From Candidatus Krumholzibacteriia bacterium (GTDB taxonomy: Bacteria; Krumholzibacteriota; Krumholzibacteriia; LZORAL124-64-63), in NCBI GenBank assembly GCA_041908585.1, contig JAYRFB010000118.1:1-60689 (forward strand): DNA of 60,689 nt, given 5' to 3'. Below are positions 1 to 60,689 of this stretch, one piece after another. A program made the position numbers and the translations under genes. The notes beneath the pieces were generated by a model. It was given only the letters and a program-made list of their open reading frames with translations. It did not search any database and was not told the DNA's origin. Position 1 is the stretch's first letter. Each line of letters starts with the position of its first letter.

Positions 1-498
1 CAGCAGCGCGATGACCTGCCGCAGCGAACCGAGTTCAGCGTCCGTCGCGTACAGGCGGGCCCAGCCTTCACGCACGTCGGCGGCCAGCCGGCGTCGCCTG
101 TCCTGCAGTCGCGCCTCGCCGACGGGCACGCGGGCGGCTGCCGCCGCCGAGCGCAGCGCCCGCTTGCCGGGCCAGGGGATCGACTGCGTCACTTCAAGGC
201 CCACAAGGGCCATCGGGTCGCTGCCGAGGCCGGCGCCGGGGTAGTCCTCTCCCCGGGCGCCGAGCGCGACCATCGGGTCCGGCAGCGCGCCGGCGGCGGG
301 GACCTCGCGGCTCAGCGCCTCGACCTCGCCCGCGCCGGCGGCGATCAGGGGCGCCCGCCGCAATGCGAGGGCCACCAGGGAATCGAGCTCGGCACCGGCG
401 ATCCGCCGGTCGGCGCTGTCGGCGCCTGCGCCGGCCGCCGGCAGCGGCGCCAGTGCGGTGACCAGCAGGTCCGCCTTCGCCGTCGCTGCGCCAGCGGC
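1..498 (-). CDS. TolC/CzcC-family outer-membrane efflux protein, N-terminal ~165 codons (gene runs off the left window edge; start codon unresolved)
   Basis: Not in the ORF track because it is truncated by the window edge. My minus-strand translation, in the frame whose codons end at multiples of 3, reads ...DSADRRIAGAELDSLVALALRRAPLIAAGAGEVEALSREVPAAGALPDPMVALGARGEDYPGAGLGSDPMALVGLEVTQSIPWPGKRALRSAAAAARVPVGEARLQDRRRRLAADVREGWARLYATDAELGSLRQVIALL, with G/C-rich third positions. The layout (L..LV.LAL...P.l.A......A....., LPDP......, .Q.IP..GKR..R) is typical of CzcC/CusC-type outer-membrane factors. No in-frame ATG or GTG lies between ~510 and 273, so the upper boundary is approximate. Confidence 0.5.
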
Positions 499-506
499 GT
501 CCGGTG

Positions 507-1067
507 CTACCTGCCCGTGTCGTTCCGGCCGGCCTTCCCGTCGGGCGCGGGGAAGGCCGGTGAGAAAGTCGCTTCCTTGTGACGGCCCTTCAGGCCGGTC
601 AGCCTGACTTGCGCCGTGACCGCGCGCGCATCGATGCCCGACAGGTCGACGGCGCCGAGCAGTTCGTCCTGGTGGAACAGGATCATGCCGCCGCAGGGTT
701 CGCACTTGCCGGGGGTGCCCTGCACGACTTCCGGGTGCATCGGGCAGAAGAACACGCCGCGATCGTCCGCAGCCGGCTCGCGGGCCGTGAGCGTCACCTC
801 GCGCACCTGGCCGTCCGGCAGCTTCAGCGAGGCCGTGCCGCCCGCGCGCCCGACCATCGCCGGGGCCAGCTCGTCGGTGTGGAACCAGACGTGCAGGCCT
901 TCGCGGTCGATGAGCGTCTCGAAGACGTGGCCCTCGACCTCGGTCACCACGCCGCCGTGCAGCGGGGCGCTGGTGGCGTCGGCGCGCGCGGGCGCGGGCA
1001 GGACCAGGAGCGCGATCGCGGCCATCATGGTCACTGCGGCCAGGTGGTTCAGGGCGGTTCTGGACAT
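507..1067 (-). CDS. Small secreted protein with a heavy-metal-binding domain (HMBD-type Cys motif)
   Basis: Uses the internal Met (residue 80) of ORF 507..1304; the start codon (cat on plus) is at 1065-1067. Signal peptide MSRTALNHLAAVTMMAAIALLVLPAPARA. The motif FFCPMHPEVVQGTPGKCEPCGGMIL matches the HMBD found at the N-termini of CusB/CopA-like proteins. It sits directly upstream of the CzcC-like gene on the same strand. Confidence 0.7.
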   Translation of the reverse strand: MSRTALNHLAAVTMMAAIALLVLPAPARADATSAPLHGGVVTEVEGHVFETLIDREGLHVWFHTDELAPAMVGRAGGTASLKLPDGQVREVTLTAREPAADDRGVFFCPMHPEVVQGTPGKCEPCGGMILFHQDELLGAVDLSGIDARAVTAQVRLTGLKGRHKEATFSPAFPAPDGKAGRNDTGR

Positions 1068-1197
1068 CGCGCACGGCTCCCGCGTCGGGGTGGGCTCCCA
1101 AGGGTTCGCCCAGCCAGCGGCAAGCGTCGTGCCGAACTCGCAAGATGTTGCGGGACATATTTTTGGCGCGTCGGTGTCCTGCTTCGGCCGCCCGAAC

Positions 1198-1245
1198 TGT
1201 CGAATATCCCACAGTCGCCGCCCCCGCGCTGTGGAATATCCCGCA
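1198..1245. repeat. Pair of 16-nt direct repeats TGT(C/G)GAATATCCC(A/G)CA spaced 32 bp apart (candidate operator upstream of the HMBD gene)
   Basis: Copies at 1198-1213 and 1230-1245 agree at 14 of 16 positions. CCACAG/CTGTGG inverted hexamers lie between them. The pair is located 130-180 nt upstream of the HMBD start, in the 256-bp spacer after the protease stop. Function is not established. Confidence 0.4.
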
Positions 1246-1323
1246 CGACGGACGCGCCGGCCCGGGCTGTCCCGGACCGGCGCGTCGTCCCTCCGGCTCC
1301 CCACCGGATGGCCATGGCAGGAC

Positions 1324-4300
1324 CTATTTCAGCAGCTGCATTTTGCGCGAGGACACCACGCCGTCCAGGCGCAGGCGCGCCACGTAGGTCCCGCTCGGCG
1401 CGGCGGAGCCCGCGTCGTCGCGGCCGTCCCAGAGCGCCTCGTGACGCCCGGCTGCCAGCTCGGTGTCGACCAGTCGCCTGACCAGGCGACCGCGCACGTC
1501 GAAGACCTCGAGGACGGCCCGCCCGCCCGCGGCCAGTTCGAAGGCCACGCGCGCGCTGGGGTTGAACGGGTTCGGGGTCACCTCGCGCACCTGCGTCGCC
1601 GCCGGCACGACGCCCGCGCCCGGCGCGTCCGAGAGGAAGCCGTCGAACCGCAGCCGGTACTGGCCGGCCTGCGCCAGGTCGGCGGCGCCCGCCTTCCAGA
1701 CCACCAGGCAGTAGTGGCCGGCCTGCGGGACGTCGACCGGCATGGGCTCTTCCGCGCCGACCGGCGCCGACCAGGCCTGACCGACGATGCCCGGCGCCGC
1801 GGACTTCGCGTGGTACGGCACCTGGCCCCTGTGCAGGGTCAGGCCCCAGTCCACGGCGCCGCCGCCGTCGGGCAGGAGCGTGATGGTCAGCGGGCCCGCG
1901 GGCAGCCACACCTCGTGCAGCGCGACGACGGTGCCGGCCCCCAGCGGGAAGGGGCCGTGCACGCCGGCCGGCGTGTTCCCGAGCCAGCCCGACGACACGG
2001 TCTGCACGCGGTAGGCCTCGCTGCCGGCCGTGGCGAGCGCGCCCACATCGAACTGACGCGGCGTCGTGGCGCGGAAGTTCACCAGCACGTAGTCCGACTC
2101 GCCGGGGCCCCAACCGGAGACCTCGTGCGCGGTCGTGAAGCCGGAGGTGGTCGAGTTGATGCGCTCGTGCAGCCGCAGGTCCACGTCGCTGGCGGCGCCG
2201 GGCATGGTCGCCACGGCCAGCCACTGCCCCGTGTCGCCGACCGGCGCTGGCACCGGCGTGCGCAGGCCGTCGCAGTTGAACCAGGCCGGGGCCGCGCTCC
2301 AGGCCATCAGGGCCCCGAAGCCGCCGGTCGGGTCGGGCGGCGCGTTCCGGTCGCTGGCCGTGCCCGCGGCGAGGGCCTGCGGCGACCAGACGTACTGCAG
2401 TCCCATCTGGTTGTTCGCTTCATCGCTCTCGCCGACCTGGAGGCCCGAGTCCGCCAGCATCGACAGCGTGTGACGCCCGCCGCGCACGGTCTGCGCGTAC
2501 GGGAAGTTGCGCACGCGGTTGGTCTGGCCGGCCAGGCCGAACATCTGCTCACCCAGCAGCGGCGCCCCGTCCAGGTAGGTCATGAGGTCGAACGGGCCGG
2601 CCCCGGTCATGCCGCCGTTGCGGTACTGCACGTTGATGTAGGTGTCGGCCGCGTTGCCGTTCAGCGTTCCCGGCAGCGGCGTCGAGGCGACCGTGCCCGG
2701 CGCGCCGCTCGTCGGCACCAGAGGCGCGTACCAGCCCGCGGTCTGCAGCGGCAGCAGGTCGACCGGCGTGAGCGAGGCGCGCACCGTGGCCGCGAAGTGG
2801 CCGGAGCCGCCGGCCGGCACGTCCTGGGGATCCTGCCACACGGCCAGGCCCTGCAGGCTGCCGCCGTAGGTGAAGGTCACCTTGGCGAACCCGGAGGCGT
2901 CGGTGACGGCCTGGTTCGCCGCCTCGTCCAGGCCGGCGAACGCGTCGTCGTAGCGCAGCACCTTCATCCGCACCGGGCCGGTGGCGGGATCCACCTGCAG
3001 GGTGACCTGGCCATAGTTGGTGCCCGAGCCGCCGGACAGGTTGAAGTGCCGCAACGCCAGCGGCTCGATCTGGCTGATCGGGAACGTGACGTCGGCGTTG
3101 ATCGACATCGACGAGCTGGCGATCCTCCGGATCTTGAAGCCGTAGCCGTCGAAGTCGAGGTTGACCACGCCGACATCGAACACCGACTCGGTCGTCTGCG
3201 CGTTGTTGACGAAGACGCCCTCGACGCAGCCGGCCGGGCGGTTGCTGATCACCTCGGTATCGAAGTAGCCGAAGCCCGACGTCGGCCCTGTCGTATGCGT
3301 GTGCAGGCGCAGGTCGAAGTCGGAGTCGTCGTTGTCGGCCACCATGATGGTGCCGACGAACGAGTCGGTGCCCAGGCCGATGGCGAAGCCATCGCAGTTG
3401 GGCGCCGAGAACAGGCTCGTCGTGAACCCGCCCCAGGCGTCGGACGGGCGCTGCCGCGTGGCCCACGAGCCGTTGCTGGCCAGCGTGTACGGGTACCAGA
3501 TGAACTGGCGGGTGTAGAAGTTGTCGGCCTCGTTCGCCTCGGGCATCTGCTCGTAGGCGTCGGCCCACATGCGGACGGCATGGCGACCGCCGCGCACCTC
3601 CCACGGGCCCAGGTTCAGGTAGGCGCGGTCCACGAAGCCCTGCAGGGCGAAGATGTTCGTGTACCAGCTGAGGGCGCCGTCCACGTACACGTGCAGGCGC
3701 AGTGTCGGCGTGGTCGTCAGTTCTCCCGAGTTGGCGATGCGCAGGTTGAAGTAGGTGTCGCCGTTGCCCACCAGGACCGAAGACAGCGGCGCCGACGAGG
3801 AGGTGGCGTCACCGGTCAGCCGTGGCACCACGGGGTAGGGCCAGGAGCCGCCGGTCGAGGCCTCGACGTCGGCGGGGATCCAGTCGCGGATCACGACCGG
3901 GCCGAACGTCGCGTGCGAGCCGCCGTTGCCGGCGTTGTCGACCGCGCGCACGGTGAACCAGTAGGTGCCCGGCGCCAGGTCCGCCGATTCCCAGGACGTC
4001 GCCGACGTCTCGACGACCGTGTCCGGCTGCTGGGCGCCACCGGAGCTGACGCGCACGCTGTAGCCGTCGACGGCCGACTCCGTGTCGGACGACGCGTTCC
4101 ACACCAGCTCGACCGTGCCGTCCGGCGAGTCGCCGCTGGTGGCGTGGCTCAGGGACGTCAGGCCGGTCACCGCCGTGGGAGCCGTCTGGTCCACGCCGTC
4201 GAACCGGTTGTTGGCCGCGGCCCGCCAGATCTCGGACTTGAACTCGGGATTCCGGCTGCGAAGGCTGGCGATCAACCCGCCCGGGGTCAGGGGATCGTCG

Positions 4301-5853
4301 ATGCCCTGGGCCTGGAGCACGCGCTGCGGCGAGAAGGTGACCACGTCCTCGCCGCCGTTGTAGCCGTTGGGGTCGTCGTCGTTGGCGGTGTCGGTCAGGT
4401 CCTGCAGGAACGCCGCCAGCATGCCCTCGGTCAGGTTGGAATCGTCGAACTGGTTCAGCGAGCCGTCCGTGCAGCGCTGCAGCGACTCGAAGTCGTAGCT
4501 GAAGATGGCCGGCGACCCGTAGAGCACGTTGAACTTCGCGGTCATGTGCTGGGACATCCAGTCGGGGAAGCCTTCCTGGATCGCGTCGCCGCCCGTCTCC
4601 TGGCACCACAGGCAGTGACGGCAGTCGTCGTCGTCGTCACAGCGGGCGCCGGCATTGCAGTAGTCGGTGCCGTCGGTGTCGGTGAAGTCCTGCTGCCAGT
4701 GGTGCCCATACTCGTGGCAGACGGTGCTCTCGTACCACTGCTTGAACTCGGGGATGTAGATGGTCTCCCAGACCGGCTTGTAGTGCGGCCAGTCCGCGTC
4801 CGGCCAGGAGATGAGCACGCCGTCGATGCCGCCGTACCCGTAGTCGTCCACCCAGCGCCAGGCGCGCGTGGCGGTGGCCAGCAGGTGCAGGCCGGCATAG
4901 TGGTCCTCGGAAGCGGGTTGCCGCTGGCCCCAGTTGATCTCGGTGCCGCCGAAATCCTCCTTCTCGGGCGTGTTCCAGACGTACGTCGTGTTCCAGATGC
5001 TCGGGTGCACCAGGTCGACCTTCGAGTTGGCGGCGCGGAACTCGACGTAGATGTCCGGCGCCTCCGAGTCGTCGTACCAGAACGTGAAGTCGTAGTAGCC
5101 GTCCGGCCCCAGCACGCCGCGCGCCAGCAGGTCGTCCCATTCCCAGTCGGAGTCGTACACGCTGACGGTCACGCCGTCGGCGCCCATCGTGCGGCCGTCG
5201 CCCTCGTAGTTGTAATCGTCGTCGTGCGACTCGCGGAAGTAGACGAAGCGGCCGCGCACGCGGATGTTGCGCCCGGCGGCGGACTTCCCTTCCGGCCGGG
5301 CCGGCTGGCGGCGGTCGCGCACCTCGCGTCGCGAGGCCTCGGCCGGCGCAGGCTTGACGAACGACTCGTCGGGGGCCACGGCCGGACGCTTGTCGCTGTC
5401 GATCGTCATCGACGTCTCGTCGCCGCCGATCGTGGCGTTCAGGCCCTGCGGCAGCAGGTAGAAGCGCTGCATCGTCGAGCGCCCGCCCACGTCCACCGTG
5501 ATCTCGATCGGCTGCGCCGGGTCGTTGCACAGCAGCTCGACCGGGAACGACACGGGCTGCATCGCCGGCAGCGAGAAGCCGGTCCCGGTGGGAAAGGTGA
5601 CCGTCTGCCAGGCCGGCACGCCGGCCTGGGTGCGGCCGGTGCGCATCGTCGGCATCAACGCGGTCGTGGCCGTGGCGCTGGTCACCTCCAGCTGGAAGGC
5701 GAACGTCTGGCCGGCGACCGGCAGGTCGGTCGAGGCCGGGACCAGCGACACGCGCACATCGGGACCGAGGTCGGCCCGCGCCGTGCCGCCGAGCGCCAGG
5801 CACGAGACCAGGAGCGCCAGCGCGACCCTGGCCATGGTGGAGCGTCGGTTCAT
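1324..5853 (-). CDS. Secreted 1509-aa multidomain zinc metalloprotease (HExxH) with FN3, 2x(CARDB-like + PPC-like) modules and a T9SS-type C-terminal sorting domain
   Basis: ORF 1324..5853. Signal peptide MNRRSTMARVALALLVSCLALGGTARA. Zincin motif TVCHEYGHHW is followed by the Cys/Asp-rich stretch DYCNAGARCDDDDDCRHCLWCQETGGD. There is an FN3-like segment (PTAVTGLTSL...GTYWFTVRAVDNAGNGG). Two tandem modules each contain DTY.N......G, then VRGGRH, then an E.(N/D)EA(D/N)N....Q(F/Y)(I/V)W ending (CARDB-like), followed by NCDG...D(F/V)DLRLH...TSGF (pre-peptidase C-terminal-like). The C-terminus reads VTPNPFNPSARVAFELAAGGRAVLEVFDVRGRLVRRL...GRHEALWDGRDDAGSAAPSGTYVARL...RKMQLLK. Confidence 0.9.
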   Translation of the reverse strand: MNRRSTMARVALALLVSCLALGGTARADLGPDVRVSLVPASTDLPVAGQTFAFQLEVTSATATTALMPTMRTGRTQAGVPAWQTVTFPTGTGFSLPAMQPVSFPVELLCNDPAQPIEITVDVGGRSTMQRFYLLPQGLNATIGGDETSMTIDSDKRPAVAPDESFVKPAPAEASRREVRDRRQPARPEGKSAAGRNIRVRGRFVYFRESHDDDYNYEGDGRTMGADGVTVSVYDSDWEWDDLLARGVLGPDGYYDFTFWYDDSEAPDIYVEFRAANSKVDLVHPSIWNTTYVWNTPEKEDFGGTEINWGQRQPASEDHYAGLHLLATATRAWRWVDDYGYGGIDGVLISWPDADWPHYKPVWETIYIPEFKQWYESTVCHEYGHHWQQDFTDTDGTDYCNAGARCDDDDDCRHCLWCQETGGDAIQEGFPDWMSQHMTAKFNVLYGSPAIFSYDFESLQRCTDGSLNQFDDSNLTEGMLAAFLQDLTDTANDDDPNGYNGGEDVVTFSPQRVLQAQGIDDPLTPGGLIASLRSRNPEFKSEIWRAAANNRFDGVDQTAPTAVTGLTSLSHATSGDSPDGTVELVWNASSDTESAVDGYSVRVSSGGAQQPDTVVETSATSWESADLAPGTYWFTVRAVDNAGNGGSHATFGPVVIRDWIPADVEASTGGSWPYPVVPRLTGDATSSSAPLSSVLVGNGDTYFNLRIANSGELTTTPTLRLHVYVDGALSWYTNIFALQGFVDRAYLNLGPWEVRGGRHAVRMWADAYEQMPEANEADNFYTRQFIWYPYTLASNGSWATRQRPSDAWGGFTTSLFSAPNCDGFAIGLGTDSFVGTIMVADNDDSDFDLRLHTHTTGPTSGFGYFDTEVISNRPAGCVEGVFVNNAQTTESVFDVGVVNLDFDGYGFKIRRIASSSMSINADVTFPISQIEPLALRHFNLSGGSGTNYGQVTLQVDPATGPVRMKVLRYDDAFAGLDEAANQAVTDASGFAKVTFTYGGSLQGLAVWQDPQDVPAGGSGHFAATVRASLTPVDLLPLQTAGWYAPLVPTSGAPGTVASTPLPGTLNGNAADTYINVQYRNGGMTGAGPFDLMTYLDGAPLLGEQMFGLAGQTNRVRNFPYAQTVRGGRHTLSMLADSGLQVGESDEANNQMGLQYVWSPQALAAGTASDRNAPPDPTGGFGALMAWSAAPAWFNCDGLRTPVPAPVGDTGQWLAVATMPGAASDVDLRLHERINSTTSGFTTAHEVSGWGPGESDYVLVNFRATTPRQFDVGALATAGSEAYRVQTVSSGWLGNTPAGVHGPFPLGAGTVVALHEVWLPAGPLTITLLPDGGGAVDWGLTLHRGQVPYHAKSAAPGIVGQAWSAPVGAEEPMPVDVPQAGHYCLVVWKAGAADLAQAGQYRLRFDGFLSDAPGAGVVPAATQVREVTPNPFNPSARVAFELAAGGRAVLEVFDVRGRLVRRLVDTELAAGRHEALWDGRDDAGSAAPSGTYVARLRLDGVVSSRKMQLLK

Positions 5854-6344
5854 CGCGCCGCCTCCTGACCGCCCGCGTGAGGACCCTCGCCGGCGGCGCC
5901 GGCGGCGGGCAGGCGACCATCGACCAGCCGGCTCGCGGCCGCCGCGCGGGCGCCTTCCAGCTCGGTCACGGCCGGGGCGTCCTGGCGCTCACGGGCCAGC
6001 CGCAGCTGCAGGTCCAGCAGGTCGAGCTCGAGCGAGGTCTTCAGCGCCGCGATGTCGTGCTGGACGGCCGCGGCGGCGGCCGCGTCGGGAGCGGCGCGGT
6101 AGGCGGCGGTGAGCGCGGCCAGCCGGGCGCTGAACGACTCGCGGATGGCGGCCACCTCGCGGTCCAGCGGCGTTGCCGGTGCCGCCGGCGTGTCCGCCCC
6201 GCCGGCGGGTACCGCGACGAAGACGGTCGAATCGGCAGGGGCGGCTTCGGTCTGCGCCTGCGCCTGCGCCTGGCCGAAGGCGAGCCAGCAGGCCGCAAGG
6301 GTCAGGGCCGCGGCCCTGGGCTGGGGAATCGTGCGTGCGGACAT
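5850..6344 (-). CDS. Small secreted Ala-rich, probably helical protein of unknown function, translationally coupled to the metalloprotease
   Basis: ORF 5850..6344 (164 aa). Signal peptide MSARTIPQPRAAALTLAACWLAFGQAQA. The C-terminal half is heptad-like (IAALKTSLELDLLDLQLRLARERQ). Its stop overlaps the protease start (ATGA at 5850-5853). G/C-rich third positions. Confidence 0.65.
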   Translation of the reverse strand: MSARTIPQPRAAALTLAACWLAFGQAQAQAQTEAAPADSTVFVAVPAGGADTPAAPATPLDREVAAIRESFSARLAALTAAYRAAPDAAAAAAVQHDIAALKTSLELDLLDLQLRLARERQDAPAVTELEGARAAAASRLVDGRLPAAGAAGEGPHAGGQEAAR

Positions 6345-6516
6345 GGCGGAACTCCCGGGTTCTGGGTCAGGGGCCGGGGTGCCTTCGCGCCGGATGCGCG
6401 GGCACCGGGAATGCCTCGTGCCGGGTCTATCGAAATCCGGGGCCGGATCGGGTCATCCCGGCGCAAAAGAGGACAAAAATCGTGGCCGAAGCGCGCGGTG
6501 TTGATATCCTGTTGTC

Positions 6517-7131
6517 ATGGACGATCAAGACACCCCCGGCAGCACCGACGCGGCGGCCCTGGGGCACCAGGTCACGCTGGCGCTCCAGGCGGCCCGCGGC
6601 GGCGATCCCGCCGCCCTCAACGAGGCCTTCCACCTGGTCTACGACGAGGTGCGCGCCATCGCGCACGCCCGCGTCGCCCGCGCGGGCGGGGGTGGCACCC
6701 TGGACACGACCGCCGTCGTGCACGAGGCCTACCTCAAGCTGGCTCGCCACGGCGGACTCTCGTTCGCCGACCGGCAGCACTTCCTGGCCGTGGCCTCGAC
6801 CGCCATGCGACAGGTGCTGCTGGACCACGCACGGCGGCGGCTGAGCGCGCGGCGCGGCGGCGGCGCCGAGCACCTGCCGCTGACGAAGGCCGACCCGGCG
6901 GCGGACGAGCAGGCCCGCGAGGTTGTGGCCCTGGACGAGGCGCTGCGCACGCTTGCCGCGCTCGATCCGCAGCTGGCGCGCGTGGTCGAGCTGCGCTGGT
7001 TCGGCGGGCTGACGATCGAGGAGACTGCCGGTGCGCTGGAGGTCAGCGAGGCCACGGTCAAGCGCGCCTGGCGCCGGGCGCGCGCCTGGTTGCAGCGCGA
7101 ACTGGATGCCGGTGCCGGGGAGCAGGCATGA
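6517..7131 (+). CDS. ECF-type RNA polymerase sigma factor (Sigma70_ECF / TIGR02999-like, the kinase-linked ECF group)
   Basis: ORF 6517..7131 (204 aa). LQAARGGDPAALNEAFHLVYDEVRAIAH...TTAVVHEAYLKL....F.DRQHFLAVASTAMRQVLLDHARRRLSARRGGG plus region 4 VVELRWFGGLTIEETAGALEVSEATVKRAWRRARAWL fit this family as I remember it. Confidence 0.85.
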   Translation: MDDQDTPGSTDAAALGHQVTLALQAARGGDPAALNEAFHLVYDEVRAIAHARVARAGGGGTLDTTAVVHEAYLKLARHGGLSFADRQHFLAVASTAMRQVLLDHARRRLSARRGGGAEHLPLTKADPAADEQAREVVALDEALRTLAALDPQLARVVELRWFGGLTIEETAGALEVSEATVKRAWRRARAWLQRELDAGAGEQA

Positions 7132-9758
7132 CACCCACCGATCCCGACCGCTGGCGCCGTCTGGACGCCATCTTCGACGAGCTGTTGCAGCTGGAGCCCG
7201 GGCAGCGCGCCGCGCGACTCGACGAGTTGACCGCCGGCGAGCCGGACCTGCGCGCCGAGGTCGAGGACCTGCTGCGCCGCGACCTTGCCGACAGCACGCT
7301 CCTGGACAGCGAGGCCGCCACGCGCTTCGGGCACCTCCTGGAGGACGCCGCGCGGCAGGCGCCGGCGCCGGCGGACCTGGCCGGCACCGAGATCGGTCCC
7401 TACCGCATCATCGAGCGGCTGGGCGAGGGCGGCATGGGCGTGGTCTTCACGGCGCGCCAGGCGCACCCCGACCGGCTGGTGGCGCTCAAGGTCCTGCGCG
7501 CGGGCATCTACGCCGGCACCCACCAGCTGCGCCTGTTCCAGCGCGAGGCCGAGAGCCTCGGCCGGCTGAACCACCCGGGCATCGCCGCGATCCACGACGC
7601 CGGGCGCACGCCCGAGGGGCTGCACTGGTTCGCGATGGAGCGCGTCGAGGGGCAGACGCTCGACGCCTGGGCCCGGGGCCGCCCGTCCCTGGATTCGCGG
7701 GCGGAGGCCGAGGCGCGCGTCGCGGTCTGCCTCGCCATCTGCGACGCGATCGCGCACGCGCACCAGCGCGGCGTCGTGCACCTCGACCTCAAGCCCTCCA
7801 ACGTGATGGTGCTGCCGCCGGCCAAGCCGGGGGCGGCGCCGACGGTCAAGGTCCTCGACTTCGGGATCGCGCGGCTGACCGGCGGCGAGGCCGGCCTGAC
7901 CACCATCGGCTCGCACGGGGCGGGCTTCGTCGGCACGCTGGCCTACATGAGTCCCGAGCAGGCGGACGGCGACCCGCGCGACCTGGACCTGCGCAGCGAC
8001 GTCTACTCCCTGGGCGTGCTCTTCCACGAGGTGCTCACCGGTCGCGTGCCCATCGCCATCCGCGGCGCTTCGCTGACCGAGGCGGCCCGGCTCGTGCGCA
8101 CGCAGGAGCCGTCGCGCCCCTCGCTCGCCTGCCGGGCGCTGCGCGGCGACCTGGAGACGATCCTCCTGAAGGCGCTGGAGAAGGAGCCCGCGCGGCGCTA
8201 CCAGAGCGTCGCGGAGCTGGGCGATGACTTGCGCCGCTGGGAGCAGGACCTGCCGATCATCGGCCGGCCGCCGAGCACCGCCTACCAGCTGCGCAAGATC
8301 GTGGCGCGGCACCGCGCGGCCCTCGGCTTCGCGACGGCGCTGCTGCTGGCGCTGCTGGTCGCCATCGGCGGCACGACCTGGGGCCTGCTCAGGGCGCGCA
8401 GCGCCGAGGCCGAGGCGCGCGCGGAAGCGAAGACGGCGGCCGAGACCGCCCGCTTCCTCGAGTCGGTGTTCCGCGTGTCCGACCCGGGGAGCGGTCGCGG
8501 CGGCGAGGTCACCGCCCGCGAACTGTTGCAGAACGCCGTCGCCGGCATCGACACCTCGCTGGCGGACCAGCCCGAGGTGCGCGGCCGCCTGCTGGGCGTG
8601 ATGGGCACCGCCTACCGGCAGCTGGGCCTGTACCGGGACGCGCGACCGCTGCTGGAGCAGGCCGTGGCGCTGGATCGGCAGACCCTGGGGCCGGACGATC
8701 CCCGCGTCGCGCGCGGCCACTACACGCTGGCCGGCCTGCTGAGGCGCCTGGGTGAGTTCGACGCGGCGCGCGGGCACTACCAGGAGGCGCTGGCCATCCG
8801 TGAGCGCCTCGGCGAGCCCGTGGACCTGGCCGCCAGCCTGAGCGGCCTGGCCAACCTGGAGTACGACCGCAACCGCCTGCCCGAGGCGGCCGCGCTCTAC
8901 CGGCGCGCTCTGCTGCTGGCCGTCGCGACCGCCGCCGGCGATTCCTCCCGGTACGTGTCGCCGCTGTCGGGGCTGGGCCTGGTGCACTGGCGGCTGGGCG
9001 AGGCGGACTCGGCCTGCGCGGTGTTCGAACGCGTTGTCGAGATCCAGCGGCGGACGCTGGCGCCGGACGACCTCGACCTGGCCTGGAGCCTCTCGACGCT
9101 CAGCCGGCTGTACATGGACATCGATCGCGCGCGTGCGCGCGCCCCCGCGGCCGAGGCCCTGGCCGTGCAGGAACGCGCGCTCGGCCCCGACCACACGGAC
9201 GTCGCCGAGACGCTGGACGTCCTGGCGAACCTGCACCGGATGGACGGCGAACATGAGGCCGCCCTGGCCATGCACGCCCGCGCGCTGGGCATCTGGGAGA
9301 AGGCGATCGGCACCGACAACGCCACCTACGCGATGGCGCTCGATCACTACTCGCGCGACCTCGCCGAGGTCGGCCGCCTGGACGAGGCGATCGCGGCCGC
9401 CGAACGTGTCGAGGCGATCTTCGTCGCCACGCTCGACCCCGAGCACCCGGCGTTCATCTCCAGCCGGACCCGGCTGGGAGGCTTCTACCGCGACGCCGGC
9501 CGGCCGGGCCGGGCCCGCGAGCTGCTCGGGGACGCCATGAAGCGCTGCGAGGCACATTACGGTCCGGGCAGCGGCGAGTCCGTCCAGATCGAGATCGAGC
9601 TGGCGCGGCTCGACACCGTCGAAGGCGCCTGGCCGTCCGCCGCCGCCCGCTACGAACGGGCGCTGGCGCAGGGCGCGGCGCTGCCGGATACGGCGACCGT
9701 CCTGCCACGGCTGCGGGCCGAGATCGCCGAGTTCCGTGCGAGGGTGGGCGGCTCCTGA
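7128..9758 (+). CDS. Membrane Ser/Thr protein kinase (non-RD) with a C-terminal TPR-repeat domain
   Basis: The real start, ATG 7128, overlaps the sigma stop (ATGA); the track ORF 5877..9758 is a 5' over-extension. Kinase motifs: GEGGMGVV, VALKVL, HLDLKPSNV (HLD rather than HRD), DFG and YMSPEQ. One TM segment (ALGFATALLLALLVAIGGTTWGLL) is followed by ~480 aa of TPR-like repeats (..LG.Y..A.PLLEQA.A......LGPD.P...). Confidence 0.9.
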   Translation: MTPTDPDRWRRLDAIFDELLQLEPGQRAARLDELTAGEPDLRAEVEDLLRRDLADSTLLDSEAATRFGHLLEDAARQAPAPADLAGTEIGPYRIIERLGEGGMGVVFTARQAHPDRLVALKVLRAGIYAGTHQLRLFQREAESLGRLNHPGIAAIHDAGRTPEGLHWFAMERVEGQTLDAWARGRPSLDSRAEAEARVAVCLAICDAIAHAHQRGVVHLDLKPSNVMVLPPAKPGAAPTVKVLDFGIARLTGGEAGLTTIGSHGAGFVGTLAYMSPEQADGDPRDLDLRSDVYSLGVLFHEVLTGRVPIAIRGASLTEAARLVRTQEPSRPSLACRALRGDLETILLKALEKEPARRYQSVAELGDDLRRWEQDLPIIGRPPSTAYQLRKIVARHRAALGFATALLLALLVAIGGTTWGLLRARSAEAEARAEAKTAAETARFLESVFRVSDPGSGRGGEVTARELLQNAVAGIDTSLADQPEVRGRLLGVMGTAYRQLGLYRDARPLLEQAVALDRQTLGPDDPRVARGHYTLAGLLRRLGEFDAARGHYQEALAIRERLGEPVDLAASLSGLANLEYDRNRLPEAAALYRRALLLAVATAAGDSSRYVSPLSGLGLVHWRLGEADSACAVFERVVEIQRRTLAPDDLDLAWSLSTLSRLYMDIDRARARAPAAEALAVQERALGPDHTDVAETLDVLANLHRMDGEHEAALAMHARALGIWEKAIGTDNATYAMALDHYSRDLAEVGRLDEAIAAAERVEAIFVATLDPEHPAFISSRTRLGGFYRDAGRPGRARELLGDAMKRCEAHYGPGSGESVQIEIELARLDTVEGAWPSAAARYERALAQGAALPDTATVLPRLRAEIAEFRARVGGS

Positions 9759-9826
9759 GCGCCGGTTCGTGCTATCATCATGGGAATCGCGGGGGCGGCC
9801 CGCCCCGCCCCGCAGGAGGGACAACC

Positions 9827-12016
9827 GTGCAGCACATCCGTTTCGCCCAGGCGGCACCCCGTGCCGCGATCCTGTCGGCCGTCGTCCTGTCGGCCGTCGT
9901 CCTGTCGGCCGTCATCCTGTCGGCCGCCGTCCTGATCCCCGGCGTCCGCATGCCGGTCGTCCATGCCGGCGGTCGCGCGGCCCCCGCCCCGGTGGCGAAC
10001 GGCGGCGCGGCGGTCTCGGCGGGCGTGGCCGCGGCGCTGGGTGACGAGGCGCATCCGCTGCGGCGGCCCGACGGCCGCCTCAAGGTCTGGGTGCGCTTCC
10101 GCGATCGCGATGTTGCGCCCGCGGCGATGGGGGCGGCGCTGGCGGCGGCCGGCGATGAGCTGTCGCCCCGCGCGCGGGCCCGTCGCGCGAAGGTCGCCGC
10201 CGCGACCGGCCTGCCGGCCGTCGACGCGCGCGACCTGCCGGTGCCGCCGCGGTACCTGGCCCGCTGCGTGGCCACCGGGGCCGAGCTCCACCGCCGCAGC
10301 CGCTGGCTGAACGCGGCGACCTTCCTGGCCGACGATGACCAGGTACGCGCGCTGGCGGCGCTGCCCGAGGTGGCGTCGATCGAGCCGGTGGCCCGGCTTG
10401 CCCGCGCGGCGATCCCCACGCCCGTGCCCGAGCCGGACCGGGTGCCGGCGACCGCGCCCAAGGCGCGGACGGTCATCGACTACGGCGGCAACGCCGACGC
10501 CATGGCGCAGGCCAACGTCCCGGCGGCGCACGAGCAGCTCGGCGTGACCGGCGCGGGCGTGGTCGTCGGCATGCTGGACACCGGCTTCCGCACGCAACAC
10601 GTGGCGCTGTCCCATATCCCGGTGCTCGGCGCCTGGGACTTCGTCAACGACGACCCCATCGTCGACAACGAGCCGGGGGACCCGACCTCCAGCCGCAACC
10701 ACGGCACGATGACCCTCTCGACCGTGGCGGCGCACGCGCCGGGCGATCTCGTCGCGCCGGCCTGGAACGTCGCCGTGCTGCTGGGCAAGACCGAGGACGT
10801 CTCGCAGGAGGTGCCGGTCGAGGAAGACCACTGGGTGGCCGGGCTGGAGTGGTGCGAGGCGCAGGGCGCCGACATCATCTCGTCGTCGCTGGGCTACATC
10901 GACTGGTACCTGTACGCCGACCTGGACGGCGCCACCTGCGTCACCACCGTGGCGGCGGACCTGGCCGCAGGCCGCGGCCTGCTGGTCGTCAACTCGGCGG
11001 GCAACGACCGCGCGAGCACCGGGCACCTGATCGCGCCGGCCGACGCGGACAGCATCGTGAGCGTGGGAGCCGTCGACGCGGCGGGCGTCGTCACCTGGTT
11101 CTCGTCACCGGGCCCGACGGCCGACGGGCGCATCAAGCCGGACGTCGCGGCCCTGGGCCAGTCCAACCGTGTGGTCAGCCCCAGCGACGATGCGGCGTAC
11201 GTCAATGCCTCGGGCACGTCCTTCAGCTGCCCGCTGGTCACGGGCGTGGCCGCGCTCGTGCTCGAGCGCGTGCCGGGACTGCTGCCGATGCAGGTGATCG
11301 AGGCGCTGCGCGCGACGGCCGGGCAGGCGGCGGCGCCGGACAACGACACCGGCTGGGGCATCGTCGACGCCTATGCCGCCGCGACCTGGTTCGGCCCGGT
11401 CTTCGCGCACGCGCCGCTGGCGGCCACGCAGGTCACCGCCGGCCCCTGGCCGGTCACGGCCACGGCGAGCGCCCGGCTCGGGCTGGCGGCCGCGCCGCAG
11501 CTGCGCTGGCGCGTGGCCGGCGGCCCGTGGCAGGAATCCTCCCTGGTCGCGGGCGGTCCGCCGGACCTGTACGGCGGGTGGCTGCCGGCGGTCGCCGCCG
11601 GCCTGACCGTCGAGTACTACCTGGCCGCCGTCGATGGCGGCGGGCACGCCACGACCTGGCCCGTCGGCGGCGCGACCGCGCCCTTCGCGTTCACCGTGGC
11701 GCCGGGAACGTCGCCGGTCGGGGACGCGCCGGCGGCCGCCGCTGCCTGGCTCGCGCCGGCAGCTCCAAACCCGTTCAACCCGCGCACGACCCTGCGCTGG
11801 GGACTGCGCGCCGCGGGCGCAGCCAGGCTGGAGGTCTTTGACGCTCGCGGCCGGCGGGTGCGGACCCTGCTGGACGGCGTGCAGGCGGCGGGCGATCATG
11901 TCACCGTCTGGGACGGTCGCGACGACCGCGGCGCCGCCGCACCGAGCGGCGTCTATTTCGGCCGCCTGGTCGCCGGTGGCGGCACGCGGCAGCAGAAGCT
12001 GCACCTGGTGCGCTAG
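9827..12016 (+). CDS. Secreted S8 subtilisin-family serine protease with a T9SS-type C-terminal sorting domain
   Basis: GTG start at 9827 is preceded by AGGAGGG. Catalytic triad contexts VVVGMLDTGF, NHGTMTLSTVAA and SGTSFSCPLVTGVAALV, plus NSAGN. C-terminus APNPFNPRTTLRWGL..AGAARLEVFDARGRRVRTL...GDHVTVWDGRDDRGAAAPSGVYFGRL...QQKLHLVR. Confidence 0.9.
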   Translation: MQHIRFAQAAPRAAILSAVVLSAVVLSAVILSAAVLIPGVRMPVVHAGGRAAPAPVANGGAAVSAGVAAALGDEAHPLRRPDGRLKVWVRFRDRDVAPAAMGAALAAAGDELSPRARARRAKVAAATGLPAVDARDLPVPPRYLARCVATGAELHRRSRWLNAATFLADDDQVRALAALPEVASIEPVARLARAAIPTPVPEPDRVPATAPKARTVIDYGGNADAMAQANVPAAHEQLGVTGAGVVVGMLDTGFRTQHVALSHIPVLGAWDFVNDDPIVDNEPGDPTSSRNHGTMTLSTVAAHAPGDLVAPAWNVAVLLGKTEDVSQEVPVEEDHWVAGLEWCEAQGADIISSSLGYIDWYLYADLDGATCVTTVAADLAAGRGLLVVNSAGNDRASTGHLIAPADADSIVSVGAVDAAGVVTWFSSPGPTADGRIKPDVAALGQSNRVVSPSDDAAYVNASGTSFSCPLVTGVAALVLERVPGLLPMQVIEALRATAGQAAAPDNDTGWGIVDAYAAATWFGPVFAHAPLAATQVTAGPWPVTATASARLGLAAAPQLRWRVAGGPWQESSLVAGGPPDLYGGWLPAVAAGLTVEYYLAAVDGGGHATTWPVGGATAPFAFTVAPGTSPVGDAPAAAAAWLAPAAPNPFNPRTTLRWGLRAAGAARLEVFDARGRRVRTLLDGVQAAGDHVTVWDGRDDRGAAAPSGVYFGRLVAGGGTRQQKLHLVR
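9871..9930 (+). repeat. In-frame 15-bp tandem repeat, 4 copies (CCTGTCGGCCGTCGT), encoding (LSAVV)n inside the S8 protease signal peptide
   Basis: Units at 9871-9885, 9886-9900, 9901-9915 and 9916-9930. The first two are identical and the last two carry 1-2 substitutions. Translation: ILSAVVLSAVVLSAVILSAAVL. Confidence 0.9.
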
Positions 12017-12060
12017 ATTTCGACGCGGGGTCTTGACGGGCGGCGGCCGCACGGAGGGTC

Positions 12061-13590
12061 ATGGCCAAGAGCACGACGCGCTTCTTCTGCACCGATTGCG
12101 GTCACGAGGAGCTGCGGTGGCTGGGACAGTGCCCGGCCTGCCAGGCCTGGAACACATTCACGGAACTGAAAGTCGCGCCGTCTGCCGGCGCCTCCAGGGG
12201 CGCCCGTGGCTACAGCGCCGCGGGGCGCCGTCCCGTCGGCTTCGGCGCCGACGCACGGGCCGGGGGCACTCCCGCCGGCGCCGCGCCGCAGCCGGTGCCC
12301 CTGGCGCAGGTGGAATCGGCCGCCACGCGCCGCCTGCCTGTCGAGCCGGCCGAGGTCGCGCGCGTGCTCGGCGGCGGCCTGGTCGAGGGCTCGGTGGTTC
12401 TGCTGGGCGGCGAGCCGGGCGTCGGCAAGTCCACGCTGCTGACCGGGCTGGCGCTGTGGTGGGTGCGCCAGGGCGTGCGCGTGGTCTACCTGGCCGGGGA
12501 GGAGTCGCCGGCCCAGATCCGCATGCGCGCCGAGCGGCTCGGTTTCCGGCCCGACCGCGAGCCCGGCTTCCTGATCCTGCCCGAGGTCCACCTCGAGACC
12601 ATCCTCGGCGCGCTCGACGAGTCGACGCTCGCCGCCGCGGCCGGCGCCAGGCCCGCGGCACCGCCACCGGCGGCGACGGTCGTGATCGCCGATTCGATCC
12701 AGACCCTGCACAGCGACCAGGTCGACGCATATCCCGGAAGCCCCACGCAGATCCGCTACTGCGGCGGTGTGCTGGCGGACTTCGCGCGGCGCAGCGGCTG
12801 GCCGGTGTTCCTGGTCGGCCACGTCACCAAGACGGGCGACCTGGCGGGTCCCAAGCTCCTGGAGCACATGGTCGACACCGTGCTCTACTTCGAGGGCTCG
12901 GGCGGCGGCGCCATCCGCATGGTGCGCGCCGTGAAGAACCGCTTCGGCACCACCGGCGAGCTGGCCGTCATGGAGATGCGCGGCGAGGGCCTGGTGCCGG
13001 TCGACCAGGCGGGCCTGATGTTCCTGAGCGGGACGCGCGGTGTCGAGCCGGGGGCGGCGGTCTGCGCCGTCAAGAACGGCTCGCGCACGTTCCTGGTCGA
13101 GGTGCAGGCGCTGGTCTCGCCGGCAAGGTACGGCACGCCGCAGCGCGTGGTGCAGGGCGTCGACAGCAAGCGCGTGGCGCTGCTCGCGGCCATCCTCGAG
13201 AAGCGCGCCGGCCTGGACCTGGCCGGCTGCGACATCTTCGTCAAGGTGGCCGGCGGCGGCCGTATCGACGATCCGGGCGCCGACCTGGCGGTCATCGCCG
13301 CGCTGGCCAGCTCGCTGCGCGAGCGACCGGTGCCGGAGGGTACGCTGGTCCTGGGCGAGGTGGGCCTGACCGGCGAGGTGCGCGGCGTGGCGGAGCTGGA
13401 GGCGCGCCTGCGCGAGGCGGCCGGGCACGGGTTCACGCGCGTCGTGCTGGCCGCGGTGGCCGGGCGCCGGCCGCGGGGCGTCAAGGGGATCGAGCTGGCC
13501 GCGGCGGCGAGCGTCGAGGAGGCCGTGGCGCTGGCGCTGGAGCCGGGCCGCGCCGCCGCGCCGCGCCGCGCGCGCGAGGCGACGCCGTGA
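12061..13590 (+). CDS. radA: DNA repair protein RadA/Sms
   Basis: N-terminal C4 zinc finger (FFCTDCGHEELRWLGQCPACQAWNT), Walker A GGEPGVGKSTLL, the KNRFG motif, and a Lon-protease-like C-terminal domain. Confidence 0.95.
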   Translation: MAKSTTRFFCTDCGHEELRWLGQCPACQAWNTFTELKVAPSAGASRGARGYSAAGRRPVGFGADARAGGTPAGAAPQPVPLAQVESAATRRLPVEPAEVARVLGGGLVEGSVVLLGGEPGVGKSTLLTGLALWWVRQGVRVVYLAGEESPAQIRMRAERLGFRPDREPGFLILPEVHLETILGALDESTLAAAAGARPAAPPPAATVVIADSIQTLHSDQVDAYPGSPTQIRYCGGVLADFARRSGWPVFLVGHVTKTGDLAGPKLLEHMVDTVLYFEGSGGGAIRMVRAVKNRFGTTGELAVMEMRGEGLVPVDQAGLMFLSGTRGVEPGAAVCAVKNGSRTFLVEVQALVSPARYGTPQRVVQGVDSKRVALLAAILEKRAGLDLAGCDIFVKVAGGGRIDDPGADLAVIAALASSLRERPVPEGTLVLGEVGLTGEVRGVAELEARLREAAGHGFTRVVLAAVAGRRPRGVKGIELAAAASVEEAVALALEPGRAAAPRRAREATP

Positions 13591-14318
13591 GCGCTGCCCG
13601 GCCCGCCACGTTGCCACCCCTGCACCTGCTGGTGGTCGCCGGCGGTCGCGGCCTGCGCGCGGCCGGCGGCGGCGAGGTGCCCAAGCAGTTCCGGCCCACC
13701 GGCCGCGGCATGCTGCTGCGCGTGGCCATCGACACGTTCGTCGCCGGCGACCCGGCGCATCCCGCGCCCCTGGCCTCGGTGACGGTGACGGCGCCGGCAG
13801 CCTGGCACCGGCAGGTGGCGGCGGAGCTGTCCGGGCTGGGGCTGCCCCTGGCGCTTGCCGATGCCGGCGCGACGCGCACAGCCTCGACCTGGAACGGGCT
13901 GCTGGCGCTCGAGGCTGCCGTGCGGCCGCGGCCGGGCGACCTGGTGGCGATCCACGACGCCGCGCGACCGTTCGCCAGCGCGGAGCTCCTGGCGCGGCTG
14001 GCGGCGGCGGCGGCCGCGCGCGGCGGGGCGGTGCCGGGCGTGCCGGTCCACGACACCATCGTGCACGCCGAGCAGGGGCAGGCGCGCTACCTGGCGCGGG
14101 AGTCGCTGGTCGCCGTGCAGACGCCGCAGGTGTTCCGCTGGGAGCAGCTGCGCGAGGCCCACGCCTGGGCCGCCGCCTCGCACGCCACGTTCACCGACGA
14201 CGGCGGGCTGCTGGCCGCGCGCGGCCATGCCCCGGCCGTGGTGGACGGCGAGATCGGCAACTGGAAGGTCACCACCGAGGGCGACTGGCGGCGCGCCGCC
14301 GACCTGCTGGTCGAGTAG
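13587..14318 (+). CDS. ispD: 2-C-methyl-D-erythritol 4-phosphate cytidylyltransferase
   Basis: GTG 13587 overlaps the radA stop (GTGA); the track ORF 11634..14318 is over-extended. Motifs VVAGGRGLR....PKQF, IHDAARPF and VQTPQVFR. Confidence 0.85.
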   Translation: MSAARPATLPPLHLLVVAGGRGLRAAGGGEVPKQFRPTGRGMLLRVAIDTFVAGDPAHPAPLASVTVTAPAAWHRQVAAELSGLGLPLALADAGATRTASTWNGLLALEAAVRPRPGDLVAIHDAARPFASAELLARLAAAAAARGGAVPGVPVHDTIVHAEQGQARYLARESLVAVQTPQVFRWEQLREAHAWAAASHATFTDDGGLLAARGHAPAVVDGEIGNWKVTTEGDWRRAADLLVE

Positions 14319-14369
14319 CGCCCGGGCGCGACCGTCGCGGCGCCCGTCCCGGAGACCAGGCGCGGCCGC

Positions 14370-15014
14370 TCAGTCCAGGTCCGCGACCAGGCGCCCCGTC
14401 GAAGCGTCGCGATACAGCTTGATCTGCCGGTACAGTTTCAGACCCACGCGGCCCTGACGGATGCCCTGCAGCAGGTCGTCCAGGCACTGCCCGAGGTCGC
14501 GCTGCTGCTCGCGGAGCATCGCCAGGCGGTCCTGCATCGCGCGCCGGTCGGCGGGCGCCGCCTCGACCACGGCCTCGGCCGCGTGCCAGGCCTTGAGCGC
14601 CAGCACGCTCAGGCGGTCGATGATGCTGCCCGGCGACTCGCTGTTGAGCGGCGCCGAGGGATCGATCACGCCCAGCGCCGAGTAGCCGGCGTGGATCACG
14701 GCATCGAGGCGATCGACGGCCTGGACGCGCCGGCGGTTGGATTCGTCGATGGAACGCTTGACCGCCGCCAGCACCGCGTCGCCGGCCCCGTGGGCGCGGC
14801 TGCGGTCCTCCTCGTGCCACTGGAACGTGTTGATCAGCTGCAGCTGCTCGACCAGCCGCGCCCAGCCCTCGGGCTCGCGCGGCGGCAGCGCGCCCAGGGT
14901 CTCGGTCCAGTCGGCGGGCGCCGGCGCGGCCCCGTGCCAGCGCTCGATCACCTCGTCCAGGACGGGCGCCACCGCGGCGAACGACGGGGGCAGCAGAGCG
15001 GCGGGATCGGGCAT
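14370..15014 (-). CDS. Cytoplasmic hypothetical protein, DUF4254-like (assignment from memory)
   Basis: These are the last 214 codons of track ORF 14370..19391, whose remainder is antisense shadow. Start codon (cat on plus) at 12-14 of 150xx, i.e. 15012-15014. Sequence MPDPAALLPP...QLINTFQWHEEDRSR...SIDESNRRRVQAVDRLD... has the W..ED..R and N..R...I..iD pattern I associate with DUF4254. Confidence 0.65.
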   Translation of the reverse strand: MPDPAALLPPSFAAVAPVLDEVIERWHGAAPAPADWTETLGALPPREPEGWARLVEQLQLINTFQWHEEDRSRAHGAGDAVLAAVKRSIDESNRRRVQAVDRLDAVIHAGYSALGVIDPSAPLNSESPGSIIDRLSVLALKAWHAAEAVVEAAPADRRAMQDRLAMLREQQRDLGQCLDDLLQGIRQGRVGLKLYRQIKLYRDASTGRLVADLD

Positions 15015-15218
15015 GGCGGATTCCACGGGATTCTCCTCGGGCCGGCCGGTCCGGTGCGGGCAAGGGGAACTGGGTGGGAGCCGTCTCACCGGCGCCCCTT
15101 GCGCCACGTTACGCTGCCGGTGGCAGGCGGGCAACCGCCGCTTGGCGCGGCCGCGGGCGCCGGTTACCATGGCGCGGCCACCCGCCGCCCGCCGCGCGCA
15201 CAAGGAGCCGTGACCGCC

Positions 15219-17687
15219 GTGAAGCTGCCCGAACCGCGCACTCCCGCCGCCCCCTGGCGCAGCCTGCTCGGCGGGTTCGTCCTGCTGCTGGCCGCGGCCC
15301 TGCTGAAGCTCCTGGCCGGGGCGGCGGGCCTGGGCGCCAACCCGGTGCCGCCGGTGCTGATCGCGCTGCTGGTGACGGCCTCGTGGCTGCTGACCGCGCG
15401 CTTCCTCCTGCCTGGCATCCGCTGGCAGCGGCTGTGGACGGTGTCGCTGTTGGCGATGCTCGCGCTGGGCCTGTTCGCCGGCGGCGTCGGCCGCGTGCTG
15501 GGCGTGCTGTGGGCCATCTCGTTCCTGACAGTGCGCCGCTACCGCTGCTGGCGCCGCGTGTCCGACCGTCGCCGCGCCGTGGCGTTCGGGCTGGGCGCCG
15601 TCGCGATCTTCCTGGTCGTGCTGTGCTGGGGCTTCTGGAAGCCGGGCGACGGCGAATCGCCGGCGGCCGTGCGCGGCGTGGGCACCTGGTCCCTCGTCTC
15701 GCTGATGCTGTTCTGGTCGTGGTCGATGTTCCACCTGGCCATGGGCATGCGCCTGCACTTCCTGCGGCTGCGCCCGAAGCTCGCCGTGAGCGCCGTGCTC
15801 ATCGGCGTCGTGCCGCTGCTGCTGGTGGTCGGGCTCGGGCTGATGATCCTCTACACCGGGTTGGGCGGGGCGCGCGCGGCCCGCGCCGAGGCCGCGCTGG
15901 AGGGCTGGCGCCGCCTGGCGGCCGGAGGCGCCGAGCTGGCACCGGCGCTCTTCGACACGGCCTTCTCCTGGCCCGATCCCGACGGCGGCGCGCCGGCCTG
16001 GGCCCCGGAGCTGGCCTCGGCCTTCCAGCGCTCCATGACGGACAGGGCCGCCGGGCGCGATGACGGGGACGACAGCGGCGACGACAGCGGCGACGAGGAG
16101 GCGGAGGGCCAGGATGGCGCGTCCGCCGGCGACTCCGGCCCGGCCGAGAATACGCTCACGGCGGCAGGCGGCGCCGTGCAGGTCTCGGTGCCGGCCGCCG
16201 CCGCCCGCTCGGGTTCGTGGACGGCGCCCGCCGACTCGACGGGCTGGTTCATGGCGGGCGGTCACATCTGGCTGGTCCGCTGGCAGGGCCTCGACACGGC
16301 GCAGCCGCGCGCCCGCGCCTGGCTGCTGGGGCAGCGGCCGCTGACCGAGCTGTCGCGCCAGCTGCGCGCGGGCGTGTTCATCTCCGGCAACGTCGGGCGC
16401 ACCGCGAAGGGCGACTTCGTGATCGGCTTCCAGGACGGCATGGAAGGCCGGGACGCTCCCGCGGAGGCGAGCCGCTTCGCCGGCGTGGAGGCCAGCTACC
16501 GCGACCCGGCCACCACCGGCGCCTGGTTCCCGGATGCCTTCTTCTTCGGCGGCACCTTCCTGCAGCTGGGTGAGCTGCGCGATGGCCGACTGCGCGAGCA
16601 CTCCGCCTTCCTGCGCCTGCGGGTCGGGACGGCGGACCTCAAGGGCGACTTCATCGAGGGCGAGTCCAACCTCAACGTGGCCATCGTCGTCGCGCTGGCG
16701 GTCGTCGCCTTCCTGTTCCTGATCATCGAGTGCTTCGCGCTCTTCTTCGGCGTGCGCATCAGCGAGGGCATCGTCTCGGGCGTGCACGCGCTGCACCGCG
16801 GGACGCGGGCCGTGGCAGCCGGCGACCTGGACGCGGTCATCGCGATCCCCAACGAGGACGAGTTCGGCGACCTCGCCCGCAGCTTCAACGAGATGACGCT
16901 GGCGGTGAAGCACGGTCGCGATCTGGCGCTGGCCAACGAGCGCCTCACGCAGGAGCTGACCACGGCGCGCGCCATCCAGGTGCGGCTGCTGCCGGGCGCG
17001 CAGCCGCAGGTGCCGGGCTTCGAGGTGACCGGCGCCAGCGTGCCCAGCCGCGAGATCGGCGGCGACTACTACGACTTCCTGGCGCACGGCGACGACGCGA
17101 TCGGCATCGCCATCGGCGATGTCTCGGGCAAGGGCATGCCCGCGGCCCTGCTCATGTCGAACCTGCAGGCCAGCCTGCACGGCCAGGTGCTGCACCGCGG
17201 CACGGTGGCCAGCGTCGTGCAGAGGGTGAACGACCTGCTGGTGCGCTCGACCGACCCGCACATGTTCGCCACCTTCTTCTACGGCGTGCTGGAGACGGCC
17301 ACCGGCCGCTTCACCTGCACGAACGCCGGGCACAACCCGCCGCTGGTGCTGCGGCGCGACGGCTCGCTCGAGCGCCTGACCACCGGCGGCCTGCTGCTGG
17401 GCATGGTGGGCGACATGGTCTACCAGCAGGACACGGTCGAGCTGGCCCCCGGCGAGGTCATCGTGATGTACACCGACGGCATCACCGAGGCGGTGTCGCC
17501 CGGCGCCGACGAGGAGGATCCCGAGGCGATGTTCGGCGAGGAACGCCTGTGCGAGGTGCTGCGCCGCAACCGCCACCTGCCCGCCAGCGGGATCCAGGAC
17601 GCCATCCTGGCCGCCGTCGCCGACCATACGCGCGGCGTGGTGCAGGCGGACGACATCACGCTGGTGGTGATCCGCCGCCAGGACTAG
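15219..17687 (+). CDS. Polytopic membrane HAMP-domain PP2C (SpoIIE/RsbU-type) protein phosphatase
   Basis: Lies in the frame of track ORF 14583..17687. AAGGAG at 15202-15207, then GTG at 15210 (2-nt spacer) or 15219 (11-nt spacer); I chose the latter, so the start is uncertain. The N-terminal region has ~8 hydrophobic segments, followed by an acidic low-complexity loop (DDGDDSGDDSGDEEAEG) and a further TM plus HAMP (..GDLDAVIAIPNEDEFGDLARSFNEM). PP2C motifs IGGDYYDF, IAIGDVSGKGMPAALLM and MYTDGITEA. Confidence 0.8.
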   Translation: MKLPEPRTPAAPWRSLLGGFVLLLAAALLKLLAGAAGLGANPVPPVLIALLVTASWLLTARFLLPGIRWQRLWTVSLLAMLALGLFAGGVGRVLGVLWAISFLTVRRYRCWRRVSDRRRAVAFGLGAVAIFLVVLCWGFWKPGDGESPAAVRGVGTWSLVSLMLFWSWSMFHLAMGMRLHFLRLRPKLAVSAVLIGVVPLLLVVGLGLMILYTGLGGARAARAEAALEGWRRLAAGGAELAPALFDTAFSWPDPDGGAPAWAPELASAFQRSMTDRAAGRDDGDDSGDDSGDEEAEGQDGASAGDSGPAENTLTAAGGAVQVSVPAAAARSGSWTAPADSTGWFMAGGHIWLVRWQGLDTAQPRARAWLLGQRPLTELSRQLRAGVFISGNVGRTAKGDFVIGFQDGMEGRDAPAEASRFAGVEASYRDPATTGAWFPDAFFFGGTFLQLGELRDGRLREHSAFLRLRVGTADLKGDFIEGESNLNVAIVVALAVVAFLFLIIECFALFFGVRISEGIVSGVHALHRGTRAVAAGDLDAVIAIPNEDEFGDLARSFNEMTLAVKHGRDLALANERLTQELTTARAIQVRLLPGAQPQVPGFEVTGASVPSREIGGDYYDFLAHGDDAIGIAIGDVSGKGMPAALLMSNLQASLHGQVLHRGTVASVVQRVNDLLVRSTDPHMFATFFYGVLETATGRFTCTNAGHNPPLVLRRDGSLERLTTGGLLLGMVGDMVYQQDTVELAPGEVIVMYTDGITEAVSPGADEEDPEAMFGEERLCEVLRRNRHLPASGIQDAILAAVADHTRGVVQADDITLVVIRRQD
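16068..16091 (+). repeat. In-frame 12-bp tandem duplication (GACGACAGCGGC x2) encoding DDSG-DDSG
   Basis: Perfect copies at 16068-16079 and 16080-16091, inside the acidic loop of the PP2C protein. Confidence 0.85.
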
Positions 17688-17804
17688 TCCTCTTTCCCGT
17701 CCGGTGGCGGGCGGCGGCGGGATTGGGGGTGGCCTGTCCGCGCCCGATGGCGTATCGTTGGTCCCCCGCACGCGTCGTCCGGACACACCGCCCTGGAGTC
17801 GGTC

Positions 17805-19274
17805 ATGCCGCAGTGGTTGCACGAGTTCCTGCCGGTCCTCATCCTGCTCGCCGTCGTCGGCTTCGTGTTCTGGCGGCTGCCGTCGATCGACGTCGGCCAC
17901 GACAAGCGGTACCTCCGGCGCCGCGTCCTGAACTGGCTGCCGCTGGGGCTGACCTACGCCTTCCTCTACATGGGGCGCTACAACCTCAAGGTCAGCCAGT
18001 ACGCGTTCGAGGAGATGGCCGGCCCCGGCGGCGGGCCCCTGATGGGCAACGAGGGGTTCAGCCTGATCTTCATGGTCGGGACCATCGTCTACGGCTTCTC
18101 GTTCATCATCAACGGACCGCTGACCGATCGCCTGGGCGGCCGGGTGGCCATGCTGATCGGCACGGCCGGCGCCACCGCGGTCAACCTGCTGATGGGCCTG
18201 GCCGCACTGTCGCTGGTCAGGCAGGGGCCGCTGTCCGGGATGCTGGCCGACAGCTTCCTGCCCATCTTCTCCGTCCTCTACGCCGCGAACATGTACTTCC
18301 AGAGCTTCGGCGCGGTGGCCATCGTCAAGGTGAACGCACCCTGGTTCCATGTGCGCGAGCGCGGCGTCTTCGGCGCGATCTTCGGCATCCTGATCTCGCT
18401 CGGCATCTACTTCGCCTTCGACATCGGCGACATGATCCTCCGCGGGATGGGCCTGTCCTGGGTCTTCCTGATGCCGGCGCTGCTGCTGGGCATCTTCTGG
18501 GTCATCGACTGGCTGGTCGTGCGCGACTCGCCGGCGCAGGCGGGGCTGGCCGACTTCAACACCGCCGATGCGACGAGCAGCGACACCGGGCCGCCGCTGG
18601 GCGCGGTCGCCGTCTTCCGGAAGATGCTGACCAACCCGATCATCGTGACGATCTCGGTGGTCGAGTTCTGCAGCGGCTTCCTGCGCCAGGCGATCATGCA
18701 GTGGTACGGCTCCTTCGCCAAGCAGACCAACGCCGCCCTGGGCCTGAAGACCAGCTTCGTGAACGAGAACTGGGGCCTGCTGCTGTGCATCGCCGGCATC
18801 CTGGGCGGCGTCGTGGCCGGGTTCATCAGCGACCACGTCTTCCAGTCGCGGCGCGGCCCTGTTGCGGGCTTCCTGTACGCGGTGATGCTGGCGGGCGCCG
18901 TGCTGCTCACGTTCACCTACACGACGCCGATCGTCGGCTGGCTGGTCGTCGTCATGTCGATGGCGGTCATCGGCGTGCACGGCATGCTCTCGGGCACCGC
19001 GAGCATGGACTTCGGCGGCGCCAAGAACGCCGGCATCGCGGTGGGCATCATCGACGGCTTCGTCTACCTTGGCACCGGGGTGATGTCGCTGCTCTACGCG
19101 GTGATCCTGCCGAAGGTCGAGCTGGACCCGTCGGGCAAGCTGGCCGGCCCGGCCACCGACCCGGCCAACTGGCTGGCCTGGCCGGTGTCGATGATCCCCG
19201 TGGCGGCGCTCGGGCTGTTCCTGGCGCTGCGCCTGTGGAACGCCAAGCCTAAGCCGGGCGCCTCCGGCCATTGA
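17805..19274 (+). CDS. MFS transporter, organophosphate:Pi antiporter (GlpT/UhpC)-like
   Basis: ORF 17805..19274 (489 aa), with GGAG 7 nt upstream. About 12 hydrophobic segments. YLRRRVLNWLPLGLTYAFLYMGRYNL, VRDSP and FISDHVFQSRRGP resemble E. coli GlpT as I recall it. Confidence 0.8.
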   Translation: MPQWLHEFLPVLILLAVVGFVFWRLPSIDVGHDKRYLRRRVLNWLPLGLTYAFLYMGRYNLKVSQYAFEEMAGPGGGPLMGNEGFSLIFMVGTIVYGFSFIINGPLTDRLGGRVAMLIGTAGATAVNLLMGLAALSLVRQGPLSGMLADSFLPIFSVLYAANMYFQSFGAVAIVKVNAPWFHVRERGVFGAIFGILISLGIYFAFDIGDMILRGMGLSWVFLMPALLLGIFWVIDWLVVRDSPAQAGLADFNTADATSSDTGPPLGAVAVFRKMLTNPIIVTISVVEFCSGFLRQAIMQWYGSFAKQTNAALGLKTSFVNENWGLLLCIAGILGGVVAGFISDHVFQSRRGPVAGFLYAVMLAGAVLLTFTYTTPIVGWLVVVMSMAVIGVHGMLSGTASMDFGGAKNAGIAVGIIDGFVYLGTGVMSLLYAVILPKVELDPSGKLAGPATDPANWLAWPVSMIPVAALGLFLALRLWNAKPKPGASGH

Positions 19275-21244
19275 GCGCGCCGCGGACGGGGAGACCCGCC
19301 TTGAACCTGACCAGGACCCTGACGGCGGCCGCGGCCTTCGCGGCCGCCGCGCTTGCCGGGGCCGCGCCGGTCCGCTCCCAGGAGGCGCCACCGGCGCCCG
19401 CCCCTTCCTTCCTGGTCGTCGACGGCGACACGCTCTGGCTGGCGCAGCCCCTGGAGATCGTCGGCTCGCGGGTGCCCGCCGCCCTGCCGGGCTTGGTGCG
19501 CCCGGTGCGCGTCGTCGACGCCGACGACCTGGCCCGCGCGCCGGCCCGCTCGGTGGCCGAGGCGCTGCAGGCGGTCCCCGGCGTGATCGTCGGCCAGCGC
19601 CAGCAGCACGGCGTGCAGGGCGACCTGACGGTGCGCGGCTCGACCTTCGACCAGGTGCTGGTGCTGATCGACGGCTTCGCCGCCGGCGACCCGCAGACCG
19701 GCCACCACCTGCTGGACCTGCCCCTGGCGCTGGCGGACGTGGAGCGGCTGGAGGTGCTGCCGGGACACGGCTCGGCGCTGTACGGCGCCGGCGCGTTCGG
19801 CGGCACGCTCAACGTGGCCACGCGCGCGCCCGGCGCCCGCACCGGCGGCGAGGTGGCCGTGGGCGCCGGCGGCGACGGCACCTGGTCCGCGCGCGCGGCG
19901 GCGGACCTGGCGCCGGACGGCGCCGAGGGCCGGCGCGCGCGCGTCTCCGTCGAGCGCTTCGCCACCGACGGCCACGAGGAGACGGCCCCCGACGGTTCGC
20001 GCGCGCCGGCCGGCGCGGACGCGCGCACGACCACCGTCACCTGGCGCGAGGCCGACGAATGGGGTTCGTGGGAGGTCGAGTCGTTCGCCGGGTTTGCCGA
20101 CCGCGCCTTCGGCGCGCGCGACTTCTACGCGCCGTTCCCATCCTTCGAGGCCACGCGCGCGTTCTTCGGCTGGACGCGCGCGCGCGGGCGCGCCACGCCC
20201 TGGCTGACGCTGGAGCCGCGCCTGTCCGTGCGCACCCACCGCGACCGGTTCTGGCTGCGCCGCGACGACCGCGCTTCCTACGAGAACGACCACCTCACGC
20301 GGCGTATCGCCGCCGAGCTGCGCGGGCTGGCGGAGCTGGGCTGCCTGCACAGCCTGGCCTTCGGCGTCGAGGCGGGCTACGAGGACATCGACAGCCGCGG
20401 CGTTCGCGGCGGCGCGCCGGCGACGGCGCTCGGCCGTCACGTGCGGCGCCAGGCGGCGCTCAGCGCCGAGGTCGACCGGCACGGCGAGCGCCTCCGCTGG
20501 CAGGCGGGCCTGCGGCTGGACGGCCGCGAGGGGCTCCCTGCGCGCGGCTCCGGCAGCCTGGCCGCCTCGTGGGCCCTGGCCGGCGGGCTGCTGGCCAGGG
20601 CCGGTGCCGGCACCGCGTTCCGGGTGCCCACCTTCACCGACCTCTACTACGCGGATCCGGCCAACCAGGGCAGCCCCGACCTGCGTCCGGAACGCGGCTG
20701 GTCGTGGGACGCCGGCCTCTGGCACGAGGACGGCACCTGGCGCGTGGGCGCCACCTGGTTCGAGCGCCGCGAACGCGACCGGATCGAGTGGGCGCGCCCG
20801 GTCGGGGACACGATCTGGCGCGTGCTGAACGTCGCGGAGGCGACCGTGCGCGGCGCCGAGGCGGCGGCGGGCTGGCGGCACGCGCGCGGCCACGCGGCCT
20901 CGCTCGCCTGGACGTGGCTGGAGACGCAATCGACGCTCCTGTCCGGGTACGAGGGCAAGTACGCGCTGCTGGCGCCACGGCGCGTCCTGGCGGCGCAGGG
21001 ACGGCTGGTGCTGGGCCGCGGCGTGGCAGCGGGTGCCGCGTTCCGCTACCTGGCGCACGGCGGCGGGCCCGACCCGTTCCGCCACCAGGCCTCGCTGGAC
21101 CTCCGCGCGGACTGGGAGGCGCCCGGCGGGCGCTGGTTCGTCGGCGTCGTGCTGACCAATGCCCTCGACCGCGCGCGCGAGGAGGTTCCCGGGGTCTCGC
21201 TGCCGGGCCGGCTCCTGACCACCACGCTGGGGCGTCGCTTCTGA
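19271..21244 (+). CDS. TonB-dependent outer-membrane receptor (small, BtuB-sized)
   Basis: TTG start at 19271 overlaps the MFS stop (TTGA). Signal peptide ...AAAFAAAALAGAAPVRSQ. Plug motifs ARSVAEALQAVPGV, DLTVRGSTFDQVLVLIDG and VERLEVLPGHGSALYGAGAFGGTLNV. The C-terminal residue is Phe (...TLGRRF). Confidence 0.85.
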   Translation: MSAPRTGRPALNLTRTLTAAAAFAAAALAGAAPVRSQEAPPAPAPSFLVVDGDTLWLAQPLEIVGSRVPAALPGLVRPVRVVDADDLARAPARSVAEALQAVPGVIVGQRQQHGVQGDLTVRGSTFDQVLVLIDGFAAGDPQTGHHLLDLPLALADVERLEVLPGHGSALYGAGAFGGTLNVATRAPGARTGGEVAVGAGGDGTWSARAAADLAPDGAEGRRARVSVERFATDGHEETAPDGSRAPAGADARTTTVTWREADEWGSWEVESFAGFADRAFGARDFYAPFPSFEATRAFFGWTRARGRATPWLTLEPRLSVRTHRDRFWLRRDDRASYENDHLTRRIAAELRGLAELGCLHSLAFGVEAGYEDIDSRGVRGGAPATALGRHVRRQAALSAEVDRHGERLRWQAGLRLDGREGLPARGSGSLAASWALAGGLLARAGAGTAFRVPTFTDLYYADPANQGSPDLRPERGWSWDAGLWHEDGTWRVGATWFERRERDRIEWARPVGDTIWRVLNVAEATVRGAEAAAGWRHARGHAASLAWTWLETQSTLLSGYEGKYALLAPRRVLAAQGRLVLGRGVAAGAAFRYLAHGGGPDPFRHQASLDLRADWEAPGGRWFVGVVLTNALDRAREEVPGVSLPGRLLTTTLGRRF

Positions 21245-21345
21245 GCGGCGGTCGCGGCAGCCCGTTCCTATCATGGCGGGCACCTGCCGGCCGCTGACCG
21301 GCTTCGTTTCGTCACGGACACCGGCGAGGATGACCAGGACACCCG

Positions 21346-23640
21346 ATGGACCGCTGGCTGCCGAGCCCCGATGAACTGCTAGACGCGATGGCCGGCGCGC
21401 CGGACGGCCTGTGCGTGACCGACCTGTGCGGGCGGATCCTATTCGTCAATCACGCCTTCACCGGGTTCTGCTGCCTGGAGGCACACCTGCTGGGCGGGCG
21501 CCTGCTGGCATCCCTGCTGGCGGCCGGCCCGGAACCGGGGCTCGACGAGGTCCTGCGCCGCGTGCCGGCGGAGGGTTCGGCCACCTACGAAGCCAGCCTG
21601 ATCGACCGCGAGGGCCGCGCGCGCCGGGTCGGCGTCACCGCCCGCCTGTGCGGTCGCGGCGCGCGGGGCGCCGTCATCCATCTCATGCGTGACATCACCC
21701 GCGAGAAGCGGGCCGAGGAGGACCTGCGCGAGTCGCGCCAGCTCCTGCAGTCGGTGGTGACGCAGTCGCCCACGGCGATCATCGGCTGGGACACCCGCTT
21801 CCGGGTCACCGAATGGAACCACGCCGCTGCCCGCATGTTCGGCTGGGAGAAGCACGAGGCGCTCGGCCGCCACGCCCGCTTCATCGTCCCGGCCGAGTCG
21901 CGCGACCAGGTCGAGGCGGTCTGGCGCTCGCTGCTGGGGGCCGGCGGCGGCCGGCGTTCGACCAACGACAACCAGCGCCGCGACGGCCGCGTCATCCGCT
22001 GCGAGTGGTACAACGTGCCGCTCTACGACGACGCGGGCCGCGTGACAGGCGTCATGTCGCTGGTGGAGGACGTGACCGAGAAGCAGCGACTGCAGCAGGA
22101 CCGCGAGATCCTCACGCGTGCCATCGACCAGTCCGACGATGCCTTCGTGATGACCGACCGCCAGGGCACCATCCTCTACGTGAACCAGGCCTTCGAGCGC
22201 ATGACGGGCTACGCCCTGCGCGACGTGATCGGGCGCAACCCCCGCCTGATGCAGAGCGGCCTGCACACCAGCGCGTTCTACGAGGAAATGTGGACCACCA
22301 TCCTGGCGGGACGCACCTGGCGCGGAGATCTGGTCAACCGGCGCAAGGACGGCACGCTCTACACCGAGAACATGACGATCACGGCCGTCTTCGACGCGGG
22401 CGGCAGCATCACCAATTTCGTGGCGGCCAAGCGCGACGTGACGCGGCTGCGCGAGCTCGACGAGCGCTCGCGCCAGAGCCAGAAGATGGAGGCGATCGGG
22501 CGGCTGGCCGGGGGCATCGCGCACGACTTCAACAACATGCTCAACGTCATCATCGGCTATGCGGAGATGGCCGCCGACGCTCTGCCGCCGGAGCACCCGG
22601 TCACGGCCGACATCCGGGAGATCGAGCGCGCCGCGCAACGCTCTGCAGACCTCACGCGCCAGTTGCTGACCTTCTCGCGCAAGCAGGTCATCGAGCCGCG
22701 CCCGATCTGCCTGAACGAGAGCGTGGCCGACCTGGCCAAGACCCTCGGCCGCCTGATCGGCGAGCACATCGCGCTGGAGTTCCATCCGCAGCCGGGCCTG
22801 TGGCGCGTGATGATCGACCCGGCGCAGGTGGACCAGATCCTGGCCAACCTGGCGGCCAACGCCCGCGACGCCATGCCCCGCGGCGGGCATTTGGTCATCC
22901 GCACCGGCAACGTCGTCGCGGATGAGGCCCTCTGCGAGGAGCACCTGGGCCTGGAGCCCGGGGACTATGTCATGCTGAGCGTCAGCGACGACGGCCTGGG
23001 CATGGACGAGCAGACCGCCCGCCACATCTTCGAGCCGTTCTACACGACGAAGGTCGCCGGCAAGGGAACCGGCCTGGGCCTGGCCACGGTCAAGGGCATC
23101 GTCGACCAGAACGGCGGCCACATCGACCTGGAAAGCGCCCCGGGCCGCGGCACCCTGTTCCGCATCCTGCTGCCGCGCACCGAGCGGGTGGCGACGCCGG
23201 CGGACGCGGGGGACGACGCGCCGGCCGTGGCGCATGGGGGCACCGTGCTGCTGGTCGAGGATGACGATCGCCTTCGCGAGCTGACCGGCGCCATCCTGGC
23301 CAAGTTGGGCTTCACGGTCCTGTCGGCGGCAACGCCGCTGGCCGCGCTGCAGGTCTACCAGAAGAACCCGTCGGCCTTCCGGCTGCTGGTCACGGACATC
23401 GTCATGCCGGGCATGAACGGGCGCGAGCTGCACGAGTGCCTCGACGAGATCCGGCCCGGCCTGCGGGCCGTCTTCATGTCCGGCTACGCGGAGCAGGGCA
23501 TCATCGATCCCGTCCAATTGCGGCCGGGGCTGGCCTTCCTGCCCAAGCCCTTCCACAGGGCCGATCTCGAGAGGGCCGTGAAGGTGGCGCTCGGCGCCGT
23601 GATCGCCGATCCCCCGGAGCTGACCGCCGGCGGCGACTGA
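21346..23640 (+). CDS. Hybrid sensor histidine kinase/response regulator with three PAS domains
   Basis: ORF 21346..23640 (764 aa). PAS-like blocks (..GRILFVNHAF.., ..VTEWNHAAARMFGW.., ..GTILYVNQAFERMTGY..). H-box IAHDFNNMLNVIIGY, N-box ANLAANARDAM, G-boxes DDGLGM and GKGTGLGLA. Receiver domain: LLVEDDD, TDIVMPGMNG, PKPF. Confidence 0.9.
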   Translation: MDRWLPSPDELLDAMAGAPDGLCVTDLCGRILFVNHAFTGFCCLEAHLLGGRLLASLLAAGPEPGLDEVLRRVPAEGSATYEASLIDREGRARRVGVTARLCGRGARGAVIHLMRDITREKRAEEDLRESRQLLQSVVTQSPTAIIGWDTRFRVTEWNHAAARMFGWEKHEALGRHARFIVPAESRDQVEAVWRSLLGAGGGRRSTNDNQRRDGRVIRCEWYNVPLYDDAGRVTGVMSLVEDVTEKQRLQQDREILTRAIDQSDDAFVMTDRQGTILYVNQAFERMTGYALRDVIGRNPRLMQSGLHTSAFYEEMWTTILAGRTWRGDLVNRRKDGTLYTENMTITAVFDAGGSITNFVAAKRDVTRLRELDERSRQSQKMEAIGRLAGGIAHDFNNMLNVIIGYAEMAADALPPEHPVTADIREIERAAQRSADLTRQLLTFSRKQVIEPRPICLNESVADLAKTLGRLIGEHIALEFHPQPGLWRVMIDPAQVDQILANLAANARDAMPRGGHLVIRTGNVVADEALCEEHLGLEPGDYVMLSVSDDGLGMDEQTARHIFEPFYTTKVAGKGTGLGLATVKGIVDQNGGHIDLESAPGRGTLFRILLPRTERVATPADAGDDAPAVAHGGTVLLVEDDDRLRELTGAILAKLGFTVLSAATPLAALQVYQKNPSAFRLLVTDIVMPGMNGRELHECLDEIRPGLRAVFMSGYAEQGIIDPVQLRPGLAFLPKPFHRADLERAVKVALGAVIADPPELTAGGD

Positions 23641-23687
23641 TTCCGGCCGCGCGGCGACCGTCGGGCTGGCGGCGCGGCGGTGCCTGC

Positions 23688-25103
23688 TCAGCCGAAGATG
23701 CGCGCGTGCTGCCAACGGCCCGACGCGAAGCGGCGCCAGAGGAACAGGCCCTGCAGCAGGTAGCACAGGCTGGCGCCCAGCCAGGCCGCCACGACGTCGC
23801 CCCCGCGCCCGACGACCAGGTACCAGGTCAGCGGGATGAACAGCCCCCACATCAGGATGGCCGTGACGATCATCGCGTAGCGCGTGTCTCCGGCGCCCTG
23901 CAGGATGCCGCTGCTGAGCATCCGCACGCCGTCGAAGTACTGGAAGACCGCCGCGGCCAGGGCCAGCGCCGGGCCCAGGACGAGCACCGCGGGATCCTCG
24001 CTGAAGATGCCGAACAGCCTCTCGCGCAGCAGCACCATTGCCAGGGCCAGCAGCAGCGAGTAGTAGGTGCCCAGCTTGTAGACCTGGCGTCCGTAGTGGG
24101 CCGCGCGGTCTGGCCGGCCGGCGCCCAGCGCGTTGCCCACGAGCACGCCCGCGGCCATGGTCAGGCCCCACAGCGGCATGAACGAGAACGAAAGCAGCTG
24201 GATCGTGATCTGGCTGGCCGCCAGCTGCACGGCGCCGGCGGTGCCTACGAACACCGAGAACATCACGAAGCCGCCCATGTCCACGAAGTTCTCGCCGGCG
24301 GCCGGGCTGCCGACGCGCACCAGGCGGGCCAGGGCATGCCTGTCCGGCCGCCGTGCCCGGTGGATCCGGTAGCGGGCGCGCAGGCGCGGCGCCATCGCGA
24401 AGCCGACCAGCGCCAGGGCGTTGACCGCGGTGCCGATGCTCGTGGCGATCGAGGCGCCCTGGATGCCCAACGGCGGCATCGCCAGCCAGGTCACGCCGCC
24501 CACCCGAATCCCTTCCCAGCCGAAGATGAGCCAGACGTCCAGCACGACGTTGACGACATTGCCGGCGATGCCGCACCACATGGGCACGCGGACGTCGCGC
24601 CGCCCCGCGAAGAAGCCGGTCACGGCGAACGAGACCTGCGTGGCCACCGCGCTGAGGCTCCGCCAGCGGATGTAGGTGTAGGTGAGCTCCTGGACCTCCG
24701 CCGGGTTGCGCGTCCAGGGCAGGACCAGGTAGCTGTACCAGCCGGCCGCCGTCAGCAGGATGCCGGTCGCCAGCGCGATGTAGAGCCCCTGCCAGGCATA
24801 GTGGCCGACCAGCTGGTCGTCGCCGGCGCCGTGCGCCTGCGCCACGAAGGTGCCGCCGATCCGGCTCAGGTTGTTGAACAGCGAGTACCCGCACCAGGTG
24901 ATCATGCCGCCCAGCCCCGCGGCCGCCAGCGACGCCGAATCGACACGCCCGAGCAACGCCGTGTCCACGGTCCACATCATCGTCTGCGAGAGCATCGTCA
25001 GGATGTTCGGCAGGGCCAGCGCCATGATCTCGCGGCCGTCGTGGACGCGTGCCAAGGCCAGCGCGTGGCGCGCAACGGGAGCAGTGCCGGTCCGGTCTTC
25101 CAC
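23688..25103 (-). CDS. MATE-family efflux transporter
   Basis: ORF 23688..25103 (471 aa). 12-TM profile, with N-terminal REIMALALPNILTMLSQTMMWTVDTALLGRV typical of NorM/DinF-type MATE proteins. Confidence 0.85.
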   Translation of the reverse strand: MEDRTGTAPVARHALALARVHDGREIMALALPNILTMLSQTMMWTVDTALLGRVDSASLAAAGLGGMITWCGYSLFNNLSRIGGTFVAQAHGAGDDQLVGHYAWQGLYIALATGILLTAAGWYSYLVLPWTRNPAEVQELTYTYIRWRSLSAVATQVSFAVTGFFAGRRDVRVPMWCGIAGNVVNVVLDVWLIFGWEGIRVGGVTWLAMPPLGIQGASIATSIGTAVNALALVGFAMAPRLRARYRIHRARRPDRHALARLVRVGSPAAGENFVDMGGFVMFSVFVGTAGAVQLAASQITIQLLSFSFMPLWGLTMAAGVLVGNALGAGRPDRAAHYGRQVYKLGTYYSLLLALAMVLLRERLFGIFSEDPAVLVLGPALALAAAVFQYFDGVRMLSSGILQGAGDTRYAMIVTAILMWGLFIPLTWYLVVGRGGDVVAAWLGASLCYLLQGLFLWRRFASGRWQHARIFG

Positions 25104-25215
25104 GGGATTCCTCGGGGCGGGGGCTTGCCAACCTGACGCGGTAATCTAAGATGGGATCGACGCCGATCCAAGCGAACAGCCCGCGCCCCTGCCGGCGCAC
25201 CGACCGGAGTCCACG

Positions 25216-26580
25216 ATGCCCTTACTGCTGCCGCGCGCCCACGGTCCGCTCCTGGGCGCGCTGGACGTGCCCGGCGACAAGTCGATCTCGCACCGCGCGG
25301 TCCTGCTCGCGCTGCTGGCCGACGGCCCGTGCCGCGCGTCCGGCTGGCTGGACTGCGCCGACACGCGCAGCAGCCTCGAGGCCGCGGCAGCGCTGGGTGC
25401 CGCCGTGACGTTGACCGACGGCGATCTGGCGCTCGTGCCGCCGACGGCGCCGCCGCGCGCCGACCTGCGCCTCGACTGCGGCAACAGCGGCACCACGGCG
25501 CGGTTGCTGCTGGGCCTGCTCGCCGGCTGGCTGCAGCCCGGCGGCGCTGCGGTGACCCTGGACGGGGACGCCTCGCTGCGCGGGCGGCCGATGGGGCGTG
25601 TCGTCGAGCCGCTGCGGCGCATGGGCGCCGACCTGGCGTGGGTCGGGAGCGAAGGTCGCCTGCCCGTGGCCGTGCGCGGCGCGGCGCTGGAAGGTTGTGT
25701 GCACGACATGGCCGTCGCCTCGGCGCAGGTCAAGTCGGCGCTGCTGCTGGCGGGCCTCGGCGCCGCGGGACGGACCGTCGTGCGCGGCGGCGCCGGCTCG
25801 CGTGACCATACCGAGCGCCTGCTGCGGTCCCTCGGCGCGGGCGCGTCCACCGCGGAAGGCTGGCCCGCCGTGACCGGCCCTCGCCGGCTGCCGTCGTTCG
25901 AGCTGGCCGTGCCCGGCGATCCCTCCTCGGCCGCCTTCTTTCAGGCCGCCGCGGCCGTCGTCGCCGGGTCGGACGTCACCGTGCGCGGGCAGTCGCTGAA
26001 CCCGACGCGCACCGGCGCGCTGGCCGTGCTGGCGCGTGCAGGTGCGCGTGTGGACCACCTCGCGGCAGGGTCGACGACGTTTGCGGGCGCGGTCGCGGGT
26101 GCCGACGGGCCCGGCGAGCCGGCGGGCGGCGTGCGCGTGCGCGCGGGCAACCTGGTGGCCTTCGATCTCGGCGCCGAGGAGATCCCGGCGCTCGTGGACG
26201 AGGTGCCGGCGTTGGCCGTCGTGGCCACGCAGTGCGCCGGTCGCACCGTGATCGCCGGCGCATCGGAACTGCGCGTGAAGGAATCGGATCGCCTGGCGCT
26301 GCTGGCGCGCAACCTGCGCCGCCTCGGCGCGGCGGTGCAGGAGCTGGACGACGGGCTGATCATCGACGGTCCCTGTGCGCTGCGCGGCGGCGGGAGCGGC
26401 GACCCGCTCGTGCTCGAGACGGCAGGCGACCACCGGATCGCGATGGCGATGGCGGTGGCGGCATTGTGCACCGAAGGCGAAACCGCACTTGATGACGGGG
26501 CCTGTGTGGCGGTATCATTCCCGGGATTCTTCGGAGTCATGTCACGCCTGCTTGAAGCAGGCTCGCGACCACGGCCCTGA
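25216..26580 (+). CDS. aroA: 3-phosphoshikimate 1-carboxyvinyltransferase (EPSP synthase)
   Basis: VPGDKSISHRAVLLA, LDCGNSGTTARLLLG, RPMGRVVEPLRRMGA, LRVKESDRL, GDHRIAMA. Confidence 0.95.
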   Translation: MPLLLPRAHGPLLGALDVPGDKSISHRAVLLALLADGPCRASGWLDCADTRSSLEAAAALGAAVTLTDGDLALVPPTAPPRADLRLDCGNSGTTARLLLGLLAGWLQPGGAAVTLDGDASLRGRPMGRVVEPLRRMGADLAWVGSEGRLPVAVRGAALEGCVHDMAVASAQVKSALLLAGLGAAGRTVVRGGAGSRDHTERLLRSLGAGASTAEGWPAVTGPRRLPSFELAVPGDPSSAAFFQAAAAVVAGSDVTVRGQSLNPTRTGALAVLARAGARVDHLAAGSTTFAGAVAGADGPGEPAGGVRVRAGNLVAFDLGAEEIPALVDEVPALAVVATQCAGRTVIAGASELRVKESDRLALLARNLRRLGAAVQELDDGLIIDGPCALRGGGSGDPLVLETAGDHRIAMAMAVAALCTEGETALDDGACVAVSFPGFFGVMSRLLEAGSRPRP

Positions 26581-26769
26581 AGGCCGTCCGTTCGACGGTG
26601 GAAGGTCGGTGCAGGGCTCGCCCTGCGCACGGCCTTGTCAGGACCACCAGAGGGACGGGCGGCCTCCGGGGCCGCGGCGTTGACGGAAGCGACGCGCGGC
26701 GTGCCACCCGCGGCGGCAGGGCCGCCGCGGCGGCGCGGGCCACGCGGCGGAACGGACGGATGGTGGACC

Positions 26770-28026
26770 ATGAACGCGCGCCCCGACTTTCCCGACTACC
26801 TCGCCGAGATGAAGTGGCGCGGGTTCTTCGAGCAATGCACCGACGAGGCGGCTCTCGGCGAGCTGCTGGCGGCCGGCCCGGTCACCGGCTATGCCGGCTT
26901 CGATCCCACTGCCGAGAGCCTGCACATCGGCAGCCTGGTCCCGATCATGGGCCTGCTCCACCTGCAGCGCCACGGCCACCGGCCCATCGCCATCGTCGGC
27001 GGCGGCACGGCGATGGTCGGCGACCCGAGCGGCAAGACCGAGCTGAGGAAGATGCTGACGGTCGAGGACATCGACCGCAACCTGGTCGGCATCCGCGCCC
27101 AGCTGGGACGCTTCCTGCGCCTGGGCGACGGACCGGACGACGGCCTGATGGTGAACAACGCCGACTGGCTCCGAGACAAGACCTACATCGAATTCCTGCG
27201 CGACGTGGGCCGCCACTTCAGCGTCAACCAGATGCTGGCCCGTGACTCGGTCAAGACCCGCATGGAGACGGGCCTGAGCTTCCTCGAGTTCAACTACATG
27301 ATCCTGCAGGCCTACGACTTCCTGGTGCTCAATCGTGACCACGGCTGCCGGCTCCAGGTCGGCGGCAGCGACCAGTGGGGGAACATCTGCTCGGGCATCG
27401 ACCTCTGCCGGCGCCTGGGCCGCGCCGAGGTCTATGGCCTGACCTACCCGCTGATCATGACGGCCGCCGGCGAGAAGATGGGCAAGACGGCCGCCGGGGC
27501 GGTCTGGCTGGATGCCGGCCGCACCAGCCCCTACGACTTCTTCCAGTACTGGGTCAACGTCGATGACCGCGACGTCAGCCGCTTCCTGCGGCGGTACACC
27601 CTGCTGCCGCCCGGGCGCATCGGGGAACTGGAGGCGCTCGAAGGTGCCGACATCCGCCAGGCCAAGCAGGCGCTGGCGCTGGCGGTCACCGCGCTGGTGC
27701 ACGGTGAGGCGGCCGCGCAGGCGGCGGCCGAGGCGGCCCGCGCGGCCTTCGGCGGCGGCGGTGATGCGGCGGCCATCCCGTCCAGCGTGCTGGCGGCGGC
27801 GGCCCTGGCCGGCGATGGACTGGTCCTGCTGGACGTGCTCGTGGACGTCGGGCTGGTCGGGAGCAAGGGTGAGGCGCGACGCCTGGTCCGCCAGGGAGGG
27901 GTTCGTGTCAACGGCGAGGCCGTGGCCGACGAGCAGCGGCGCCTGGGGGCGGATGATATCCGGGACGGGCGGATCGTCCTGCAGCTGGGCAAGAAACGGC
28001 ACCACCACCTGCGCGTCGAGGGCTGA
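26770..28026 (+). CDS. tyrS: Tyrosine--tRNA ligase
   Basis: Internal ATG at 26770 of track ORF 26635..28026 (MNARPDFPDYLAEMKWRGFFEQCTDE). HIGH-type motif (AESLHIGSL), KMSKS-type motif (KMGKT), and a C-terminal S4-like domain (GEARRLVRQGGVRVNGE). Confidence 0.95.
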   Translation: MNARPDFPDYLAEMKWRGFFEQCTDEAALGELLAAGPVTGYAGFDPTAESLHIGSLVPIMGLLHLQRHGHRPIAIVGGGTAMVGDPSGKTELRKMLTVEDIDRNLVGIRAQLGRFLRLGDGPDDGLMVNNADWLRDKTYIEFLRDVGRHFSVNQMLARDSVKTRMETGLSFLEFNYMILQAYDFLVLNRDHGCRLQVGGSDQWGNICSGIDLCRRLGRAEVYGLTYPLIMTAAGEKMGKTAAGAVWLDAGRTSPYDFFQYWVNVDDRDVSRFLRRYTLLPPGRIGELEALEGADIRQAKQALALAVTALVHGEAAAQAAAEAARAAFGGGGDAAAIPSSVLAAAALAGDGLVLLDVLVDVGLVGSKGEARRLVRQGGVRVNGEAVADEQRRLGADDIRDGRIVLQLGKKRHHHLRVEG

Positions 28027-28169
28027 GCGCCGGACGGCGGCGTGCCCGCGTTGCGCCCTGTCGCCCGGGGAACGATCATGGCCCCGTCGTGTATCATCAT
28101 CTTTTCCCCGGGACCGGCCTGCGGCCGGCCCCTGCCGGCGACCATCACGGACCCCGAGAGGACCCCGAC

Positions 28170-29429
28170 ATGCACCGCCCCCACCTGCCCGCGGCCGGGC
28201 GCCGCGGCGCCGCGCTGACGCTGGCCGTCGTCTCCCTGACCGGCCTGGTCGCCTGCGCGGCCGGGCGCGCCCCCGAGACCCCGGCCGACCCGGCAGCAGC
28301 CTACGCCGCGGCGCGCGAGGAGGCGGCCCGCAGCCTCGAGTCCCTGCGCGCCTACGACCTGGCCGGCACCATCCACATCGAGAACGTCCCGGCCGGCGGC
28401 GGCGAGCCGATGACGGCCGACCTCTCGTTTGCGGCGGCGGCACGCTGGCCGGACCGCCTGTCGGTCACGCAGTCGGAGAGCGAGCAGATCCTGAACCTCG
28501 GGACGGGCCCGGACGCCTCCTGGTTCCATTACCTGCCGATGCGCGCGGCCTACCGTGGCGCGCCGGCGACGCTGGTGCGCGACCTGGCGGCGGCCGCTCG
28601 CATGGACCTGGACGAGCGGAGCCTCTTCAACTTCTACGCCGGGCTGGGCCAACTGCTGCTGCCGGCCGAGCGCGCGCCGGTCGAGGCGCCGGTCAGCGAG
28701 ACGATCGAGGTCGGCGGGCGCAAGATCGACTGCCGCGTCTTCAGCCTGCCGGCCCTGGACCCGGACCCGGCGAACCCGGGCGGCACGCCGGGCGCCGGGC
28801 GCTGGTGGCTGGACCCCAAGACCGGGATCTGCGTGAAGGTCGCTTCCTCGACGATGCTCAACGGGCGCGGCGGGCCGGTGACCCAGAACGTCACGTTCAC
28901 GCTGACGAAGCTGGAACTGGGCGACGGCCCGGCCGATGACCGCTTCGCCTGGACGGCGCCCGAGGGCGTGCGCATGGCCGCCACGCTCGACCAGCTGGCG
29001 AATCCCGAGTCGATGGTGGGCCAGCCGGCGCCCGATGCCGTGTTGACGGATCTGGACGGCAAGACGTTCAACCTGTCGGACCTGCGAGGCAAGGTCGTCT
29101 TCCTGGACCTCTGGGCCACGTGGTGCGGCCCCTGCCGGATGGAGATGCCGCACCTCGAGAAGCTGCACAAGGAGTTGGGCGACAAGGTCGCCTTCGTGGC
29201 TGCCAGCAGCGAGGAGAAGCCCGTCATCGAGGGGTTCCTCCAGAAGAGCCCGTACACGATGCGGATCGTGCAGATCGCCGAGGCCGACGCCCACGGCAAG
29301 TTCAAGGCGACGAGCATCCCCACGGGCTTCGTGATCGACAAGGACGGCACCATCCGGGCCCACCTGGTGGGTGCGCAGAACGAGGCGCAGCTGCGCAATG
29401 CGCTCGCGAAGGCGGGCATCGGGTCCTGA
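28170..29429 (+). CDS. Lipoprotein: LolA-like (lipoprotein-sorting fold) N-domain fused to a TlpA-family thioredoxin (WCGPC)
   Basis: Internal ATG at 28170 gives MHRPHLPAAGRRGAALTLAVVSLTGLVAC (lipobox LVAC). The C-terminal 150 aa reads GQPAPDAVLTDLDGKTFNLSDLRGKVVFLDLWATWCGPCRMEMPHL...IPTGFVIDKDGTIR, which is thiol:disulfide oxidoreductase of the TlpA/ResA type. The N-domain ends ...DDRFAWTAPEGV, as in LolA-like/DUF2092-type proteins (weaker call). Confidence 0.8.
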   Translation: MHRPHLPAAGRRGAALTLAVVSLTGLVACAAGRAPETPADPAAAYAAAREEAARSLESLRAYDLAGTIHIENVPAGGGEPMTADLSFAAAARWPDRLSVTQSESEQILNLGTGPDASWFHYLPMRAAYRGAPATLVRDLAAAARMDLDERSLFNFYAGLGQLLLPAERAPVEAPVSETIEVGGRKIDCRVFSLPALDPDPANPGGTPGAGRWWLDPKTGICVKVASSTMLNGRGGPVTQNVTFTLTKLELGDGPADDRFAWTAPEGVRMAATLDQLANPESMVGQPAPDAVLTDLDGKTFNLSDLRGKVVFLDLWATWCGPCRMEMPHLEKLHKELGDKVAFVAASSEEKPVIEGFLQKSPYTMRIVQIAEADAHGKFKATSIPTGFVIDKDGTIRAHLVGAQNEAQLRNALAKAGIGS

Positions 29430-29488
29430 CCTCGAGCGCGGCATGAAGCAGCGGAGGCTGCGCTCGTCCTCGTCGGTGGATCTGATCA

Positions 29489-29519
29489 TGCCCGGCCCGG
29501 GCAGCTGCCGGGCCGGGCA
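29489..29519. terminator. Bidirectional stem-loop between convergent genes (12-bp perfect GC-rich stem, 7-nt loop)
   Basis: TGCCCGGCCCGG (29489-29500), loop GCAGCTG, CCGGGCCGGGCA (29508-29519). It lies between the TlpA-fusion stop (29429) and the OmpA-family stop (29538). There is no clear U-tract. Confidence 0.5.
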
Positions 29520-29537
29520 CAATCTCGACGGCACAAC

Positions 29538-31043
<1,506 letters not shown>

Positions 31044-31172
31044 CGACGACTCCCCCGTTGGCAAGGCGACCACGGCGCCCCTGCGCGCGGCCAGGCTCCA
31101 TCCGTTCATGCGGCTATTCATGCGACCGCGGCGACGACCGGTCAACAGCCATGTGTGCGGCACCGGGCAATG

Positions 31173-31201
31173 GAAAAGGGGATCGCGCGCGGGCGACCCC
31201 C
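31173..31201 (-). terminator. Intrinsic terminator-like hairpin plus U-tract downstream of the 46-aa peptide gene
   Basis: The minus strand reads GGGGGUCGC-CCGCGC-GCGAUCCCC-UUUU (9-bp stem with one G-U pair) and starts ~39 nt after the TAG at 31240-31242. Confidence 0.55.
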
Positions 31202-31239
31202 TTCCCGGTTCCGCTGGTCGGCGTCGCCGAGGCGAGCGC

Positions 31240-31380
31240 CTATTCCATGTGCAGCCGCAGGTTGTCGATGACGCTCGTCGGCGTCGGCGTGACCGACCCG
31301 CGACCGTTCGAATAGTCCCCGAAGACGCCCAGCTCCAGGCGCTTGGTCTTGAGCTCCGGCTTGCAATAAGTCTTTTTCAT
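31240..31380 (-). CDS. Stand-alone 46-aa peptide MKKTYCKPELKTKRLELGVFGDYSNGRGSVTPTPTSVIDNLRLHME (unknown family; RiPP-leader-like N-terminus)
   Basis: Uses the internal ATG (31378-31380) of track ORF 31240..31425. AGGAGG at 31391-31396 lies 10 nt upstream. Third codon positions are almost all G/C from codon 8 onward, like the surrounding genuine genes. The gene is flanked by its own promoter-like element and terminator. Confidence 0.65.
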   Translation of the reverse strand: MKKTYCKPELKTKRLELGVFGDYSNGRGSVTPTPTSVIDNLRLHME

Positions 31381-31467
31381 TTCCGGACAACCTCCTGAAC
31401 CACGGGCGCGGGCCCGACCCTCCAAAGGCGCCGGACATCCCCCGTCCGCCTTTTTCCCCCTGCAACC

Positions 31468-31496
31468 ATGTTATCCCCAAGCCGGGCCGCCGTCAA
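31468..31496 (-). promoter_or_regulatory. Sigma70-like promoter for the peptide gene: TTGACG - 17 nt - TAACAT
   Basis: On the minus strand the -35 TTGACG is at 31491-31496 and the -10 TAACAT at 31468-31473. An A/T-rich stretch (CAAAATAAAACTC) immediately upstream stands out in this GC-rich DNA. The predicted leader is ~80 nt. Confidence 0.45.
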
Positions 31497-31512
31497 GTTG
31501 AATCTCGGAGTT

Positions 31513-33363
31513 TTATTTTGCGCTATGGTGGCCTTGCTGGGCGGCGTGCAGCGTGGCGTACAGCCCCTGCCGGGCCAGCAGCTGGTCGTGGCTCCCGGAC
31601 TCGACGATCCGGCCCTCGGCCAGCACCACGATCAGGTCCAGGTCCCGCACCAGGGACAGGCGATGGGCGATGACCAAGGCCGTGCGCCCGTGCATGGCAG
31701 CGCGCATCGCCTGGCGGATCTCCTCCTCGGCGTTGGCATCGAGGGCGCTGGTCGGCTCGTCCATGACCAGCAGTCCGGGATCGCGCAGGAAGGCGCGCGC
31801 CAGCGCGATACGCTGGCGCTGCCCGCCGCTGAGGCGGATGCCGCGCTCGCCGGTGACCGAGTCCAGTCCCAGCGGGAGGTCGTCGGCGAAGCTGTCCACG
31901 CCGGCCTGCCCGGCGGCGCGGCGCACGGCCGCCTCGTCCGCGCCCTCGAGCCCGAAGCGGATGTTCGCGGCCAGGCTGATGTCGTACAGCACGGGGTCCT
32001 GCGCCACGAAGGCCATGCCGGCGCGCAGGGCCGCGGGGTCCAGGTCGGCGTACGGTTGCCCGTCCAGCCACAGGCGCCCGGTCGACGGCGGGTACAGCCC
32101 CATGATCAGCCCGGCCAGGGTGGTCTTCCCCGACCCCGACGGGCCCACAAGGCCCACCCACTGCCCCGGGGCGATGTCCAGGTCGATCCCGCGCAGGACC
32201 TCGCGCCCGGCGCCGCCGCCCGCGGCCGGGTAGGTGAAGCCGACGCCCTCGAGGCGGATGCCCAGCGGCGCGTGCCGCGCGACCGGCACGGGGGCGGCCG
32301 GGTCGCGCTCGGGCGGCTGGGCGAAGATGTCGTCCAGCCGGGCGGCCGCCGCGGCGGCGCCCTGCGCCTCGGCGTAGAGGCTCGACAGCGAGGCCAGGGG
32401 CATCGCCACGCGGAAGGCCAGCAGAAGGAAGGCCACCAGCTCGCCGCCGGTGGCCTGGCCGCGCGCGGCCAGCACGAAGCCGTAGACGACGACGCCGACC
32501 AGGCAGACCCACAGCGCCATCTGGATGCCGGCCTCGAGCGCCGCCTGCAGCCAGGCGCGGCGCAGCCCGTCGCGGCGATAGCCCTCGACCATCGCCTCGA
32601 ACCGCGACTTCTCGTGGCCCTGGGCGTTGTGGACCTTCAGCGTGGCGATGCCGCCGACGGTCTCCTGCACGTGGCTGCTGAGCAGGCCCAGGCTGTCGTA
32701 CATGCGGCGCGAGAGGCGGCGCAGGCGGGTCCCGAACAGGCGCACCAGCAGGATCGTCGCCGGGATCAGGAGCACGACCACCAGGGCCAGCCGAGGGTTC
32801 AGCCGCGTCATGAGCGCGAGTGCGCCGACCAGCGTCAGGAGCGCGCGCACCAGGGCGACCAGGCCGCCGGTCAGCACGTACTGGATGGCGCCGACATCGC
32901 CGGTCACGCGCGTGGAGAGATCGCCGGCCTTCTGCCCGGTGAAGAACAGCGCCGGCAACTCCAGCAGGTGCGCGTAGAGGCGCTGCCGCAGGCGGGTCAC
33001 CGTCTCCAGGGCCAGCCGCGCCGAGACCACCGAGAACAGGAAGGAGCCGGCCAGCTGGGCCAGCAGCAGCGCGCCCAGCCAGGCGAGCAGCCGGCGGTCG
33101 GCGATGCCGGCGCCGGTCGCGGCTGCGGCCGCGTCGACGAACCGCCCGGCCACCAGCGGGATGGCCAGGCTGACCGAGGTGGCCAGCAGCATCAGGACGC
33201 CCGCGGTCGCGAGCGCGGCCTCCTGGCCGCGCAGCAGCGAGAGGTAGGGGCGCAGCGCGGACAGGCCCGCGCGCGGGCCCCTGGCCCCGCCGGGAGCAGC
33301 CGCGTCATCGCCGGGAGACGCCGCCTGGTGTCGGGCCGGGCTCGATTTCACTTCAGTCTCCAT
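31513..33363 (-). CDS. Half-size ABC exporter (TMD-NBD; MsbA/PglK/McjD-like)
   Basis: ORF 31513..33363 (616 aa). Six-TM N-terminal domain, Walker A GPSGSGKTT, signature LSGGQRQRIALARAF, Walker B LLVMDEPTSALD, H-loop VIAHRL. There is no N-terminal C39 peptidase domain. Confidence 0.9.
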   Translation of the reverse strand: METEVKSSPARHQAASPGDDAAAPGGARGPRAGLSALRPYLSLLRGQEAALATAGVLMLLATSVSLAIPLVAGRFVDAAAAATGAGIADRRLLAWLGALLLAQLAGSFLFSVVSARLALETVTRLRQRLYAHLLELPALFFTGQKAGDLSTRVTGDVGAIQYVLTGGLVALVRALLTLVGALALMTRLNPRLALVVVLLIPATILLVRLFGTRLRRLSRRMYDSLGLLSSHVQETVGGIATLKVHNAQGHEKSRFEAMVEGYRRDGLRRAWLQAALEAGIQMALWVCLVGVVVYGFVLAARGQATGGELVAFLLLAFRVAMPLASLSSLYAEAQGAAAAAARLDDIFAQPPERDPAAPVPVARHAPLGIRLEGVGFTYPAAGGGAGREVLRGIDLDIAPGQWVGLVGPSGSGKTTLAGLIMGLYPPSTGRLWLDGQPYADLDPAALRAGMAFVAQDPVLYDISLAANIRFGLEGADEAAVRRAAGQAGVDSFADDLPLGLDSVTGERGIRLSGGQRQRIALARAFLRDPGLLVMDEPTSALDANAEEEIRQAMRAAMHGRTALVIAHRLSLVRDLDLIVVLAEGRIVESGSHDQLLARQGLYATLHAAQQGHHSAK

Positions 33364-33579
33364 GGTTTCGCGACGAATCCGGGAGAAATCGCCGGCGTTC
33401 GCGCCAGAATAGTACGCCTTTGGTGCGGCCCCAATCGGTTTCTCGATCCGGGCACTGGTTGTCCCGCGGGGTCGATGCTAGATTTCGCTGGAACTCAACG
33501 CGACGATTCGCCTTCGGACCGCGACCGGGATGACCCGTCTCGAGCCGACACGGACCCCAGACGAACGGATCGCTGATTC

Positions 33580-35439
33580 ATGTGCGGCATCTTGTGCAGG
33601 CATGCGCGCCGGCAAACGCACCCGGCCTCCGCTCCCGCACACCGGGCCGAGGAGCTTCCGGAACTGCTGGCGCTGCTGGGCCACCGGGGCCCGGACGCGA
33701 CGGGCACGCGCACGCATGGCGCGGCCTGGCTTGGGCACACCCGCCTTTCGATCCTCGACCTCGAGCTAGGCGACCAGCCCCTCTTCAACGAGGACCACAC
33801 GGTCGCGGTCATCCTCAACGGCGAGATCTACAACCACCACGAGTTGCGCGCGGACCTGCGCTCGCGCGGGCATGTCTTCCGCTCCCGCAGCGACACCGAG
33901 GTGCTTGCCCACCTGTGGGAGGAGTACGGCGAGGCGATGGTCGGCCGCCTGGTCGGCATGTTCGCCTTCGTCGTGCACGACGAGCGCCAGGGCGTGCTGT
34001 TCGCCGCCCGCGACCGGCTGGGGGAGAAGCCGTTGCTCTACGTCGAGGGCGACGGCGAGGTGACGATTGCCTCGGAGCTGAAGGCGCTGCTGCCCCTGCT
34101 GGGACCGGCGCCCCGGATCGACCGGCGTGCGCTGGCCCTCTACCTGAACTGCATGTACGTGCCGGCGCCGCTGACCATTCTCGAGGGCGCCCGCAAGCTG
34201 CCGCCGGCCCACTGGCTGCGCCACGACGCGCAGGGGCTGACGATACGGCGCTACTGGGAACCGCGCCTGACGGTGGACTGGTCGATGACGGAAGCCGAGG
34301 CCGTCGCTGGCCTGCGCGAGCGACTGCAGGCGGCCGTCGCCTCCCAGCTGGAGGCCGATGTGCCGGTCGGGATCTTCCTTTCCGGCGGACTGGACTCGGC
34401 GGCGGTCGTGGCGTGCGCTGCGGCGGCGGGCGGCAGGATGCCGGCCACGTACACCATGGGCATGGGCGGCGGCCTGGACGAGCGCCAATGGGCGAAGCAG
34501 GTTGCCGAGCGGTTCGGGACAAGGCACCACGAGATGTGGGCGGACCCGCATGTGGAGGAGCTCTTTCCCCGCCTGATGGACCATCTCGACGAGCCGTTCG
34601 CCGACAGCTCGGTCCTGCCCACGTACATGGTCGCGCATGCGGCGAGCCGGCACCTGAAGGTGGTGCTGACTGGGGACGGCGGCGATGAGCTGATGGCGGG
34701 CTACGATGCGTACCTGTGGCAGGCGGCGCAGCGCTCGACGCGGCTGGGCGGTCGCATCCGGCGGCGGCTGGCCCGGTATGGGTTGAAGTCCGGCTACGAC
34801 CGGGACGCTCGCGGTGCGTGGCCTCTGCGCAACTGGCTGCATGTGCGCAGCGTTATCCACGACGATGAACTCCCGGACTGGGTGGGCGAGTCGGTGGCCG
34901 GCGTCGAGCGCTTCTGGGAAGGACCGCGCTGGCTCGAACTGGCCGACACGGACCCGCTTTCGGTCGCCTTCGGGCACGACTTCAACTACTACCTGCCTGA
35001 CGACCTCCTCAAGAAGGTCGACATGGCGTCCATGTTCGCAGGCCTTGAATGCCGGGCGCCGTTCCTCGATTATCGGCTCGTCGAGTTCGGCATGCGGATC
35101 CCCCCGACGCTGAAGGTGCGGGGGGGGCGGACGAAGCACCTGCTGCGCGAGGCGATGCGGGGCACCCTGCCCGAGGCCATCCTGGACCGCCCGAAGCAGG
35201 GCTTCGGCTCGCCCATCGGGCTCTGGCTGCAGGGACCGCTGCGCGAGGTGGCCCGGGATCTGCTGGCGCCGGGCTGCCGCTGCGAGGACTGGGTGGCGCC
35301 GGCCGTGGTTCGCGGCGTGGTTGATGCGATGTGGGCCGGGCCGCCGGCGGAGAACTGGCGCCTGCCCCAGCGGTTCTGGACGCTCCTGGCTCTCGAATGG
35401 TGGCTCCGCCGCCATGAGCGGGCGGACCGGATCGGGTGA
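33580..35439 (+). CDS. Asparagine synthase (glutamine-hydrolysing) family amidotransferase, glycan-locus type
   Basis: ORF 33580..35439 (619 aa). N-terminal MCGI (Cys2 Ntn nucleophile), LNGEIYNH, and PP-loop FLSGGLDSAAVV. Confidence 0.9.
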   Translation: MCGILCRHARRQTHPASAPAHRAEELPELLALLGHRGPDATGTRTHGAAWLGHTRLSILDLELGDQPLFNEDHTVAVILNGEIYNHHELRADLRSRGHVFRSRSDTEVLAHLWEEYGEAMVGRLVGMFAFVVHDERQGVLFAARDRLGEKPLLYVEGDGEVTIASELKALLPLLGPAPRIDRRALALYLNCMYVPAPLTILEGARKLPPAHWLRHDAQGLTIRRYWEPRLTVDWSMTEAEAVAGLRERLQAAVASQLEADVPVGIFLSGGLDSAAVVACAAAAGGRMPATYTMGMGGGLDERQWAKQVAERFGTRHHEMWADPHVEELFPRLMDHLDEPFADSSVLPTYMVAHAASRHLKVVLTGDGGDELMAGYDAYLWQAAQRSTRLGGRIRRRLARYGLKSGYDRDARGAWPLRNWLHVRSVIHDDELPDWVGESVAGVERFWEGPRWLELADTDPLSVAFGHDFNYYLPDDLLKKVDMASMFAGLECRAPFLDYRLVEFGMRIPPTLKVRGGRTKHLLREAMRGTLPEAILDRPKQGFGSPIGLWLQGPLREVARDLLAPGCRCEDWVAPAVVRGVVDAMWAGPPAENWRLPQRFWTLLALEWWLRRHERADRIG

Positions 35440-36014
35440 AGGAAGGTTGGACGGTGTTCGACCACCTGCGGGCCGACATTGCCAGGCTGCGCGAGTACGG
35501 CGACCACAGTCCGTTGCCGTGGCTCTACTTCCGCCACCAGGGCCTGTGGGCGTGCGCCTGCTATCGTGCGGGGCGCTGGCTGGCGGACCATAGGCCGCCA
35601 CCCGGCATCAGGCAGCTGGTGATGCTGGGCTACCACCTGTGGTGGAAGTCGGTCGAGGTGGCCACGGGCGTCTCGATCTCGCCCGACTGCCGCATCGGGC
35701 CGGGGCTCTACATCGGGCACTTCGGGGGGATCATCCTGCACACCGACGTCGTGATGGGCGCTCGCTGCAACCTCTCGCAGGGCGTCACGCTGGGCCTGGC
35801 CTGCGTGGACGGGAAGTGGGGCGTGCCCACGGTCGGCGACCGCGTCTACATCGCGCCGGGGGCGAAGGTGATCGGGCCGATCCACCTGGCCGACGGGACC
35901 GTCGTTGGCGCCAACGCGGTCGTCACGCGCGGCACGGCAGAGAACGCGACCGTCGTGGGGATCCCCGCGAAGGAGATCAACCGGAACGGGAGCGGGGAGT
36001 TCATCCGCGCATGA
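35436..36014 (+). CDS. Serine O-acetyltransferase-like hexapeptide-repeat acyltransferase
   Basis: GTG 35436 overlaps the upstream stop (GTGA); GTG 35454 is an alternative start. Left-handed beta-helix repeats: ISPDCRIGPGLYIGHFGGIILH..VVMGARCNLSQGVTLG...VGDRVYIAPGAKVIGPIHLADGTVVGANAVV. Confidence 0.8.
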   Translation: MKEGWTVFDHLRADIARLREYGDHSPLPWLYFRHQGLWACACYRAGRWLADHRPPPGIRQLVMLGYHLWWKSVEVATGVSISPDCRIGPGLYIGHFGGIILHTDVVMGARCNLSQGVTLGLACVDGKWGVPTVGDRVYIAPGAKVIGPIHLADGTVVGANAVVTRGTAENATVVGIPAKEINRNGSGEFIRA

Positions 36015-37441
36015 CACGGCTCGGGGCATCTTCGGCCGTGGCCGGCGGCGTCGGGGCGGCAGGCCTGGAGGCGGCGCGGGCGCCGCGACGCCTGCCCGGT
36101 TACGTGCAGTCGTCGCTGCCGGTCTTCCTCCTGTTCCTTGCCTTCGTCGTCGTGCGCTACGTCCAGGCCGGCGAGCGGATGGACCTGCTGCGCGCCATCC
36201 GCCTGGAGTTCCTGCTCGGCGGCGCCTCGATCGTCATCGCCTGCATCCAGATCAGCGCCCGGCGCCCGGAAATCGGGCGCGGGCGCGTGCTGCTCACTGC
36301 GATCCTGCTGCTGTTCGCCTGCATGATCGTGCAGCTGCCGATGGCGGCTGACCCGGTGCTGGCCAGGAAGATATTCAACGACCGCGCCTTCAAGTTCGCG
36401 ATGCTGGCGTTCCTGACCGTGGTGTACGTCGAGTCTCCCAAGTACATGAAGTGGTTCCTGGCGGCATTCCTGTTCTCGATCTTCTACATCACGCTCGAGT
36501 CGGTGCAGGGGTTGCTGGACGGCGGGCTGTACTGGGAGAACCAGGGAGTCATGCGGCTGCACGGGGCGGTGCCGCTTTATGCGCACCCGAACAGCCTGGG
36601 CGGGGTCGCGCTCGGGGTCCTGCCGTACGTCTACTACCTGTGGCCGCATACGCCCCGCTGGTATCTCCGGCTCTGCCTCCTGGCCCTGGCGACGACGTCC
36701 TCGATCTGTGTGATCTACTCCGGCTCGCGAACAGCTTACCTCGGCCTTGTCGGCCTGGTCGTCTGGATGTTCTACACCTCGCCGCGCAAGGGGCGGTTCC
36801 TCCTGCGGTTGGCCGTCGTCGGCGTCCTGATCGTGTCGCTCCTGCCCGACCAGTACATCGAGCGCTTCAAGAGTATCGGCGGCAAGGAGAAGGAAGGGAA
36901 CTCCAAGGGGACTCGGCTGGAGATCATCAGCGATGCCTGGACGATCTTCCTGGAAAACCCCCTCGGGATCGGGGTCGCCTCATTCCCGGCGAAGCGGATG
37001 GAGCGGTTCGGGAGGGAGCAGGATACGCACAACCTCTACCTCGAGGTGGCCACCAACCTGGGCATCCAGGGCCTGGTCGTGTTCCTGACCATGGTGGGCG
37101 CGCTGATGCTCGTGCTGCATCGCGCCGCCCGCGACTTCGAGTCGCAGCGAAGGAAGCTGGTCCTGCTCGCGCGCCACGGCGTGCCGCCGTCACTGCGCCG
37201 GCTCCTGTCGCGACAGGACCGCGACCTGCAGTTCCTGGTCGCCGTGGCCCACGCCACGGGAGCCTTCATCTTCGCGCGCCTGATCCTGGGGTTGTTCGGC
37301 ATGGACCTGTACGAGATCTACTGGTGGTTCGGCTCCGGCATCGCGCTGTGCGTGTCGGGGCTGGTCGTGACGTCCAGGCGCAGGCTGGCGGTGCTGGTCG
37401 AGGCGGCCGCCAGGTCCGGACCGGAGGCGGCACATGGTTGA
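36011..37441 (+). CDS. O-antigen ligase/polymerase family membrane protein (Wzy_C/WaaL-like)
   Basis: ATG 36011 overlaps the upstream stop (ATGA); it lies in the frame of track ORF 35639..37441. Roughly 10-12 TM segments. The periplasmic loop carries DTHNLYLEVATNLGIQGLVVFL (H-N-x-x-L-x(4)-E-x-G motif). Third-position A/T content is visibly higher than in neighbouring genes. Confidence 0.8.
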   Translation: MTRLGASSAVAGGVGAAGLEAARAPRRLPGYVQSSLPVFLLFLAFVVVRYVQAGERMDLLRAIRLEFLLGGASIVIACIQISARRPEIGRGRVLLTAILLLFACMIVQLPMAADPVLARKIFNDRAFKFAMLAFLTVVYVESPKYMKWFLAAFLFSIFYITLESVQGLLDGGLYWENQGVMRLHGAVPLYAHPNSLGGVALGVLPYVYYLWPHTPRWYLRLCLLALATTSSICVIYSGSRTAYLGLVGLVVWMFYTSPRKGRFLLRLAVVGVLIVSLLPDQYIERFKSIGGKEKEGNSKGTRLEIISDAWTIFLENPLGIGVASFPAKRMERFGREQDTHNLYLEVATNLGIQGLVVFLTMVGALMLVLHRAARDFESQRRKLVLLARHGVPPSLRRLLSRQDRDLQFLVAVAHATGAFIFARLILGLFGMDLYEIYWWFGSGIALCVSGLVVTSRRRLAVLVEAAARSGPEAAHG

Positions 37442-38390
37442 CCGGGGAACCGCCCGACTGGACCTGTCCATCGTGATCCTGACCTACAACCGGCGCGACT
37501 GCCTGCGGGAGCTGCTGGACGAGCTGGGCGCCCTCCTGCCGGTGGTGAGCGAGATCATCGTCGTGGACAACTGCACGACCGACGGGACCGAGGAGATGCT
37601 CCGCCGGGAGTACCCGGCCTTCGTGCACCTTCGGACAACCGAGAACCGGGGCGTGGCCGCGCGCAACCTCGGCATCCGCCGGGCGGCGGGATCCGTCGTC
37701 GTCACGATCGACGACGACATCATGGGCCTGGATGCCGCCGGTTGCGCCTGGGTGGCGGCGCAGTTCGCCGGGGACCCGGCGCTCGGTGCCCTCAACTTCC
37801 AGGTGCGCGACTGGTACACGCGGGGCCTGTGCAACTGGGTGCACCACCGGCCGGCCGCGGATGCGGTTGCCCGCTTTGCCACATACGAGCTGACCGAGGG
37901 GGCGGTCGCCTTCCGGCGCGAGGCCGTTGTCCGGGTGGGCGGCTACTTCGAGACCTACTTCATCAGCCACGAAGGCCCGGACCTGGCCTACCGGCTGATG
38001 AACGCGGGCTACGATGTGCTCTACGACGGGACCGTATCCGTGCTTCACAAGCACGAACAGGGGGCGCGCCAGCCCTGGCGCTTCTACTATTACGACACGC
38101 GCAACCAGCTGTGGCTGGCCGCGCGGAACCTCCCGGTCGGTCCGGCGTCCCGCTACCTGGGCCGGGGCCTTGCAGCCATGGCCGTCTATGCGTTGCGGGA
38201 CGGCTACTTCGTGTGGTGGGTCCAGGGAGTCTGGGACGGCGTGCGCCGGCTGCCGGAGATGCTGCGCTCGCGCGAGCCCTGGACAGCCCGGACCCGGGCG
38301 CTGTGCGCGGAGATCGACCGTCACCGGCCCGGCTTCGGCCAGCTCGTCAAGACCCGGTTGTTCCAGCGGGGCAACAGGTTGGACGCCTGA
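37434..38390 (+). CDS. Family 2 glycosyltransferase
   Basis: ORF 37434..38390, with an 8-nt overlap with the upstream gene. LSIVILTYNRRDCL, VVDNCTTDGT, TIDDD. Confidence 0.85.
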   Translation: MVDRGTARLDLSIVILTYNRRDCLRELLDELGALLPVVSEIIVVDNCTTDGTEEMLRREYPAFVHLRTTENRGVAARNLGIRRAAGSVVVTIDDDIMGLDAAGCAWVAAQFAGDPALGALNFQVRDWYTRGLCNWVHHRPAADAVARFATYELTEGAVAFRREAVVRVGGYFETYFISHEGPDLAYRLMNAGYDVLYDGTVSVLHKHEQGARQPWRFYYYDTRNQLWLAARNLPVGPASRYLGRGLAAMAVYALRDGYFVWWVQGVWDGVRRLPEMLRSREPWTARTRALCAEIDRHRPGFGQLVKTRLFQRGNRLDA

Positions 38391-38429
38391 GCGACGCCCG
38401 CCGAGCCCCGGCTCAAGCGAGGACTGTGT

Positions 38430-38459
38430 TTGTCGATAACGGTCGGGCACCAGTATATT
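38430..38459 (+). promoter_or_regulatory. Sigma70-like promoter candidate TTGTCG - 18 nt - TATATT upstream of the secreted lyase-like gene
   Basis: -35 at 38430-38435 and -10 at 38454-38459, inside the only sizeable gap (226 bp) of this sub-cluster. It would give a ~150-nt leader. Confidence 0.3.
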
Positions 38460-38616
38460 GCCGGTCGGCCGCGAGGGAACCGGCCGATGCCGGCCGCCCC
38501 GGCGTCACGCTGGCGCGGACCTTGATGGCGGACCGTGGCGGCAGCGCCGACGCGGGCAGGTAGCAAGATCGCGGGCCCGGAATGCCAGGCACGCGGCGAG
38601 CGGACAGGAAACGACC

Positions 38617-39708
38617 ATGGACAACGGCGTCCTGCGAGCGAACGGAAGCAATCTGGCGGCGCGCGTCGCCGTCTTGGTGGCGGCGCTGGCAATCTGCATC
38701 GCCCCGGCCACGGCGCAGACCGTCTCCGGCGTGTCCGGGACGTTGCAGCACGGGGCCTCACTGGTCATCTCCGGCAGCAACTTCGGCACCAAGCCGACGG
38801 CGGCGCCGCTGATCTACGACGACGTCGAGGGCGGGTCCTTCGACCCTCGCTGGTCGAGCACGACCCACATGAGCGCCAGCGGCGCCGAGTCGCGACACGC
38901 GAATTCGGCCGGCTGCGGGACCGTCAATTTCCGGGGCTACGAATCGGGCGGCTGGTTCACCGGCGGCAGCAACAACCCCGGGCCGTGGTTCTGCCAGTAC
39001 TGGTTCAAGCTGGACAACGACTGGACCTGGGGTAGCGGCACGTACGGGAACCTGGGTGCGAATCTGGCCAACATCAAGATCTTCCGCATGTGGGAGACCG
39101 GCCCCGCGGACGAGGACTTCGTGATTGCCACCGAAGGCTGGGGCGGCAGCTGCATCTGGACGGTCGAGAATGTCGCCGCCGGCAACGTCGGCTGGTTCGA
39201 GGGCAACTACAAGCAGAACTGGTCGAAGGACACCTGGCACCTGTTCCAGTTCGAGTACAAGGACAGCGATGTCGGGCAGAACAACGGCGTGATCCGCATG
39301 TGGCGCGACGGCCAGCTGGTCCTGGAGAAGACGAATCTCCTGACGCGCGAGAACTACAGCGCGTTCAAGCGTCCGTTCATCCTCGGCTTCTACAACAGCT
39401 GGGGCGATGCCAGCACCGACGACAACCACTTCTACATCGATGACGCCTACATCGATACTTCGTGGGCGCGCGTCGAGCTGGGCAACGCCTCGACGTACGG
39501 GGCGTGCACGCATCGCGAGGTTCAGCTGCCGACCAGCTGGTCGGCGAGCCAGGTCTCGGTGACGGTCAACCAGGGCAGCTTCACCGGTGGCCAGCAGGCG
39601 TACCTGTTCGTCGTCAATTCCAATGGGCAGGCGTCGCCGGGCTTCCCGGTGACCGTGTCCGGCACGACGGAATCGGGGCCCGGGCAGCCGGGCAAGCCGA
39701 CGTTCTGA
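38617..39708 (+). CDS. Secreted protein: IPT/TIG-like - concanavalin/jelly-roll (polysaccharide-lyase-like) - IPT/TIG-like
   Basis: Internal ATG at 38617 of track ORF 38458..39708. Signal peptide ...VAVLVAALAICIAPATAQ. VSGTLQHGASLVISGSNFG and VSVTVNQGSFTGGQQAYLFVVNSNGQASPGFPVTVSG resemble TIG domains. The core (..WFCQYWFKLD...IKIFRMW...WHLFQFEYKDS...GVIRMWRDGQLV...FYIDDAYI) resembles the Polysacc_lyase/LamG-type jelly roll; the domain call is tentative. Confidence 0.7.
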   Translation: MDNGVLRANGSNLAARVAVLVAALAICIAPATAQTVSGVSGTLQHGASLVISGSNFGTKPTAAPLIYDDVEGGSFDPRWSSTTHMSASGAESRHANSAGCGTVNFRGYESGGWFTGGSNNPGPWFCQYWFKLDNDWTWGSGTYGNLGANLANIKIFRMWETGPADEDFVIATEGWGGSCIWTVENVAAGNVGWFEGNYKQNWSKDTWHLFQFEYKDSDVGQNNGVIRMWRDGQLVLEKTNLLTRENYSAFKRPFILGFYNSWGDASTDDNHFYIDDAYIDTSWARVELGNASTYGACTHREVQLPTSWSASQVSVTVNQGSFTGGQQAYLFVVNSNGQASPGFPVTVSGTTESGPGQPGKPTF

Positions 39709-39718
39709 CGGCCGGGGC

Positions 39719-41617
39719 TCAGCCCTGGCCCGTCCGCGCGGCCAGCCACTTGCTGAACATCAGCAGCGAGAAGATGGCCTTGTCGTTGAGATTCCGGCGC
39801 GCTTGGTGGTCCGTCACCAGCGCGCCGACTTCTTCCGGCCGGAAGTAGCCCTCGCCAGCCAGGCGCGCCGGGTCCAGCAGGCGGTCCACGACCGGCCGCA
39901 GGTCGCTATGCAGCCAGGCCGACAGCGGCGCGCAGAAGCCCTGCTTGCGGTGTGAGATCACCGGTTCGGGCAGCAGGCGCCGGGCCGCGACCTTCAGCAG
40001 GTGCTTCTTGTCCGTTCCCCTGATCTTCACGTCCTGCGGCAGGCGCGCGCAGAACTCCACGACCTTGTGGTCGACGAACGGCACCCGCAGCTCCAGCGAG
40101 TGGTGCATGCCCACGCGGTCGGACAGCGCCAGGATGTCGTCCGGCAGGTACATCTTGAGGTCCTGGTACAGGGCGCCGTCGAGCCAGTCGCCACCCTCGA
40201 GACTCTCGAAATGGCGGCGACCCAGCCGCTCCACGAAATCGAAATCGATGCGATCGGCCACCTCCGGACGGTACAACCGCCGGCGCTGTTCCGGCGTCAG
40301 CGCGCGGATGTAGCTCTGGTACACCTGCGCCGGCGGCAGGTCGCCGGCGGCGACGAACCGCTTGAGGTGGTTGACGCGATTGCCGCCGCCCCGCGGCTCC
40401 CGCAGGGAACGCACGAGCGGCCCGACCAGGCCGCGGCGAAGCGCCGCGGGCAGGGCGCGGTAGCGGCGATGGAGCTGGAAGCCAAGGTACCGCTCGTAGC
40501 CGCCGAAGTCCTCGTCGCCGCCCAGTCCGGTCAGGACCACGGTTACGTGCTTCCTGGCCTCGGCGCAGATGTGGTAGGTCGGGATGAGGCCGTCATCGGC
40601 GAAGGGCTCATCGAAGGCGGCCACGGCGGCGTCCAGGGCGGTCTCGATGTGGGGAATCACCTCGAGCTCGCGGTGCGCGGTTCCGTAGCGCTCGGCGATC
40701 ATGCGGGCGAACGGGCGCTCGTCGAGGAAGTCTCCGGTCTCGCCGCCGAAGCCGATCGTGAACGTGTTCACCGGCGTCGTTGCCGCCCGGCTCATCAGCG
40801 CGACGACCACGCCCGAGTCGATCCCGCCGCTGAGGAACGAGCCGAGCGGCACCTCGCTCATCAGGCGGATGGCCGTGGCCTCACCCATCAGGTCCAGGAA
40901 CTCGCCGGCCAGCTCGGTCGCATCGCCCTTGAGCTTGTCGTCGAAGCGCACGTCCCAGTACTGCTCGTCTCGCACCTGCCCGTGCTCGCAGACCAGCCGG
41001 TGGCCCGGCTCCAGCTTGCGGATGCCCCGATGGATGGTCAGCGGTGCCGGGATGTAGTTGTAGGCGAAGAAGGCGTCAAAGGCGTTCCAGTCCATCCCGC
41101 TGTCGATCCCGGGCAGGCTCAGCAGGGCCTTCATCTCGGAGGCGAAGGCGAGCCTCTCCCGGTCCAGGGCGACGAACAGCGGCTTGACGCCCAGCCGGTC
41201 GCGGGCCAGCAGGAGGCGGCGGCGCGGGGCGTCCCAGATCGCGAAGGCGAACATGCCGCGCAGCTCGTGCACGCAATCATCGCCGAACTGCTCGTAGGCA
41301 TGGAGGATGGTCTCGGTGTCCGAGCCGGTCCGGAAGACATGGCCGGCCGCGAGCAGGCGGTCGCGCAGGCCCGAGTGGTTGAAGATCTCGCCGTTGAAAA
41401 CGATGTGGATCGAGCCGTCCTCGTTGGCGATCGGCTGCCTTCCGCTGGCGACGTCGATGATCGCCAGGCGCCGCATCCCGAGCCCGACCGGTCCGTCGGT
41501 GAAGACACCCTGGTCGTCGGGGCCGCGGTGCACGATGGTGTCGCACATCGCCCGGACCAGCCCCGCGTCGGCGGGCCGGTCAGCGCCCAGGTTGAGGTAG
41601 CCGACGATTCCACACAC
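39719..41617 (-). CDS. Asparagine synthase (glutamine-hydrolysing) family amidotransferase, second paralog
   Basis: A GTG start (cac 41615-41617) gives (M)CGIVGYLN; the track ORF extends to 41716. FNGEIFNH and PP-loop FLSGGIDSGVVV. By eye it shows only moderate similarity to the 33580 paralog, so it is not a recent duplicate. Confidence 0.9.
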   Translation of the reverse strand: MCGIVGYLNLGADRPADAGLVRAMCDTIVHRGPDDQGVFTDGPVGLGMRRLAIIDVASGRQPIANEDGSIHIVFNGEIFNHSGLRDRLLAAGHVFRTGSDTETILHAYEQFGDDCVHELRGMFAFAIWDAPRRRLLLARDRLGVKPLFVALDRERLAFASEMKALLSLPGIDSGMDWNAFDAFFAYNYIPAPLTIHRGIRKLEPGHRLVCEHGQVRDEQYWDVRFDDKLKGDATELAGEFLDLMGEATAIRLMSEVPLGSFLSGGIDSGVVVALMSRAATTPVNTFTIGFGGETGDFLDERPFARMIAERYGTAHRELEVIPHIETALDAAVAAFDEPFADDGLIPTYHICAEARKHVTVVLTGLGGDEDFGGYERYLGFQLHRRYRALPAALRRGLVGPLVRSLREPRGGGNRVNHLKRFVAAGDLPPAQVYQSYIRALTPEQRRRLYRPEVADRIDFDFVERLGRRHFESLEGGDWLDGALYQDLKMYLPDDILALSDRVGMHHSLELRVPFVDHKVVEFCARLPQDVKIRGTDKKHLLKVAARRLLPEPVISHRKQGFCAPLSAWLHSDLRPVVDRLLDPARLAGEGYFRPEEVGALVTDHQARRNLNDKAIFSLLMFSKWLAARTGQG

Positions 41618-41786
41618 GCGTTGGCGCCCTTTCGCCGATGACGGGCCCGGCCGCGGGGATCGCGCCGGCTGGCGGCGACATGATGCCTGCGCGCCCGGGA
41701 TTCGGCAAGGATGCACGTTGGCGCGGCGCCGGCTGCACTGCTATGCTGGCGCCGCGCCGGCGGGGGGCCGGCCGCAAGCCCCGGGG

Positions 41787-42920
41787 ATGCCGCTGTTGCG
41801 CACCGTCGCCTTCCTCATCGACACCATGGCCTGCGACACGCAGGGCACCCAGAAGCAACTGCTGGAGACGATTCGCCGGCTTGACCGCTCGCGCTGGGAG
41901 CCGCACCTGGTCTGCCTGTGGGAGTCGCCGTGGATGCGCACGGCAGCGCTGCCCTGTCCCGTGCACGTGCTCGGCCACGCAGGCTTCCTCAAGCCCGGAT
42001 TCCCTGCCGTCCTGGCCCGGCTGCGACGGCTGTGGCGCGAGCTGGACGCGGACCTCGTCCACGTCTTCTTCGACGAGGCCGTTTTCGTGGCCTGGCTCGC
42101 CGCCGGCCCCTTCACGCGGCGCCCGGTCCTGGTCTCGAGCCGCCGCGACATGGGCCTGGGCGCCGCCAACCAGCCCTGGTACCACCGGCTGTTCCCGCTG
42201 GTCCTGCCGCTGGCGAACCGGCGCTTCGCAGGGATCGTCGCCAATGCCGAGATGGTGCGTCGCCATGCGGCCCGCCGCGAGCGCACGCCGGAGGGAAGGT
42301 TCACGGTGCTCCGCAACGGCGTCGAGCTGCCGCCGTTGCCACCGCCGCGACCGGCGACCAGGCCCGGCGGCACGCGCGTGGCCGTCGTTGCCAGCCTCAC
42401 CCCGGTCAAGCGCCACGACCTGCTGCTCGAGGCGTGGGCGGCGCTGCCGCCGGCGCTGCGCTCGCAGGCGCGATTGCACGTGCTCGGCGACGGGCCGCTG
42501 CGCGAGCCGCTCGGCCACCGCGCGCAGGCGCTCGGCATCGCCGGCGAGGTCGTCTTCGAGGGCGCGGTGGCCGATGTCCCGGCGCGGCTGGCCGAGATGG
42601 ACCTGGCCGTGCTCTGCTCGGACCGGGAAGGCCTGTCCAACGCGGTCCTCGAGGCGATGGCTGCTGGGCTGCCGGTGGTGGCCACGGACGTGGGCGGGAA
42701 CCCGGAACTGGTCGGCGTGGACACGGGCCTGCTCGTGCCCGCGGGCGATCGGGCGGGTCTGTCGGCGGCGCTGGCGGCCCTGCTCGGCGATGCCGAAATG
42801 CGGCGCCGGCTCGGCGGGCGGGCCCGCGAGCGCGTGTCGGCCGAGTTCGCCTGGGACGGCGCGATGGCCGCCCTGACAGGCTGGTACGAAAAGCTGCTGG
42901 CCGCCGCGCCCCGTCGCTAG
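41787..42920 (+). CDS. Family 4 (GT-B) glycosyltransferase
   Basis: Internal ATG at 41787 (MPLLRTVAFLIDTMA...). E-x7-E region EGLSNAVLEAMAAGLPVVATDVGGNPELV. Confidence 0.85.
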   Translation: MPLLRTVAFLIDTMACDTQGTQKQLLETIRRLDRSRWEPHLVCLWESPWMRTAALPCPVHVLGHAGFLKPGFPAVLARLRRLWRELDADLVHVFFDEAVFVAWLAAGPFTRRPVLVSSRRDMGLGAANQPWYHRLFPLVLPLANRRFAGIVANAEMVRRHAARRERTPEGRFTVLRNGVELPPLPPPRPATRPGGTRVAVVASLTPVKRHDLLLEAWAALPPALRSQARLHVLGDGPLREPLGHRAQALGIAGEVVFEGAVADVPARLAEMDLAVLCSDREGLSNAVLEAMAAGLPVVATDVGGNPELVGVDTGLLVPAGDRAGLSAALAALLGDAEMRRRLGGRARERVSAEFAWDGAMAALTGWYEKLLAAAPRR

Positions 42921-44011
42921 AAGCGGCTCTTCAGGCGCAGGAACGGCTTCTCGACGATGAAGTATGACGCCGAGGCGAATGCGACGGTCACCGCCAGCGC
43001 GAAGGCCAGCTGGACCGCCACCGGCAGCCCCTCGGTCAGCCGCTTCGACGTGAACAGCGTAAGTTGCTGCCAGAGGTAGAGCGGGTACGAGATCCGGCCA
43101 AGGTAGCGTGTCACCGGGTGCTCGAAGATCCGCCAGCCGCCGGTGTCGGAGTACCAGACCAGCTGCAGCAGGAAGATCGCCACCAGCAGGGGTTCGATCG
43201 CGTAGCCGACCACGTAGGTGAAGGTGAACGAGGCGTGGAGCGGCTGGACGCCGAACAGGAGCGCGAGCGTGACCAGCGGGAACCAGGCGCGGAGCGTCAC
43301 GGCGCGCGCGAAGCCGTCAAGGCGGCCCTGGCGCAGGAGGACAGCGAGCAGGCAGCCGACGGCCAGGTGGTCCAGGCGGGTGTCAAAGGCCCGGTAGATG
43401 TACTCGACGCGCACGCCGTACACCAGGTGGCACAGCGAGCGGTGGATCCACACGGCGACGATGGCGGCGGCCAGCCACCAGGCCAGGCGACGCAGGTTGC
43501 CGCGGCCCCTGAGGAACAGGAACGGCCACAGCACATAGAACTGCTCCTCGATGCTCAGCGACCACGTGTGGGCGAAGACCTCCGTCCCCGTCGGGACCAG
43601 CGCCATGTAGTAGTTGCTGGTGTAGAACAGGGCGGAGATCGCCTGGCCCCAGTGGATGAAGTGGCCCCGCAGGAGGTAGATGGCCACCGCCGCGATCCAG
43701 AAGGCGTAGAAGGCGGGGAAGATCCGCAACATCCGGCGCTTGTAGAAGTTCTTCAGCGAAACGGTTCCCGTCCGATCTAGTTCCTTGAGCATCAGCCAGG
43801 TGATCAGGAAACCGCTGAGCACGAAGAAGATCAGGACGCCGAAGGCGCCGTTGACGGCCTCGATCCCGAAGTGGTTGATGATGACCAGGAGCACGGCCAG
43901 CGCGCGGATGCCGTCCAGCCCCGGGATGCTGGCACGATCCAGGCGCGCGCGGAGTTGCTGCCCCCAGGGCAGTGAAGGGTCGGCGTAGGCAGGCGACGGG
44001 GGGGGTGTCAT
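42917..44011 (-). CDS. Acyltransferase family 3 membrane protein (O-acetyltransferase, OafA/WecH-like)
   Basis: ORF 42917..44011 (364 aa). IPGLDGIRALAVLLVIINHF and ~10 TM segments. Its stop overlaps the stop of the convergent GT4 gene within CTAG (42917-42920). Confidence 0.85.
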   Translation of the reverse strand: MTPPPSPAYADPSLPWGQQLRARLDRASIPGLDGIRALAVLLVIINHFGIEAVNGAFGVLIFFVLSGFLITWLMLKELDRTGTVSLKNFYKRRMLRIFPAFYAFWIAAVAIYLLRGHFIHWGQAISALFYTSNYYMALVPTGTEVFAHTWSLSIEEQFYVLWPFLFLRGRGNLRRLAWWLAAAIVAVWIHRSLCHLVYGVRVEYIYRAFDTRLDHLAVGCLLAVLLRQGRLDGFARAVTLRAWFPLVTLALLFGVQPLHASFTFTYVVGYAIEPLLVAIFLLQLVWYSDTGGWRIFEHPVTRYLGRISYPLYLWQQLTLFTSKRLTEGLPVAVQLAFALAVTVAFASASYFIVEKPFLRLKSRF

Positions 44012-44205
44012 CGGCTGGGGCCCTTCCTCGGGTGCCGCGGGGTCCGGAGACGGCCGGCGGGCCGGTTCACCGGTTTGCCGGGCCGGCGGGTTCGGGTAAC
44101 ATGGCCCCGCCGGCTGCCCAGCCTAGCCGATGGCGGTACTGGTGTCCACCGCAGGGGGGAAGCGGCTGCAGCCCCGGGGTGGCGGCTCGCGGGCAGGGAA
44201 GGCCA

Positions 44206-45177
44206 ATGAACGCGTCGGATCAACCTCTCGTCAGCGTGGTCATGCCGTGCTACAACGCGGCCGCCTTCGTTGCGGAAACGCTGGCCGGCGTCCTCTCGCA
44301 ATCGGGTCCGGCGCTCGAGGTCGTCGTGGTCGACGACGGTTCGACCGACGACTCGGCAGCACGGATCGCCGCAGTCGGCGACCCGCGGGTGCGGTTGACC
44401 AGCACTCCGCCCAGCGGCGGCCCGTCCCGTCCTCGCAACCTCGGCCTGGCGCAGGCGCGCGGGCGCTATCTCTTCTTCTTCGATGCCGACGACATCATGT
44501 ACCCCGGCAAGGTCGCGACCCAGGTCGCGGCCATGGAGCGCGACCCGAGCCTGGCCCTGACCTTCACGAACTTCCGGGTACTGAACAGCGACGGTACAGT
44601 CGCCGACCCGGACTTCCTGGCCGGCTACGCGACCTTCGCGGCCCTGCGGCGCCTGGCTCCCGACGGCGTGCGCCTTCCGCGCGAGGCCTGCTACCTGGCC
44701 CTGCTGCGGGCCAATTTCATCGGCACTTCAGGCGTCGCCGTGCGCCGCGACGTGATCGAGCGCGTCGGCGGCTTCGACGAGTCGCTCGCCTCGGGCGAGG
44801 ACATCGACCTGTGGCTGCGCATCGCCCGCGAGCATGACTGCGGCTACGTGGATATCGCCGGGCATGGATACCGGAGGCACCCGGCCAGCGTCATGCACCA
44901 GTTCGAGGCCCGCCACCCGCTCGCGCGGATCGAGGTCGTCCGGCGGCACCTGCCCCACGTCAGCGATCCCGCCACGCTGCGCGTCATGCGGCGACGGCTG
45001 GCCGACAACCACGCCAGCCTCGGTTACATCTGGCAGAAGCGCGGTGATGCGGCGCTGGCCCGGGGCAACTATCTTGCTTCGCTTCGGCTGGCGCCGAGCG
45101 CGGGAGCGCTGGCCGGCTACCTCAAGTGCCTGCTTGGCGGGGCCCTCCTGCGGGGCAGGCAGGAACAGGACGCGTGA
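44206..45177 (+). CDS. Family 2 glycosyltransferase
   Basis: Internal ATG at 44206, preceded by GGGAAGG. VSVVMPCYNAAAFV, VVVDDGSTDDS, FFDADD. Confidence 0.85.
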   Translation: MNASDQPLVSVVMPCYNAAAFVAETLAGVLSQSGPALEVVVVDDGSTDDSAARIAAVGDPRVRLTSTPPSGGPSRPRNLGLAQARGRYLFFFDADDIMYPGKVATQVAAMERDPSLALTFTNFRVLNSDGTVADPDFLAGYATFAALRRLAPDGVRLPREACYLALLRANFIGTSGVAVRRDVIERVGGFDESLASGEDIDLWLRIAREHDCGYVDIAGHGYRRHPASVMHQFEARHPLARIEVVRRHLPHVSDPATLRVMRRRLADNHASLGYIWQKRGDAALARGNYLASLRLAPSAGALAGYLKCLLGGALLRGRQEQDA

Positions 45178-46121
45178 CGGGGGGGGATCCGTTGGCGACG
45201 GGAACGGAGGCGCAGGCGGCGGCGCCGCTGGTGAGCATCGGCCTGCCGGTGTACAACGGGGAGAATTTCCTGCGCCAGGCGCTCGAGTCGCTGTGCGCGC
45301 AGACGGTCGCCGACCTGGAGATCGTCATCTCGGACAACGCCTCGACCGACGGTACCGAGGCTATCTGCCGCGAGTTCGCGGCGCGTGACCGGCGCGTGCG
45401 CTACATCCGCCAGGAGCGCAACCTCGGCGCCGGGCCGAACTACAACTTCGTCTTCCACGCGTCGCGGGGACGCTACTTCAAGTGGGCGGCCCATGACGAC
45501 TACATGGATCCCGAGGCGATGGCCGTCTGCGCCGCGGCGCTTGAAGCCGACCCCCAGTCGGTGCTGTGCCACCCGCTCCTGGTCGATGTGGACGAGCAAG
45601 GCCATGTCATTGCCGAGTTCGACCGCGGGACGGCGGGCCTCGGCCCCGCGCGCGACCGCTTCTTCCAGGTGATCCAGATCGGGCACAACTGCGCCGAAGT
45701 GTTCGGCCTGACCCGGCGCTCGGCCCTGCTGCAGACGGGCCTGATCCGCGACTACACCGACAGCGACCGCACGCTGCTCGGGGAGCTGGCGCTGCGGGGC
45801 CGCCTGCGACAGGCGGCGGGTGCGCGTTTCTACCGGCGCATCCACGGTCGCAAGTCCGACAAGGTCTTCGCCAGCTATCACGAGCGCGCCGCCTGGTTCA
45901 ACCCGGCCAACCAGGGCCGGCTCGTGCTCTCGGCCTGGAACCAGCTGAAGGACCTGCTGGGCTCGTGGTGGCGCTGCGACCTGCCGGCCGGCGAGAAGCT
46001 GGCCTGCCTGTGGCGCCTGGCCAAGGTCACGAAGTGGAACGCGCCGCTCTACCGGATGGAGCTGGCCTGGGCCTGGCGGCATCGCTTCGGGCGGCGTTCC
46101 GGCGCCGGCGGTGCGCGATGA
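45174..46121 (+). CDS. Family 2 glycosyltransferase
   Basis: GTG 45174 overlaps the upstream stop (GTGA). VSIGLPVYNGENFL, ISDNASTDGT, AAHDD. Confidence 0.8.
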   Translation: MTGGDPLATGTEAQAAAPLVSIGLPVYNGENFLRQALESLCAQTVADLEIVISDNASTDGTEAICREFAARDRRVRYIRQERNLGAGPNYNFVFHASRGRYFKWAAHDDYMDPEAMAVCAAALEADPQSVLCHPLLVDVDEQGHVIAEFDRGTAGLGPARDRFFQVIQIGHNCAEVFGLTRRSALLQTGLIRDYTDSDRTLLGELALRGRLRQAAGARFYRRIHGRKSDKVFASYHERAAWFNPANQGRLVLSAWNQLKDLLGSWWRCDLPAGEKLACLWRLAKVTKWNAPLYRMELAWAWRHRFGRRSGAGGAR

Positions 46122-48145
46122 CCCTGCTGCTGCGCGACGACTTTCGCGGCGACCGGCGCGCCGGGAGCGCCCTTGGGCCTGCCCGCGACGGCGACCCGGC
46201 GCGTGGCGGCGTCGACGTCGAGCGCCTGCTGTCGGTCGACGGCGGGGCCCTGCGCATCATGCCCCCGCTGCACGCGGGCTGGGGGCGCACCTGCCTGTCC
46301 TACGGGCCGTTCGCCAACGAGCGCGGGCTGGCCTTCTCCGTGCAGCTGCTCAATGGGCACAACACCTCGCAGTCGGAAGTCATGGCCGACACCCTGCGCT
46401 CGCGCGTTGCGCGCTGGGCGCGAGGCAGCGGCGCCGTACCGGTCGCCCGGCGGCTGCGCCGCTGGCTCGTCAGCGGGCGCGTGCGCCGCACGCTGCGGCA
46501 GGTGCGGTGGTGGCGGCAGATCGCGACCGGATCGGCCCGGGTCAACCTGCTGGACGAGAACCTCGCGGTCGGGTTCTACCCGGCCGCCGTCGGTGACCCG
46601 ACGCGTGCGGGCGCCGGCTTCGTGATGCACGCCGATGGTCCTCGCAACGGCGAGCTGTGGGCAGGAGCCGACGGACAGTGGGCACCGGTCGTTCTCGGGG
46701 TCCAGAACGTGCCGATCACGTACGTGGCCATCGTCCGCGAGTACGACGTGCTGCTCGGCGCGGCCTCGCTGCCGGGTGCCCACGGCCTCGGCGCCCATCC
46801 CTGCCTGCGGCCCCTGGCCGTCGTGGCGCGCCCGGACGCCCCGCGCGTGCATGCCGGCGTGCACCAGGCGGTGCTCGGGCAGATCGGATTCCGCGCCGAT
46901 ACGCGCGTTCACGGGGCGCGCGTGGCGCGCCTGGAGGCGCGCGACCTGGAGCGACTGCTGCCGCTCGCGGCGGACCAGGGACTGGCCGGCGCCGTGCTGG
47001 CCGGCCGCGCGGCCGCTGTCGGCGGGACCTGGCACCAGGCGGGAGACCTGGCGCTGCTGGATGCAGGCCGTCCGGTGGGCCTGACGGTGATCAGCTGCGA
47101 TCCCGGGCGCCTGGGGGCCGGCGCCGTCGTCGTGCGTGGCGGCGCCGCGGCCGACGGCAGCGCGGGTTGGGAGCTGCGGCTGGCCGCGGACGGCGCCGCG
47201 CTGGCGACCTGGCCCCCGGGCGGCGACGGCGAGGTGGCGGCGTGTTCCTGGTCTGACTGCCCGGGTCGCGTGCAGGTCCTCGATGATGGACGCGAGCTGG
47301 CGGTGCTGGCTCCCGGCGGCCTGTTGTTCGGGCGCCGATTCCGTTCGCCGGGCGATGGCCCGGGCACGGCGCTGGCCGCCATGGCGCTCGCGGGGCGCGC
47401 GCCGGCCGGGCTGCTCGGGGTCGAAGCGATGGCCCGCGAGCTTGACCTGCCGGACGAGCTGCTGGCCGGCGAGCCCTGGAATCCGGAGTCGGGCGCTGAG
47501 GTGGCGGCCGATCCGCTGGAGGGACCGCCCGGCGACCTGGACGGTCGCGCCCTGCCCGGCGGCGGCGTCGCCTGGCGCCGCCTGCGCGGGTCGGGAGTCC
47601 TCGAGTCCGACGGTGCCGGAGGCGCGCGCTGGCATGCCGACCCGTCGCGACCGTTGCCCGACCGCACGATCTACGCGATCGACTGGCCCGACCCGGGGTT
47701 TGCCGACCTGGAGGTGACCTTGACGCCGCCCGGCACCGCGCGCGGGCAGCGCCAGCACGGCACGGCGGGCTTCTGCCTGTGGCAGGACGAGGACCACCAC
47801 CTGCTGGTCAACACCTGGCTTGACGACGGTTACGGCGGAGCCTCGCTGTCGTCGTTCTTCACGATCGGCGGCTTCGAGGACCTCTACGACGCCATCTGGA
47901 CGAACGTCGGCGATCGCGTGACCTGGGGTCGGCCGCTTCGGTTGCGCCTGGTCAGCGACGGGCTGCGCTACACGGTGAGCCTGGACGGCGAGCCCGTCCT
48001 GCACCGCTCGTTGGCCGACGTCTATCCCGGTTGCCGTCCCCTGCGCATCACGCAGGTCGGGCTGCTCGGCAACTGGGAGTGGGGCGCCGACACGGGGAGC
48101 CGGTTCTCCGGGTTCCGCGCCGCGGCCCGGCAGGGGAGGCGATAG
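46118..48145 (+). CDS. 675-aa cytoplasmic protein of unknown function (two jelly-roll/LamG-like regions suspected)
   Basis: ATG 46118 overlaps the upstream stop (ATGA), in the frame of track ORF 45566..48145. No signal peptide or TM segment. N-terminus MTLLLRDDFRGD....DVERLLSVDGGALRI. C-terminal third ...GFCLWQDEDHHLLVNTWLDDGYGGASLSSFF...LRLRLVSDGLRYTVSLDGEPVL. G/C-rich third positions throughout. Confidence 0.75.
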   Translation: MTLLLRDDFRGDRRAGSALGPARDGDPARGGVDVERLLSVDGGALRIMPPLHAGWGRTCLSYGPFANERGLAFSVQLLNGHNTSQSEVMADTLRSRVARWARGSGAVPVARRLRRWLVSGRVRRTLRQVRWWRQIATGSARVNLLDENLAVGFYPAAVGDPTRAGAGFVMHADGPRNGELWAGADGQWAPVVLGVQNVPITYVAIVREYDVLLGAASLPGAHGLGAHPCLRPLAVVARPDAPRVHAGVHQAVLGQIGFRADTRVHGARVARLEARDLERLLPLAADQGLAGAVLAGRAAAVGGTWHQAGDLALLDAGRPVGLTVISCDPGRLGAGAVVVRGGAAADGSAGWELRLAADGAALATWPPGGDGEVAACSWSDCPGRVQVLDDGRELAVLAPGGLLFGRRFRSPGDGPGTALAAMALAGRAPAGLLGVEAMARELDLPDELLAGEPWNPESGAEVAADPLEGPPGDLDGRALPGGGVAWRRLRGSGVLESDGAGGARWHADPSRPLPDRTIYAIDWPDPGFADLEVTLTPPGTARGQRQHGTAGFCLWQDEDHHLLVNTWLDDGYGGASLSSFFTIGGFEDLYDAIWTNVGDRVTWGRPLRLRLVSDGLRYTVSLDGEPVLHRSLADVYPGCRPLRITQVGLLGNWEWGADTGSRFSGFRAAARQGRR

Positions 48146-48147
48146 GC

Positions 48148-48594
48148 GTGGACAACCCCATCCCGACGCGTGCTAAGGTGGGTGGCGAAGCCGGGTGGCG
48201 TCGCCTGGTCTCGCCGCGCCAGTTCCTGGCCTACCTCGGCGTCGGCGTGGTCGGCACGGGCGGGCACTACCTGGCGCTGGTGGCCCTGGTCCGCGGCGCC
48301 GGGCTGGACCCGGTGGTCGCCACGACCTGCGGCTTCGCGGTGGGCGCGGTCATCAACTACGTCGCCAACTACCACCTGACCTTCCGCAGCCGTCGCAGCC
48401 ATGCCGGAACGATGCCCCGCTTCTTCGCGATCGCCCTGGCGGGCATGGGTGTCAACGCCGGCGTGATGGCAGCCTGCCATCGCGGCCTGGGCCTGCACTA
48501 CCTGCTGTCGCAGGTCCTGGCGACGGGCACCGTCGTGGTGCTGACGTACCTGGGCAACCGACTCTGGACCTTCCGCGAGGTGAACGATGCCTGA
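48148..48594 (+). CDS. GtrA-family small membrane protein
   Basis: GTG 48148, 2 nt after the upstream stop and preceded by GGGGAGG. RQFLAYLGVGVVGTGGHYLALVALV...INYVANYHLTF....FFAIALAGMGVN...GNRLWTF: four TM segments, typical of GtrA-like proteins. Confidence 0.8.
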   Translation: MDNPIPTRAKVGGEAGWRRLVSPRQFLAYLGVGVVGTGGHYLALVALVRGAGLDPVVATTCGFAVGAVINYVANYHLTFRSRRSHAGTMPRFFAIALAGMGVNAGVMAACHRGLGLHYLLSQVLATGTVVVLTYLGNRLWTFREVNDA

Positions 48595-49591
48595 GCGCGA
48601 CGCGAACCAGTCCGGCCGGGGCCGTGAACGGCTGTCGGTGGTCGTGCCCTGCTACAACGAGCAGGAGGTGTTGCCGGAGTTCCACCGGCGGCTCGCCGCG
48701 GTGATGGCGGGACTGGGACTCTCCTGGGAAGTCGTCTACGTCAACGACGGCAGCGGTGACGGCACGCTCAAGGTCATGCACGACCTGCAGGAAGCCCATC
48801 CCGAGGTGGCGATCGTCGACCTGAGCCGCAACTTCGGCAAGGAGGTCGCGATGACCGCGGGACTGGACGCCTGTCGCGGCGATGCGGTCGTGGTGATCGA
48901 TGCCGACCTGCAGGACCCGCCCGAGGTCATCCCGCAGTTGGTGGCCGAGTGGCGCGCCGGCTACGACATGGTGTACGCGCGGCGCGAGTCGCGCGCGGGC
49001 GAGACCGCCCTGAAGAAGGCGACGGCCCGCTGGTTCTACCGCGTGATCGGCAAGCTGAGCCGCGTGCGCATCCCGGCCGACACGGGCGACTTCCGCCTGA
49101 TGAGCCGCCGCGCTGTGGACGCCCTCCTGCAGTTGCGCGAGCAGCACCGCTTCATGAAGGGCCTGTTCGCCTGGGTCGGCTTCCCCCAGAAGGCGGTCAT
49201 GTACCGGCGCGACCCGCGCTTCGCCGGCGATACCAAGTGGAACTACTGGAAGCTCTGGAATTTCGCCGTCGAGGGCATCACCTCGTTCTCCACCGTGCCC
49301 CTGCGCCTGGCCACCTACTGCGGCGTCGGCATCGCGGTGATCGCATTCGTCTACGCGGGCTGGATCTTCTACAAGACGCTGGCGTACGGCGAGTCGGTCA
49401 AGGGCTACCCGTCGCTGATGGTCGTCCTCCTGTTCCTGGGCGGCGGCCAGCTGATCGGCATCGGGCTCTTGGGCGAGTACCTGGGGCGCATGTTCAACGA
49501 GACCAAGAACCGGCCCCTCTATTTCCTCAACGAGTGCCGTCCGTCGCACCTTGCCCGCGGCGATGCGGCGCCGGGAGGCAGCCATGAGTGA
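48587..49591 (+). CDS. Polyprenyl-phosphate glycosyltransferase (GT2; GtrB/ArnC/DPM1-like)
   Basis: ORF 48587..49591, with an 8-nt overlap with the GtrA-like gene. LSVVVPCYNEQEVL, YVNDGSGDGT, LSRNFGKEVA, VIDADLQDPPE, and two C-terminal TM helices. Confidence 0.9.
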   Translation: MPERDANQSGRGRERLSVVVPCYNEQEVLPEFHRRLAAVMAGLGLSWEVVYVNDGSGDGTLKVMHDLQEAHPEVAIVDLSRNFGKEVAMTAGLDACRGDAVVVIDADLQDPPEVIPQLVAEWRAGYDMVYARRESRAGETALKKATARWFYRVIGKLSRVRIPADTGDFRLMSRRAVDALLQLREQHRFMKGLFAWVGFPQKAVMYRRDPRFAGDTKWNYWKLWNFAVEGITSFSTVPLRLATYCGVGIAVIAFVYAGWIFYKTLAYGESVKGYPSLMVVLLFLGGGQLIGIGLLGEYLGRMFNETKNRPLYFLNECRPSHLARGDAAPGGSHE

Positions 49592-51245
49592 ACGACGCGC
49601 CACCTGGCCGACGCTGGCCCTGCTGCTGGTGCTGCTGCTCTCGCTGGCGGCGAAGCTGGCCGTGCTCAAGGTCGGGGCCCCGTTCGTCTCCATCGACGAC
49701 CGCACGACGTTCGAGGGCGGTTTCCTGGTCTGGTTCGGCCATGCACCGCCGCAGCGGATGTACCTGGAATGCTGGCTGGCGGGCCTGGTCTCCGTGCTGA
49801 ATTTCGCCTGGCGCGTGCTCTCGCACGCCGCCCCCGGCGGCCTGGGCCTCAACATCGTGGCGGACGCCTACCGCGACTGGTACACGGCACCGGACAGCTA
49901 CGCGCACGCCTACCGCGCCGTGGCGATCGTCGTGGACCTGGCCGCGGCGTTCCTGACCTGGCGGCTGGCGCGCCGGGCCCTGGGAGAGGCCTGGCGCGGC
50001 TGGGCCGCGGTGCTGCCGCCGGCGCTGTTCCTGCTGTCGTACAACACGGTCTGGGCCGACGTCGTGGCCCGGCCCGACTCGATGCTGCCGCTGTTCATGG
50101 TCGCCGGCCTGCTGATGTACTACCGCTCGGACTTCGGCCGGCGGGGAGGCTGGCTTCTGGGGGCCGGGCTCGCGTTCGGCGCGGGGGCCGGCCTCAAGCT
50201 GCACATGGCATTCGCGGTCGTGTTCATGCTGGCGGACCTGGTGCGGGTGCACGGGCCGCGAACCGCGCTTCGCCTGGGCTGGGCCTGCGCGCTGGTCTCG
50301 GTGGCGGCCTTCCTGGTGTCGGCCGGGATCCCGCTGTTCGACCCGCTCAAGTACGTCAAGCTGCGGATGACCAACGCGAAGGACGACGCGTCGCCCTGGA
50401 TCCGCTGGGGCGAGCAGTTCGTGACCATGCTGCGAGGGACCGGCTGGCTCGTGCTGCCGCTGACGGTGGGCGCGGTCCTGCACCGCGGGCCGCGCTCCTT
50501 CCGCGGTGCCGGCCCCGTCGCCGCCAGCCTTGTCTTCCAGGCGATCGGCTGGCTGGTACTGTTCGGCGCCATCCGGCAGCTGCGCGGCTACTGGATGCTG
50601 CCGGCGATGCCCCTGTTCTTCATCGCCGCCGCCGGCTTCCTGGTGGCGATGGCGGCGCGGCGCCCGGGCTGGACCCGGCCGGCCATCGCGGTCGCCGCAG
50701 CCTGCGTGCTGGTGGCGGCCGGTCAGTCGTGGCGCGAGGTCGGCCTCCTGCGCGGGAGCGAGCAGGACGGGCTCAGGTCCTGGATCCGTACGAACGTGCC
50801 GCACGAGGCGCCGTTCTTCGTTTTCGGCTACGACGGCCTCGTCCTGCCGCGCAACACGCACTGCCTGCAGGTCGTTGCCGAGGGAGTCGAGCGGGGCCTG
50901 CGCGCCGATCGCGCCGCCGGCCAGGACTTCACCTCGCGCCACCTGAAGAACTGGGAGGAGCAGAACGAGCTGCGGCTCCAGGATCTGCTGGGCGGGCGCT
51001 GTGACACGGGCTGGGAATACTACTCCTACTACTCGACGCCCCTGGACAAGTACGCCGGCCTGGTCGACATGGAGGCCATGCGCTTCGTGATGGTCGAGGA
51101 GAACTTCGAGAACCCGCCCGACTTCCCGCTGGCGACCTTCCTGGCCGGCGGGTTCGACCTGGTGGCCGAGACCGTGGGCGCCGGCGGCCGTGGCTACGGC
51201 CTCAAGTACCGCATCTACCAGCGGCGCGAAGGGCAGGCGAGGTAA
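49584..51245 (+). CDS. Polytopic membrane glycosyltransferase, GT-C fold suspected (ArnT/PMT/GtrC-like role)
   Basis: ATG 49584 is preceded by GGGAGG and overlaps the upstream gene by 8 nt. About 11 TM segments. An acidic motif (VSIDDRTTFEGG) follows TM1, as in GT-C enzymes. The C-terminal ~150 aa form a soluble domain. Confidence 0.65.
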   Translation: MSERRATWPTLALLLVLLLSLAAKLAVLKVGAPFVSIDDRTTFEGGFLVWFGHAPPQRMYLECWLAGLVSVLNFAWRVLSHAAPGGLGLNIVADAYRDWYTAPDSYAHAYRAVAIVVDLAAAFLTWRLARRALGEAWRGWAAVLPPALFLLSYNTVWADVVARPDSMLPLFMVAGLLMYYRSDFGRRGGWLLGAGLAFGAGAGLKLHMAFAVVFMLADLVRVHGPRTALRLGWACALVSVAAFLVSAGIPLFDPLKYVKLRMTNAKDDASPWIRWGEQFVTMLRGTGWLVLPLTVGAVLHRGPRSFRGAGPVAASLVFQAIGWLVLFGAIRQLRGYWMLPAMPLFFIAAAGFLVAMAARRPGWTRPAIAVAAACVLVAAGQSWREVGLLRGSEQDGLRSWIRTNVPHEAPFFVFGYDGLVLPRNTHCLQVVAEGVERGLRADRAAGQDFTSRHLKNWEEQNELRLQDLLGGRCDTGWEYYSYYSTPLDKYAGLVDMEAMRFVMVEENFENPPDFPLATFLAGGFDLVAETVGAGGRGYGLKYRIYQRREGQAR

Positions 51246-51246
51246 C

Positions 51247-52380
51247 GTGCGCGTCCTGCACCTGCTGGAGAGCGGGGGCCTGTACGGGGCCGAGCGCGTG
51301 GTGCTGAACCTATCGCTGGCGATGCGGGCCGCGGGCCGGCACGAGCCTGTGGTCGGCTGCATCGTGCAACGCCCCGACGAGCCGAGCGCCCTGCACGATG
51401 AGGCCGTTCGCCTCGGCCTGCGCGCGGAGAAGGTGCTCCTGCGCAACCTGCGGCTGCCGCTGGACGCGCCGGGGGCTGCGCGGCGGCTCCGCGCGCTGGG
51501 GATCGGTCTGGTGCACAGCCACGGCTACAAGGCCACCGTCTACGGCAGCTTCCTGCGCGGGTGGTGGCGCGTGCCGATGACCGCGACGTGCCACCTGTGG
51601 TTCATGGACAGGGCCGCCCCGCTGAAGATGCGCGCCATGGTCGCGCTCGAGCAGCGACTGTATCGCCGCTTCCCGGCGGTCGTCGCGGTCTCCGGCGAGA
51701 TCCGCGACGTGCTCGTGCGCGCCGGCGTCAGGCCGGAGCGCGTGCGGGTCGTGGCCAACGGCATCCCGCTTGACGGGCCGTCGCCGACGCCGGCCGAGAG
51801 GATCGCCCTGCGCGACTCGCTGGGGGTGCCCGCCGGCGCGTTCCTGGTCCTGACGGCCGGCCGCCTGACCGCACAGAAGGACCAGGCGACGCTCCTGCGG
51901 GCCTTGGCGGCGCTGGCCGACGGTCCGCGCCCGGTGCACTGCGTGGTGGCCGGGGACGGCGAGCTGCGTGACGAACTGGCTGCGCTGGCGGAGCAGCCCG
52001 GGTTGCGTGGGCGCGTGCGGCTGCCCGGGTTCCGCGAGGACATGGCGGCGCTGCTGCGCGCGGCCGACGCCTTCGCGCTGCCGTCGCTGGACGAGGGCAT
52101 GCCAATGATCCTGCTCGAGGCCGCGGCCGCGGGGGCGCCCCTGGTTGCCACGCCGGTCGGCGACGTGCCGACGCTCGTGCGCGATGGCGTCACGGGCCTG
52201 CTGGTCCCGCGCGGTGACGCAGCCGCCCTGGCGGCGGCCCTCGGGAAATTGCGCGACGATCCCGGCCTGGCAGCGCGGCTGGGCGAGGCGGCGCGCGCGG
52301 AGGTGCGCCGTGAACACTCCCATGAGGCGATGGCCGCCCGCTACGCCGAGGTGTACGAGGAATATGCAGCCCGACATTGA
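51247..52380 (+). CDS. Family 4 (GT-B) glycosyltransferase
   Basis: GTG 51247, 1 nt after the upstream TAA. VRVLHLLESGGLYGAERVV. E-x7-E region EGMPMILLEAAAAGAPLVATPVGDVPTLV. Confidence 0.85.
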   Translation: MRVLHLLESGGLYGAERVVLNLSLAMRAAGRHEPVVGCIVQRPDEPSALHDEAVRLGLRAEKVLLRNLRLPLDAPGAARRLRALGIGLVHSHGYKATVYGSFLRGWWRVPMTATCHLWFMDRAAPLKMRAMVALEQRLYRRFPAVVAVSGEIRDVLVRAGVRPERVRVVANGIPLDGPSPTPAERIALRDSLGVPAGAFLVLTAGRLTAQKDQATLLRALAALADGPRPVHCVVAGDGELRDELAALAEQPGLRGRVRLPGFREDMAALLRAADAFALPSLDEGMPMILLEAAAAGAPLVATPVGDVPTLVRDGVTGLLVPRGDAAALAAALGKLRDDPGLAARLGEAARAEVRREHSHEAMAARYAEVYEEYAARH

Positions 52381-53290
52381 GAGCCCTGCCGTCCCCGGAC
52401 TCGTCTCGGTCGTGACGGCCGCCTACAACATGGGCGGCTACATCGCCGAGACGCTGGACTCGGTGCTGGGCCAGGACTACCCGCACGTCGAGTCGATCGT
52501 CGTGGACGACGGTTCCACCGACGATACGCAGCGCGTGCTCGAGCGATACGCCGCCGATCCGCGCGTGCGTGTCGTTCGCCAGGCCAACGCCGGCCAGACC
52601 GTGGCCAAGAACCGCGGGCTGCGCGAGGCGCGCGGCGAGTTCATCGCCTTCTGCGACGCCGACGATACCTGGCGCGCCGACAAGCTGAGCCGCCAGCTGC
52701 CGCGCTTCGCCGACCCGGGAGTCGGCGTCGTCTACAGCGACATCGAGTGCGTGGACGGCCAGGGACGACCCCTGCCCTACTACGACATTCCGCATCACGA
52801 GGGCCGCGTCACCGCCGAGTTGCTGATCGACAACTTCGTGCCGTTCCCGACCGCCGTGGCCCGTGCCTCCGTGCTGCGCGCGGCCGGCGGCTTCGACGAG
52901 TCGTTGACGATGTCCATCGACTACGACCTGTGGCTGCGGATCTCGGTCGACCACCGGTTCGCGTTCGTGCCCGAGCGGCTGGCCAACTACCGCGTCTGGG
53001 AGGGACAGATGTCGCGCAAGACCGGCGAGCGCCTGGACAACTTCATGCGCCTGCTGGAGCGGTTCCTGCGCGACCATCCCGGGGCCGTGACACGCCGGGA
53101 GATGGACCGCGCCTACGCGCACGTGCACGTGACGCGCGGCTACTGGCACGCTCGCGAAGGCCGGCGGGCCGATGCCTGGCGCGACTATCGCGAGGCGCTT
53201 CGGCGCGACCCGGCCGCGCTGCGGCTGTGGAAGCGGCTCGTCTCGCTGGCCCTGGACCGGGACCGGCTACGGCCGGGGGTGTCGTCGTGA
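52364..53290 (+). CDS. Family 2 glycosyltransferase
   Basis: Internal ATG at 52364, preceded by GAGGAA, with a 17-nt overlap with the upstream gene. VSVVTAAYNMGGYI, VVDDGSTDDT, FCDADD. Confidence 0.85.
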   Translation: MQPDIESPAVPGLVSVVTAAYNMGGYIAETLDSVLGQDYPHVESIVVDDGSTDDTQRVLERYAADPRVRVVRQANAGQTVAKNRGLREARGEFIAFCDADDTWRADKLSRQLPRFADPGVGVVYSDIECVDGQGRPLPYYDIPHHEGRVTAELLIDNFVPFPTAVARASVLRAAGGFDESLTMSIDYDLWLRISVDHRFAFVPERLANYRVWEGQMSRKTGERLDNFMRLLERFLRDHPGAVTRREMDRAYAHVHVTRGYWHAREGRRADAWRDYREALRRDPAALRLWKRLVSLALDRDRLRPGVSS

Positions 53291-54633
53291 GGCTGCCCGA
53301 CGCGCTGGTAGGGGTCTTCTTCGAGCCCGCCTGGGACCTCTATGAGCGCAGCGGCCGGCTTCGCGAGCTGCGGCGGCTGCGGCGCACCCAGTGGGATGCG
53401 CCGGCGGTGGTGCGCGCCCGGCAGGAAGACGCCTTGCGGCGGCTCGTCGACCACGCCGCGACGACGTGTCCATATTACCGGGCGTCCTGGGCGGAAGCCG
53501 GCGTCGACCCGCGGGCGATCCGCTCGCTGGAGGACCTGCGCCGCCTGCCGCTCGTGTCCAAGGACGATATCCGCGCGAGCGCCGACGACATGGTCTCGGC
53601 GCGGTACCGCAAGGCGGAGCTGCGGCCCGCGAAGACGGGCGGCTCCACCGGCGTGTCGCTGCTGGTACATTGCGACGAGCCGGCCATCCAGAGACGCGCC
53701 GCCGCCGCCCTGCGCTCCGACGAATGGTCCGGCTGGCGCCTGGGCCAGCCCATGGCCGCGGCCTGGGGCAACCCGCCGGTGCCTGCCACCTGGAAGGCCC
53801 GCCTGCGGGCCACGCTCAAGGAGCGCATCATCTACCTGGACACGATGCGCATCGACGAGCCGGCGCTCGAGCGCTTCCTGGCCCAGTGGGACCGCCTGCG
53901 CCCCGGCCTGCTCTTCGGCCATGCGCATTCGCTCTTCATCCTGGCCGAGTACCTGCTCGCGAGCGGTCGCACGCTGCGGCCGAAGGGCATCGTCGCCACC
54001 AGCATGATGCTGCTGGACCACGAGCGACGCGTCATCGAGCAGGCCTGCGAGGGCGTGCCGGTGACCAACCGGTACGGCTGCGAGGAGGTCAGCCTGATCG
54101 CCTGCGAGTGCGAGCAGCACCGCGGCCTGCACCTCAACGCCGACCACGTCATCACCGAGTTCCTGCGCGACGACGGCTCGCCGTGTTCCCCGGGGGAGGA
54201 CGGCCGCCTTGTCGTCACCGAGCTGATCAACTACGGCCAGCCGCTCATCCGCTACGAGCTGGGGGACCGCGGCGTGCCGTCGGACCGCCGCTGCCCCTGC
54301 GGGCGGGGGCTGCCGCTGATGGAGCAGGTCACCGGGCGAACGGCGGACTTCCTGCGCGCCGAGGGCGGGTTCCGCGTGCAGGGCATCTCGATCATCGAGA
54401 ACACCCTGACGAAGCTGCCGGGCATCCGGCAGATGCAGATCGTGCAGGAGGAGCCTCTGCGCCTGCAGGTCCACCTGGTGCCCGGCCCCGGCTGGGGGCC
54501 GGAGGTGGCGGCCGAGCTGGAGTCGACGCTGCGGGGGATCCTCGGGCAGGGCATGGCGATCGACCTGCTGCCGGGTGAGCGCATCCCGCAGGAGAAGAAC
54601 GGCAAGTACCGGTTCACGATCTGCCGGATTTGA
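53287..54633 (+). CDS. PaaK / coenzyme-F390-synthetase-like adenylate-forming enzyme (family often annotated CapK in glycan loci)
   Basis: GTG 53287 overlaps the upstream stop (GTGA), in the frame of track ORF 52747..54633. P-loop-like AKTGGSTGVSL, NRYGCEEV, RYELGDRG..., and C-terminal ...EKNGKYRF. Confidence 0.75.
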   Translation: MRLPDALVGVFFEPAWDLYERSGRLRELRRLRRTQWDAPAVVRARQEDALRRLVDHAATTCPYYRASWAEAGVDPRAIRSLEDLRRLPLVSKDDIRASADDMVSARYRKAELRPAKTGGSTGVSLLVHCDEPAIQRRAAAALRSDEWSGWRLGQPMAAAWGNPPVPATWKARLRATLKERIIYLDTMRIDEPALERFLAQWDRLRPGLLFGHAHSLFILAEYLLASGRTLRPKGIVATSMMLLDHERRVIEQACEGVPVTNRYGCEEVSLIACECEQHRGLHLNADHVITEFLRDDGSPCSPGEDGRLVVTELINYGQPLIRYELGDRGVPSDRRCPCGRGLPLMEQVTGRTADFLRAEGGFRVQGISIIENTLTKLPGIRQMQIVQEEPLRLQVHLVPGPGWGPEVAAELESTLRGILGQGMAIDLLPGERIPQEKNGKYRFTICRI

Positions 54634-54749
54634 TAAAGACGATCATTTGCAACAAGTTAGGCCTGTCGAAAGCGAGCCAGGGTGGCCGCTCGCGAGCATG
54701 GCTGAGCTTCATAAGCTCAAATTAACGCACAAAATGCATTTTACCTCTG

Positions 54750-54777
54750 TTGCGACCCTGCCGACATATGTTATCAT
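54750..54777 (+). promoter_or_regulatory. Sigma70-like promoter candidate TTGCGA - 16 nt - TATCAT within an A/T-rich spacer upstream of rfbF
   Basis: -35 at 54750-54755 and -10 at 54772-54777, about 100 nt upstream of ATG 54881, which is itself preceded by GGGAGGA. Confidence 0.35.
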
Positions 54778-54880
54778 GTTCCGGTTAATCTCCGGAATCA
54801 CACAGGCTTTTCGGATTGGGGCGATCCCGCGCCGGGTCGCGTCGATTTCCTGACCTGACGGTGGGGGCACCGGGAGGACC

Positions 54881-55663
54881 ATGGCCAAGAAACCGATCGT
54901 CGCCATCCTGGCCGGGGGCATGGGCACCCGTCTGGCCGAGGAAACCGAGATCCGCCCGAAGCCGATGGTGGAGATCGGCGGGCACCCGATCCTCTGGCAC
55001 ATCATGAAGCACTACGCCCACTACGGGCACGACGAGTTCGTGATCGCGCTCGGCTACAAGGGCGAGTACATCAAGCGCTGGATGCGCGACTTCGGCACGC
55101 TCGAGGGCGACATGACCGTCCGCACCAACTCGGGCGACGTGCTGACCTACACCGACAATCGCCCCAACTGGACGGTGCACCTGGTCGAGACCGGGATGAC
55201 GACGGGCACCGGCGGCCGCATCAAGCGGCTGAAGCCCTGGCTGGGCGACCGCACCTTCATGCTGACCTGGGGCGACGGCCTGTCCGACGTTCCCCTGGAC
55301 CGGCTCCACGACTTCCACAAGGCGCACGGCCGGCTGGCCACCCTGACCTCGGTGCGCCCGCCCGCCCGCTACGGCCACCTCGAGTTCGAGGGCAATGCCG
55401 TCAAGCGCTTCACCGAGAAGCCGCAGACGGCCGAGGGCTGGATCAACGGCGCCTTCTTCGTGCTCGAGCCGGGCGTCTTCGACTACATCGACGGCGACCC
55501 GGTGATGTTCGAGCAGGCGCCGATGGAGGGCCTGGCTCGCGACGACCAGCTGATGGCCTACAAGCACGAATCGTTCTGGCAGTGCATGGACACGCTGCGC
55601 GAGAAGCACATCCTGCAGAAGCTGTGGGACGGCGGCAACCCGCCCTGGAAGTGCTGGGACTGA
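54881..55663 (+). CDS. rfbF: Glucose-1-phosphate cytidylyltransferase
   Basis: MAKKPIVAILAGGMGTRLAEETEIRPKPMVEIGGHPILWHIMKHYAHYGHDEFVIALGYKG... and ...ESFWQCMDTLREKHILQKLW are close to RfbF/DdhA as I recall them. Confidence 0.9.
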   Translation: MAKKPIVAILAGGMGTRLAEETEIRPKPMVEIGGHPILWHIMKHYAHYGHDEFVIALGYKGEYIKRWMRDFGTLEGDMTVRTNSGDVLTYTDNRPNWTVHLVETGMTTGTGGRIKRLKPWLGDRTFMLTWGDGLSDVPLDRLHDFHKAHGRLATLTSVRPPARYGHLEFEGNAVKRFTEKPQTAEGWINGAFFVLEPGVFDYIDGDPVMFEQAPMEGLARDDQLMAYKHESFWQCMDTLREKHILQKLWDGGNPPWKCWD

Positions 55664-55705
55664 GCGCGGGCACGAACCGCGCGGACGGACGACGGCACGA
55701 GCGAC

Positions 55706-55753
55706 GGCAAGAACTACGGCAAGAACTACGGTAAGAACGACGGCAAGAACGGC
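55706..55753 (+). repeat. Intergenic 12-bp tandem repeat, 4 copies (CGGCAAGAACTA)
   Basis: Units at 55706-55717 and 55718-55729 are identical. Units at 55730-55741 (CGGTAAGAACGA) and 55742-55753 (CGGCAAGAACGG) are degenerate. The array lies between the rfbF stop (55663) and the SDR gene start (55788). No in-frame start codon upstream would make it coding. Confidence 0.85.
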
Positions 55754-55787
55754 GACACCAACCGCAGACGAGGCAGGGTATACCCAC

Positions 55788-56831
55788 ATGAAGGTCTTCC
55801 TCACGGGCCACAAGGGCTACATCGGCAGCGTGCTGACGCCGATGCTGCTGGAGCGCGGTCACCAGGTCACCGGCCTGGACACCGACCTGTTCGGCGCCTG
55901 CACGTTCGACGGCGAGCTGACGAAGGTGCCGGAGATCATCGGCGACGTGCGCGACGTCGATGGCGACGTGCTGAAGGGCTTCGACGCGGTGATCCACCTG
56001 GCCGGCCTGTCGAACGACCCGCTCGGCGACTACGACCCGTCGCTGACCGACGACATCAACCACCTCGGCTCGCTGCGCTTGGCGAAGCTGGCCAAGCAGG
56101 CGCGCGTGCCGCGGTTCCTGTTCGCCAGCTCGTGCAGCAACTACGGCGGCGGCGGCCAGGACTTCCTGGACGAGAACGCGGCCTTCAACCCGGTGACGCC
56201 GTACGGCGTCTCGAAGGTCGAGGTCGAGCGCGACGTGGCGCCCCTGGCCGACGCCGACTTCAGCCCGGTGTTCCTGCGCGCCTCGACCGCCTATGGCCTG
56301 TCGCCGCGCATCCGCTTCGACCTGGTGGTCAACAACCTGACGGCCTGGGCCTTCACCACCGGCGAGGTGCACCTCAAGAGCGACGGCTCGCCGTGGCGGC
56401 CGCTGGTGCACGTGGAGGACATTGCCCGCGCCTACATCGCGCTGCTGGAGGCCGATCGCTCGCTGGTCCATAATCGCGCCTTCAATGTCGGCACGACGAC
56501 CGAGAACTACCGCATCCGCGAGGTGGCCGAGATCGTGCACGGCGTGGTGCCGAACTGCGAGATCGGGTTCGCCGACGATGCCAGCCCGGACAAGCGCAAC
56601 TACCGGGTGGATTGCAACCTCCTGGCCCTGACCATCCACGAGTTCAAGCCGCAGTGGACCGTGCGCCGCGGCGTCGAACAGCTCTACGAAGCGTACAAGC
56701 GCGTGGGGCTAAGGCTGGAGGACTTCGAGGGTCCGAAGTTCAAGCGGATCGACCACGTCAAGCAGTTGCTGCAGTCGGGCCGCCTGGACCCGAGCCTGCG
56801 CTGGACCGGAAAGCCCGGGGGGAACCACTGA
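55788..56831 (+). CDS. Extended-SDR NAD-dependent sugar epimerase/reductase-like protein (not obviously an RfbG-type 4,6-dehydratase)
   Basis: ORF 55788..56831. MKVFLTGHKGYIGS (GxxGxxG), SSCSNYG and YGVSK (YxxxK). I do not see the TDE-type signature of 4,6-dehydratases. Confidence 0.8.
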   Translation: MKVFLTGHKGYIGSVLTPMLLERGHQVTGLDTDLFGACTFDGELTKVPEIIGDVRDVDGDVLKGFDAVIHLAGLSNDPLGDYDPSLTDDINHLGSLRLAKLAKQARVPRFLFASSCSNYGGGGQDFLDENAAFNPVTPYGVSKVEVERDVAPLADADFSPVFLRASTAYGLSPRIRFDLVVNNLTAWAFTTGEVHLKSDGSPWRPLVHVEDIARAYIALLEADRSLVHNRAFNVGTTTENYRIREVAEIVHGVVPNCEIGFADDASPDKRNYRVDCNLLALTIHEFKPQWTVRRGVEQLYEAYKRVGLRLEDFEGPKFKRIDHVKQLLQSGRLDPSLRWTGKPGGNH

Positions 56832-58060
56832 TGGCCGCCACCAAGCACAGCTGCCGCTCCTGCGGCGGCGCCGACCTGAAGCCCGTGCTGGACCTGGGCA
56901 GGACCCCGCTGGCCGACCGCATGCCCTCCCTGGCGCACGCCGACCGGGAGGAGCCGCGCTTCCCGCTCGAGGTCGTCTTCTGCGCCGACTGCTCGCTGCT
57001 GCAGATCCTCGAGACCGTCGACCCGGCGATGCTGTTCGACGACGACTACCCGTACTTCTCGTCGTTCAGCCGCTACCTGCTGGAGCACTCGCGCAAGAAC
57101 GTGCTGGAGCTGATCGAGCGCCGCAAGCTGGGCGCGGGCAGCCTGGTGGTCGAGCTGGCCTCCAACGACGGCTACCTGCTGAAGAACTACGTCGAGAACG
57201 GCGTGCCGGTGCTGGGCATCGACCCGGTCAAGGCGCTGTGCGAGGCGGCCGAGAAGATCGGCGTGCGCAGCCGCGCCGAGTTCTTCGGGCTGGAGGTGGC
57301 CCGGGGCCTGGTGGCCGAGGGCTTCCGCGCCGACGTCATCCACGGCAACAACGTGCTGGCGCACGTGGCCGACACGAACGGGTTCGTGGCCGGCATCGCC
57401 GCGCTGCTGAAGGATGACGGCATGGCCGTCATCGAGTTCCCCTATGTGCGGGACCTGATCGACCACTGCGAGTTCGACACCATCTACCACGAGCACCTGT
57501 GCTACTTCTCGGTGACGGCCGTCGACAAGCTGCTGCGCCGGCACGGGCTGTTCCTCAACGACATCCGCAGGCTGCCCATCCACGGCGGCTCGCTGCGCCT
57601 GTACATCGAGAAGCACGACGACCCGAACGAGGCGGTGCGCGGCCTGCTGGCCGAGGAGCAGGCCCTGGGCCTGGACCGCATCGACTACTACCGCGAGTTC
57701 TCCGCCCGCGTGGCCGACCTCAAGGTCAAGCTGCTGGCGCTGCTGCGCGGCCTGAAGGCCGAGGGCAAGACCATCGCCGCCTACGGCGCCGCGGCCAAGG
57801 GCAGCACGCTGATCAACTACGTGGGCATCGGCCGGGAGCTGGTCGACTTCGTGGCCGACCGCAACGTGCACAAGCAGGGCCGGCTCATGCCCGGCCAGAA
57901 GATCCCCATCGTGGCGGCCGAACAGATCGCCGCGCGCCGGCCCGACTACGTGCTGCTGCTGCCCTGGAACCTCGAGAGCGAGATCCTGGCCCAGGAGCAG
58001 GCGTACCGCGATGCCGGCGGGAAGTTCATCATCCCGGTGCCGACCCCGCGCATCGCCTGA
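56831..58060 (+). CDS. NDP-hexose C-methyltransferase (TylCIII-like: Zn-ribbon + class I SAM MTase + C-methyltransferase C-terminal domain)
   Basis: ATG 56831 shares one nucleotide with the upstream TGA (TGATG). CRSCGGADLKPVLDLGRTPLAD...VFCADCSLLQ, VVELASNDGYLL, HGNNVLAHV, YHEHLCYFS, AAYGAAAKGSTLINY, DRNVHKQGRLMPG, YVLLLPWNLESEI. Confidence 0.85.
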   Translation: MAATKHSCRSCGGADLKPVLDLGRTPLADRMPSLAHADREEPRFPLEVVFCADCSLLQILETVDPAMLFDDDYPYFSSFSRYLLEHSRKNVLELIERRKLGAGSLVVELASNDGYLLKNYVENGVPVLGIDPVKALCEAAEKIGVRSRAEFFGLEVARGLVAEGFRADVIHGNNVLAHVADTNGFVAGIAALLKDDGMAVIEFPYVRDLIDHCEFDTIYHEHLCYFSVTAVDKLLRRHGLFLNDIRRLPIHGGSLRLYIEKHDDPNEAVRGLLAEEQALGLDRIDYYREFSARVADLKVKLLALLRGLKAEGKTIAAYGAAAKGSTLINYVGIGRELVDFVADRNVHKQGRLMPGQKIPIVAAEQIAARRPDYVLLLPWNLESEILAQEQAYRDAGGKFIIPVPTPRIA

Positions 58061-58103
58061 GCGCGCCTTTCCGTAGGAACCCTGAACGAACGGAAGCCGA
58101 CCG

Positions 58104-59315
58104 ATGAGCGCTGCCGCCGCCCCGACCTGCCCGAACTGCCTCAAGGGCGCGATGCAGGTCTTCCACACCGCCCAGCGGGTGCCGACCAACAGCTGCATCC
58201 TGCTGTCGACACGGGAAGAGGCGCTGGCCTACCCGACCGGCAACATCGCCCTGGGCTTCTGCCCGTCCTGCGGGTTCGTCTCCAACACGGCGTTCGACGC
58301 GAAGCTGACCGAGTACTCGGGCCGCTACGAGGAGACGCAGGGCTTCTCACCGACGTTCCAGCGCTTCCACCGCGACCTGGCCGACCGCGTCATCGACAGG
58401 TTCAAGCTGGCCGGTCGCGACATCCTGGAGATCGGCTGCGGCAAGGGCGAGTTCCTGCTGCTGCTGTGCGAGAACGGCCGCAACCGCGGCGTGGGCTACG
58501 ACCCGGGCTACCGCGCCGACCGCTTCGCGCCGGCGGCGGGCGACAGCGTGCGCTTCGTGGCCGACTTCTACACCGAGAAGTGCACCGACACGGCGGCCGA
58601 CTTCGTCTGCTGCAAGATGACGCTCGAGCACATCCCGACCACGCTGGAGTTCATGCGCAACGTGCGCGCCGCGCAGGGCGACCGCCCGGCCGAGATCTTC
58701 TTCATGATCCCCGAGGCCCAACGCATCCTGAGGGACTGCGCCTTCGAGGACGTCTACTACGAGCACTGCTCGTACTTCAGCCCGCACTCGCTGGAGCACC
58801 TGTTCAGCGCGGCGGGCTTCTTCCCGACCGCGATCGGCTTCGAGTACGGCGGGCAGTACCTGACCATCGCCGCCGACACGCAGGACAAGGGCGCCGGCCG
58901 CCTGTCCGGCGACGGCGACCTGCCGGAACTGGCCGCGTGGGTGGCGAAGTTCCCCGGGCTTCTGGAGAAGCAGGTGCGGTTCTGGCGCCAGCAGTTCGCG
59001 GCGCTGGCGGCCGCGGGGAAGAAGGCGGTCATCTGGGGCTCGGGCAGCAAGGGCGTCTCCTTCCTGACCACGCTCGGGTTGCAGGACGAGATCGCCGCCG
59101 CCGTCGACATCAACCCGCACCGCCAGGGCTACTTCATGCCGGCCACGGGTCACCGCATCGTCGGGCCGCAGGACCTGGTCGAGCTGAAGCCTGACGTGGT
59201 GATCGTGATGAACCCGATCTACCGCGATGAGATCGCCGCCGACCTGGCGAAGCTCGGGCTGTCGCCGCAGGTGATGGCGGTCGACGACGGGCTGCACGCG
59301 GGCGGCGCCAAGTGA
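58104..59315 (+). CDS. Divergent paralog of the C-methyltransferase family (Zn-ribbon + SAM MTase + Methyltransf_14-like C-domain)
   Basis: ORF 58104..59315. CPNCLKG...FCPSCGFV, ILEIGCGKGEFL, CKMTLEHI, YYEHCSYFS, VIWGSGSKGVSFLT, DINPHRQGYFMPATG, VVIVMNPIYRDEI. Confidence 0.8.
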   Translation: MSAAAAPTCPNCLKGAMQVFHTAQRVPTNSCILLSTREEALAYPTGNIALGFCPSCGFVSNTAFDAKLTEYSGRYEETQGFSPTFQRFHRDLADRVIDRFKLAGRDILEIGCGKGEFLLLLCENGRNRGVGYDPGYRADRFAPAAGDSVRFVADFYTEKCTDTAADFVCCKMTLEHIPTTLEFMRNVRAAQGDRPAEIFFMIPEAQRILRDCAFEDVYYEHCSYFSPHSLEHLFSAAGFFPTAIGFEYGGQYLTIAADTQDKGAGRLSGDGDLPELAAWVAKFPGLLEKQVRFWRQQFAALAAAGKKAVIWGSGSKGVSFLTTLGLQDEIAAAVDINPHRQGYFMPATGHRIVGPQDLVELKPDVVIVMNPIYRDEIAADLAKLGLSPQVMAVDDGLHAGGAK

Positions 59316-60535
59316 ACGGCGCGAAGGGGAACGGCGCGAAGGGGAGCGGCGCGACGGGGAGCGGCGCCACTTCCTGCCTGGCCTGCGGCGGCGCCCGCGT
59401 CGAGCGCTTCCTCGAGCTGCGCGGCGTGCCCGTCTTCTGCAACGTGCTGTGGCCCGACCGCGCCGCGGCCCAGGCGGCCCCGCGCGGCGACCTGGACCTG
59501 GGCATCTGCGCCGACTGCGGCCACGTCTACAACCTGGCCTTCGACCCCGAGCTGGTGCGCTACGCCGAGGGCTACGAGAACTCGCTGCACCACTCGCCGC
59601 GCTTCCAGGCCTACGCCGAGGAACTGGCGCTGGACCTGCGCGGCCGCCACGGCCTGGACGGCAAGCACGTGGTGGAGATCGCCTGCGGCCAGGGCGACTT
59701 CCTGAAGCTGGTCTGCGCGGGGACCGGCAGCGTCGGCACCGGCTTCGACCCCAGCTACCGCGGCGGCGACCCCGGCGCGAACATCGCCATCCGCCGCGAG
59801 TACTTCGGCGTCAGCCCCCTGGGCCGCGCGCCCGACCTGGTCTGCTCGCGCCACGCGCTCGAGCACATGGACGCCCCGGCGGGCTTCGTGCGCATGATGC
59901 GCGAGGCCGTGCCGGCCGGCAGCCACCCGGTCTTCTTCTGCGAGGTGCCCAACTCGCTCTACAGCCTGCGCGACGGCGGCGTCTGGGACTTCATCTACGA
60001 GCACGTCTCGTACTTCAACGCCCGCAGCCTGGCCGCCTGCTTTGCGCGCGGCGGCCTGCGCCCGACCCGGGCCTGGGAGACGTTCGCCGGCCAGTTCCTC
60101 TGCCTGGAGGCGGTGGACGACGGCGCGCCGGCGGCGGTTGCGCCGGCGCAACTGGCCGAGGTGCCGCCCGGCGACGAGTTGCTGGCCATGGCCGCGGGCC
60201 TGGGCGGCGAGGTGGACCGCCTGCTCGCGCACTGGCGCGCCGAATTTGCGCGCATCGCCGCCGCCGGCGGCCGCGTCGCGGTCTGGGGCTCCGGCAGCAA
60301 GGGCGTGACCTTCCTCAACCTGATGGGCGCCGACGGAGTCATCGGCGTGCCGGTCGACATCAACCCTGCCAAGCACGGGCTCTATCTGCCGGGCGTGGGG
60401 CGCCAGGTGGTGGCGCCGGACGCACTGCCCAGCCTCGACATCGCGCTGGTGCTGGTGATGAACCCGGTGTATGCGCAGGAGATCGAGGGGATGGTGCGGG
60501 GGCTGGGGTTGCAGGTTCCGGTGGTGGCGGTCTGA
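59312..60535 (+). CDS. Second divergent paralog of the C-methyltransferase family
   Basis: GTG 59312 overlaps the upstream stop (GTGA). CLACGG...ICADCGHV, VVEIACGQGDFL, SRHALEHM, IYEHVSYFN, AVWGSGSKGVTFLN, DINPAKHGLYLPGVG, LVLVMNPVYAQEI. Collinear with the 58104 paralog. Confidence 0.8.
   Translation: MNGAKGNGAKGSGATGSGATSCLACGGARVERFLELRGVPVFCNVLWPDRAAAQAAPRGDLDLGICADCGHVYNLAFDPELVRYAEGYENSLHHSPRFQAYAEELALDLRGRHGLDGKHVVEIACGQGDFLKLVCAGTGSVGTGFDPSYRGGDPGANIAIRREYFGVSPLGRAPDLVCSRHALEHMDAPAGFVRMMREAVPAGSHPVFFCEVPNSLYSLRDGGVWDFIYEHVSYFNARSLAACFARGGLRPTRAWETFAGQFLCLEAVDDGAPAAVAPAQLAEVPPGDELLAMAAGLGGEVDRLLAHWRAEFARIAAAGGRVAVWGSGSKGVTFLNLMGADGVIGVPVDINPAKHGLYLPGVGRQVVAPDALPSLDIALVLVMNPVYAQEIEGMVRGLGLQVPVVAV
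59315..59374 (+). repeat. In-frame 15-bp tandem repeat, 4 copies, encoding NGAKG-NGAKG-SGATG-SGATS at the N-terminus of the third methyltransferase
   Basis: AACGGCGCGAAGGGG twice (59315-59329 and 59330-59344), then AGCGGCGCGACGGGG (59345-59359) and AGCGGCGCCACTTCC (59360-59374). Confidence 0.85.
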
Positions 60536-60627
60536 GATTCGCCTCTATTGCGGCGGGGGCGGGCGCGGGGGGAGGGGGGGCCCGGCCGCCGCCGGGGTCC
60601 CCACCCCCCCCAAGACCCACATGAAAG

Positions 60628-60661
<34 letters not shown>

Positions 60662-60689
60662 ACAAACCCCCCCACCCCACCACCCGCCC

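Follow-up and report, generated by a model that had tools for sequence, protein, structure and literature searches.

A conserved 46-residue peptide gene beside an ABC exporter gene in Krumholzibacteriota belongs to a family with features of RiPP precursors

Does the short reading frame downstream of an ABC exporter gene in the window, which denotes here the whole stretch of 60,689 nucleotides analysed, encode a genuine peptide and, if so, is the product a precursor that is matured enzymatically or a small protein that acts unmodified? The initial annotation placed the gene not at the TTG of a 61-aa open reading frame but at the internal ATG (31380–31378), and alignments with relatives bear this out: the conserved start of the peptide is M-KK-x-Y, and neither the TTG codon nor the in-frame sequence 5′ of the ATG is conserved. 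The frame terminates at TAG (31242–31240) and specifies the 46-residue peptide MKKTYCKPELKTKRLELGVFGDYSNGRGSVTPTPTSVIDNLRLHME. As had been observed in the sequence, third codon positions are almost all G or C from codon 8 onward (36 of 39 codons), with an overall GC3 of 0.87. NG86 dN/dS values relative to the window peptide were 0.04–0.19 in close pairs, and pooling of all pairs yielded a pN of 0.28 and a pS of 0.75. When examined by region, pN/pS was 0.08 in the leader, 0.53 in the spacer and 0.36 in the tail, with the constraint strongest in the leader. The frame is retained in relatives, and the protein sequence is conserved across genomes that range from 47% to 72% GC. Estimated in this way from the alignments, the reading frame is under strong purifying selection.

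The signals for expression that were noted originally, namely a promoter with an adjoining A/T-rich patch, an AGGAGG site at 10-nt spacing and a terminator, were all present at the expected positions (Table 1). The promoter hexamers (TTGACG, 31496–31491; TAACAT, 31473–31468) comprise the sole sigma-70-like match in the interval 30900–31700, for which shuffled sequences gave a mean of 0.0, and the -10 hexamer ends 87 nt from the peptide ATG. The A/T patch overlaps the stop codon of the ABC gene (TAA, 31515–31513), which is separated from the peptide ATG by exactly the 132 nt originally reported. The A/T patch, the ACAACTTGACG-N17-TAnCAT promoter, AGGAGG and the reading frame are all retained in 10 close loci. 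Within this set CAAAATAAA of the A/T patch is conserved, the promoter pattern is invariant and the Shine-Dalgarno site reads AGGAGG or GGGAGG. The terminator arms, GGGGGUCGC and GCGAUCCCC, form nine base pairs including one G-U pair, and both arms change together in the 10 close loci. Further afield, TTGAC[A/G/T]-N17/18-TAnnnT was located upstream in 21 of 24 loci checked (47–72% GC), with TTGAC[A/G] in 20 of these, and most of the 24 show a GGAGG-like site as well as a hairpin with a T run on its 3′ side; the GGAGG-like site recurs in most distant loci. The promoter, Shine-Dalgarno site, hairpin and A/T patch exceed chance because all are conserved. In contrast to these elements, the sequence of the 5′ UTR differs among relatives, and neither the UTR nor the locus matched any Rfam family at E ≤ 1. 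The peptide gene is real and, as it possesses its own conserved promoter, Shine-Dalgarno site and terminator, is effectively monocistronic as proposed; the downstream OmpA-like gene has a separate promoter-like element. The near-consensus promoter and ribosome binding site suggest that expression may be high and constitutive, which would be unusual among RiPP precursors.

Table 1. Positions of the peptide gene, its expression signals and the flanking genes in the window.
Feature	Coordinates	Strand	Basis and remarks
46-aa peptide CDS	31240–31380	minus	Homologues and dN/dS of 0.04–0.19; stop codon included
A/T-rich UP-element-like patch CAAAATAAAA	31497–31520	minus	Sequence; abuts the -35 hexamer on its upstream side
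Sigma-70-type promoter, TTGACG-N17-TAACAT	31468–31496	minus	Promoter scan and conservation
Predicted 5′ UTR, ~80 nt	31381–31461	minus	Alignment; predicted transcription start
Shine-Dalgarno site, AGGAGG	31391–31396	minus	Sequence; exactly 10 nt 5′ of the ATG
Intrinsic terminator, 9-bp G+C stem, 6-nt loop and UUUU	31174–31201	minus	Sequence; hairpin-plus-T conserved
Half-size MsbA-like ABC exporter	31513–33363	minus	Pfam ABC_membrane and ABC_tran; best NCBIfam MsbA_rel, MsbA
OmpA-family outer-membrane protein	29538–31043	minus	Pfam OmpA, 8.7e-23; putative start ATG at 31043
Second promoter-like element GTTGACC...CATGAAT, for the downstream OmpA-like gene	31116–31145	minus	Conserved in close loci

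The peptide is organized as a leader-like block (residues 1–23, MKKTYCKPELKTKRLELGVFGDY), a variable spacer (residues 24–31) and a conserved PxPxxVIxxLxLHME tail (residues 32–46). The family to which it belongs comprises more than 300 protein clusters (represented by 87 sequences at 50% identity and, at the 90% level, by overlapping lists of 229 and 119 clusters), and all of the taxonomically named members derive from Krumholzibacteriota. The N-terminal block KKxYxKPxLKxxxIELGV[F/Y]GDY is common to the family, with Tyr-5, Gly-18, Val-19, Gly-21 and Tyr-23 invariant and Pro-8 nearly so. The tails are highly variable: the window tail, which ends in PxPVxVIxxLxLHME, is of the commonest HME type, and the range extends across HME/HMD, FNPLFRLCCGG, GWGWGWWWD, GGHRGGHGF and NVDPQN endings. 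There are several family members per lineage: one metagenome-assembled genome (MAG) harbors two HME-type copies (L028, L029), another locus carries a tandem pair (L051), and MAGs of Krumholzibacteriia also supply non-HME members (P0071, P0223, P0263). Close relatives of the window derive from MAGs of Danish wastewater. RiPP precursors typically combine a conserved leader with a variable core, and the family fits this pattern. AlphaFold2 modeling with 48 homologues returned a pLDDT of 65.6 and no secondary structure, on which basis a folded small protein was rejected; the peptide is predicted to be intrinsically disordered, as expected of a precursor. A Mesorhizobium sequence (L032) was discarded as a relative as only its first 10 residues are alike and are followed by an unrelated long reading frame.

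The initial annotation did not recognize the family, and searches were in accord. The window peptide produced no matches in Pfam or NCBIfam at E ≤ 0.01 or in the PDB at E ≤ 10, and its motif strings were not found in the literature searched. For three other family members the sole NCBIfam match at E ≤ 0.1 was at chance level (lasso_cyano, E 0.052, residues 1–10 of P0103). Thus far the family appears to be undescribed in databases and literature.

The most informative relative is P0103, which has a CCGG tail and is ~62% identical by eye to the window peptide over the first 24 residues (profile match E 5.9e-4 against 1.84 billion proteins). Its gene adjoins genes for a radical-SAM/SPASM enzyme, a PqqD protein, a ScmC/HprK-like protein, two NTP_transf_5 proteins and an ABC-2 transporter (locus L059). 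Among NCBIfam models, this PqqD best matches the lasso PqqD chaperone (2.9e-7), with a score that falls well short of the model cut-off. A second CCGG peptide, P0055, on a 1-kb contig (L033), is accompanied by the same 86-aa neighbor as P0103 (70% identical) and by NTP_transf_5. In lasso and LPP pathways, discrete RiPP recognition elements (RREs) bind the leader at the motif [Y/W]xxPx[L/V/I/F/A], and this binding requires YxxP (PMC13381572). The motif is present in the window peptide as Y5-C-K-P8-E-L10. The CCGG branch, with one full radical-SAM/PqqD locus and one 1-kb fragment that are both outside the taxonomically named members, supports the view that YxxPxL may be an RRE-bound leader element, and the earlier RRE/PqqD proposal thereby gained real support.

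On balance we favor, with a probability of about 0.5, the reading that the window peptide is a RiPP-type precursor that is matured by enzymes encoded elsewhere. Residues 1–23 would be the leader, to which a PqqD-type RRE would bind at YxxPxL and the IELGVFGDY block that follows it, and the remainder of the peptide, the HME tail, would be the part that is modified and/or released. As the gene, unlike a classical cluster, forms a transcription unit by itself, complete with a strong promoter, Shine-Dalgarno site and terminator, both the recognition protein and the maturase would be encoded elsewhere in the genome. Scanning every long reading frame of the window revealed no RRE, radical-SAM, YcaO, LanC-like or peptidase partner, and these long frames specify envelope, signaling and polysaccharide functions only. 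Neither an RRE nor a radical-SAM enzyme or other maturase was found within 10 kb of an HME-type gene at ~25 distinct loci, and the non-HME members at L061 and L062 similarly are orphans without an adjoining maturase. When the PqqD, ScmC-like and NTP_transf_5 proteins of L059 were compared by tblastn with the window and ~500 kb of loci, matches emerged only in L033, as expected. The lack of a maturase in cis at HME loci, the orphan members and the suggested high, constitutive expression count against the precursor reading, as does a link to a biosynthetic cluster that draws on one full locus and one 1-kb fragment. Two further observations were made on neighborhoods: an AmmeMemoRadiSam radical-SAM gene ~2 kb from P0248 at L062 was judged to be coincidental, as it belongs to a different system and is without PqqD, and polyphosphate kinase was the only informative Pfam match among the neighbors of the members with divergent tails at L031 and L055. 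The evidence on the window peptide is comparative, and RRE binding, modification or cleavage, export and the biological role are what we infer from it.

The absence of a maturase in cis at every HME locus examined also favors the main alternative, a somewhat unlikely explanation in which the peptide is an abundant small protein that is not modified. The peptide would be disordered alone and would fold on a conserved cellular partner, for example a regulator or a factor of the envelope, outer membrane or polysaccharide, with the N-terminal block and the C-terminal VIxxLxLHME acting as two binding motifs across a flexible spacer; the cluster-linked CCGG peptides would then be an offshoot in which the same N-terminus was put to new use. 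Both ends of the peptide are conserved and the spacer alone varies, the gene occupies one chromosomal position phylum-wide between the flippase gene of a polysaccharide locus and a major OmpA-like gene, and the near-consensus promoter, strong Shine-Dalgarno site and terminator also are in keeping with this explanation. Moreover, conservation of the HME tail throughout the phylum in a housekeeping-like syntenic block is explained by a conserved cellular role no less readily than by a natural product. However, AlphaFold2 predicts no structure, the Trp-rich, His/Gly-rich and CCGG tails that follow one N-terminus are hard to square with a single two-motif binder, and the RRE-type YxxPxL N-terminus is shared with a peptide encoded inside a radical-SAM/PqqD cluster.

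How does the RiPP precursor reading compare with established systems? Lasso precursors possess Thr at the penultimate leader position and a core that starts with Gly, Ala, Ser or Cys and has Asp or Glu at core position 7–9. This definition of the leader/core junction draws in part on a published account (PMC10368454). Alignments of the family revealed neither a conserved T-x-G nor an acidic residue at the required spacing after a conserved Gly, and the window lacks genes for a lasso B protein (RRE plus transglutaminase-like peptidase) or a C protein (macrolactam cyclase). A lasso cluster was considered owing to an AsnB-like gene divergent to the ABC gene and was rejected: both AsnB homologues (33580–35439 and 39719–41716) have intact GATase domains and scored 432.6 and 465.6 bits with the asparagine-synthase model, above the cut-off of 267.1, and 210.9 and 239.3 bits with the lasso-cyclase model, below the cut-off of 525. 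They are genuine XrtA/EPS-type glutamine-dependent amidotransferases, and there is no B protein.

The LPP and paeninodin-type lasso precursors of Bacillota are short and have a conserved N-terminus with YxxPx[L/V] and variable C-termini, and the clusters of both types sit in capsular polysaccharide loci and contain an MsbA-like transporter (Popov et al., 2026; PMC13381572). The window family shares the short length, the conserved YxxPxL N-terminus and the highly variable C-termini, L059 also has a discrete PqqD/RRE, an HprK-like protein and NTP_transf_5 genes, and the window gene co-localizes with a polysaccharide locus. Yet only the YxxPxL part is common to the leaders (YxKPxLKxxxIELGVFGDY here versus YxxPxVLxHQxIxFETxxS in LPP), the host phylum differs, and in L059 the place of an SpI peptidase or lasso cyclase is taken by a radical-SAM/SPASM enzyme. 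Of the LPP core set (SpI-type peptidase, discrete RRE, HprK-like kinase, NTP transferase and MsbA-like transporter), the window has the MsbA-like ABC gene only, without a peptidase, RRE, kinase or NTP transferase near the peptide gene.

The placement of P0103 beside radical-SAM/SPASM, PqqD and ScmC-like genes is reminiscent of the SynChlorMet ScmC/D/E/F, PqqA-PqqD-PqqE and MftA-B-C systems, the precursors of which likewise are small disordered peptides with Tyr and Gly at invariant positions. Nevertheless, all matches of L059 proteins to those models fell below the curated cut-offs, and genes of this type in cis are a property of P0103 and not of the window gene or any HME-type locus. We know of no sequence similarity of the peptide to PqqA or MftA, and searches for literature on ScmC and SynChlorMet found none. 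Prochlorosin precursors, which are scattered away from a single maturase, offer a precedent for maturation by unlinked enzymes. The family under study resembles these in its conserved leader, hypervariable tails, several members per lineage and mostly stand-alone genes, although the leader is unrelated to the Nif11/NHLP type and an unlinked maturase would be a hypothetical parallel here.

The LPP comparison is the background to a further explanation, which we regard as quite improbable, that the MsbA-like ABC protein exports the peptide and that functions of the adjacent sugar locus perhaps glycosylate it. The ABC gene is directly upstream on the same strand at ~18 distinct loci, no terminator intervenes between its stop codon and the peptide promoter, LPP clusters with an MsbA-like transporter are embedded in capsular loci (PMC13381572), and the tail is Thr/Pro-rich in the close clade of the window. 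Conservation of this adjacency had been raised by the initial annotation. In one relative (L034), however, the position of the ABC gene is taken by a Wzx flippase gene that ends a sugar locus, the ABC gene is missing in another (L026), and both the ABC and OmpA genes are missing at L028 and L029. The 616-aa ABC protein has transmembrane and nucleotide-binding domains, and no C39 peptidase domain was found with Pfam or NCBIfam. Features of double-glycine bacteriocins likewise were not seen, as the peptide has no GG junction and the ABC protein lacks the N-terminal C39 domain. The lack of a peptidase domain, the Wzx replacement and the absences indicate that the ABC protein probably serves the adjacent polysaccharide locus as a glycan flippase. 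Export by this protein also is at odds with the separate promoter and terminator of the peptide gene, with the lack of SpI peptidase, RRE, HprK-like kinase and NTP transferase genes in the 60-kb window and with tail Ser/Thr residues that are not conserved in distant HME members. The ABC-peptide-OmpA-Trx-TyrRS-EPSP synthase-MatE block is syntenic phylum-wide and the adjacency of the peptide gene to the ABC and OmpA genes thus mostly reflects shared ancestry. The functional link to both genes that had been suggested consequently was not upheld: on comparative grounds, they appear to be neighbors of the peptide gene and a partnership is not supported.

To our knowledge, Krumholzibacteriota has no cultured members and the peptide chemistry of the phylum is entirely undescribed. 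Through the window gene, several hundred protein clusters come into view as one family that is undescribed in databases and literature and has hallmarks of RiPP precursors. Should enzymes encoded elsewhere mature the stand-alone members, nearly all of these would escape cluster-based mining (antiSMASH, RODEO), and leader-first mining could then usefully be tried out on the family. If unmodified, the peptide would be a small protein that is specific to the phylum, expressed at a high level and encoded consistently beside envelope genes, which also would be new. A more ambitious form of the RiPP precursor reading, which we consider distinctly unlikely, is that a RiPP system with unlinked enzymes spans the phylum and that the HME peptide is the member retained universally. 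It would give rise to a conserved housekeeping molecule (a cofactor, envelope or signaling factor) with a status like that of PQQ or mycofactocin and tied to outer-membrane and polysaccharide biogenesis, and the same machinery would turn the paralogues with variable tails into accessory products.

A chance reading frame in a regulatory RNA, or an upstream leader frame that controls the OmpA-like gene, would agree with a frame that is short and upstream of that gene on the same strand, but is effectively refuted by the dN/dS values with synonymous sites near saturation, by retention of the protein sequence across the broad GC range, by the terminator and separate promoter between the two genes, and by the unmatched Rfam search and copies of the peptide gene away from any OmpA gene. 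The OmpA-like protein has a signal peptide, a barrel-like N-domain, Asp-rich thrombospondin-type-3-like repeats and an OmpA_C domain, and a GGGGGAG Shine-Dalgarno-like site is positioned 6 nt 5′ of ATG 31043. Close loci keep both GTTGACC and CATGAAT/CATCAAT of the second promoter-like element, which falls within the 5′ end of a mechanically called 541-aa reading frame.

The ATG of the peptide gene lies 132 nt beyond the stop codon of the ABC exporter gene, and the promoter preceding it was the only sigma-70-like site found between positions 30900 and 31700, compared to a mean of 0.0 in shuffled sequence. Third codon positions are G or C in 36 of the 39 codons from codon 8 onward. The initial annotation had described the ORF, Shine-Dalgarno sequence, promoter, A/T patch, hairpin with UUUU and third-position bias, all of which were located as described. 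An Rfam search of the peptide-gene region yielded no match.

Features of the peptide gene, its neighbors and the adjoining polysaccharide locus
Feature	Position	Strand	Remarks
A/T patch CAAAATAAAA		minus	sequence; 5' of the -35 hexamer, overlapping the ABC-gene stop TAA (31515-31513)
Promoter TTGACG-N17-TAACAT	31496-31468	minus	sequence and promoter scan
Shine-Dalgarno AGGAGG	31396-31391	minus	10 nt 5' of ATG
Peptide ORF	ATG at 31380, TAG at 31242-31240	minus	sequence; 46 codons
Terminator	31201-31174	minus	9-bp G+C stem, 6-nt loop, UUUU; 3' of peptide stop codon
MsbA-like ABC exporter	31513-33363	minus, as peptide gene	616 aa, without peptidase domain
OmpA-family outer-membrane protein	29538-31163	minus	mechanical 541-aa ORF
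AsnB-type amidotransferase	33580-35439	plus	
Wzy-like protein (Wzy_C)	~36.0-37.4 kb		polysaccharide locus
AsnB-type amidotransferase	39719-41716	minus	

A first search recovered eight protein clusters of 46-49 aa with 72-100% identity to the query. Ten close loci retain the A/T patch, ACAACTTGACG-N17-TAnCAT, AGGAGG and the reading frame, as well as the terminator hairpin, both arms of which change in concert. A second conserved promoter-like element, GTTGACC...CATGAAT, lies 3' of the terminator, where it serves the gene that follows. With a conserved promoter and terminator of its own and a separate promoter-like element downstream, the peptide gene forms an independent transcription unit. Scanning a single genome of each species added 17 loci from MAGs labelled Candidatus Krumholzibacteriota or Krumholzibacteriia (47-72% GC). 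Across the phylum, TTGAC[A/G/T]-N17/18-TAnnnT is present upstream in 21 of 24 loci checked (TTGAC[A/G] in 20), most of which also possess a GGAGG-like site plus a hairpin with a T run behind it. Relatives share the start M-KK-x-Y; they do not conserve the TTG farther upstream that would open the mechanical 61-aa ORF. The dN/dS ratios (NG86) relative to the window were 0.04-0.19 for pairs with unsaturated synonymous sites, and all pairs pooled gave a pN of 0.28 versus a pS of 0.75. Selection was tightest on residues 2-23 (pN/pS 0.08), with values of 0.53 for the spacer and 0.36 for the tail. On this evidence, the 46-aa ORF is a real, expressed-looking protein gene.

The family is new to Pfam, NCBIfam and PDB, in none of which the window peptide found a match, and to the searchable literature, from which its motif strings are absent; as a kind, it fits the known logic of RiPP precursors. 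Searched with a profile, 1.84 billion representative proteins yielded 87 matches, nearly all of 40-105 aa, and two more profile searches gave overlapping lists of 229 and 119 clusters (90% identity). Matches with organism names were all Krumholzibacteriia or just "bacterium". All members share KKxYxKPxLKxxxIELGV[F/Y]GxY, in which Y5, G18, V19, G21 and Y23 never vary and P8 hardly does, and diverge beyond Y23. The largest tail group, which includes the window peptide (HME-type), combines a spacer rich in Gly, Asp, Asn and Arg, whose length varies, with the ending PxP[V/I]x[V/I]IxxLxL[H/R]M[E/D]. Other tails end in FNPLFRLCCGG, NVDPQN or LNPQG, or are Trp-rich (GWGWGWWWD) or His/Gly/Arg-rich (GGHRGGHGF). 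AlphaFold2 modeling with 48 homologues produced no secondary structure (pLDDT 65.6). This combination of a constant N-terminal block with variable tails and disorder typifies families of RiPP precursors. Tandem members with tails ...VRVVDRFEVHLD and ...TPAIDRFEIHLD occur on a short metagenome contig (L051, 201-368 and 559-717), and MAG GMC1.concoct.124 carries two HME-type copies on separate contigs (L028 and L029). An ORF of Mesorhizobium marinum (L032, 10001-10102) that starts MKKVYCKPEL, near-identical to residues 1-10 of the window peptide, was rejected as a relative: it continues as an unrelated long frame with no stop before the locus end, indicating a chance or convergent YxxPxL start. 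Three MAGs with the Krumholzibacteriota-type syntenic block (L016, L025 and L030) yet recorded publicly as 'uncultured Fibrobacteraceae bacterium' probably are mislabelled taxonomically.

The leader of the window peptide is homologous to that of P0103 (MKKQYNTPHLKTERVEIGVFGQYCS...FFNPLFRLCCG), a family peptide of the CCGG-tail branch encoded in locus L059 beside genes for a radical-SAM/SPASM protein, a 91-aa PqqD protein, a 284-aa protein weakly similar to ScmC/HprK-related proteins, two NTP_transf_5 proteins and an ABC-2 transporter. In NCBIfam comparisons, the radical-SAM protein showed resemblance to peptide maturases (StsB, ScmE, PqqE) and the PqqD protein matched best to the lasso PqqD chaperone (2.9e-7), in each case below curated cut-offs. 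L033 encodes a second peptide of the CCGG-tail type, P0055, accompanied by an NTP_transf_5 gene and by a conserved, family-less 86-aa ORF in common with L059 (70% identical). Together, L059 1067-7111 and L033 1-1014 delineate a compact cluster, putatively for RiPPs with CCGG tails, whose resemblance to the NCBIfam 'SynChlorMet cassette' is below curated cut-offs only; the family is linked to this cluster by one complete locus (L059) and one fragment (L033). The closest described analogue of the window peptide is the linear polyphosphorylated peptides (LPPs) of Bacillota, whose precursors combine a conserved YxxPxVL... N-terminus with variable C-termini, require YxxP for binding by the RiPP recognition element (RRE), and often are encoded within capsular polysaccharide loci (PMC13381572). 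This analogue supports the earlier proposal that Y-x-x-P-x-L is an RRE-bound leader motif. We assign a probability of roughly 0.5 to the window peptide being a RiPP-type precursor, the leader of which would be recognized by a PqqD-type RRE encoded elsewhere, with the HME tail as conserved core. The gene, its expression signals, the selection on it, the architecture of its family and the leader homology to a cluster-linked peptide are shown; for this particular peptide, RRE binding, modification, cleavage and export are inferred. No RRE, radical-SAM, YcaO, LanC-type or leader-peptidase genes are present in the 60-kb window. Unusually, the peptide gene stands alone, is retained throughout a phylum and belongs to a housekeeping-like block.

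A less probable but tenable reading is that the product remains unmodified, as a small protein of high abundance that acquires its fold on a partner. That both ends are conserved, that the chromosomal position is fixed and that expression signals are strong agrees with this reading, but the extreme tail diversity after one common N-terminus does not. It is improbable that the peptide works with its ABC exporter and OmpA-family neighbors, as the initial annotation had proposed from the position of the gene. The LPP parallel, with an MsbA-like transporter and capsule locus (PMC13381572), favors that coupling, but the other LPP core genes are absent, the peptide gene has a promoter and terminator of its own, and the adjacency has exceptions. 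The gene order ABC-peptide-OmpA-Trx-TyrRS-EPSP synthase-MatE recurs in most relatives, and the adjacency within this phylum-wide syntenic block therefore has little functional weight. Moreover, the ABC gene is missing from L026, both ABC and OmpA genes are missing from L028 and L029, and the OmpA gene is 4.5 kb distant in L030. In L034, a relative 41% identical, a Wzx flippase gene (Polysacc_synt) ending a different sugar locus (NeuB, PS_pyruv_trans, APH) directly precedes the peptide gene (8254-10150), and haem biosynthesis genes separate the latter from the OmpA gene. This replacement by Wzx suggests equivalent roles of the two transporters for the polysaccharide locus, and that the cargo flipped or exported by the ABC protein is the sugar units of the adjoining locus and not the peptide. 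A non-coding or attenuator element is excluded by the selection analysis.

Two non-HME peptides are orphans: P0223 (L061) is flanked by a secreted-protein gene and the trp operon, and the His/Gly-rich P0248 (L062) adjoins an RND efflux operon. An AmmeMemoRadiSam trio (L062, 12285-15124) comprising a radical-SAM enzyme (TIGR04337, 363 bits) and a Memo/AMMECR1 fusion lies ~2 kb downstream of P0248, and was judged to be unrelated to the peptide. Immediately 3' of the P0248-type peptide on two contigs is a conserved 207-aa protein of unknown function. The mechanical OmpA ORF of the window encloses the conserved promoter of its own gene (31116-31145); the true start probably is ATG 31043 (MRVKSRGD...), preceded by GGGGGAG, giving a protein of ~501 aa with a signal peptide, barrel-like domain, Asp-rich thrombospondin-type-3-like repeats and an OmpA_C domain.

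The polysaccharide locus (EPS or O-antigen type) extends for at least 27 kb (33580-60689), past the window end, and also encodes several GT2 and GT4 glycosyltransferases, GtrA-like and PMT_2 proteins, acetyltransferases including a serine-acetyltransferase-like hexapeptide protein, an Acyl_transf_3 protein, three sugar C-methyltransferases, an epimerase and a nucleotidyltransferase (NTP transferase). Within 46100-48100 and 53300-54700, the long ORFs of both strands lack Pfam matches and minus-strand high-GC3 frames are broken by in-frame stops; these stretches may encode membrane proteins that went unrecognized, or may be shadow frames of genes on the plus strand. The 0-29 kb region encodes T9SS-type C-terminal-domain proteins, a TPR Ser/Thr kinase, S8 peptidase, SpoIIE phosphatase, MFS transporter, TonB-dependent receptor, PAS histidine kinase, MatE, EPSP synthase, TyrRS and a thioredoxin-like protein. 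Secreted-type proteins of very large size, bearing FlgD_ig/Por_Secre_tail-like domains at the C-terminus, are encoded at 1324-5988 (minus) and 9257-12016 (plus), and one such protein of the window is an S8 subtilase. The same domain is found beside peptide paralogues in L026, L028, L061 and L062, suggesting widespread T9SS-type cargo in this lineage.
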